From Girardia tigrina (lineage: Eukaryota), in contig MQRK01239521.1 in the NCBI GenBank assembly GCA_001938485.1, forward strand, positions 18,696 to 72,709: a stretch of 54,014 bases of DNA, read 5' to 3'. The stretch's first letter is position 1. Every line of letters begins with the position of its first letter. Shown here in pieces: positions 1-54,014 of the stretch. The position numbers and the translations under genes are program-made. The notes below the pieces were generated by a model. The model was not told the origin of the DNA. It saw nothing but the letters and a program-made list of their open reading frames with translations, and did not search any database.

Positions 1-112
1 TAATTTTTAAAAATATTTAACAAGCAAATTAATATAAAAATATTTTACCCTTTAAATTAAAAAATAATAAACTATTCAGGCGAGATAAAAAATTAAAATT
101 AACCCCTCATAA
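1..112. repeat. Dispersed repeat; inverted copy at ~47353-47460
   Basis: TTTTACCCTTTAAATT...ATTCAGGCGAGATAAAAA...AACCCCTCATAA is the reverse complement of TTATGAGGGGTT...TTTTTATCTCGCCTGAAT...AATTTAAAGGGTAAAA at ~47353-47460. Confidence 0.85.
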
Positions 113-291
113 AGTTAATTCAAAATTCACTGAATAATTATTTATAAAATTTTAGATAATTAATTTCTGTTAATTAATAATTAAAAAATTAACATATTTC
201 AAAATTTTTGAGATTTATAGTAACTGCAACATAGTGTAGTAAAAAATGCCGATAGTAATTTAGCATTTATAGTTTTAAAATTTTGTCTATT

Positions 292-428
292 TTTGAAAAG
301 CGCTGTTTTGGGAATCGCTGTTTTAGGAAAGTACTGTTTTGGAAATCGCTGTTTTTGGAAATGGCTGTTCTGGTAATCACTGTTTTGGGTTGCACTGTTT
401 TGGGAAGCGCTGTTTTTGGATATACCAA
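292..428. repeat. Tandem array of ~15-bp units (consensus CGCTGTTTTGGRAAT), probably a subterminal repeat of a DNA transposon
   Basis: About 8-9 imperfect copies ending in GGATATACC; explains the spurious 267..449 ORF. Confidence 0.8.
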
Positions 429-1000
429 ACCACCTTGATTAACCTCCAAAAACGGATGATATCATAAATTTTTATTACTTCCGACTCTTATAATCGAGAA
501 AATAACATTAAATAAAAAAGTATAATATCTTGAAGAATAAAACATCCTTCATAATACATTACTTTTTGTCTTTTAATTTCAATCTATTCAAGAATTAAAA
601 TTGCAGGTATCATTAAACTATTTTGGTTGGAAAACTATTCAACAAATTTAGTTTAGTCAAATGAGAATCCAATGAATCTAGGCTTTGCATACTTACAAAT
701 TACAAAAGGCATTTGCTTAGAGTTGACGGGTTGCATTAGAAACCCGAGCTCTTTCCAAATGTAAGGGATCTGGGCCCTATGGAGAGTAAAAATAATATAT
801 ATTAGTTAATACCCATTAATTTGTACTTTATGAAAACAATTTATTTAAATCAACAATGCAAGTATAGAATTATAATAATCAGGTTGATTTACGACCATTT
901 TTTATTTATTTGTTTTAACTGCTAAGTTTGTAAGTATAAGTTAACTACGCTGGCGCGCTATTAGACAATTCACGTGGATTATCATTTGTGCATTGTGAAT

Positions 1001-1980
1001 TAGGGTGGAGTGAAAAAATACAACTTTTTATTTTTTAAATGGGCTATGTTGTAATAAGTTGCTGTTTGGGATGTGTATTAAAACTGCGATAAAACAGTCT
1101 CCTGAGTGAAAGTTTAGAGATACCGGAACGGGTCAAAAGTTTTGCTTGTATAGGTCATTTGAGATACTTTTTGCTTAAAAAATATAAGTCGGTTAACACT
1201 GAATTTCAAGATCTGGACTTGCTGTAGTAACGAAATTTTTTAAATAAAGCCCATCTGTTTCTTTTGAAGATACAGTGGTGGGTCAAAGGCAGGGGGAGCA
1301 ATCACCCCCACCCCCTAGAGGAGTGACAATCTTTTTTGAGGTTGAAATCACACGGACATTAAGAGAATTATAGCACGGAAACCAATTGCCTCTCGACATT
1401 TGTTTCATCATATTGATGGGGCAGCAACATGACCTCACAGCTATTCCGGACAAATAGGAAAAGCTCTTGGAACATATGAGTCACGATCAGTTGTCTATTA
1501 TAAAAAGATAAAATATGATTTCTCTCATATAAATGTGGTGGACCTGAGTACAGACCAGAAGCATTTACTGCAAATATCAATAGCTGTTTCTACTGGTGTC
1601 TGATCATTTGACATCGATGAGTCCTAACAATCTAACTCACTCAAGATGGCTTACCCCTGCAAGTTGGATTCTTCGTCTTCATGTTGCAACACTGGAACCT
1701 ACTGACTCAATTAAAGTTCTGGCAAATTTAGTGATCAAGGCCTATACTCAAATGGGGTTTGATATTAAAATCAAACCGTCAGTTTGTCATGGCACTCGAA
1801 ACCTCTTTCAGATGATACAGAGAACAAGATATTTGCATCCTGAATTCAGAAATATTGTGGGCACAGTTATCAAGAGAAACGCCTTTTTGTCCACCAAGAA
1901 AGTGTTCTTCTTTCTATGCTTACAGACAGTCTGGAACATGTTCAGAAACAAACTGTTTGTAAGATAATAAAGGTCTGAAG
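1001..1980 (+). mobile_element. Decayed DNA transposon fragment (hATm-like transposase remnant)
   Basis: TAGGGTG terminus at 1001. Translation of ~1540-1970 gives DLSTDQK...HSRWLTPASWILRLHV...IKRNAF with frameshifts. The subfamily name is from recalled motifs. Confidence 0.55.
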
Positions 1981-2009
1981 CTCATAAGTTCTAAAGGTCC
2001 GTCGATTCT

Positions 2010-4379
2010 GTTATTTCCTGAAGCTCGGACAAAATACTGCAGTCTACTTCTTTCGGCTAAGAATTCCTCTTTCTCCACCTCGTCTTTTATTTCACCAAGT
2101 TGGCAATCGTAATTATCATCAAAGAGATTCTTTTCTTTTTGCGAATACGACGCTCCATACTTATCCCAATTTCAAAGCAGAGCTTTTTGGAGTCGTCCAT
2201 TGCACTGTCCACNNNNNNNNNNNNNNNNNNNNNNNNNNNNNNNNNNNNNNNNNNNNNNNNNGCAGAACTTTGATTCAGATTGAGCCCTTTTGTTTGAAGA
2301 TACTTCTGGGCATCATTGATCTCTGGTAGAATGGAATTCCCAAGGTTCAAAAGCGACAGAAACGGAAATGACAGTACTGATGATAGGAGGAAAGATGCAT
2401 CTGATCTTGTCATTAAATTTTCTCCTTCTTTGGTGAGCTTCTCCAGAGCAGTCACGACTTGTGATAATTTTTTCACAAATACATTTACAGCATCAGCTCG
2501 AGTGCTCCATCTGGTTTCCACAACCCACTTGATACTTAGACCAGTTTCATGAACCAGGACATCCCAGCGATGCGTAGATGAGGAAAAAAAGAGAACAACG
2601 GGTCCAATGTGCCAAAACATGTAACAGATAGAATCACAACGGAAGCTGCATGTATGCAAGCAAAATTCAGGGAGGGATTTGAGCTTGGAACAAATAGAGC
2701 TTTCGTGTTAATTTCCAAGATGCGCTTCTGGACACCCGTTTGATGGGCAGACATAACAGCTGCATTGTCATATGCCTGGCCACGGCAATCATCAATCTGA
2801 ATCTCGTCGTTTTCCAGTTGTCTAAATATCAGTTCAGAAATTTCCTTTGCGCTCTTTCCCTTTGTCTCGATAAATCGAACAAACGACTCCTCCCCTTTTA
2901 CTTCATTTCCATCCATGTTTACGTAGCGTAAAACCTCGCTCAACTGGTCCTTGTGAGATATATCTGGAGTGCTATAAAAATTATGCAAAAATACTTGCTC
3001 TTCTTGACCTGTGCTATGATTTTCTTTCTCACCTGCTGCGCTAAAATGCTCACAAATTCATTTTGAACCTCTGGTGACAAATAGGAAGTGACGANNNNNN
3101 NNNNNNNNNNNNNNNNNNNNNNNNNNNNNNNNNNNNNNNNNNNNNNNNNNAAATGAACCAATTCCAAAAAGTTTCCTCTATTTTCCTGGTCTCCGTCTTC
3201 GTGGATGTCTTCTCAATGGCCCCTTAGTGCCAGGTTTTGCGAGGAAAGAAATCTGATGATGTCCAGTAAACTGGCTAGAATTTCACGCCATTTCTTAGTC
3301 TCCTATTCAATTAATTCTTCCTCCTTTATTGCCTTTCTTTTAGCGAGCCGGATCTCTAGCTCCTTCCACTTGAGGAATGCCTGCGCATTCGATGTGTTAA
3401 CTTCGCGCTCATGAACTTTAGGATTTAATTTCCACCAGTTCTTAAAGCCTTCTTCAGCAGAAAAACTAGACAGCCAAACTGAAAACAGTCTGCAGCAAAA
3501 GCAGAACAGGGCCTCCTTTGAAGGAGAATACACCATACATGTTCTCATACTTTTCTCTCCTTTCCGTTGATCACGAAAAAACCATTTTTTGGTTAGCTTT
3601 CTAGAGTCACCTTTTGTGTTTGTGCCTGGTCGTCGTACTTCTTTGAATTCACAATTAAGGTGCTGCATAGAAGTATATCCTTAACGAACAAGCATAGCGC
3701 GAATTTTATGGCTAATCTTAACTGGCCAAAGACCAATGTCCGTAAAATCACTTACAAAGTCTGTTTTCAGAGTGATTAATTGTTACATTTCTTGTGCTTC
3801 AATTTCCCTCTCACAAACTTCTGCATCAATGGTACCTTCGCCTTCCACAGTAGCAGTATCGACTTCAATTGTAGCATTAGCAATATAAAATTTATCTCCA
3901 GTCTCTATTGGATTATCGTCCACCGTACCCATCACTTTGTTCGTAGGCGATGAGGTCCTTTAGATGAATTTCAACAGTGCCCCTTCATTATTTTTTGACT
4001 CCTCTTCCACAACTTTTTTCTTCTTACAGAATGACGCCCCGCTCTGTTTGACTCTCTTGATCACAGACATACAAAGTAAGAAAATGCAATCAAATAAAAT
4101 TTAATAACCGGAAGTATTTAACTGAAATACCAAAATCAAAACATTGTCATGTAACGGTAAAGAATTTGTACACATCTGATAAGAGACAAATCTTCCAGCC
4201 CATTAGCAGTTTTCATTAAATTAGTTCATTTAAACATTCTGTTATGTCCAGCATTTCTGGTCAGATTTTTCTTCGTTTTATTTTATACATAATATTTCTC
4301 ACTTTCACAAATGCCGCCCCCAACAGTCGTGCCGCCCGGGGCTGACCGCCACCCCCGCCCCCCCTACGCTACGCCACTG
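2010..4379 (-). mobile_element. hAT (Tip100/ZMYM1-like) transposon, 3'-truncated, pseudogenised transposase
   Basis: Minus-strand fragments in order: WPVK, YSPSKEALFCFCCRLF, LALRGH, YLSPEVQNE, STPDISHKDQLS, CRGQAYDNAAVM, ETRWS. GC-rich 5' terminus CAGTGGCGTAGCG ends at 4379. Multiple frameshifts. Confidence 0.88.
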
Positions 4380-5099
4380 ATAGGGTGCCAATAATTTGAA
4401 AAAAATATGTTATGACTATCCCTTTCCAATATAGTAAAATATGAGCTTTACTCCTTCAATATTTATCATGAGACAACCCTTTAAAAAGTGAGACATGCGT
4501 ATCCTTTTTGCCCACTTGTATTTTGACACAAAAGTTTTGATGATATTCACTTTGGTTTTCTCTTAAATTACGTACAGTGGTCATTTTAATAGTCCTCTTT
4601 TAAAACTATTTGAATTCGAAGAAGATTTATGCTGCTCAAGTATAATTTTAATAGAAATCCCCATGCCTCATGGCAAGAAATGATTCATGCTGCTAGTTTT
4701 CACACGATATTTTAAAATATTTTGTTAAAACAAACTAAGGTAGTAAGATTGCTGTTAAACAGTACAGAACATTGAGATTAGCAGAATATGATGAACGGTC
4801 TGTCATTTCGCCAGATTGAACCGTAGTTATTGACGAAATCGCTGCAGTATTTTGATTATTCGCTGCTTTATAATTAACAATACCCAAATTCATGTTTACT
4901 TTTTCTTTCAAGGTTTCAGTACAATGTACAAACATAAATCAGATACAGAAAAGCGAAAATTGACATCTCAAAAGAAGATTGACCAGGTAGCTTCTGATCC
5001 AAAACAAAGAAAATTATCATTTGTCATGTGAGTCATGAAATCATATACAGGCCCTATTTAATTATGTGTGTTTTATGTTATTTTAATAATTTAATTTTT

Positions 5100-8000
5100 G
5101 CAGGACAGCCAGCACTGAAGAAACAGTCAATCCATCACATTCAGAAAGTCAGTCCATCCAAAAAGAATCAATGTTACCGATAGTTATCATTTCTATCATG
5201 CATTTACAACAGTCTGTCATATGTAGCTCAATATTACCATCTATTATTGGATTGTTACAACAGTCGGAACAGCTTCCAGCATCTGAAATGATAATTTCTC
5301 AAGAAGTCGAAAATTATGAAAATGGTATCGTCAAATCCTCTCACACTTCTGTACGAGCAATTGTATCAGAACAAATGTAATATTTTGAAGAAACTGACAA
5401 CCATGAAGCAATGTGCTTTGATTTGTTTAAGCGACAACATTCATCCGCCTCCTAAGTACATAATATATGGAATTCATCGCCAAACATCCATTAGAACCCC
5501 ATATGCCTTTACCATTAAAAACTATTCGATTATATAATCGACAAATATCCGATAAAGAGAAGGTAAACCGAACATGGCTTTAATTGGATTCAACCAGTTC
5601 TAAATTATATTGCTCTTTATGCGTGTGTTTCGATGACGATATGACAGCTCAACATCCTTTTTCAAACGATGGCTGTTTGATAGCAGTCAAAAATGTTTAC
5701 ACTAAAGTGCAGAAGCATGAACAATCTTAAATCCAGAAAAAAAGTGTCAATGTTTCTTTAAGCGCTAAAAGCGAACGAAATATTGAAAATTATGTAAACA
5801 CTGACATGATTGCAAAACGGCACCAAGAAGTCAAAGCAAATCGCTTGATATTACATCGTCTAGTGTAGGGGTGGGCAAAGTTTTTTTTAATTGGGCCACT
5901 CTCGAATTTCTAAGCTCTTCTGCGGGCCAGAAAATTTATTTCAAGAAAATAATTGATAAAATGAGTTTCCACAAGACATTTATTACAAATAATATCATAT
6001 GACATATGTTACAAAATTTATAAATGATTAACATTTCAATATGAAAAAAGATTTTACAAAAATCAATGAGAAAAGTGAAGTTGTTTGAAGTCATACACAA
6101 GCTTATCAAAGTTAGGCTGCATATTTGTGGTGGCAATTCTCAAAACAGCTGCTAAATGTTCGTCTGTCATTTGTGATCGCAAGTCAGACTTGTTGTGCTT
6201 CATGATCGAGAATGTTTGTTCACAAACATAAGTTGATCCAAACATCACCAGCATGCTTTTTGTAAAATCTTTCAAGTTTGGATACAAATCATTGCTTAAT
6301 GATTTGAAGAACAGGATAACATTTTCAGGCTTAAATGAATCCTTCAACACATTGGTGGACTGTAATTCAATCAGTTCTAATTGGATATTAGAAGGCACAT
6401 GCTCAATGTTGAAGTAAATGGATTTGAGAGAATCATTAATTCAAGCTGTATTTTTTTGAAATCTGTGAAGCGCCTCGAAAACTCGCTTTGAAGATCACTC
6501 AGCTTTTTGGTGTATTTTTCAACTTCAATAACACTGATTGTCAAAGAATTCAGATTTGGGAAATGCTGAAGTTTTCTTTCTTTCATTTGATTAGAGAAGA
6601 GAGTCAGCTTTTTTTCAAATGCATTCACTGCAAAATACAGTTCATGAATAATAGCATCTCATCGTATCAGAGTCACATTGAGCTTGTTTAAATGCTCCAT
6701 AATGTCAACAAGAAATGCCAGATCTGCAAGCCACTGGGGATCATAAAATTGTGGGAATTGATCATCCTTTTGCTTCATTTTCAAAAACAGCTTTATTTCT
6801 TCTTTGAGTTCCCGAAGTCGCTTTATAACTCTTGCCAAACTGAGCCATCGGATATTACAATGATAGGGAATTCCATTGTAATCAACTTCAATCTCCTCCA
6901 TAAATGCAATAAACTGACGATGATTGAGCCCTCTTGCTCTAATGAAGTTCACGATTTTTACCACAACCTTTACAACATGGTTCATATTAAAAATATTCTT
7001 GCATAGTGCTTCTTGATGAATAATAGAATGAAGAAAAGCAAGTTCATGATCTCGACATATTTCATGAACAATTTTTTTAAGTCTACTAAGAAGACCAACA
7101 TTCTTGTCAGTTAAATTTGGTGATCCATCAGTTGTTAAACTTTTAAGTTTAGTCCATGAAAGACCACGCTTTTCAATGCACTCTTTTACTTTCAGAAACA
7201 AATCTTCACCTGTTGTAGTATCCTTCATTGATTCCATTGAAAGTAATTCCTGACTGTTGATACCACGAATAAAAATAAGCAATTGAGCTGTATCAGTAAT
7301 ATCTGTTCTGTCATCCAGTGCAATAGAAAAATTTTTCAAACTTTTCACTCTTCAACATCAGCTGCTTCAATAAATCTTGATTAATATCCTCTACTCGACG
7401 CACTATTGTTCTTCTGGACAGGCTTAATTTTTCAAAATCTTTCACTTTTTCTGGACACACAACTTCAGCTACATGAATCATGCATCTCTTGATGAATTCA
7501 CTATCACAAAATGCTTTACTTTCTTTTGCAATATTAAATGCCACAAGAAAACTTGCATGGCTTACTGCCTCTTGAGTTTTATTTTGCTTTGTAAAAATAT
7601 TTTGCTGTTTTTTCAACTGCTTCAACAAATCACTTGCTTCTTGCACTCTTGCTTCATCAGATAGATTGCTTCCATAATTTGCATGTTTAGAAATTAAATG
7701 CAGTCGTTTATTATGCTCTTTGAAAACTGCCACTTCTTCTTGACAAATCAAGCACGCTGCTTTATCTTTGCGTGTAGTAAAAAAATACTTTGTTGTCCAT
7801 TCATCATTGAACTTTCGATTTTCTCTATCTACTTTTCTCTTTTTCGCATCAGACATAATTGCAAATATTTACCTAAAAAATTAAAACAGTAAAAAAATAG
7901 ATAAAAATTTGAAATTGAAATTTGTCAAAAGCAATAATAAAACAAACGATATAAAAGAATTCATGAATTAATTTAACCGGAATTATACAAAAATACTGTT

Positions 8001-9470
8001 AGAAATACTAGCAAAGAATATGCCAAAAATTTTTAATACACTTAACAAAATACTGTCAGTATTATATTTATTATTAATTAACTTAATTAATTATTTTGTT
8101 AAACTTAGTGAACAATCTTTACAAATAATATAATCAAACAGCACTGACAGTATCAAGATTGAGTTATAACTGTGAATAGAAATTTCAAAAACATGTGACA
8201 AATCAACGTTTTTAAAGTCGCAATGTATGTTAGTAAAATAAATATGTATGTGTCAGTTTGGTTAACCTTAGTCATCATTATCACTAATCAAATAATTTTT
8301 TAATAACAGTAGAAAACAACAGTTTTTTACGTATATTTCTTTTATTATTTTGACTGGGTGTCTGCGGGCCGGCCTGTAGGTAGCCACGGGCCAGATTCGG
8401 CCCGCGGGCCGCGGTTTGCCCAAGGCTAGTCTAGTGGATATAATAATGTACTTAGCAAAACAATGCATTGGTTTCAGATCTCATCGTAATGAAAATTTCC
8501 CTTCTCTGAAGGATTTCTCAAATAATCATGGTAATTTTCTCGAATTGATCTAACTAATGGCCAAATATGATTCAGTTTTGCAAAATATTATTTCTAAGTT
8601 GCAGAGAAAATCTCATTATTCAACTGAAACAGGACGAGGATCATTTATTTTCAAAAACTATTGTATCCAAAATTTTGATTATTATTGGTAACAGTTTTAA
8701 AGAGCAACTGACCAAACAAGTGAAAGAGATGGGTCCATTTAGTATCCAAATGGACTATACATAAGATGTTTCCGTTACTTCAGCATTTCGATTAACTATT
8801 GTGTTGCGTTATGTCCGTGAAGGTGTTATTCATGAACATCTTTACCGTCTTATTTCTGTTAACTCTTCCTCGGGGGAAAACTTGTTCAACATCATGCGTC
8901 ACAGTTTTACTCAAGATAATTTAAAAGTTGAAAGAATATTGGGAGAGTCATTTCATTGAGGTGCTAATATGTCTGGCAAATATCAAGATGTCCAAAGTCC
9001 AATTGCATCTGAATAACCTAATTCGGTCTACATCCACTGCTATGCACATTCCCTCAATCTAGTGATAGCACAAGCAACAAGCACCAGTTTAAGCACAAAA
9101 AATTTGTTTGGACTAATCAACTCCACTGCTAAATTTTTAGTGAATCTCACAAACGCATACTTGTCTGGATCAAAAACTCAGAAGGTCTACCACGACAGGT
9201 AAAGCTAAAAAAGATATTTGAGATTCATTGGAGTGCTAGGGAAAATTCTTTGAAATCAATAATAGGCTTTTTAAGTCAACCCGATCCTCAAAGCTTCACA
9301 TTAGTTCTAGACACATTAAACGAAATTGCACAGTCTAAGGAATTTCAAAGTAACTTATCTTTTCAAGCATCGTCATTGTATGACGACTGGAAAAACTTTG
9401 AAAACCTTTTATCTGCTTTCATATAGATGGAAATCTTCTTGATGACATCACCTGTCTCAAAATATTGAAT
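5100..9470 (+). pseudogene. Second hAT (Tip100/ZMYM1-like) transposase pseudogene, split by the 5866-8428 insertion
   Basis: LYCSLCVCF; reading frame ILHRLV|DIIMYLAKQCIGFRSH is restored across the insertion; then GNFLELI, FSIQMD, YIHCYAHSLNLV. Many stops. Confidence 0.85.
5866..8428 (-). mobile_element. hAT Charlie/SPIN-like (GTF2IRD2-type) transposon, full length, frameshifted transposase 6063-7856
   Basis: Perfect 8-bp TSD GTCTAGTG (5858-5865 / 8429-8436). TIRs TAGGGGTGGGCAAA / TAGCCTTGGGCAAA. Motifs CLIC, LSLSRRTI, FSIALDD, TTDG, IIHQE, RWLS, FGSTYVCEQTFS spread over four ORF pieces. Confidence 0.95.
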
Positions 9471-10260
9471 TTTATTGAATTTTATTAATGAATTATTGTT
9501 ATTTATTTTGTTTAGTGAATTATTTCAAAATATAAACAAAATATTAATATTTAATAATATTTTTTGGGTTCTTGATCAAAATTATAATTCATTAACACCA
9601 AATTTTATTTCTAACACCAATAACAATTATTCAAACAATTTTTCGTCGAGGAACTTTTCTTCGTTTTCTTTTTGACAAGATTTTTATATAAAAATATGGA
9701 ATTATAAATACTGATAAGCTATTTTAAAATTGATTTTTTTTTATTCTCTTTATTTTGAAAATTTACATTCCACTATTTTATGCAACTTAATTTAAATTAA
9801 AACCAACATAAATTTTTGTGGTCATGTTTTTACTAAATTAACAAAAAGGATTTTTATTATTTTAGAATTAGTTTAATGTTATTTTCTTTTATTTGTGAAA
9901 ACGTTTTTAATTAATAAAAGATTTTAACGTTATATTTATTATCAATATTTCATTTTAAAAGCCTTTTATTATCCACAATAATTCAAAATACAAAAATATA
10001 CAATTTGTTTTAAATAAAATTTAAAAGCATTTTTTTACCTACAATTATTTTAAATACAATACAAATTTTAAATACAATTTAAATATAAAAAATAATTTAC
10101 AGTATTCAAATTTTTATAATTACTACCCTAATTCATATCTATTCGGACACGTAAAATAATTCTTAGTAAAAATTTTAAATTATAAATAATATGTACTTAT
10201 TTGTATTATAGATGAATTAATTTGATATTTTACGATAACCTAAACACAATTCTAAGTTAA

Positions 10261-10379
10261 TGTAACACGCGAAAATTTTATTTTCAAAACAATGTTTAAT
10301 TGATAATATTTAAACAAAATATTTATCAAAAAAGCAAATATTAAATATTTGAAATAATCAAAATATCTAATATCCAACA
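10261..10379 (-). repeat. 3' LTR of Gypsy 1
   Basis: 4 mismatches in 119 bp versus 14023-14141. Confidence 0.93.
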
Positions 10380-13300
10380 ATCCAGATTAGTCCAGATTCG
10401 TTCACAGAAGAATCTGAATCCACAATGTAATCATTTTGATAAGGCGGTCTTCGTCTTTCTCTTCTAGGCCTATTGTTCAATGATTGTTCCTCTTGTGTTT
10501 GATTGTCTGGTAGTGATGTAGTTTCGTCCATATTCATATCGTATGACTTGGAATTTTCAACAAATTCAGGCTGTCTGGGTCGAATGTCTGCGATGTCTTG
10601 GACCACAAATCCGTTGCAATTTACTAGATATTTCCTCTGATCTATTCTCTTCACGACAACACCCTTGGCCCATTGCTGTGTACATGGTGTACTGTTTTCC
10701 GGTTTTACTCACACTAATTGATTCTCTACATAATCTGGATTTCCACAAAACGGTTCCTTTTCACTTCTTCCAATTATATCTAACCCTATGGGCAAATGGC
10801 TATATACAGCGCCGAGCTTGGTGTTTCCTTTCCTTCAGATGGCGTGTTATTATACCACCATAAGGCTTCCAATATGCTGATATTTGATCTGGACGCAATT
10901 CTTTTGATTGTTCTATGATTCCTTTCTATTATCCCGTTGTAGTTAGGTCGATTGATGGCACGATACATGACTCGAACGTTCCACTTTTCCATTAGCTTGT
11001 TGAATTCTACCGAATGAAATGCGGTATAATTATCGATAATTAGTTCCTTGGTAGACCCGCGTTCACAGAACAAACTTGAAAATTCTGAGACAATTGACTT
11101 GACGTCTTCAGCTTTAATTAATTTCCATATCGCAAAGCGAGAAGGACCACAATCGATTACACTTAAAAATTTTTGTTGATTGTACTTTGTAACATCCGCA
11201 GCAAGTCTTGTCCAGTTTTCGTTGACGCTCAACCGGTTTTCCATTTTACGGGTGCCGGATCGATGGATTGACATTTTTGACATCTTGAAATCAGATCCTT
11301 GATATCCGCGTTTGACACACCTATTCCTTGCTTCGCACATAGATATCGCATTCTGTTTGGGCCTAAATGACACTTATCATGAAGTTGATACAGCTTGAGC
11401 AGATCGTCCGCAACCGATAAAAAACAATTGCTTCTTTTTAATTGTTTTGGGATTCTTGTCAACTCGTCCACCTTGTTATCTTTGCTATTAACAAACTCGA
11501 TCTTCAACTCGATCTCATACTCCTGACACAGTTCCTTGATCATCGACAGTCTTCGTTTTATTAAAAGCTCAGATGAAGCCTTGGTATTTAATTTTTCGTG
11601 ATCTGAGATTGTTGTGGTTACCCACGAAACTACTGACTTATTATCCGATTTTACTATCACGCTCCTTAAACCCCATTTCACACATAAGTTAAAACCCTTT
11701 ACAACTGCTTCTAGTTCTGCTACATGTCTAGAATCATCATGCTATTTGTCTAGAATCATCAGTTTTTCTCAACCATGATGCGTCCTCGATTATGTTCCCC
11801 TTGACTTCTAACGCCACACCAATGGCTATTGAACTTGCGTCGCACTAAATAATACCTTCCCTGTAGTCATCAATGTCCCATAAACTTCTACGAGGATCAC
11901 TATCCCTCACTATCTTTAAAACCCATTTAATCTTTTCGAAGAATTCCTCGTCTATCTTTTCATCCAACCTTCCATCACTAAGTCGTTTAAGATATGAACA
12001 TGACGGATGTAGCCAACTAGCTACCGGATGTATTCCTACTAATTGTCCACATAACGAATATAACTCACGACGTGAAATTGATTCCACATCCAACTCTTTC
12101 CTTATCTGATTGTCCCTTTTCCATCTCACTACATGTTGCTCCTTAAAGACTTTCATTCCTAAAACTCGAACTTCGTTGGCTTATGACAGATTTTCCGGTT
12201 TCTTACATTTGAGACCGAAGTTATTGAACACCTTTTCTACTTCTTCAACAGAAATGAAACTTTCATTTACATAAATATTATCAATATAAGAGTCGGTATT
12301 TTCACACATCCTGGTGTCAGAGTTCAGAATCCACCTGACGATTTCGGTCATTATAGTTGGCGATATGTTTAAACCAAAACCCATTCTAGTTAAAGCATAT
12401 TTATTGTTATTAATGATACAAGAGTGGTAACGCCACATGTCCTTATGAACATGAATCTGCATGTACGCCTCTGACAAATCAAGCATTGAAAAAGTTGAAC
12501 CCCTACGCCGCCAATCGCGGAGCTTTTCTAAAAATATGTCCGCAGAACCACTGTAAACGTCCACGTAATTGTTTAATTTTCTAAAATCAAAAATGGGTCT
12601 TATCTTGGACTTATTAGCCTGTAATATTCCAAATATCGGTATGGATCCTATCGATTTACCCATTTCCTTCATATTGTACTCGATTAGATAACCCTTTTCT
12701 ACCCAACCGTCTAAAATTTTCAACGTTGCCACATCTTTTAATTTGTTGTCCTTAAAAACTGACTGACGATTCGGAAGATGACTCAGAGCCTCACTTTTCC
12801 AATTCCATTTAATCGACAAATTTTCCTTAAACTCAATTTCAAAATTATGCTTTTTTATACTAACAAGAGGTGCATCTGATGCAGTACAACTCAAGCTACG
12901 ATCTATCCCTTTAATTTCTTCTTCGCTGAACTCAATAACACCCTTATTAATTCTCACGCCACCAAATTTACCTTAGACATCCATGCCTATTAAGATCCCT
13001 AGACCATACGGCAAATGTTCCATGACCGAACATTCCACCCTAATGATCCTACCATTTATATTCAGCCGCACTTCACCCTAACCCACTCTAACACCCTTTC
13101 CATTTGCCAAAACCATACTTTCTCCGTCAGAAAACAACATACAATCACTAACTAACCTTTTTAAAACAACCGTTTTCGAACAACCCGAATCAATCAACGC
13201 TATGGCTCACCTGTCATTTACAGTGACGATCATCGTCGGAAACGGCTGCATCTGTGAAAGAAGAGAGCCGGTGCCTACAAACTCCCCTGTTCGTTTCCAG

Positions 13301-14010
13301 ACCGACAATATTTTGCGATATGACCCGCTTCTGAAGCATATTGTTTGTCTGTTTGATTGCCACTGAGAACCCTTATGATGATTACTTTCCTTCGATTTGG
13401 TGTCTCTCTCACGATAAACATAGGGTCCTCTCTGAAAATTTACTCTGGGTTTATCGAGTTCTCCCTGACCTACGGAACTCCCTGTTTCTTTGTTGTTGTT
13501 TCCGTGTTGTATTGCTGCCATTGAACCCTGTAATAAACCCTTTTTAATCCACAAATACCTGCGGCTATACTCTATCATTTCGGTCAGCGGTTGGTCGCCG
13601 GCCAGTTCCAAATCCACCTGCAACTCGAAAGGCAGTCCAGCCATTAAGGCAGCCTTTGTTAGGTCGTCGACCTTTGTTGCTAACATTTTCACCTGAGATG
13701 CATATTCATCGATAGTCTCGCTCTCGTGATACTGTAAGTTTATCAATTGACTGTACGCCGAACGTGTTGTCAGGCCGAACGAGTTGTTTAGTATCTTGAA
13801 GAACCGATCGCAGCTGCTTTGTGTCTTCTCGTCCGATTCCATGTAGATGTTCAGTGCAACCCCCGATAGTAAAAGGGGGAGATACGGGACTGGATCAGTA
13901 ATCTTCTGGATTTTCATGACCATTTCAAATTTCTTCTGCCAAATGTCGAAGCTGATGCTTCAATCAAATTTTTCCAAAAACTCCAAAACGATTTTCATAT
14001 CATTCATTAT

Positions 14011-14022
14011 GCCCGGATAGCT
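14011..14022 (-). promoter_or_regulatory. Putative non-canonical primer-binding site AGCTATCCGGGC
   Basis: Abuts the 5' LTR; reverse complement GCCCGGATAGCT equals nt 1-12 of the conserved metazoan tRNA-Lys(UUU) as I recall it. Confidence 0.6.
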
Positions 14023-14141
14023 TGTAACACGCAAAAAGTTTATTTTCAAAACAATGTTTAATTGATAATATTTAAACAAAGTATTTATCAAAAAAGCATA
14101 TATTAAATATTTGAAATAATCAAAATATCTAATATCCAACA
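14023..14141 (-). repeat. 5' LTR of Gypsy 1
   Basis: TGTTGGATA...GTGTTACA on the minus strand, directly upstream of gag. Confidence 0.93.
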
Positions 14142-14856
14142 ATTAATTTGAAGAAATCAAATAAAAAAGTTAACTAATAAAAATTTTATTCGCATTTAAA
14201 AATTTGTTCTCAAATTCTAAAGAATTCAGACATCTGCTTTTCAATTCAAAAGAATTCGGACACTTAACAAAAATTATAATATAAATGTAGGCAATGAATT
14301 ATTTTAAATTCAATATGGATTATTAGTAAAAACCATGTAGTTATTATTGTTTAAATATTTCAATCGATTAAATTTTCGTTATTTTTAAAATAGGTTCGAG
14401 GAAAAAAGATGCATACGGAAATGCGTGAGAAAATATTTGCCATGCATATCAAAGGAAAACCAGTAAGGGAAATTTCACAAATTTTTGAGATAAGTAAATC
14501 GATGGTGTTCGATAACATTAAAAGAGATAAATAACCTCAGAATAACTCATCGCCAAGGAAATCTGGACGACGAAAGTTGACTTCCGCTACTGATAACAGG
14601 TGTTTGAAGAGGTTAATTCCTCAATATCGTCGTGCTGCTGTTCAAGAAATGAACGAGAAATTGAGTATGCAAACAGGCATTTTTTCTTCTCCGTCCACTT
14701 GTCTACGTCGAATACATGAATTAAATTATTCATTCTAAAAGGTAAGATTTTCTTAATGAAATATAAGCATTGCGTAACACTTCTTTAAAGTTAAAAACAA
14801 ACAGTTTCTGTCACCTATTCAAAAGAAAAAGAGACTTGAATGGGTTCTTAATCATA

Positions 14857-17205
14857 TGTCGTGTTCCCTCCTCTCGACCACATTTTTGTTAGCTCAGAGC
14901 CCCCATCCGTTTTTAGAGTTCAACGGCAAATCTTATGTACTGCGTATTCCTCTCGATAATTATTCCTTGTTTGAGGGAACAGACAAGCGTCCTCTGTACA
15001 TATCAATAAATTGTGTGTGCTTTGGAGCGCCTTCGGGTTCAAACCAGTAAGGAGTATTGCCCGACTGGTGGTCTCAGCTTCTGAGGGGTCGATGTTGTTT
15101 TCTGTGATTTCTTAAAAGTTTTATTTTGATTATGACCGACGAAGAGAGCCCCAAGGAAGTAAGCGACAATCGAACCGCGTGCCCCTTGCATACTGTGGTC
15201 TACCTTCGCCACCTCTAAAGAGTTCTTCGTTCTTTGGCTTACATAATTATAATTACTGAAGTTCAACTTTATTTCGAGACTGACGTCGTTTCATAAGTAC
15301 TTTTTGTAAAATGATTGCAAAAGGAGTTTAATAGTGTCAGATATTATTCAACTTAGTCTTTTATTAATGAAATCATTTTGAGCGTGGCCTAAATAGATAA
15401 CTATATTGATAACGGCCATACAATTTAGTCACGATGCTCATTTCAACTTGTTAATTAATCATTACCGAGAAACCAAACTCAAAGATTGCCATGTGGTCAA
15501 TAAAACCGAAACGTTACCATAAAACGATTCTGCTAACAGTTAATCCTTGTCGAACAATCGAATTAATTATTTCATGCCACTAGCAACAATATTTACAAAT
15601 TTATAAATGGAGAAGTTAATTACAGGAAATTTAATTCAATAAAAGGAATTTATTAAGGAAGCTCATTAATTAAAATTACGCTAACAATTTCACTCGCATT
15701 AAAACAAAATACTAAATCAAAAGCAAAACGAATCAATTAAAATCCATTCATTAATTCAATCCATTTACTTATTATATTGGTTTATTCCAATTAATTTTCT
15801 CAATGGTTTACCGTAAATTACCCTTTATGTACAAATATTTATATGGGTGCTACCGACCCTTACGCATCATACCCCTTCAAAACTTCCTCTTCACTTTCCT
15901 TAATACCGTCACAGGAACTAGCTGACACTCCACTACTATCGTACTGACATATAACGTCGTGACTCGCACGGATCCCCGTAGTAATACTGATACATTTTCC
16001 TCTACGTAACAGTTTAAAACTATCTAACGAGCACCATGCTGATAAAATAATTCTCATAAGGTAAATTAAGGAATGTATACGAAAATAACAATTATTGTGA
16101 ATAAAATATATTAAATCATGGAACATTAAATTACATTCAATTATTAATAAAAGAAATTAAGCAAAATACATTAAAGACCTCGATTAGTCGTCCATAAATA
16201 AAAATAGATAAAATAATAAAATAATTCAAGAAATAAATAAATAAATAACAGTAATCAAAAGAAAATTTTTTATACCTTTGGTAATTCTGGAATTACTTGT
16301 TTAATCAAAAATTTTAAAACAGCGCAAACGAAATGATATCGTAAATAAATAGTAAGGAAATGCGCGTAATTAAATTTGGGTGTGTTTTTGTGTGTTTGGA
16401 AAATGTGCGTTTTTGTTAACGAACTATCTCGGGTATTTATACCCGGTTAGATATGTTTATTGTCCGACGCACTCGGGTTTCCTGTCTAAATGATTTATCT
16501 GCATCGTCGTCCTCTCGACATACTGTTTAACGGTCTGGTATCGAGACAGGGTGGAGGAGGGGTCGCTTAATGTTTGGAAACTGCACATCCGTGATCCGTG
16601 GATGCGACATCAGATGCCGGCTCGCATGCTACAAACATCTGCGATGTTTATTGTTGTTGTCGAATTATTCCAGTACGTTTTACAGCGAAATTATTTGACA
16701 GGATGGAAGGAAGGGGTTTCATCGGATGCCCGCGTTCACTCACAACGCTGACCACGCGCCGCGGTATCTTGTTCAACGACAGGATGGAAGAAGAGGGAAA
16801 GTCGTTATGGTAAGATAATTATTGATGTCTGTTTATCTGACATCTGTTCATTTGTAGGTTGCCACCAAGGACGTCGCTGCTGTTCTAGAATGGTTATGAA
16901 TCATTCTGAATCATCTTTGGTAAGTTACTTAATTAATTAAGGTTTATTAATTATTTCTTTCTGTTTCTCAGGGTTTTCAAAAGGATCCTCCGCCTGTTGG
17001 GCTGAAATGGGAAGGACACGGGACAGAGTCCGAAGAGCCCTTCTTCTGTCCTGCGTTTCAGCACGTTCGCAACCTATTTAACACTGACGGAGATAGTCGA
17101 GTTTGATTATCCCCACAAACTCTCAACAAGGCTTTTGTACGTGCAGGACATCGGGCATGGAGAAGAGTTTTCGGCGTATTATGGAATTCTACTCGTGTTG
17201 TAACA
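14857..17205 (-). mobile_element. 2349-bp TG..CA insertion, probable long solo LTR
   Basis: 4-bp TSD CATA (14853-14856 / 17206-17209). Removing it restores the Tc1 frame LEWVLNH|S..KVIFSDES. Minus-strand TATAAATA at 16434-16441. No TE protein motifs. Confidence 0.8.
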
Positions 17206-17536
17206 CATAGTAAATGAAGCCAAAATGATTTGAATAAAGTTATTTTTTCAGACGAATCTCGTTTTGAATTGTTTATGGGCGAAAATGGAAAATCGGTCTT
17301 AAGACTAAGTACCGAGTCATTATTATCGGACTGTTTAAACCGAAATTTTTAGAAAGTGTAATGATATGGGGTTGTATGACAAGCAAAGGACTTGGCAGTC
17401 TTCACTTTAAAGAGGGCACATGAACTCTACAAAGTATACCGAGATATTAAGGGAATGTCTCATCCCATCTATTACGCAATATTTTGACAATGGAGATTTC
17501 ATTTTTCAACAAGATGGAGCATCTTGTCATACTTCT

Positions 17537-18031
17537 TATTAAGAACATTAATTGAGTTTCCTTTACATTTATTATTATCACAATTTGAATTGTCACTACA
17601 ACAATTCTCCGTAAAACTTGCGTAGCTCGTCATCATTCTTGATTGATAATCTTTAATAATATTCTTTAACGTCTTATTATTCAAAAAAATTTCAAATACA
17701 ATTAAATCATTACAAAAATAATTTATACTTTAAATTATAATTTAATTATTACAAAAATTATTTATAATTGAAATTTAAAATAATTTTTATTTATTTTAAG
17801 AAATTATTATTANNNNNNNNNNNNNNNNNNNNNNNNNNNNNNNNNNNNNNNNNNNNNNNNNNAATATTAGTTTAATTTTAAAGTGATTATTTAACTTTTA
17901 ATAATTGATTATACAACTCGACGTTTTAAAATATTTAAGATATCAATCTTCCATCTGGGTGGGAGAAACACAATCCTAAAACAACATAATAAACAACACA
18001 CAATAAACACCATTCAAAAATATTCCTCACA
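17537..18031 (-). mobile_element. ~495-bp solo-LTR-like insert, copy 1 (TGTGAGG...CTTAATA family)
   Basis: TSD CTTCT (17532-17536 / 18032-18036); interrupts Tc1 CHTS|KFT; shares termini and CTCCCANCCAGATGG with 23891-24387. Confidence 0.82.
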
Positions 18032-19149
18032 CTTCTAAATTTACAAACACTTGGATGATGAAAAATAATATGTCCTTCTGGACATGGGCTTCAGGAAGCC
18101 CAGATTTAAGTCCCACAGAGAATGTTTGAGCAATTATGAGAAAAGGAATTAGGAAAAAAAACGTCCTAAAAATAAAATTGATTTGAAGAATAAAATTTTA
18201 GCAATATGGAATAGTTTTCTAATTGATAAATGTCAGGATTTATACAATTCAATGAATAGAAGAATGGAAGATGTCATAAAAGCAAAGGGCGATGTTACAA
18301 TATTTTAAATAGTAGGTGTCCGAATTCTTTTGAATTTGAGAACAAATTTTTAAATGCAAATAAAATTTTTATTAGTTAACTTTTTTATTTAATTTCTTCA
18401 AATTATTTTAGAATTATATTTACATTATCGTAAAATATCAAATTAATTCATCTATAATACAAATAAGTACATATTATTTATAATTTAAAATTTTTAACAA
18501 GAATTATTTTACGTGTCCGAATACATATGAATTTTGGTAGCATTACGATACATTAATGATAAAAGTTTTAACTTTTATTTTATTTTACAAAAACTGTTTA
18601 GAATTAAGTATTTGTCAAATCTTTAATTTGCGGAATTACAAACTGACTTTAAAATTATCTGTTTTTTTAATTTAAATCTCTGGCAACAAAGTTCATTATT
18701 TTATTTTTTAGAATAACTTTTAAAATTAGTACAAACATAATTATCCTAGTCTTTATATATTTCTTTTAAATCAATTATTTAAAAATCCATTATTTCACAA
18801 TTAATTTCATTTTAAGTTTTTACTCTACAATTAAAATTTGATTATTTCCAAAAATAAATTTTTAAAATTAATTAAGATATATTTTTTAATTATAATTGCT
18901 TAGAAAACTTTTGATTTTAAATTGTAAGTACTTTCCATTATAAAAAGAAAATATCGTAAAACACAAAATCTAGCAAAATTTATTAAAATTCAAATTTGTG
19001 CCAAAACACAATATTAAAACAAATCAGGAGTTTATAAANNNNNNNNNNNNNNNNNNNNNNNNNNNNNNNNNNNNNNNNNNNNNNNNNNNNNNNNNNNNNN
19101 NNNNNNNNNNNNNNNNNNNNNNNNNNNNNNNNNNNNNNNNNNNNNNNNN

Positions 19150-22100
19150 NCCCCTTCTTTAAAAAGTTTTAGCCACTCTATATTTCGACATATCAATCTG
19201 CCTGTTTTATTTTCTAATTCTACACTCCGGTTGTGTATATTCCGAATAATCCGATATGGCCCTTCATATTGACCTGTTCCTTTTAATCTATTTTCAACTT
19301 TCAACAATACCAAATCCCCTTGTTTAAAACATAGTTTCTGTACATATGTTTGAGGTTTTTTGTTTTCCATTTGTTGTACTTCTTCGATAATTTTTTTATT
19401 GTCAAGATCATAACGACGCGATCCATCCAATATTATCCGTTTCCCGAAAATAATTTCTGATGGGCTAAATTTTGTTGTACTCTGCTGAGAAGCATTAATA
19501 CAAAATTCAATTTCCGGTAAGAAATCAACCCAATTTTTTCTACCAGTATTTTTCAATGTTGCATTTAGGGCATCTCTAATAGTACGGAACTGACGTTCTG
19601 TAATCCCATTAGCGCTGTGGTGATATGGGCTCGAAAATTGCACTTTGATTAACATTGATTTGGTAAAATCTGTGAAAGATCTTGATTCAAAAACTTTTCC
19701 TCGATCTACATGAATACATGCCGGAGCTCCAAATTTTAATATCCATTGCCTCATAATTGTTTGGATTGTAGTTGTATCATCCTGAGTATTAACAGCTGTC
19801 AAGCTTATATATCGACTGAATCTGTCTATTATTCCCAAAATGTATTTCTTTCCATTTATTACTGGCATTGGACCACAGAAGTCTNNNNNNNNNNNNNNNN
19901 NNNNNNNNNNNNNNNNNNNNNNNNNNNNNNNNNNNNNNNNNNNNNNNNNNNNNNNNNNNNNNNNNNNNNNNNNNNNNNNNNNNNNNNNNNNNNNNNNNNN
20001 NNNNNNNNNNNNNNNNNNNNNNNNNTATTCATTCATCAAGAAGGCATATGTTTTCTTGACTCCTGCATGACACAAAAATTTATGGAAAAATGTAATGCAG
20101 TCATTTCTAGAGCTTTTCGGAATCCAAATTTTATCTTCAACTGTTTTTATACATCCGTCTTTAAATGAAAAATCTTGTATTAATCCTTCATTTATCCCGC
20201 TCATAATTCCACGAATTTCATCATTGTTCTGTTGCCAAGGGATATGCAGTTCTTCTTCATCTAATACCTGCATTCGAGTTCGTTGCTTACTTATTTTAGC
20301 TTCTTCATGTTTTGTCATACATTGGGCACACACCATACATTCTTTCCTCGATAATGCATCCGCATTTTGATGTAATTCACCTTTTCTGTATTCAAAAATC
20401 ATGTCTAAACTACTCAAGTAGTTCATCGAGTACTGAAATTGTGGTGTTATAGGCTTTTTTGTCATCATCTTAAAAACAATTGCTTTGTGATCTGTTCTTA
20501 ATTTAAAACGATTCCCATACAGGAAATGTTTGAAATGTTGTGTGAAGTGGACGATTGCCAATAATTCTTTTCTGGTTGTGCAATATCCTATTTCATGTTT
20601 CGACATTGCTTTAGATCCATAAGCGATAACTCGTTCTTCTCCGTGGTCATTTACTTGGGATAAAACAGCTCCAATCGTATCGAACGACGCATCTGTATCC
20701 AAAACAAATGTCTTCGTGAAATCTGGATACATTAGTACAGGTGCTCTCGTCAAGGACTCTTTCAACTTATTAAATGCTGCTGAATGTAAATCCGTCCAAA
20801 ATAAAGTGTCTTTAGAAGTACTGCACATGGATTCCAAAGGTATTGCTAATTTATAATAATTTGAAATGAATTTCCTATAATAGTTGCATAAACCCAGGAA
20901 ACTGCGAAGCTTTTTGAAGCATTTTGGTTGTTGGAATTCCCAGATGGTTTTTATTTTATTTGGATCTGTTTTTATACCTTCTCTATTCACCACATGACCA
21001 AGGAAGTGCAGTTCATTTTGAAACAATTTACATTTCTCTGGGTTAATACGTAGACCTGCTTCTTGTACCTTTGAGAACAACTTTTCCAATCTATCTAAAT
21101 GTTCCATTTCGGTTTTGGAGAATATCAGAATATCGTCCAAATATACTAACGCTTCTTTCCATAACATGTCTTTAAGAACATCATTCATCAACCGTTGGAA
21201 AGTTGCAGGTACTGCAGCTATGCCAAATGGCATTCTTGTAAAACAGTACTGCCCCGTCTTCGTTGAGAATGCCGTTTTTAATTTTGAAGACTTTTCTAAT
21301 TCCCCTTGATAGTAAGCGTTTCCTAAGTCTATCGAACTGAACCATTTCATGCCGTTCAATGAATCCAGCATTTCATCAATATTTGGCATAGGAAATATTG
21401 TTCTCTCAGTAACTTGATTTAGCAGCCTAAAATCCAAACACAAACGAATTTCATTTTTCTCTTTCTTCCATATACACACCATTGGTGTATTCCATGGTGA
21501 TGAACATTTCTCTATGATTTCATTTTGTTCCAAATTCATGATAGCATCGTCAATATGACGTTCCAAATGGACGGGTTGTCTTCTCGGCTTCTGTGTAATT
21601 GGGGTTCCGGTTGTTTTAATTTCATGCTTGATCCATGATGTTTTGCCGATATCCCATTTCCCAGCCATGAAAATATTTTTATACTTCTCTATACATTTAT
21701 ATCAATTAGTACCCTCGCGAAGGTGTAATTTTTCTTTAGAATTCCGAAATCTATCCGCTGATGTGTATTTGTATTTATTGATATATGGGTCAATAGTGCA
21801 GATCATATCATTCTTCGGTATATCTAAATGTTCTATTGGTACATTTATTTCATTTAACTTATTCATTTGACACCTGAGTTCAAATCCAAGAGCTTTAATT
21901 AGTTCAATTCCAAATATAATCGAAGGAGATACTTCCTTTGATACATAAAAAAGTTGTCGTATTTTGATATTCCTCCATTTCACATCTATATAACATACTT
22001 CATCCAATTCCATATTCGTTCCATTTGCACATACTGCTGAAGTGGTTGTATTATTATTTAACGATATCTTAAATTGATGAACTAATTTCAAGTTTATAAC

Positions 22101-22604
22101 ATTAATTCGGGCCCCCGTGTCAAATAAACAATTCATTTCTATATCTCTACACTTTGTTTTCATGCTCGGTCGTCCATTAAAAACATTATAGTCTAATATG
22201 CCCTGATTGTTCATCTGAAATTCAGTTATCTTATCTAAAAAGCACAAATCATTTTTTTTCTATCAATTTTCCTACCAACATCTTTCTCTTTATTATAGAC
22301 TATGATTTGGCCAAACTTACTGTTATCTTTGGTCACCTCACACTTTTTTTTTACCATTTTCATTACTATTATTTCTGCAATTTTAATTATTTTTAAAACT
22401 ATGATGAATACTATTATTAAATACGTAATTATATATACTTTTATCATAAATATTAATAATTTTATCAAAATTATTTTTAAAATTATTATAAACATTATCA
22501 TTACAATTTACATTACTAATATAATTACAAGGATTCAGACTAATCTTACTTTTTAATGAATGGCTCCAATCATCTCCTGATCTGACTGAGCCTCCGCATT
22601 TGGG
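19150..22604 (-). pseudogene. Gypsy 2 pol: Asn-rich leader, protease, RT, RNase H, integrase
   Basis: LFDTGA, RLCLDFR, YLDD, TDAS, HAG, DRG...NGITER, GPY. In-frame TGA at 21702-21704 and homopolymer frameshifts in the leader; the 878-aa ORF is otherwise open. Confidence 0.92.
22562..22604 (-). promoter_or_regulatory. -1 programmed ribosomal frameshift signal (gag to pol)
   Basis: Slippery heptamer C CCA AAT in gag phase, 5-nt spacer, then hairpin GGCTCAGTCA/TGATTGGAGCC; the -1 frame reads through the gag stop. Confidence 0.7.
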
Positions 22605-23568
22605 TATCTATCCGTTTTCAACTCTTCGATTTGTGATCCCTCTGTGTCATCGAGCCCGGCCACAGATCGTTGAACCATTCGATGTCTTCTGTTATTATAC
22701 CAATTGTTTTGGCCCGATTGGGTTGTTTGAAAACCTTTTCTGAAACATTGATAAGCCAAATGACCTTGAAACTTACACACTGAACACTTCAAGTAGGGAC
22801 ATTCTCTTCTTATATGCCCTTCACCTTTGCAGCCATAACAAATCTTAATATTATTGGGGCAATCTCGGCGAACGTGACCACTTTTTTGGCACCCATAACA
22901 TATCACTGTATTCCGACTGTTTCCATCAAAATTTTGTCTCACTGGCATTTGTTTGTTGAAATTTCTTGTTTCTGAGATTCTCCTTTGTTGATTTGTTTGA
23001 ATTGGGAATGCTGCTCTCTCTTTAAGAACATTTGCGAATGTCTTCTGTCGATGGATATTTGCGATTTCTCCCNNNNNNNNNNNNNNNNNNNNNNNNNNNN
23101 NNNNNNNNNNNNNNNNNTTTTGATTGTTTCTTGGGATTTCGCTTCTTCCATATAGATTTGTTTTTTCACATCTATATCATCCACACAATGTGTCAAAAAA
23201 TATGACATTAATTCTGGTTTGGTCCATTTATGATTGAGGATTCGGCCAACCATCTTTTCGATTTTATTGCAATATATAATCTCTGAATCTTCACCTTTCC
23301 TGTAGTTGATTATTTCTTGCAGATCTTGAATCAGCGACGTTGGTTTTTTGAATGCTTTCCTGAGTCGGTCAACGAAATTAAAAATCTTACTGTCCACATT
23401 TTCATACGTGGCAAGCAAATGACGGTGTATAAATGCTTTAACCACCAGTGGTTGTAATGTCTCACTAATTTGTGAAACCTCAAAAAATCGCTGACAATCT
23501 GTGATGAACTGTTCCAGATCTCCCACTCCATTATACATTTGAGGCGCCAGGTTATTTATGGCACTTTG

Positions 23569-23579
23569 CGTGGTCGCCA
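23569..23579 (-). promoter_or_regulatory. Primer-binding site, likely tRNA-Arg(UCG)
   Basis: TGGCGACCACG immediately after the LTR CA; complementary to ...CGTGGTCG-CCA. Confidence 0.75.
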
Positions 23580-23890
23580 TGTAAGTACTTTCCATTATAA
23601 AAAGAAAATATCGTAAAACACAAAATCTAGCAAAATTTATTAAAATTCAAATTTGTGCCAAAACACAATATTAAAACAAATCAGGAGTTTATAAAATTAA
23701 TCTGGATCCAAATTATAATTTAATATATATATGCAATATGATAATTTAATATAAATAGTAATATATAAGTTAATTTTCCTCACATAAATATTTCCTTATT
23801 TTAGAAATTTTTTATAAAAATTAATTGTTTCAAAATTTTAAGAGTGAGCCTGTCCTTAGCAATATTAATCTAATAATTTACGATTATCTG

Positions 23891-24387
23891 TGTGAGGAAT
23901 ATTTTAAATTGTTTGAATATGTAAATGTAGTGATGCTGTATGTTGATTTAAGTATGTTGAATTTAGAAAGGTGATTCTCCCAACCAGATGGAAATTGATA
24001 TTTTTTTATTTAAATTTAAAGTGATTGACTATTCGAACATAATTAAAATAATCATTTGATAAGTTCATATTTTTAATTTAACAATTAAAATTAAGTTTAA
24101 TATTTTTTCGGTAAAATTTAAATTAAATGTATTTTTAATAATTTGATGACATTTTTATTATTTTGAGATTTATTGAGAAATGATAAAATTTATTATTTTT
24201 AATTAATATTAATTAATATATTTAAAAAATGACTTAGAAAAATTGTTCGAATAATCATGATTAAAAAGAAAAATAATAAAACCAATTAGAACGATGACAA
24301 ACGATGAAAGACTTTCTGAGAGTCATAATGACTCCAAATGTCATTGCTATAAAAATTCAAACGAGACTTGTCTAAATGTTCTTAATA
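23891..24387 (+). mobile_element. ~497-bp solo-LTR-like insert, copy 2
   Basis: TSD ATCTG (23886-23890 / 24388-24392); TGTGAGGAATA...TGTTCTTAATA. Confidence 0.82.
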
Positions 24388-24415
24388 ATCTGTGACGCGA
24401 TTATTTGTGATTCTA

Positions 24416-25693
24416 TTAGGTTGGTCGAAAAATAATGACAGTTCTTGAGCTTTATACTTTGTTTATCTACTTTGATATGTATATAAGTTTAAATGTATTA
24501 GTGTTAGATATTATTTAAAATCTTATGCCTAGCTGTATATTCCTATAGCCATTATTAACATATTGCTGTTATTTTTTAGAATATTTACGGTGCTAAATTA
24601 ATAATGGAAAAAATTAAAATTCGAGCAATTTTCTTGGACGAATTTAAACTGGGTCGTAAAGCAGCAGAAACGGCTCACAATATCAATAAAGCGTTTGGCA
24701 AGGGAACAGCTTCTGAGCGCACAGTGCAACGATGGTTCCGAAAATTTTCTGATAGAGATGAAAACCTTGAAGATGAAGAAGGTCGTGGTCGTCCAGNNNN
24801 NNNNNNNNNNNNNNNNNNNNNNNNNNNNNNNNNNNNNNNNNNNNNNGTACAACAATCAGAGAACTTGCAGATGGGTTGGGCATTAGTCATTCAACAGTCC
24901 TGGATCATTTAAAACAACTTGGAAAAATCAAGAAACTTTATAAATGGGTTCCACATGATTTGAATAAAAATCAAAAGAACCGACGCTATGAAATTTGTTC
25001 TGCCAATCATCTTCGCAGTAAAAACGATCCATTTCTTGATCATATTGCTACCTGTGATGAGAAATGGATCCTGTATGATAACCGACGTCGATCTGCACAG
25101 TGGTTGGACAAAGATGAAGTACCGAAACACTTTCCAAAACCGAAACTAACACCCCGTAAGGTCATGGTGACAGTTTGGTGGTGTGATGCTGGAATCATCC
25201 ACTATAGTTTCTTGAATCCAGGTGAAACAATCACAGCGGAGAGGTACTGTCATGAAATTGATGAAATGCATGAGAAATTGAAAACCCTTTGTCCGGGATT
25301 GGTCAATCGAAAAAGTCCCATCCTTCTTCATGATAACGCTAGACCTCATATTTCAAAAGTAACTCTTCAAAAGCTTAATGAGTTGGGCTATGAAACCCTG
25401 CTTCATCCACTATATTCACCAGACCTCTCGCCAACGGACTTCTACTTTTTCAGGCACTTGTACAACTTCCTACGTGAAAAAAATTTCAAAAACCAAAATG
25501 ATGCTCAAAATGCTTTCCAAGAATTTTTCGCTTCGAGAACCGATGCATTTTATGCTGATGGAATAAAACAACTTGTTTCTCGTTGGCAAAAATGTATTGA
25601 TGCTAATGGTTCATACTTTGATTAATAAACTTGATTAATAAACGTCTTTGAAGTTTGTGTCCCAAAACCGCCGTCATTTTTCGACCAACCTAA
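24416..25693 (+). mobile_element. mariner (DD34D) transposon, full length; transposase 24604-25625 with a frame change near the N gap
   Basis: TA TSD; TIRs TTAGGTTGGTCGAAAAA; WVPHDL, TCDEKW, HDNARPH, YSPDLSPTDF. Confidence 0.96.
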
Positions 25694-26613
25694 TATTAAG
25701 TGTCATAGATTCATTATAGTTATATTCAGTTACATCAATTAATATAAATACCTTTTTGTGTAAAAATACATCAACTATACAATTTTTGCAAAGTATTAAA
25801 TTTTATTATTCTGCGATCATAAAAAAGACAAATTACTTTTTTCCTTATTCATCATCTTTCAGAGGCATAATTCATATTTTTCAAAATTATTTTTTATTTA
25901 AGATTGAAGGAGAGAATTTTCACAATCACTGTATAAACAGAAACAAAACAATAGATGCATTTACAAATTCTTCATTCCAGCTCTACATAGAGATATTTAT
26001 ATAATACACTTTAATATTTACATATCTTGTTTGGTAAATTTTATAACACTATGTACTTCTCTTTCGGGGTAAAGTTCCTGGTTTTCTTTCCTGATTACTT
26101 TCCACACACGTTCTGCGTCTAAAAATAAAAGACACACTTTCTCGTCGATTTGTCATATTCTCTGAGGTCAGAATGTTTTCGGGAAAGTTTTCTTCCCGTT
26201 TCCCATCAAAAAGACTCTCTAAATAAGAATGATGTGTAGAATAAGAAATATAAACAACCAAAAAAAATTTAAATACAATACAAGATTAAATAGCAATAAA
26301 AGATAATTTTAAACTGAAAATAATTAAAAATATAAATAATAAATAAAATATTTTTACAACCGATATTCGGTATATTGATTTATGAAACAATGAGACAATG
26401 AATCTGACTGCCGTGTTTGTGTGTGTGCATCGCTATCAGCGATTTTGATTGGTCAGTGTTCCTCAAGATCACTGTGAAACTGTGTTTTGTCTTCAACGTA
26501 ATATTTTATACAATTATTTACAATTATCAATTTTCAGATAGTAAAGTTTTTATAAATATCATATTATATTTAATATATGAGTCTTCATATTTTCACATAA
26601 TTTCTCTTATCAA

Positions 26614-29600
26614 ATGGGATCTTATGTTGAATTATTGAAAGCATGCAAAGAAGGAAATTCGCGGAAAGTTAGAAAGTTGTTGGAAGATTGTACCGATATC
26701 GGTGACGTCCGAGATCTCACCGACAAGACATTGTTGCATTATTGTTTCAAGAATGATTCATGCTCTGATTTGATTCTTGAAGCTGCCCCAGAACTTCTGG
26801 ACGTTGGAGACAAGCATGGCTACACGGTGCTGCACCTGGCGTCCATGATTAAACCTCCAGTCTCTCTCAAATATATTTTATCGAAAAAACCAGATATTAA
26901 TAAGAGAAATAATGATTCTCGGAGCGCTCTCATTCTGGCAGTGATCTATGACAATTGGGAAGCTGTAGAAATCTTGTGCGAGCATAATGCAGATGTCAAT
27001 GTCACTGATATTACTGGTGTTTCGCCATTACATTATGCTGCTAAAACGAAATCTCCCAAAGATTCTATGGAAATGAAAATAATTGATATTCTTTTAGAGA
27101 ATGGGTCCAATATTGACAGCCCCGACTCGTACGATCGATCTCCGCTGATGTGGGCGGTTTGTTCGAATAACATCACTAAGATGAACCATCTGATCGCCAA
27201 GGGATCGAACATCTATTCAAAAGATAATAGTGGTTTATCTATTTTACACTACGCCACGTCAAATGGAAATGTCGAAATTCTCAAGCTTCTTTTAGACGAA
27301 TATAATTTTAATATTGAAACATTAGATTCGAATCTTTGTACCGCATTGATGTACGCATGTTCGTACAATAATCAAGACATCATTGAAATGTTGTTGGAAA
27401 AAGGATCAAATGTTAATGCTGAAGATTGTAAAAGACGAAATGCTGCTCATTTTGCTTGTGGAAAAGGAGACCTTCGAAATTTAAAGATTTTATATAAATA
27501 TAACGCAGATTTATGGAAATTGAATAATGACAGCAATTATCCGTTACATGAGGCTGCCTATAAGGGTCACACCGACATTGTTGAATTCTTGATTGAAGAA
27601 ATGAAAGACAAAGATTTGCTTCAAACGTATATAAACCATCGAAATTCTAATGGACAAACACCATTACATTTGGCTACTGCAAAAGATAATTTTAAAATTG
27701 CTGAAATTCTTTTAGAAAATGGCGCGGATCCAAATATTCCATTAAGAGTGAATAATGGGAAATCCATGACAGCGTTAGATTTAGCAAATCAAGATCTAAC
27801 AAAACAATTAATACAACAATATAATGGAAAATCAGCCGACGATGTACTAAAGACGTCGGTAATCAAGGAGGAACAAACAGCTTCGATTTCAGAAGAATAT
27901 TCAGAAGATAGTGATAGTGAGTCGATAAGTATTGACTCAGACGCTGAGGAAAATGATAAACACAGTAGTTCAGAAATAGAACATTTTGATATCAATGAAA
28001 AGGATGAATATAGCGAAAAAGATGGCGTTTCAGAATCAAAAGATAATAAATCAGTATCCGAAGATTCAGAGTCCATTATCGATAATAGAAACATTGAAAA
28101 TACAGCATCAAATTCCGAAGAACATCGCACAGAATCGAAAGGTTCTGATATTCAAGAACATCCCAAACGACCTACTATTGAAATTACCGAAGAATATACT
28201 AATTCTCTATTATTCTCATGTAAAAATGGTGATGTAAATGAAATTCAGTCATTTATTGAAAATGGGGGGTCATTACCAGATATTATTGATAAAAGTGGAA
28301 AAACCCTTTTACATTATTCAATAAAAAATAGAGAAGCTTTTGAGATCATCATTAAAGAAGCCCCGGAATTAATTCACAGGTCTGATAATGCAAACATTTC
28401 TGTGTTGAATATGATTATCATGTCGAAAGAAAATTATTTACTTCCGATTGTTTTAAACTTAAATGCAGATTATAATTTTTCGGACTGCAATGGAAGAACT
28501 TCTTTACATCTTGCCGTAATTTATGAGAATTTAGAATCATTAAACTTAATGTGTAATTTGATTACAGATAAAAATCTCTTCTGTCATAAAAAAGATCTGG
28601 AAGGATGTTATCCATTGCATTATGCCGTGGAAATTAGTAAGATAAAGAAAACTGATTGTCAATGCAAAGACTTCCTAGAATTATTATTACAAATGAACGG
28701 AGATATCGAATGTAGAGATAATATCAATCGTACCCCGTTATTATTAGCTGTAAACATCAAAAACATTGAGGCAGTTACGACTCTTTTGAAATATGGTGCG
28801 AATATTATGGCAAAGGATAATCAAAATCTTTGTAGTATCCATTACGTATGTTCATTAGGAAGTTTAGAAATATTAAATGAACTAGCCAAGTTTGAGTCAT
28901 TCGATCCAGATGTTGAAGATCCAAATGGACTGACGCCATTATTTTATGCAATATCTAGTTGCGATGAGAAGATTGTTAAAAGACTTATTGAATTAAACGC
29001 TAAAATTAATGTGATCGATCATTGTGGCAGAAATCTATGTCATAAAGCTGCCGAAAAAGGTGCTTTTAAATGTTTGGAGCATTTAATTTTGTGTAATGTA
29101 GACCCTTGGTTGAAAGCTCATGACGGTACTATGCCTTTACACGAAGCGGCTTATAGAGGTTATAAAGAAATAGCTGAAATTTTATTAAACACACCTGCAG
29201 CAAGAGAAAATATTAATGTTAAGAATAATAACGGACAAACTGCTTTACATTTAGCAGCAGTTCGTAATGATTGTCCAATGTGTTACCTATTGATCGATAA
29301 GGGTAGCAGTATTAATGAAATTCTGCATCATGATAACAATGCCGAAGACGTAACAGCATATGATATAGCTACAACACCTTATTGTAAAGACACTTTACGT
29401 GAGTTTGGAGGAAAAACAGCAAAAAAAATTATTGATTATGTCAATCCAGAAACTGATTTTGAAATTTTAGATGAATTAATGATGAAACAAGACAATCCTA
29501 TTTTCGGGAGAAATAATTCTATAAGAAGTACAGAATTAGCCTTGTCGACCATTCCTAGTATTGTATATACTGCTCAGACTAATGAAAGAAGTAGCAGTCA

Positions 29601-30147
29601 ACTATCACACTCTAATAAACCTGTACAAAGTTCAAAACAGTCATCTAAGAAATCTAAAAACTCCAGCCGGAAAAACATTTCTATTTGTGAGTCTGAAAGA
29701 TCGTTGCTAAATAGCAGTGGAAGTGATCGTAAAACAACAAAACCCTTATCTCTAGGTTCTGAAAAAAGAATCATCAATGATAGTAACAGTGACTTGCAAA
29801 GTCATAATGAGAAAATATCATCAAGAAAATCTGGGAATCGTTCCGCAATTTCTGAATGCTCGGGATTAAGTCGAGAGCAATCCAAATGCACGTCTGCAGA
29901 TGGCAATACTCGCAAGTCGAGTTCAAGATCAAAATCATCAAAAGCATCAAAATTATCTGTCAGAAAAAATAATTTTATTGAAAAAGAAATGCAAAATCGA
30001 GTACACAATTCGGTATTAAATTATGAATACACGAGACTGAGTTGTAAAATAGCAAATGATATAATGAGACAGAAAATCAGAGAGGAAAATGATGAAAAAT
30101 TGAAACATTCCAGAGGAAATCGAACAGTGAAAACTTCCAGACCCTGA
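26614..30147 (+). CDS. Ankyrin-repeat protein, 1177 aa, two duplicated ankyrin modules separated by an acidic Ser/Asp/Glu linker, Ser/Lys-rich tail
   Basis: Intact single ORF with roughly 20 or more TPLH-type repeats; downstream AATAAA at ~30289; candidate 40-nt 5'UTR intron at 26498-26537. Confidence 0.93.
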   Translation: MGSYVELLKACKEGNSRKVRKLLEDCTDIGDVRDLTDKTLLHYCFKNDSCSDLILEAAPELLDVGDKHGYTVLHLASMIKPPVSLKYILSKKPDINKRNNDSRSALILAVIYDNWEAVEILCEHNADVNVTDITGVSPLHYAAKTKSPKDSMEMKIIDILLENGSNIDSPDSYDRSPLMWAVCSNNITKMNHLIAKGSNIYSKDNSGLSILHYATSNGNVEILKLLLDEYNFNIETLDSNLCTALMYACSYNNQDIIEMLLEKGSNVNAEDCKRRNAAHFACGKGDLRNLKILYKYNADLWKLNNDSNYPLHEAAYKGHTDIVEFLIEEMKDKDLLQTYINHRNSNGQTPLHLATAKDNFKIAEILLENGADPNIPLRVNNGKSMTALDLANQDLTKQLIQQYNGKSADDVLKTSVIKEEQTASISEEYSEDSDSESISIDSDAEENDKHSSSEIEHFDINEKDEYSEKDGVSESKDNKSVSEDSESIIDNRNIENTASNSEEHRTESKGSDIQEHPKRPTIEITEEYTNSLLFSCKNGDVNEIQSFIENGGSLPDIIDKSGKTLLHYSIKNREAFEIIIKEAPELIHRSDNANISVLNMIIMSKENYLLPIVLNLNADYNFSDCNGRTSLHLAVIYENLESLNLMCNLITDKNLFCHKKDLEGCYPLHYAVEISKIKKTDCQCKDFLELLLQMNGDIECRDNINRTPLLLAVNIKNIEAVTTLLKYGANIMAKDNQNLCSIHYVCSLGSLEILNELAKFESFDPDVEDPNGLTPLFYAISSCDEKIVKRLIELNAKINVIDHCGRNLCHKAAEKGAFKCLEHLILCNVDPWLKAHDGTMPLHEAAYRGYKEIAEILLNTPAARENINVKNNNGQTALHLAAVRNDCPMCYLLIDKGSSINEILHHDNNAEDVTAYDIATTPYCKDTLREFGGKTAKKIIDYVNPETDFEILDELMMKQDNPIFGRNNSIRSTELALSTIPSIVYTAQTNERSSSQLSHSNKPVQSSKQSSKKSKNSSRKNISICESERSLLNSSGSDRKTTKPLSLGSEKRIINDSNSDLQSHNEKISSRKSGNRSAISECSGLSREQSKCTSADGNTRKSSSRSKSSKASKLSVRKNNFIEKEMQNRVHNSVLNYEYTRLSCKIANDIMRQKIREENDEKLKHSRGNRTVKTSRP

Positions 30148-31201
30148 ATCAGAAATCAATTGCTTTAAAGATGTCTTACTATGAACCTGATCTTTCTCTA
30201 TTTTAGAACCTTTTGACAATATTGATTTCAATTTTTTTTTAATATTTTATTTTAAAATATAATTTATTTTTACTTGTTTTGGTCTAAAAATAAATGTTCT
30301 TTTTATAATTTAATATTACCATCTCATATAAATGTTATGTCAGATGTCTTATGGAATGCCATTCAGGTGCATCTATAAATTACGTATTATAACCGTCTAA
30401 TTATTCGGCACCGGTCGTGTTACATTTTGAAATGAAATTAGGTTGCAATATTTTATCTGTTTATGTAGATTTTGTACAGATTCTTTTTATCCGTTGTTAT
30501 TATTAATCATGTATTTATAATAATAAATGCACCTTAATGTATAGAGTACATTATGTATTCATGTTTTTACGTATTGTATAAACTACAATAAGTACTTTGT
30601 GATTAACTTCCTAAAATTTTAGGTGCTATTTCGGAAATTAAATTATAAACTATTTATCGTAATTTTTATTTATAAATTCCTCGCTCTCCTTGTCCAAATA
30701 TGTTTCAAATCAACATTTTTTAAGTTATCGAATGAAAAATCACTGATTCTTCATCGCTGAAATTGTGGTTGTTGCTTGTATATGTGGCAGTGGCACGCAA
30801 GCCATGTTGCTCCATTTCTATCCCACTCAAGGGCGTTGCCCAATTGAATGAGCTTATCACAGATTGCTATCAGATATATAAAAATATGACCGACTTCAAA
30901 ATATAAATAGGGAGAATATGGTATAATTAAAGTCATATGTGTACTTTCCTTAATATACTAAATCAATAGCTACATATGTGTAATATATAAAGTCATACGA
31001 CGATTGAGACAGTAATCAATACTATAAATAGTGATATGTAATATAATAAAGATGCAAATATAATAGAAATAATGTACAAGAAGTATATGATTACTGTCCC
31101 ACTCTGGACCAACCTTACTACAATGTGTATTATATATGCAGTGCCTTCTGCATAAAAGGAATGAACAAAATAATTCACATTATAACAATTGTGGTGTTTG
31201 T

Positions 31202-31375
31202 TTTGAAGAAGACTTCAAAAAAATTTTGAAATAACTTCAAAATGTTTCTGTCATTATTTGAAGGACAAGTTCAGAATGTTAACTTTAAGAAAATTTGAAG
31301 AAGTCTTCAAGAAAATTGAAGATAACTTCAAAATATTTCTATTATATTTAAGAGGATAAGTTCCAGATGTTAGTA
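31202..31375. repeat. Imperfect tandem duplication, ~92-bp unit, two copies
   Basis: TTTGAAGAAG(A/T)CTTCAA...ATAACTTCAAAAT...AAGTTC..ATGTTA occurs twice. Confidence 0.7.
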
Positions 31376-33252
31376 TGGTGGACAGTATATAGATATATGT
31401 TTATTTTAATTAGATTATTATAAGTAACAATAAGTTAAATAATATGAAATAATGTGGGGATGAATGATAAGTTTGATTTTAAAATTGTGTACAATATTAC
31501 GAATATTTATAATAAAAATTATGTGTGTACTATATATTTCTGCTTGTTATAATAGGGACTCTGTGTTATATAGAGAGATATATAAATAAAAATATATAAT
31601 TAAATTAAATAAAAAAAGAAAAATTAAAAACAACATAAAAAATTAAATTGTTATTATTTTAAAATGAAAATTTTAAAATAATAATAATAACGATAACTCA
31701 TCCAGTTTTTTGTGAAAGTTGTCGTTAATTTTAATTGAAATTTTGTCGAGTATTTGATTTGAAATTTTGTCAAACTTTTGATCTACTTAAGAAAATTTAT
31801 CGAATTGTTATTTTTTGAATTTCAAATTACGAATTTGACTGAGTCAGACTCATAAAAAACAATTGGGTGAGTGAAAATTTAATCTTCACAATAAAATTGA
31901 CCCAGCACAAACACAAAATTAGCAAATTTCAAATCCAACACTACCACTCTACCGTTATAACGTTCCGGTCTTCGGGGCAACCTGGGGATCGGGCGAACAG
32001 GTACCAACACATTTAAAGTATGCACTTTGTTTACACTTCAACACCAATATTTATTTCAATGTTTTAATATGTATTTTGCCTGCCTTTCCTTCATATTCAA
32101 ACTTAAAGAATAACAATTGGGCTATCTTATGTATTAAAATAGCAATATTGCCATCGCCTTAAGTAATAACTAATTAAATAATCTCAACCAATGGGAAGAG
32201 AGACTTATTTGGACATTAATTGAGTGGCAAGTCAATTAATTATAAAATTTGTGAAAATACTGTATAATATTTTAAAATTATTTTTTTTCACATCCAATAT
32301 TCAAGCAATTTTTTGTTTACCGACAATTGTGGTTTGATAAGATTGGTATGTAAAGGATAAAAAGGCCGTGTTTATTTTTATTTCGTTTTTATACATCAAA
32401 TTAAAACGAATTCAATTTATTTTTAAGATTTAATCAATCTTACTACGATATATGTAGTTACTTAAAATCAAAACGTTTGTGAATTATTAAGCTACTAACT
32501 TTTTCGCATATTAAAAATTATAATTGCTGTTGTTAAGTATTTAAATTTGAGTTATATTAGTGACGGTTGTAAATTAACAAGTGGAATAACGCAATACAAT
32601 TTCAAGTTTTATGTACTTCTAACAATCGTATTTATTTTTAATATGAAGCTATGAAAATATCGATATTAATATAACTAAGAGTAATTTAATTTGCAACAAA
32701 ACAAAAAGATGACTTGAAAGATATGGAAAAATATTTCCAACTGAATAATTTTTAAAAAATGATATTGACTTTTTAAAAAAGAGGTTTGTTTGTGCTTCCA
32801 GTGTTAAATATGCTTGTCTTAGTAACATCGACAATGGCAACAAGGGAGTTACCAAATCGGAATATCTTCCAACCAATCAGATTTCAAAGAAGTTTCAAAC
32901 GATATTAACAATTCATAATTGCCAGAATTCTATTTCTTTATCAAATTTGAATTCAAATTGAGTAGTTTGAAAAATTGTTTTAGCTGACACAAATTAATTT
33001 ACTACGGAAAACGTTCGGTGTTAAATTAGTTGAGACTTGTAAAAGGAAAATAAACTTATTGAATTCAAATTGTATTTTCTTTTAATAATAAATACTTTGG
33101 AAAATACTCTTTTTCTTGTTTTAATGAATGTTTTAATTGTTTAATTCAATATTTTAATTCTGTGTTTCTGGATAATATATTTTGAAAACTTTAGGATTTA
33201 TATGACTGGTTTTAGAAGAACAAGTTGTGGATTCCACAAGTTTATTTAATAC

Positions 33253-35944
33253 TAAGGCGACCAAAATGTTGACCTAAAAAATACAAAAAATTGACTTTAT
33301 TGACCTATAAAATTTGTAAATTTTACCTTTATAATTAACTTCAATAATTTAGAAAAGTCAATTTTTGATAATTTTTTACATAAAATTAGCTTCATTTATT
33401 AAAAAAAGATAAATAAGAAATTATAATTAATAATAGAACAATAATAATAAAACAATCATATAACCTAAATTTTTAATAACCCTTATATAACAAAGAAAAG
33501 TGAACAGTTTATAGCATAAAAGAGTTGTATTGCGAGAAAACATATTTCTCAATATTTGAATCAAGAAAATTTCGATTTTTTTGAAAAGTGAATTGAGAAT
33601 CGAAAAACTTCACTCTATCGCTAAATATGTTGGTGGAAAATTAAGAAACCGTTCATACACTACTGGTGATATATTGTCATTTTTCATGTCTCTGAATGCT
33701 TGAATGTCATTCATACTGAATCTAGAATTGATATAATGGTCAACCTTGAAATCAATACTTTCGATTTTATTCAGTGCCTTTGCAATTGAAAAATTGTCTC
33801 CTTCCATTGTCATTGCTAAATTTGACAGAGATTTGTTCTGAGAAGTTATTATCACAAAAGTTTTTTTCAAGGTTGGAAGATCTAAAATCCTTTGTTTGTA
33901 CAGCTGACAAGAACTACTTTATTATTGATGCCTTTCAAAATTTTCTTTCAGAGTTGGCATTTTCTCCGCATTATAGAAAGCTGCCCCAATCCATGAGCCC
34001 CAGCGAGTCAGAATTGGTGCTTGTGAACTCCTATTTAAAAAAGCTTTATTTGCTAGTGATTATTGATTGTTGCTGCTTTTATTGAAGAAATCAAATTATC
34101 AACACCATTAAACTTATTGCGAACTATTTGTGCAGCATTGTGCATTATTAACAACATCAATACGATTTTTCGAAAATTTATTTATATCACTAGAAGAATT
34201 GTCATTACAACAATTATTTAAATTACTTTCACTATTTGACGTTGGATAAAATTAATATTATATTATTTAAAAAAATCAAAATCTAATTGGTTTAAATTAA
34301 ATATATACATTTTTAAATTAAATTTTAAATTTTAAATTACAGTTAAAAATTAAATACTTTGGCTGTCCCAAAAGCCCTCAGGGGGCCTTTAAAAACACAT
34401 TAATATTTTACCAAATTTAACCAAATTTGGACTGAATATTATTCAGACTGTCATAAATAATGTGTTAAAATGTCAAAGCGTAAACTTTGAATTTAAAAAT
34501 TTATTTAAAAAATATTTTAAAAATTTCTTAAGCAACAACATATTCACCATTGTTATCAATAACCAACTGAAAATAGTTAAAAAGGTTTATCTAGTTGATT
34601 TTCTTAATGTTTCTGTTGATAAAGAATTAAAAAAGAATTTACAAGCTTCTTCAATTTCTTCATGTGATTTGAAAACATGATTTTTAAAACTTCTCTTCAT
34701 TTTTGCCACACAGATTAAAATCTGGACTATAGGGCAATTTATAATTTTTTTCAATTTTTCTTCTTTCAAAAAAAAGAGTTGTTTCTTTGCTAGAATGAGG
34801 TCTTTCATTATCAAGCCACCACTTAAGTTCCTTTGGCTTGATGCTGTTAGATTTAAGTTTCCGCCATTTTTCACCGGTGTCATGAACAAAGTTCACATAC
34901 GCCTCGAAATCAATCTTGGTACCATATGGCAGTGCTTTTACATTAAAACGTTTGTTGCAGGTAAAGGTTACGAAATCAAGAGATTTTTTATCAGTCATTG
35001 GCGAGGGCTTTATCACTTTTGGTAGAACAGCATTAGAAGGAATCCAAACTTTGTGATCTTCTTTCTTTCCTCTACCTTGGAAAAAGACCCATGTCTCATC
35101 CTCGATCGCTATGTTGGAATATGCTTCATCACCCATCTGTGAAATTACATGGCGTATATGCTTTGTAGTGTTAATGCGTTGTTGTTTATTAGTAGCAGAA
35201 AGTTCGTGAGGGACCCAAACAGAGCAAACTTTTTTGTAATGAAGTTTTCACGCAAAATTTTGTGAATTGTATTTTTGCTTAAAGAATGTACGCAAAGACG
35301 CATTTGGAGCTTCATCAATCACTTCTTTGACTGCTTTAATCTTTTCATCGTCTATTAATGACGGCCTGCCACTTCTTGATGAATCGTCGAATGACGTCCA
35401 CTTTTCTTTTTTAAAATCAGTTAACCATTGTTGAATAGTTTTCAGTACTGGGTGATTTGCGCCTTCCCATGTCTACTGAAGTTGCTGAAGAATTTCTGAA
35501 GCAGAAAATCCTCTTTTACTTTGAGTTAGAACAAAAAACGTTGGCAACATTTATTTGGTTCCATTGTTAAAAACCGCTTGATTTGAATTCGCTGCACTTT
35601 TAAAATTTCAATACTTTAATAAAACAAAATTTTACTTTTTTAATTTTATGCTTTGAAATTTCAACACAGTATTTATGACAGTCTGAATAATAACCAGTCC
35701 AAATTTGGTTAAATTTGGTAAAATATTAAAATTTAACTTTAAATTTATAATTAGTAATTAAATTATTAATTTGGTTTTTTGAAAATTTTGACTTTTTATT
35801 ACTTCACAGGCAAAATTTTGACTTTATTGACTTAATAAATTTCTCCAGGCGTTACTTTTTATAAAAAAAACCTTGTGAAAACGGGTTTTCAAGAGATTTT
35901 AGTTCAAATTACAAATTTTGACTATATGGCATTTGGTTGCCCTA
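33253..35944 (-). mobile_element. Decayed hAT-like (DUF659/CGGBP1-type) element hosting a mariner-like insertion
   Basis: Termini TAAGGCGACCAAA / TAGGGCAACCAAA; near-TSD TTTAATAC/TTTATCAC; remnants LTRWGSW (~33990-34010) and FPPTYLAIE-SF (~33605-33640). Confidence 0.65.
34400..35729 (-). mobile_element. mariner-like transposon with ~90-bp TIRs, decayed transposase ~34560-35565
   Basis: TIR TTAATATTTTACCAAATTTAACCAAATTTGGACTG...; motifs RSGRP, WVPHEL, EDETW, DNERPH, PYSPDFNLC. Confidence 0.88.
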
Positions 35945-36239
35945 TTTATCACCAAAATTTAGTGATCTTCTTTTGTTTATATTTCGTTTTTGTGATTTTA
36001 AAATAATTGTCAAATACTTAAGGATTTAAGCAAATGACCTAATTATTTTTTAATACTACTAATTAGTATTTTTCTTAATTAGTATTAAGAACACTAATAT
36101 GATTTCCGATGATTTTATTTCTATCACAACTCGAATTGCCTCCAGAACAATTATCCACAAAACTTTCGTAGTTAAACATCGTTCTTGATTGATAAAATGT
36201 TTAATTATATTTCTAAACCTCTAATTATTGGATAAAAAT

Positions 36240-36624
36240 TAAATTACAATTCCTTACTAAAATAATAATAAGCAGAAAACGTTGGAGTTATTCTTATTGG
36301 ATCTTCTGCTCGAAGCCATGATTTTGTTATAAATTACAATCAAAATCAAATAAATATAAATATATTTATAAATTCTACATAGTATAAACATCAAATAACA
36401 GTATTCCAATGCATATACATAAATAATTGTGAGAAAAAAAGCCATGAGCGCAGTTTCTAGTCCAAGCGAAAATAAAGCGAAATAACCAAAAAGGTTAAAA
36501 ACAGATGTGATGTCGAAAAGTTGACCTGATCTAATAAAATCAAGGATATATTTGGATTCAGGGCATCAATATTCTCCTGAATCAGGTCAAATATCCAAGA
36601 CAGTATTTTTTGTGTTGATCAGTG
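36240..36624 (-). mobile_element. 5' fragment of a Chapaev3-like (CMC) transposon
   Basis: CACTGATCAACA terminus flanked by TTA; N-terminus MASSRRSNKNNSNVFC resembles the RxCxNxPDxFCYICG start recalled for this family. Confidence 0.55.
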
Positions 36625-36769
36625 TTATCTATGATTAATATTATAAAAATATTAAAAATCACTTTCAAATAGATTTAAAATATTTTATTAAAATATTACT
36701 ATATATTCATTGATTAAAATAGATTAATTTAATTTTAAAGTTGTTAAAAAATTACAGCGATTTCATGAT

Positions 36770-37194
36770 ACTTTGAGTACTCGCTACCCAGGATTGGTGA
36801 ATCGCGATAGAGAAATCCTACAGGATGAAAATACTCCAGCATGAAAGGTGAAGCAGAAAATTCAGGAACTACAAGGCATCGAAGTCATTCCCCACCTAGT
36901 GTATAGTCCAGACCTTGCTCCTTCTGATTATCATCTGTTTTGGTCTCTCTCACTCTTTTTATGAGGGAGACGCTTTAGTTCAGAGAAAGACGTCAAAACT
37001 GGAATAGAGGATTTTTTTTGCCTCCAAGACCCCTGCAGGATATCACCATGGGATTGAGCAATTGACAGAAAGATGACTTCAAATCATTGAAAATTATGGA
37101 CTATATTTCTAGGAATAATATAATCAGTGTTTAAAATATTTGTGTAAATATAGTAGTCGCATAAAAACCTAAATAACTTTTAACTCAACCTGTT
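36770..37194 (+). mobile_element. 3' fragment of a second mariner family
   Basis: PGLVNR...PHLVYSPDLAPSDYHLF...GLYF; terminus AACTCAACCTGT-TA. Confidence 0.85.
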
Positions 37195-40013
37195 AAAGTC
37201 ACCTTTTTCTTCTATTATTTTTATTAAATTCCAAATAGACTTTACAGTTCATCAATTGTTTGACCATTTTTTACTTTCAATTTCATCTTCTTCTTCCTTC
37301 CTCTACTTTCAATTTTATACTAACAATAATTTATGTACAAATTTTAATTTTTCCTAGATGAAAAGTTGATTACAAATTTTCTGTGTAATTTAAAAGTTGT
37401 AAACGACAAGAAATTTCCGGGAACATATAGGAAAATAACAGCCAGATACTACAATCAACTTTTTCAGTACACAAAGCGAATTTGACAATCTGACCTATAC
37501 AAAAAATATTCTAATTTTAAAAGATTAGTTGTAAAAGAAAAGCGTAAGAATTACGTTTTACTAACTCCTCTTTTGTCAACAACTTTGAAAATAGAATTTC
37601 AGTACTGAAAGCACACATTGAATATCGTGAAACATCAGGAAATGGGAACAATTATATTTCGTATAAAAATAGTTCAATCCTCAAATTAAAATTTGTATAA
37701 ACAATGATTTATTTATTTGGTTTACTATATTCGTATAAACAATCTCAAACAATACACCACAACGAATTCCTGTTTCTTCTCTTCTTCTCACAGTAAAAAG
37801 TCTGCTTTACAAAGTGTGTTCAGCAGACTTTGCCAGGACTCTTTGTCGGTATGGCGTCAGTTACCTGACGAATCAGAAGTTATAATAAATACCTTTTCTA
37901 CATTTTTCATAATTGAAACAATATGGTTTCTGAATATGTATTAGCGATGATTGTTGAGTCCATCCAGTCATTCTTGTACTGGCATAAAATATTTTAAAAA
38001 AGGTCTACCTACAAAAATGTGTGTGAGTCGTTTCAAGATAGTTTTATAAACCTTTTCAATCAATTATGGTAACAAAATCATTTGATGCAGAAAGTCCATG
38101 TTTATTTTGTCATATAATTTATCATGTTTGATATAATAATTTCAAAGAAAATTGAAGACAATGTTAACGAAAGATTTATTTTTTTCAGAAATTCAGAATA
38201 TATTTTAATATGCAAACAAAACAATTAAAATGAATTTTATAACATGTTTTTTCCTGAATTACTGGATTAAATTGTTTTTTCTGATTTTCGCATTGATTTA
38301 AAAGTTGGGAAGTTTGGATTGATTTTGGAATTGGGTTGGATTGCATTTAAGAATTTAAGCGTGCAGAATTTCATTAGAAATCAAATTAAGTGCGGTTTAT
38401 CGACCGTTTTTATCAAATTTATGTTGTTGTTAGGTGACGTGAACACACACAACTCCCCAACCTTGGAAGTCAAGACTTTGAGTCGAGAAACAAAAGAAAA
38501 AAATGTTCACTTGGAGTGAAACGAGGTGACGGGTGTGTTAATCTTATGCAAGGCGTGACACTTGTTTTGGGTAGTATACTCTATTGTATTTTCTGGGTTT
38601 GAACTGTGCTGTCTGTTCGGAATTAGGGAAATTGTTGGTTGTGGTGTGTGAGTTGCATGTTTCCTCGAGTTAATTCGTGAGTGATTTGTGTATCCTGTTA
38701 CTTTACTGGGTTGGAATGGTGTAAGTTGGTGTAGAGGTTCTGGAATATGTTGATTAGAAAATTTAGGATGTCGGGTTGAGATTTGGTAGTATGTGTGAAA
38801 GTTGTCTTGATGGAGCCATAACCGTCAATGAAGAAACCTGGTGTTACAGATTGAGTTTTAAAGCTTTTTTAAAATTAAATAAAAAATAATAATAACTATT
38901 TATATGATATTAGATTTTGTTAAAAAAAGGATGAAAGTTATCTTTTTGTAAAAAAGTGATTGTGGTAAATTCGATTTATTGTTGTCCTTGTCTTAAAGCT
39001 TCATTTTTTGTTTATTATAAAGACTGTAATTTGATTTGTGTGTGTGTGAGTGCCGATCCCGGCTAGTTCATTGTCGTCCGACATCAGTAAAATAGCTTCA
39101 CTATAAAAAAAGAATAACTCGATTAAACCGATTCAAAACTTTATTTTCAACAAAATCGCTTCCCGAAATTCGAATATTCAAACAAAAAAATATTTTTTTT
39201 GTTGTTCAAATATTTTTTAGAACCCGTTGATTAATTTTCTTAATTTTCGACATAACGATTTTAGTATATAAATATTAATATGTTGTAAATATTGATATTG
39301 ATTTTATGTATTATTTATTTACAGATTATTTTACTTCAAGATATTTTTTTTATTATTAAAAATCGAGATTTTAAAATAATTCTATTTTAAATATCTCACA
39401 GTGTGAAAAAAATTGTTAAAATTTAAATTCTTTTAATTTTTGATAGTGATTTTTTAGAATTACCAAAATCGGAGTGATATAATAAGATAGAAAATTGTAG
39501 AGGACGATCATAACATTGAAATGAGTATGGAAGTTTTATTCTTTCTTTGGTTACAACGAGTGTGTCCACAAGGATTGTTTCTGCTTTTTCTTCTAGACCG
39601 TTCTTTTCACAAAAAAATAATTCATGTGATCTTTACTCATTTTTTCCAGACGCCTTTTAAAGTAGCTAATGGCGAGAGATTTCTATGGTATGAAAGTGAT
39701 GACTTGATAAATCTGTTTTAATAATAGAAGACTTAAAGCCTCCACCGATTGTGACGGATTACTGTGTAAATATAGTAAACCATGGTACCCAGCTTTGGTA
39801 CACAAGGCAGTGAATCAGAGACTCTCTCGGGTGGAAAACTAAAAAATAGAATAGCTATTGATCGTCTCATACGGCTTTGAATGCGAAAGTTCAAGCCTTC
39901 AGAGCCCATCTACGTTTTGGTTTTCCTCTAAAAGATGATGAATCATGATTCCTTATGTAATGCTTTTGTAAAGCTTTGTATGTATAAGTGCACTTAGAGC
40001 AACTGGGTTTTAA

Positions 40014-40236
40014 CCCATTAACGCCGAACGGGAAAATTCGTGTCCAGCTAATAAAAATGGCTGTAAAAGTAAAGACATTGCATTTAGCTATGTTTCGTTG
40101 ATAAGATGTGCACTCTGAAGGTTCAGAACACATACGGAACATGTTTTGTTTCTCTGTCACCAGGCATTATGAAAAATTAAGAAAATTATGGAAAATTATG
40201 AAAAATTCATATTACATAATTCTCGGCATTAATGGG
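40014..40236. mobile_element. piggyBac-like MITE, 223 bp
   Basis: TTAA TSD on both sides; TIR CCCATTAA(C/T)GCCGA. Confidence 0.88.
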
Positions 40237-42020
40237 TTAATATCCCTCTATCTGTTCTTTTATCTAACCAAAAAGCCAAAACTACTTTCGGGTCAGCAGT
40301 GCCAATATCTTCTCAGCGTTGCCAACAGATAATGGGCATTATTATTTAAGATCGGATTCAAAGTATCTCTACGTTTTTCGTCTTAGATGTTTCGTACATT
40401 TACGATACTACCATTAACATTTATTCGATGATCAACTAAAATACGCTTCTGAAACCATCCTTTAGTTTAAAAGCATCTATGACAGTTTTTTAAGGGACAT
40501 CTGTCGCTGAGATGTCGTGTCCATATATATATTCTTTATATGTTCTTTTAATTCTTTTTGCTCAGTGAATGACTTATAAAAAGAAGGGAATGAACTGATT
40601 ACACTTTTGATACGTGGTTGGAACATTTTCGGATATTAATTTACTTGTTTCACAATCTTTCAGTTTTTCGTTTATAGTGGCTTTAAGCAGGTCTTTGAAA
40701 TCCTCATCGTAGTCTAGGACCACTCTCGAATTGTTGCACTCTCTATATTCTGCGAAGTCGAAGATCTAGAGCACGTTACAAGTAACACACTTTATCATCA
40801 GTTTCTTTTTATGACCAGACTTTTTGGATGTCCGAAACAAGTTAAAAGTTTAAAACACTGTTGACTTCGTTTATCTTATTTCTCTTATTATACTCATACA
40901 ATAAATTACGGCCTCTTGGTTAGAATCAATTTTGTCTGGGTAAACCAATCAATAGATCACTATTAGGGATTCTACCAAGCTTGATTTTTCTACAGGCCAT
41001 ATAACTGTTACGGGAAGCTTGTAAGTATACAACGTCCTTCTCAAATACTGCCAAACATTTGCTTTCATAATACCACCGGAATGATGTTGCATTGAATTAT
41101 GAGTTACATCTCTATAAATTTACGCATTCCGCGTGTATTCATCGACTAATATATCACCTACAGCTATCAATAGTGATCAATATTGTGTTGTGTTGTTTGT
41201 TCTCTTTGTATTATTAATAAATGTTAAAAAACCAATATGATGTTGTTAACATATGCCGTTACGTTTGTGTTTGGATATCTCTTGTTACTAAAGGAATAGA
41301 ACTTTCCTTAGTCAAATAATTATTAAGAATATTTATTGATTGATAAAAAGTTATGCGTAAAATCATTGAAAATTCGTACTATTAGAACGAATAATAATGA
41401 TTCCATTTTTATTTAATTTAATAAATAGACTTTTTGTTGTAATAAATTAAATCTGAAATTCTATTCGAATTAATAAATACTCAAATATAAAAATCTTACA
41501 TTTGTTTGGAAAAAGTGAAACAAATAAACCATAACACATTATACATTATTGAAAATATATCTTGCAAATGTATATATCAAAGAGATGTCGGATTTTTGAT
41601 AATAATGATTTTTGATAATTATGAAGTTTATTTACCATAGAATTCGCCCGTTTCCTTTTTATATGGCATTGTGTCACATAAATAAAACACTCATTACACT
41701 AATTAATAAAAAACCTAACAAAATAAATGCTAACTCATCAATGAAAATTGACCATTTTTTCTTTTTGTTATCGCATGACCATTTTAAAAAAGCATTAATA
41801 TAGGAAGAAAGCAGAAAAAATAACCAAAAAACAACAAATACACAGAAAAAAAGAAGACACAGTTACATACACACATAACATGCTTGTCTTGTTATAGGGT
41901 CTTTTTCGTTTTAATATGGTAAATTAAAATTAAAATAAACGTATAAAATAAAATTAATGAAATCAACATAGAAAATGGATTGCCGTTATTCCGATATTAG
42001 TAGTGTATCGGAGGTACACA

Positions 42021-42960
42021 TAGGGATACCAAAAATCCCGGAAAACTTAATCCATGGATTTCAGGAGTGAAAATTGTTGTTCCTGGGAATCTCGGAGATT
42101 TCCGAGATTCATTTGAAAACTTACGAACCATTATACTAAGTGTCATAATTCAGAACCAACTGTTTGAAATTCATGAAACACTAAAAATATACATTTAATC
42201 AATGTATAATTAAAATAATTCATTGATTAAATAACATAACATAAATAATTTTGAAAAATAATCTGAATACTTCAATTATATTTTATTTTTTAAAAACGCC
42301 ACCTAAAAAACATAAAGCATCAATGGTTTTATCGTTTAGTGTAGTTCGATTTTTTGAGCATAGAAGACCCAGCACTGAGAATGCTCGTTCACACCCCACA
42401 CTCGTTGGTTTAATAGATATCAAGTAATCATATACTTTTGAAGGGGGTCATCTATTGTGCCTTCACTTTAAATAACATTTCTTTATGAATTTTTGCAACT
42501 TCATTGTTACGCTAGCAAAATCTGTCGTAACACAAACGAAATCGTCTTTATTTTTATTTTAAAATTACAGTCTTTCATTTAAAGGAAATGACACTTTCTA
42601 CCCAAAAAACTGCAGTAAATATACTTGATTGCAATATAGCAATTAAATTTATGTACAGATAGTAAATGAAAATGTAGACTTTTCATTGAAGCAAGAACAA
42701 TTTTTAATATTTTTTGGCATGTGCTTACTTTGCACATGGCTGTTTCATCTGTTCCTCTTAGGCAATAATTCCAAATGTCATTTGTGCTGTTGACACTATC
42801 TTTTAAATAAATATATTTTTTTTTTCATATTTTAATGATTTCCAACCATAATTACAACTTACAAAAATAAATTAAGTATATAACAATGCCGAAATCCCGG
42901 GAAATGTTTGAGACAAATTCCGGTATACATTGTGTTCCTAATCTCGGATTGCCATTCCTA
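42021..42960 (-). mobile_element. Non-autonomous hAT deletion derivative
   Basis: TAGG termini; TSD GGTACACA/GGTATACC; dimerisation-domain remnant IKPTSVGCERAFS...LNDKTIDALCFL at ~42305-42425. Confidence 0.82.
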
Positions 42961-43601
42961 GGTATACCTGCTGCTTTTTTAAACATTTATTAATAATACA
43001 AGAATAATCTCCACAACACAATATTGACCACTGCGGGTAATTGCAGCAGAGATATCAGTAGACGGATGTGATGCAAAAGCTTAGATTTGTAACCCTCAAT
43101 AAATAAAAAACCCTTTATAAACCCCATAGAATAAGTTTTCAGCAAACTGAAAGTTATCAAATCAATCCTAACAAGAATTACAGGTATTTCAGGAATGAGC
43201 TCCTTTCCGAATGACAACCTTATTTCAAAAGAGATGAAATAAAAAATTTCATACCATATTAAACGATTTTTTATTGCTTCTACTTTGACAAATAATATTT
43301 ATGGAGATTAAATGTTATTTTTCATTTGTATATAAACAAGTTTCATTTCATTCCTTCTTTACATTTAGTTCTAATTTATAAAATGTTAAAAAGAAATCGT
43401 ATTTAACTGATTAAAAAGATGATATAATAAAGTTTGTAAGACTGATAAATAACAGTAAACTGAGCATTAGAAATGACTACTGTGTTAAATAGGTTTATCT
43501 CCCATTAAAGAAATGAATGTACTGCAATGTATTACAATAAAAAAACAAAATCACAGACCGTAAAATATATTCAAGAAAATAGTTATGGGAGCAGAGGTAC
43601 C

Positions 43602-46600
43602 TCAATCTAAAATTGTAAATAAAACATCTGCCTAAAAAACGAGAAAAAAGATTAAAACCTCATTCTGAATTGACTGGCAAGTGTAACACAATTCATTTAA
43701 TTTCGATGGGCCACTGTCGACAATACCGTTTATCGGTTGCAACAAACGAAAACTAAAAGCCATTGCGTTCGCTGCAGTAGCTTCTTCCTCCAATTGGACC
43801 TTATAGAAATTCTAGTTAATTTCAATTATAAAAAATATTCGTCCGAAATAAATCAAGAGTCTTACACCACAGAAACGGCACCGTTTTTTTTCTTCCTCAG
43901 TGGCAACAGTCGTCATTTTTTCGGCCGTACTACAAGATAAAAGCTAATAATATTGATCAAGATTTTCGAAATTCAAAAACCGAGAAATGGTATAAATCGT
44001 CGACGGGAAATCCGAATTCAAAGACGCTATGAAACCCTCAGTTAACCGGTCGATAGAATATGTTTTGTCTGTTGAAGTTTCTTCATTTTCCAAAAACGGT
44101 AAAGAGTTTCCATAAAACAGATTGATAAAAACAATTTCTTTCATTGAAAATTGTCTAAAAGATAAAATAAGAGAAAAAAGAAAAGATCAAGATTGAGACC
44201 TCATTGGTTGTAGAATAGATATGTTATATCGAGTGTCATGAAAAGATACATCATCAGAACTTCCAGATCCCTGAGCAATGTTTGAAAGAATTTTCATCGA
44301 TTGTCTTGAGCAATTATTGGACAAAACAACCCGAGAGCAACCGTATTTAACTGCCAATTCCGACAAAATAATTTTTAATAAAATTGTTTTTGTTGTTTGA
44401 TAGGCCGTTGAAAATTTCGTTTTCTTTAAAATTTCACTCACACATTTCAAACGATTATCAGGCTAAATAGAAAGCATTAAATTATTTTTTATATTTTTAT
44501 AAAATGTCAAAATATAATTATATTTTTAAAGCAGCTGTTTCGATCTGCTAATAATAACAAATGAATATTTTATTGAAAATGGTAACAAAGATATTAATTT
44601 TAATACTTTAGTTTTATTAAACATTATTTAATATTGACACAATCTTTCTTTCTTCATTTTTGAATATTAATATATGATTAACGTTGCGAATCAAAGTCAA
44701 CTTAAACAATAAAAAATTCATAGCTGTCATTGTACAGTAATTTTTAAATTTCGTTTTGAAGTGCTTCATTTTTGATATTAAGTTAGCTGAGATAATCGAA
44801 AAATGTTATTACAACTGTGAAGAATATTTAGAATGTTTGATGTTTTGTGTTTGAATGTGTATGTTGATTTGGAAATGTGTCTCTCCTACCCAGATGGATG
44901 ATTAATATTTTAATTCTTATTATCTAAAAATATGTAATGTTTAAATTTATTTTAAATTTCAAATAATTTTACAATTTCAAATAAGTTAATTAATTTTTAC
45001 AATTTTTAATAAATAAATCAAATTAATATTTTTTAAATAATTAATAACCATTTTAATTATTATCCAATAAGTTTTGAGTAAATATTTTATTAAAATATTA
45101 TTTTCCATTTGCTAAAAAATAATAAGAATTAATTCATTAATCAATTTAGTTTAGAATGCACTCGTACGAAAGCTTTGACAAAGATTGTCTAAAGGACAAT
45201 CAAAATTGTTGTTTAAATAAAAATATGAACAGTTAAATTAGTGTTATTAATTAGAACAATTTTTAAAAACGTTCTTTAGCCCGTTAACGTGCACTGACGA
45301 GTTAATTTGTTCGCGCTAAACTGGCAAAACCGTTCAGAAACGAGTTAACTGGCTCAAGCGCACTAAACTCGATAAACGAACTCAGAGGCTCGGGGGTTAT
45401 TTCATACATTCCCGATACGTGATTTTTCGCGATTCGGCCATAATTCGACATGAAAATTGTAGTAAAAAACTTGCACTAGCGGAGATCACGCCGAATCGCG
45501 TAAAAATCATGTTTCGTGATTGTTGGAATATGTTCCGCACCTTGTTTTGAATTATTTCACACAAAAGAAAATGTTTAAATATTTTATAAATAAATATTTT
45601 TACCGATAATGTTTTTTTCTGAAATGGGAATTCGAAAAGAAAGATAAAAAGGTCGATGTGCGTGTGATTTACAATATTCGACTATTTTCTGCAATGTGCA
45701 TCAAAATCCAAAATTGTAATTATTTTTATATTTTTTTAATTTTCCTGTCAAGACAACGTTCTAAACTGTGTTTTGTTTATAAAATAATGATTTTTGGCCG
45801 CTTTTTTCCAAAAAAAACTGTGCGTTAAAAGGTCAAGAAATAATTCGATATTGTTATTATTTAAAATTTCAAACAAATGTTTCCTTTAAATTATATAATC
45901 CTTAAACAATGTTTTATGGACCAGAAAATGATATTAGAAATGACTGATGAAATACATCGAAGATTTTGACACTAATGGTTAGGATTCCTCAATTATTATT
46001 GGGTTTATGAAAAACGAGCGTTCGAAGAATTTAATTGGAAAATTAAGACCGATAATGTTTAGATTGAAAATAAACGAAAATTAAATATCAGTGATCTTGT
46101 AGGAAAAAGACGAATTAAAGATTAAAAGTAGACAGACTTTATTTTAGAAAAATATTAAACTTTCAAATAAGTTTTTATGAGGCATATGTATTCAAATTTA
46201 ACTCGTTCCACAAGGATGAGTTGTTTTTGCCTCTACATGTATAGATGTTTAAAGCCGTGGTTCTCAAACCGCGAAAAAAATGAAATATAAAATTTAAAAT
46301 TGTCCTAAAAGAAAAATCAGTACTGTTAGGCGTTTTTTGGTGACTTTTAAATTTTTGAATAATTAATTTGTAATAACAAATTAATAATTAAATAAGTTCA
46401 AATAATTTATTTATATAAGTTTTAAAAAATATTAATATTTCAGAATAACAAAAATTAAGTTGTAGATAATATTAAGTTGTATATAAAATTAAGTTGTAGA
46501 ATAAGAAATCATTAATTGTAACTCAAAATTTGTACTAAAAAATAATTATATTTGAATGTTGTAAACAATTAACGAAGAATAAAAAATATTTAGGAATTTA

Positions 46601-49600
46601 ATTTTAACAGTAGATGTACCATTCAAATATTATAAAAATCTAAAATTATATTTAAGTTAACTGGTTTTAGATAAATAATACCGAAATAGCAACATCAAAA
46701 TAATTTTAAAATAATAAAAATCGTTGTAATTTAACTGAAATACGTTTAGTAGTCAATGGCCGCAGTTGGGTACGTCCGATCTCCGAAGTTAAGCAACCAA
46801 CGGCCGCGTTAGTACTTATTTGGGTGACCAATAGGGAAATCGCGGGGCCATTACTACAGGTCAGGTCAGGCAAGCTGTCTGCTACAGGTACCATGTAAAC
46901 CTGTACTATCTGTCTCATGGTCGAATAATTGGCGACTAAACCGGCTCCCTCACTCGAGCGACCTGGGTGAAGAGGTGTGGACACCTAGCAGGATGAAAAG
47001 CAAAACCTAGCAAAGGTCGGATCAGCTCCTTGGAGCCAACGGCCATCCATACCTGGAGAGGAGATAGGCGCCACCAGGTTCCTTGCCTACTGAGACACTC
47101 AAAAATATGCAAACCCAAGTCATAATGCTTGTGCATAATTGAGTGCACCCACGGCCCAAAGGCTACGGTACCAAAAAACGTTTAAAGTGATATAAAATCA
47201 AACAGTAAATTGTGTCGATTTTATAATGTATTTTAAAGATTTTTTATAAAATATTAAAATATTAATCAATTAATTAGATTAAATATAAATTAATTAAAAA
47301 ATAATAAATTCCATTTTAATTAACGTTTTTAATAAATAACTTATCAGTATTATTATGAGGGGTTAATTTAAATTTTTATCTCGCCTGAATAATTTATATT
47401 TTTTTAATTTAAAGGGTAAAATATTTTTATGTTAATCTGCTTATTCAATATTTTAAAATTAAAACGTTTTAAAAATAAAATATTTTAATGTGTTTTTAAA
47501 TATTTTAAAAAATTAAAAATGATATAATAAAAGAAAATCATAAAAAATAAAATATCTATTTAAAAATAAAAAATATCTTTTAATGTATCTATTAAATATC
47601 TNNNNNNNNNNNNNNNNNNNNNNNNNNNNNNNNNNNNNNNNNNNNNNNNNNTAAAAAATATCTTTTAATGTATCTATTAAATATCTTAAAATTAAAAATG
47701 TCAAGAAAACAAAAATATTAAATATTTATTTATAAATAAAAATATTTTTAATAAGTAATTTTAAAAAACTGAAATAATTTTTGAAATAAATTTTCAGGAT
47801 TTTAAAAATTAAATCGAAAAGAATTTAATGGATTAATTTGGGTCGAGATAATTAAATTAAATTAACAGGAAATTTGTTTTAAATATGTGAATTGTTATAT
47901 AAATAAATTTTGGTGTTAAAAAAATGAATCCTGATATCGAGGTTGCAACCACATCTCACAATTATAATCCAGTATTTTCATGCCTAAGGAATCTGGTCAA
48001 AAGAAAACGAAAGTTCCTCAAGAAAAACTTGTTTGACTAATTGTTATTGCGATAGAAATAAAATTTGCTGTTAATGAATTCTAATGTTGACCAAGAACCC
48101 GACAAGTACGATGTAAAATAATGATAGTGTAATCAGCAAATGTAATATGCTAGACCGAGTGGAACAGTTGCCATACAAAACATTCTAGTCATCCTTTACT
48201 TAATTGAAATTATAACGTATTGGTTATAAATTATTGACAAAATGGTCGGACGCGCTCCATAAAGGTATTCGTGTGTCTGCTCTAAAGGTAACGTATTATT
48301 GTAAGTGTTCTGTAGGAATAAATGTTAAAGTTTAGAGTTCCCCGACTTCAAAATCATGGAGAACCACGGGTTTAAGACAGAGAAAATCTTCGAAGACATT
48401 TAGTAAAATTTTATTTTAATTATTATTTTTAAATTTTATTCTGTTTTTTTAGTAGCCTTTTTACATGGGACCGTTTCACAAAACATATACGGTGAATATA
48501 TTTGCATCAACTAAAATATTGTTACAAAGTGTTTAGTAAGAAATTAATAGACAAAAATTAATAAAAATATTTAGAAAATCAATAATAAAAATCGGTACCA
48601 AATCAAGAATATTGATAATGTGAAACGGAAATCCTGACTCAGAGAGAGTTCGTTCGATGTCCGGAAGAGCGCTTGAATCGTCTGATAATTGTCAATTGGT
48701 TATACGGTAATTAAATCGATCAATTTTACCGTAAATATGGACAAAAATCGGTGTAAATCTCAATTTACGAAACTCATTCTCTGATAAACCCTGCAAAAAT
48801 TTCAATCAGATCATTTTTATGAAAAACCGGATTAATGAAAACCTTACCAATTTAATCAATTTTAGCAACGCCAAAGAGGAGGGGCCACCGGAGAATCCAA
48901 TCAATAATTTCTCTCCTTGTCGCACCAATTGGGTCTTACCGAATTCCGAACGAAATTTGTGAGTGCAAAATAAGAGGAAACATTTTCTAATTCAATTAAT
49001 TAATTTTTGTGTTTTTTTAATAAATGCAAAATAAATAATATTTTCTTAAAAAAATCATTAAATAAAATTTTTTTTTCAATTAGATTTTAAACTGCAAAAT
49101 TAATTTATATTTAAAAGTAATTATAATATGGAAAAAAAATTTTATAAAGGTTATCAAAAATTTAAATATGTCAATATTATATACATGATTAATTTCAGCC
49201 TATTATCCATGTGTATTGTAACCAACACCGAATTACGGCATTGAGAAAGAACTTGCTCGAATCAGTGCAATGTGTCAGTAGTATTTCCAAAGTATTACTC
49301 TGATCATCACGCTATATTTTAAAGGTGCACAATATGAGTATTTACAAGAATATAGGTAGTGTCAAAGTTGGTTCAATGGCATCTAAAGTCATTTCAAATA
49401 AATAGAAAATAGACAAACACGGGTCAAGAAAGCACTAAATAAAGAAAACATGGAAGAGTACAAAAAGAAATCAAAATGCCATATTCTGAGGATTTAAAGA
49501 ATATAAGAAGGGTATTTTCTAGAATATAAGTAGTATAAAATTGGTTTCAATAACATCCAAAGTTCAAAGCTTCCTCTGAAGTAAATCGAAAATGTGGAAT

Positions 49601-50108
49601 GCAAGCTAATCTGGTGTGGATTGCAACGGGTGTAAAAACTCGTACATTGAAGAGACAAATCGTCATCGCAAAATCTGGATTACTGAGCATTCACAATTCA
49701 GTCGATTAAGATTCTTACATTGTAAAAATAGAATCTTTTCTGTTTCAAAGGATGAGTTTTCTGTTCTATAGAAAGCCTTTAATTCACAATATGAGCGGCA
49801 GTTTTGTGAAACATTATTAATAAGACACTACAATACATTGATAAACACTCAAAATGGAAAAAACTATAGTCGTTTCAAATCTTTAAATATTTAATAAAAT
49901 TTTTGCAATTATCAAATAATATCTTTAAGATAAATAAATAAATTATCCTTTTTAACTAAATTTATAAAAAAAAGTAACATTATAACTAACAAATATAATT
50001 GCTGGTGATGTAAAAATCATTCCCGAAATATGTACAACAACGGATTTTTGAAAAAAAAGCTTTACCAGAACTATTTTATAAACATATTTAATTAGTATTC
50101 ACAAAATT

Positions 50109-50145
<37 letters not shown>

Positions 50146-51815
50146 CACATTTGATAATTTTTGTGTAATGTTTAGTTTATGTATATTTAAAAAGGAATTC
50201 TACCTAAGAATTAATATTAGCAAACTATCTAGATCAGTGATATGCAACATATAAATATTTGTGTGTAACCCAATGAATATCTCGTACTTGTCAAATAATT
50301 AGAAAATGACCAGTTCTAGATAGGTGTACCACTATTTTCTTTAGTTGGTTTTATAATGACAGTACATAGTTTCTTTGGCAACAGACAAATGGTTCACTGC
50401 GTATTGAAAATGGTGACAGGTCGATTCGACTAGTGGTCGGGAATAACTTGGATAGTTAACATATTTTGTATGAGTTACTTTTATTCTGACTGTTCTTTAG
50501 AACAATATTTTTATAAAGATAAAATCAAAATTTTTAGAGACTTTGAGACTGGTTAATCTTTTAGTTGCTTCAAATGTTATTTTCGAAAAAAATGCATTTG
50601 AAGAATTTTTCGGTTAAAAAAATATTTTTCAAAGAAATTATCGGATACCGATCCTTAAACAAAGAGCGGATCCAAGAGACCAACCCGGGAGGGGGGGGGG
50701 TAATTTTGATTTTAAAAAAATTATAGGAGTCCGATTAAAGTATTTTATTATCACTTTTTTTTTAAATAATTGACCAACAGGCAGAAACACAGATCAACAT
50801 TTTTAAAAAACGTGTTTTGAATTGTACAGACCTCAAAAGGTAAAACTTTTTCGAATACAATACTACCCTTAAGCTAGGGAAGTAAAAAGCAGCAGGTTTT
50901 TAAGCACAAATATTAAACGAAAATATTTTGTGACATAATAGTAAAACAGTGGACATGTGAGTTGTGTAAAATAAGCTTACTCCTGATCTCACGGAAAAAG
51001 ATTGCGCCAGGGTAACTAGTAGGGATGTGTTAATATTTTAATGATGTTATCAAATCGCTATAAATCAGAAATGGGACAAACAAAATTTACTTCATGTATT
51101 ACAACCTCATGAAAGTACTTCAATTCTTTAATCCGTCGATGCCCAACCATCCGTGACAACAGTAGTTCCCTCGTCGACATTTCTCAAGATCAATTGATCA
51201 AAATTTTTTATTTTCTTTTAATTTTCTTTAATGAAATGTTTTAATGTATATTGAAATTATTATTACTGTTTCTTGTGGGGGGTACCATGAACTTCGTTGA
51301 GGTACCGAAACAGTAATATCGAACATTAGCATTAAACTGAGTAATTCTGGTAAATAATTTTTTAAATAATTTTTTTTTATTATGTTTATTAATTTTTGAA
51401 ATATGTTTAATGACAATTATTTAGCGTACCCTTGAGTGTTGACCACTGATCTAGATCACCAACGAAGATTAAATAAAAACATTTTTTCTTGTCGTGGACA
51501 TTTAAGAAGAATTGCGTTAAAATAAAAATTAATTTAAATTAGATTCTAAAATCATTTGCAATTTGAAAAAAATATTAAAAATTTCAAATATAAAAATTTC
51601 AAGAATTAATCAAAATCATTTGATAAACAGTAATAATTAGACAGAAAATGTGATAAAATCAATAAAAAATGTATTTACTTGCACATCGGTTTATCGTCGC
51701 TCCGCAACACGATGACAACTTTTCCGTGTTCGCCGTGGCATCTTTTGCATTTTTCATCGGCTAAATTCAACCGCTTAACGAGTTTCGGTAAATCGTCATC
51801 GTTATTGTCGCACAT
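43602..51815 (-). CDS. CTU2: Cytoplasmic tRNA 2-thiolation protein 2 (CTU2/NCS2), 9 exons
   Basis: Exons 51815-51679, 48986-48848, 48790-48730, 48681-48599, 44462-44200, 44154-43981, 43929-43866, 43811(or 43799)-43659, 43631-43602. All GT-AG and in phase. Motifs CKRC, HKFR, IGFSGGPSS, IAQG, QPMR, FPSTIYTISRTAEK, CRFC, LCYTC. Confidence 0.88.
44816..45279 (+). mobile_element. Older copy 3 of the solo-LTR-like family, in CTU2 intron 4
   Basis: TGTGAAGAATATTT start, CTCCTACCCAGATGG motif, GTTCTTTA end interrupted by the next element. Confidence 0.65.
45280..45832. mobile_element. Degenerate piggyBac-like non-autonomous element
   Basis: CCCGTTAACGTGCA / TGCGTTAAAAGG ends flanked by TTAG and TCAA (decayed TTAA). 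Confidence 0.55.
46255..48369. mobile_element. Non-autonomous hAT (Charlie-like) element in CTU2 intron 4
   Basis: TIR CCGTGGTTCTC; TSD GTTTAAAG/GTTTAAGA. Confidence 0.7.
46749..47173 (+). mobile_element. 5S rRNA-derived SINE (SINE3-like)
   Basis: Head 46749-46857 matches 5S (CGTCCGATCTCCGAAGTTAAGCA, GTTAGTACTT, TGGGTGACC, GGGAA); ~315-bp unrelated body; short A tail; TSD AAATACGTTTA/AAAAACGTTTA. Confidence 0.82.
50116..50143. repeat. (TA)n microsatellite
   Basis: Directly visible. Confidence 0.9.
50235..51448. mobile_element. Non-autonomous hAT element in CTU2 intron 1
   Basis: Perfect 8-bp TSD ATCTAGAT; CAGTG...CACTG termini. Confidence 0.85.
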
Positions 51816-52892
51816 GTGATTGTAATTTGAATTTTTAAAAATGATTTATTTACAGTGAATATTTAAACAAAATGTGTAGATAATTATTTTTTTAATTATT
51901 ATTATTTAACTTAAAATAATTAATATGAGATGTAGAGTCAATTTCAAAATTTTAACATATTTCAACGAAAATAATACATTTTTCTACAAATTAACTATTT
52001 TAAAATATGGTACTAATGACAACAAAATTATAGTTTGGCAACTTTAGATTTCATATTTTTTGGAATTAGTTAATTTGTTGAATTTACTTTACTTTTCTTC
52101 ATTAAGTGAAAATTTGTTAAAAAATGACGGTTACGTGTAATTAAATATGAAATAAAATTTTCCAAAAATTTTCATATAAAATTGTTATAATAATGAGAAA
52201 TAAATTATACACTAAAAGTAATGAATCATTAATTACATTGAGATTTTTATTGATTCACAAAATTAAAAACAGATTTTTTCTCATTATAATTTGAAAAGTT
52301 ACGTGTGGATATATTTGTTTTAAAAAATTATTGTAATTAAACTACAGAAATAGTTAGAAAAGCATTGTGTAAACTAGAACTTGTATCACTAACGAAAGAA
52401 TTTTATTTAATTTATGTAACTTTTAATTTATGTAAATTTCAAGAATTTTTGGGTGCAATATAAATCAGTTTATATTAGAAAATTTCAAAAACTAATAAAA
52501 ATGTTTGCTTTAATTTAAGTGAAGATTAAATTTTTCTCTATAAATATTAATTTTTTATCTCATATTTCTCAAGATGGTAAGACAAAGTAGAAAAAAACTT
52601 AATAACCCGTAATTTTGAATAAATGAATATTAAACTTAAAAAGAAAGGTATTTCCATTCTCAAATAAAAGATTTTTAAAATTTAGATTTTTATTAATATT
52701 TTAAGTAAAATTATGCACATAAATGCATATTTTGAGGAGTTGTTAACTCGAATAAGTTGATAATTAAACTGGTTTAAGCAGAAATATATCAGACCACATA
52801 AATTGAGTATATTGGTATGGTTTTTGGTGCAGTAAATCTGTAGGATCACGGTGGAATTCAATCTATTTTGTCCGGCTGAAAAACATTATAAG

Positions 52893-54014
52893 TAGAGAGC
52901 GGAATAATTACGGTAAAAAAATGTCAAATTTCCGGTATAATTTCCGGTAAAAATAAGGTAAAATTACGGTATTAATTACGGTAAAATATAATGAAATGAA
53001 AAATACCAACATAAAACATTTATTTGTTGTAATANNNNNNNNNNNNNNNNNNNNNNNNNNNNNNNNNNNNNNNNNNNNNNNNNNNNNNNNNNNNNNNNNT
53101 TTAAAAGTGAAAAAGATCTTTCAGCTGAAGCAGAAACAAGTGGAACATATTCAAATAATTTTTCTTCAATCCCACATGTAACTGCATTATATGTTAAAAA
53201 GAAATTTAAATCTGGATTTTTTTTATCAATGCACTCATTTTCTTTACCAGTACTACATCGTTATCTTCATGCACTTTGGAAATTACTTTCAATAAAATTT
53301 TGACCTGTTCTTCCGTTTGAATTGCTTCATTTTCAAGTTTATTTATTGCCTCTGTTATAAATTGACAGTTGTTCACAAATCGTAGTTGATTGATCAATGT
53401 TTCATTTTCAAAAACAATACTTAGTTGGCAATAAATGGTTGGGTTTGAATTGAAAAAATTCAAAAGTATTGCATAGTTTTTAAATATATACGATACACAT
53501 TCAATCCATGTACCCCACTTGTCAAAACAGGGAATTTTGGCAGCTTTATTTGTGTATTTTTGATAAATTCCTCCTGATTATTTTTATTTTTAATAAAAAT
53601 TCTTTTAAAATCTGCCATAAAAGAATCTAATTTTGTACAATTTTGTCGTATTGTTTCACATAAGCGATGTAACATGTGGCATAAACAAGTCACATGCTTC
53701 AATTTTGGAAAAAGCAACTTTAAAATTTTTCCAGCTTTAACTGCACATGGAGCAGCATCTGATACCAGCAACCTCAATAGAGAATAATTAATATTCCCAC
53801 CATATAATTGAGTTAACGTGCAAATTATTCTTTGGTTGATGACTTCTGCATTTGTTTTGTCAATATCTACAACAGATATTAATTTAGGCGATAACAGGTA
53901 TTCACCACATTGCCCAATTAAAATATTTAAAATTGATCTACCAGTAATGGTTGTCGCCTCATCAAATATCAAATAAATTGGAATATTTCGATATTTTAAA
54001 TAAAGATCTGTTAT
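52893..54014 (-). mobile_element. hAT-like (DUF659/CGGBP1-type) transposon, partial, running off the window
   Basis: DEATT..GRSILNILIG, VSDAAP, HVTCLCHMLH, PVLT motifs with frameshift; TAGAGAGCGG end followed by TTACGGTA/TTCCGGTA subterminal repeats. Confidence 0.8.

Follow-up and report, generated by a model that had tools for sequence, protein, structure and literature searches.

A 12-nt site complementary to tRNA 5' ends is a predicted primer-binding site across a DUF7047-containing lineage of LTR retrotransposons

Passages of a 2019 survey (PMC6317226) list three types of primer for LTR retrotransposons, namely the 3' end of an intact tRNA, half of a tRNA that has been cleaved in its anticodon stem, and a self-primer. 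According to the same passages, half-tRNA priming was found, within the plants surveyed, only in Ty1/copia elements, the tRNAs being Met or Ile and the cut being located in the anticodon stem. For the self-primed element Tf1, a passage of PMC7175516 reports that the first 11 bases pair with the PBS (primer-binding site), cleavage by RNase H taking place between bases 11 and 12. Judging from its sequence, the 12-nt site described below, which lies immediately inside the 5' LTR of an element and of its relatives, would fit none of the three listed primer types.

An LTR element of 3.9 kb occupies positions 10261-14141 of the window, i.e. the 54,014-nt stretch of DNA that was analysed, and is encoded by the minus strand (Table 1). 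Positions 14011-14022 read GCCCGGATAGCT on the plus strand and AGCTATCCGGGC on the element strand. The latter 12-mer directly adjoins the 5' LTR, which terminates in ACA at 14023, and this confirmed the claim of the original prediction that the 12 nt inside the 5' LTR do not begin with TGG. AGCTATCCGGGC is the exact complement of nucleotides 1 to 12 of human tRNA-Lys3, as given in the primer list of PMC2175372, and of planarian tRNA-Lys-TTT, as given in Table S1 of PMC7962491. The proposed complementarity to the start of animal tRNA-Lys(UUU) was thus borne out for the human and planarian tRNAs. The orientation of the site is such that tRNA nucleotide 12 abuts the LTR. With the base composition of the element, the probability of a chance match to one of about 60 tRNA starts (a round figure) at a fixed place is about 8e-7. 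The 12-mer was found once in the whole window. Its best Watson-Crick complement had 7/12 mismatches in the LTR, in agreement with the original claim that the LTR contains no complement, and 4/12 mismatches in the entire element.

No tRNA gene was detected in the window by ARAGORN, and an Rfam scan of the window returned only a 5S rRNA match and no tRNA. The 5S rRNA match, at 46755-46853 on the plus strand, scored 41.7 bits for an Rfam cut-off of 38 and is possibly a pseudogene. Outside animals, tRNA starts of the AGCTATCCGGGC type also occur on tRNA-Phe, tRNA-Thr, tRNA-Val, and others in contigs of a viral collection, in which 41 of the 84 matches to the window 12-mer were called as tRNA starts, including 16 for Phe. 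The putative 'Lys' identity for the host of the window rests on the human and planarian tRNA data.

Table 1. Features of the two LTR elements of the window, with positions numbered from the first letter of the window.
Feature	Position	Strand	Description
5' LTR	14023..14141	-	119 nt, TG...CA; direct repeat of 10261-10379, 96.6% identical (4 differences)
3' LTR	10261..10379	-	119 nt; TG...CA
Predicted primer-binding site, tRNA-Lys UUU type, versus tRNA nt 1-12	14011..14022	-	Flush with LTR end
5-bp target-site duplication	Left copy 14142..14146, right copy 10256-10260	-	4/5 identical
gag region	13207..14007	-	Translation; one in-frame stop near start; weak Retrotrans_gag match
Protease, reverse transcriptase, DUF7047 thumb region, RNase H start	11749..13206	-	In-frame stops break the frame
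RNase H remainder and integrase zinc-binding region	11229..11741	-	Other frame; RVT_3 E 1e-8, Integrase_H2C2 E 9e-4
Integrase core	10786..11373	-	Other frame; rve E 1.7e-3
Short inverted repeat, then polypurine-tract position	10380..10416	-	Sequence; tract not purine-rich here
Second element, canonical Ty3/Gypsy	18923-23695	-	Control; LTR repeat identical over 116 nt aligned; N gaps

The coding order of the element is gag-PR-RT-RH-IN, and the window copy is disrupted by 6 in-frame stops and by frame changes. The first ATG of gag, at 14007, lies 3 nt past the 12-nt site, and the Retrotrans_gag match in this region (E 1.3e-4) is under the curated cut-off. The product of the segment extending from the protease to the start of RNase H shares 70% identity with P0002, a natural protein whose frame is unbroken. 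In the family copies of one sequencing run, the loose end that the majority show upstream of the LTR is rich in purines when read on the element strand, and the non-purine tract of the window copy is therefore probably a defect of that copy. A hairpin stem of at least 5 bp was found just before a G-rich purine tract in 27 of 39 relative contexts, versus about 5.5% of shuffles, and its arm sequences differ. At the level of sequence, this stem is a second signature of the lineage; the inverted repeat may position RNase H or aid strand transfer.

Family copies of the element were obtained from contigs of four sequencing runs, bearing four organism labels, by alignment to positions 13800-14220 at 80% likeness. 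All four runs cover the bin containing the site. Forty variants were listed across 13833-14174 and none of those listed falls within 14000-14032, a result that falls short of proving identity at the site since 13 weaker variants are unlisted. The site is spanned by long records differing from the window at 28-36 letters. Loose ends start at both LTR edges, 14022/14023 and 14141, thus confirming the LTR boundaries. Near-identical element DNA is present in the runs with four organism labels and also in freshwater and sediment metagenomes, the latter unaligned; this spread across labels may reflect related hosts, horizontal transfer, or contamination. The segment 14144-14760, which adjoins the outer edge of the 5' LTR, is itself a repeat in each of the four runs, with a common loose end at 14217. 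By eye, it resembles the terminus of a decayed transposon of the Tc1 type that served as the insertion target of the element.

The breadth of the site was assessed in relatives identified on the basis of their proteins. A PR-RT-RH query returned 129 proteins, and DUF7047 (PF23088) was present in 120 of the 120 listed. Named relatives belong to Hydra vulgaris, a barnacle (Amphibalanus amphitrite), a bryozoan (Watersipora subatra), and a sea spider (Nymphon striatum). A profile constructed from 52 proteins then identified 78 metagenome loci and 4 loci in prokaryote assemblies (82 in total). The profile scan also returned one distant element of the viral collection (L079), which was excluded from the counts, and a scan of viral contigs with a single protein returned no relative. 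Four lineage members (L080-L083) are located on bacterial MAG contigs and are most likely animal DNA that was mis-binned. Many contigs of L003-L082 are circularly permuted, with the LTR in the middle of the contig and repeated ends; these permuted contigs may be collapsed repeats or LTR circles.

Fifty-seven of the 82 loci, selected by protein alone, had a gag start and upstream DNA, and the other 25 were excluded from this set. The motif AGCTA-N4-G(G/A/C)(C/G) was present immediately before gag in 52 of these 57 loci, against only 3 occurrences in 337,449 bases of the antisense strand. Among the remaining five loci, L001 is one letter off the Phe type described below, L076 has a 13-nt version, L011 starts inside the site, and L040 and L051 have CGCTACCGAGGC. 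A total of 59 sites were assigned, including those of L007, L024, L027, and L037 from outside the 57 loci and excluding those of L011 and L076. Clustering at 80% RT-RNase H identity distributes these sites over 44 clusters, with a median pairwise identity of 48%. The gag ATG is located at most 20 nt from the site in 55 of the 59 loci. An ordinary PBS starting with TGG, which the window copy might have lost, was found at 0/59 relative sites, and the site itself is conserved both in the family copies and across the lineage.

In 53 distinct contexts, the letters preceding the site are C at position -2 (50 contexts) and A at position -1 (52 contexts). Positions 1-5 and 10-12 are conserved in 50-53 of the 53 contexts, partly by construction since the calling motif fixes these positions. 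Positions 6-9 vary, and conservation falls to 30/53 at position 13. The CA boundary, the fall after position 12, and the letters at positions 6-9 are outside the calling motif. The site was flush with the LTR-terminal CA in the window and in 4/4 relatives with both full LTRs inspected. Several sites are off pattern, namely the 13-nt version of L076 (near 1925), L039:1958 and L053:71, which end in GCG rather than GGC, and the single-letter variants of L001 and L054:76. These sites may be errors, products of decay, or complements of other tRNAs.

The letters of the sites were compared to tRNA starts obtained from sourced sequences. The most frequent site, AGCTATTTCGGC (15 loci), is the complement of the start of human tRNA-Phe, as given in the part of PMC2175372 that lists it. 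AGCTATCGCGGC (12 loci) is the complement of the start of planarian tRNA-Phe-GAA, and AGCTATCTAGGC (10 loci) that of the start of a tRNA-Phe-GAA gene in a viral contig. The Lys-UUU start is the complement of the site of the window, which was found at one additional locus, and AGCTAGCCGGGC (1 locus) is the complement of the Lys-CUU start appearing in a passage of PMC8216282. Exact complements of sourced tRNA starts thus account for 39/59 sites. CGCTACCGAGGC (2 loci) matches human elongator tRNA-Met at 11/12 positions. In this site, the LTR-adjacent letter changes from A to C where tRNA nucleotide 12 changes from U to G. The LTR-adjacent letter therefore follows tRNA nucleotide 12, suggesting that pairing extends to nucleotide 12 without a spacer. 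For one further site, the sole match is a Thr gene in a viral contig, and 17/59 sites match no sourced tRNA start (one type with 7 loci, one with 4, one with 2, and four singletons). Genes of viral contigs account for only 2 of the 14 site types. Phe is the commonest type, with three alleles, Lys-UUU, Lys-CUU, and Met being rarer. The site is thus a predicted PBS for tRNA nucleotides 1-12 throughout the lineage, mostly for Phe rather than Lys. The part of the original prediction that proposed pairing with a tRNA 5' end extends to the lineage as a whole, but the tRNA-Lys that it named is a minority type.

A quick tree of 66 RT-RNase H rows, computed with FastTree and having long branches, was used to examine how the site types are distributed. 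The Lys-UUU and Lys-CUU sites are neighbours in one three-member branch, close to the Met types, and the window element forms a long branch among the Phe types. For 60 labelled rows and 14 states, 23 changes of site state were required, versus at least 35 in 200 shuffles, indicating that the site is inherited yet switches often. The site would track the tRNA of each host, the loci being metagenome contigs and the tRNA starts used for comparison being those of human, planarian, and viral-contig tRNAs. An A at tRNA position 9 is required by 53/53 contexts. The G9 residue of tRNAs is often methylated in such a way that pairing is blocked, a possible reason why it is Phe, Lys, and Met that the sites match.

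The 3' end of an LTR is set by the 3' end of the primer. Since the site is flush with the LTR and TGG is absent, a 3'-OH is needed at tRNA nucleotide 12. A tRNA 5' 12-mer is very probably the primer. In the mechanism that we propose, the site would, in the particle, displace the acceptor-stem and D-stem partners of the tRNA and pair with nucleotides 1-12, the predicted energy of the 12-bp duplex ranging from -18.7 to -23.5 kcal/mol. By analogy with Tf1, the RNase H of the element would cleave the tRNA where the duplex ends, after nucleotide 12, thereby leaving a 3'-OH beside U5. Reverse transcriptase would extend this 3'-OH to generate the minus-strand strong-stop DNA. Plus-strand synthesis would then copy the primer up to nucleotide 1 and run off. 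The site would in this manner be rewritten from the tRNA at every cycle, which would explain both its sharp 12-nt length and the repeated switches between tRNAs. Three catalytic acidic residues of RNase H, D468, E504, and D528 (P0002 numbering), are invariant in 52 proteins, and D587 is nearly so. Passages of PMC7175516 and PMC4600332 describe this geometry for Tf1, whose primer of 11 bases is released by RNase H, and by this analogy the RNase H of the element is the likeliest cutter. That the 12-mer is cut free by the RNase H of the element itself is, on balance, probable. The wider proposal is that a widespread and unnamed animal LTR lineage, apart from Ty3/Gypsy proper and distinguished by DUF7047 and an RNase H type of its own, uses its RNase H to cut a host tRNA in trans after nucleotide 12, as a fourth priming mode; we put it forward tentatively, as possible rather than probable. 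If true, it would amount to Tf1 chemistry applied to a tRNA taken from the host, and would form a bridge between elements primed by a tRNA and those that prime themselves.

The host could also produce this primer, if a short 5' tRNA fragment generated by cleavage in the D-loop annealed to the site and its unpaired 3' tail were trimmed to nucleotide 12. All the sequence evidence for the site fits this possibility equally. Many host tRNA nucleases leave 3' phosphates, which are not extendable without healing. Short 5' tRNA fragments are common, planarian tRF-5s of 18, 21, and 24 nt being reported in passages of PMC7962491, but the reported pools exceed 12 nt, although the reads covered in these passages ranged from 18 to 35 nt. 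In addition, a flush 12-nt boundary over 44 families suits a cut measured by the duplex. An origin of the fragment in host cleavage is the principal competing explanation, although we regard it as unlikely. A different function of the site is suggested by its proximity to the gag ATG: it might bind tRNA 5' fragments for control of gag translation, for packaging, or for dimer formation, with priming taking place elsewhere through a split PBS. Boxes of this sort (complements of tRNA 3' ends and T- or D-loop) showed no sense-strand excess in the relatives, the LTR is never followed by TGG (0/59), and the site is flush with the LTR end, which the primer 3' end sets. Such a function in place of priming is very improbable.

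Self-priming of the Tf1 type, by the 5' end of the element RNA or by a splice junction within the LTR, would call for a complement of the site in the element itself. Nucleotides 3-11 of the window LTR pair with the site at 8/9 positions if G-U pairs are allowed, but the best Watson-Crick complement in this LTR has 7 mismatches. L073:1286-1297 is a complement of the site of that locus with 1 mismatch, 327 nt upstream, and L073 is alone in having a complement of its own site with at most 2 mismatches upstream. When up to 600 nt upstream were considered, 56 of 58 relatives had 4-6 mismatches in their best complement; of the other two, one had 3 mismatches and the other (L073) had 1. A complement split by GT..AG, as expected for splice-junction priming, was found in 0/58 relatives and not in the window. 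The site also follows tRNA starts, and we consider self-priming highly improbable. Finally, the match could be due to chance or be the scar of an insertion into a tRNA gene or a tRNA-derived SINE that replaced a normal PBS, as a lone decayed copy could well be rearranged. This explanation has a negligible probability: the site lies within the element, neither of its flanks continues the tRNA sequence, no variant was listed at the site in the family copies of four runs, and distant relatives have the same site. An insertion scar was rejected on the basis of this conservation.

The order PR-RT-RH-IN between LTRs is that of Ty3/Gypsy elements (Metaviridae), and the element has the TG...CA termini and a duplication within the 4-6 bp range of this group (5 bp in the window, 4/5 identical). 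In the relatives, the target duplication is an exact 5-bp repeat in L022 and matches at 4/5 positions in L013 and L021; none was found in L008. The Ty3/Gypsy RNase H profiles (PF17917/PF17919) were detected in 0/52 members at E 0.001, as was the case for the BEL/Pao profile Peptidase_A17 (PF05380), and neither was among the matches listed at E 5. The lineage carries DUF7047 and an RNase H of the RVT_3 type, as assigned with Pfam profiles. The thumb and RNase H of the DUF7047 lineage may resemble those of BEL elements. The nearest long proteins outside the lineage have Gypsy RNase H domains in 3/4 matches, retroviral integrase and reverse transcriptase score at or above Ty3 among PDB profile matches, and Atlas look-alikes are mixed (0.91-0.93 for Gypsy-type clusters and 0.87 for a Pao cluster). 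The 'Gypsy' assignment made in the original prediction is therefore provisional: the architecture agrees with it, but the lineage is without the usual Ty3/Gypsy RNase H profile. The DUF7047 proteins (P0002-P0121 and P0242) may constitute an unnamed major LTR lineage. The main text of two clade papers, on molluscs and annelids (PMC8556966 and PMC6238403), contains neither 'primer' nor 'tRNA', and no match of the lineage to a MolGy or PolGy name was found. Membership in Troyka or Kuafuorterviridae was considered and rejected, the lineage having no CG...CG termini, 3-bp duplication, or xADD motif.

The second LTR element of the window provided an internal control. Its TGG site matches the 3' end of tRNA-Arg at 11/12 positions, and PF17917/PF17919 were detected at 1e-27 to 1e-33. 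The window also contains, at 26581-30147 on the plus strand, a single open frame of 1188 amino acids with two blocks of ankyrin repeats, for which close homologues were limited to two (70-73%). The segments 24777-25625 (+), 34684-35247 (-), 6659-7868 (-), and 2087-3057 (-) contain a mariner-type transposase (Transposase_1, E 1e-26) and other decayed frames resembling DNA transposons. A Spin-doc zinc finger occurs in one frame of this set, and Pfam gave no match for three pieces that were tested.

In the literature searched, there was no report of a PBS for tRNA nucleotides 1-12; Repbase Reports, GyDB, subscription journals, and most supplements are outside this literature, and an earlier mention may exist. 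Searches with the site strings retrieved mostly tRNA studies among the matches listed, in the parts of the texts covered, and no study of such an element. The literature covered includes passages of PMC13524379, PMC6934838, and PMC3286476. A 12-nt primer derived from a tRNA 5' end would be a fourth type for LTR retrotransposons. It would connect cutting in the style of Tf1 with tRNA priming and make the origin of self-priming testable by a single in-vitro assay. In animals, it would also assign to the very short pieces from tRNA 5' ends a direct part in transposition or in opposing it. For annotation, PBS screens based only on the last 12 nt of tRNAs, such as that described in a passage of PMC13524379, would score the lineage as devoid of a PBS. 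Taken together, the site, DUF7047, and the hairpin that precedes the purine tract would provide a simple signature of the lineage.

Comparison with described systems locates the element between several of them. It shares with the canonical Ty3/Gypsy element at 18923-23695 the TG...CA LTRs, a 5-bp duplication, the order PR-RT-RH-IN, and a PBS flush with the 5' LTR, but this neighbour has a TGG site and PF17917/PF17919, and the DUF7047 lineage has neither. The absence of TGG from all 59 relatives and from the window copy distinguishes the lineage from elements primed by a full tRNA. Troyka and the Kuafuorterviruses are likewise LTR lineages of aquatic animals that do not belong to the well-studied clades, and they too have short LTRs and only one RNase H. 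They differ by CG...CG ends and 3-bp duplications in Troyka and by xADD reverse transcriptases in Kuafu, according to passages of PMC12440569 and PMC11673190, whereas the DUF7047 lineage has TG...CA ends, 5-bp duplications, and YIDD. Priming by a spliced-leader RNA, as claimed for Tor elements in Oikopleura, was set aside, as passages of PMC4402516 gave no support for it. The Ty1/copia elements Osser, Bryco, Gymco-II, and Bianca take as primer the 5' part of a host tRNA, released by a cut, rather than the CCA end, as is predicted for the lineage. The copia and Ty5 elements are also primed by half tRNAs. The lineage differs from this group in the pairing of nucleotides 1-12, in the cut, which would be located in the D-stem, in the tRNAs (Phe, Lys, and elongator Met), and in the order PR-RT-RH-IN. 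Tf1 and Tf2 of Schizosaccharomyces pombe, Tj1, and the Tf1/sushi group have a primer of 11-12 nt that starts level with the far end of the PBS, and they need a primer 3'-OH produced by a cut beside the LTR; the lineage is predicted to resemble them in both respects. The primer of Tf1 is the start of its own RNA, whereas the element described here contains no complement of its site and its partner would be a host tRNA acting in trans.
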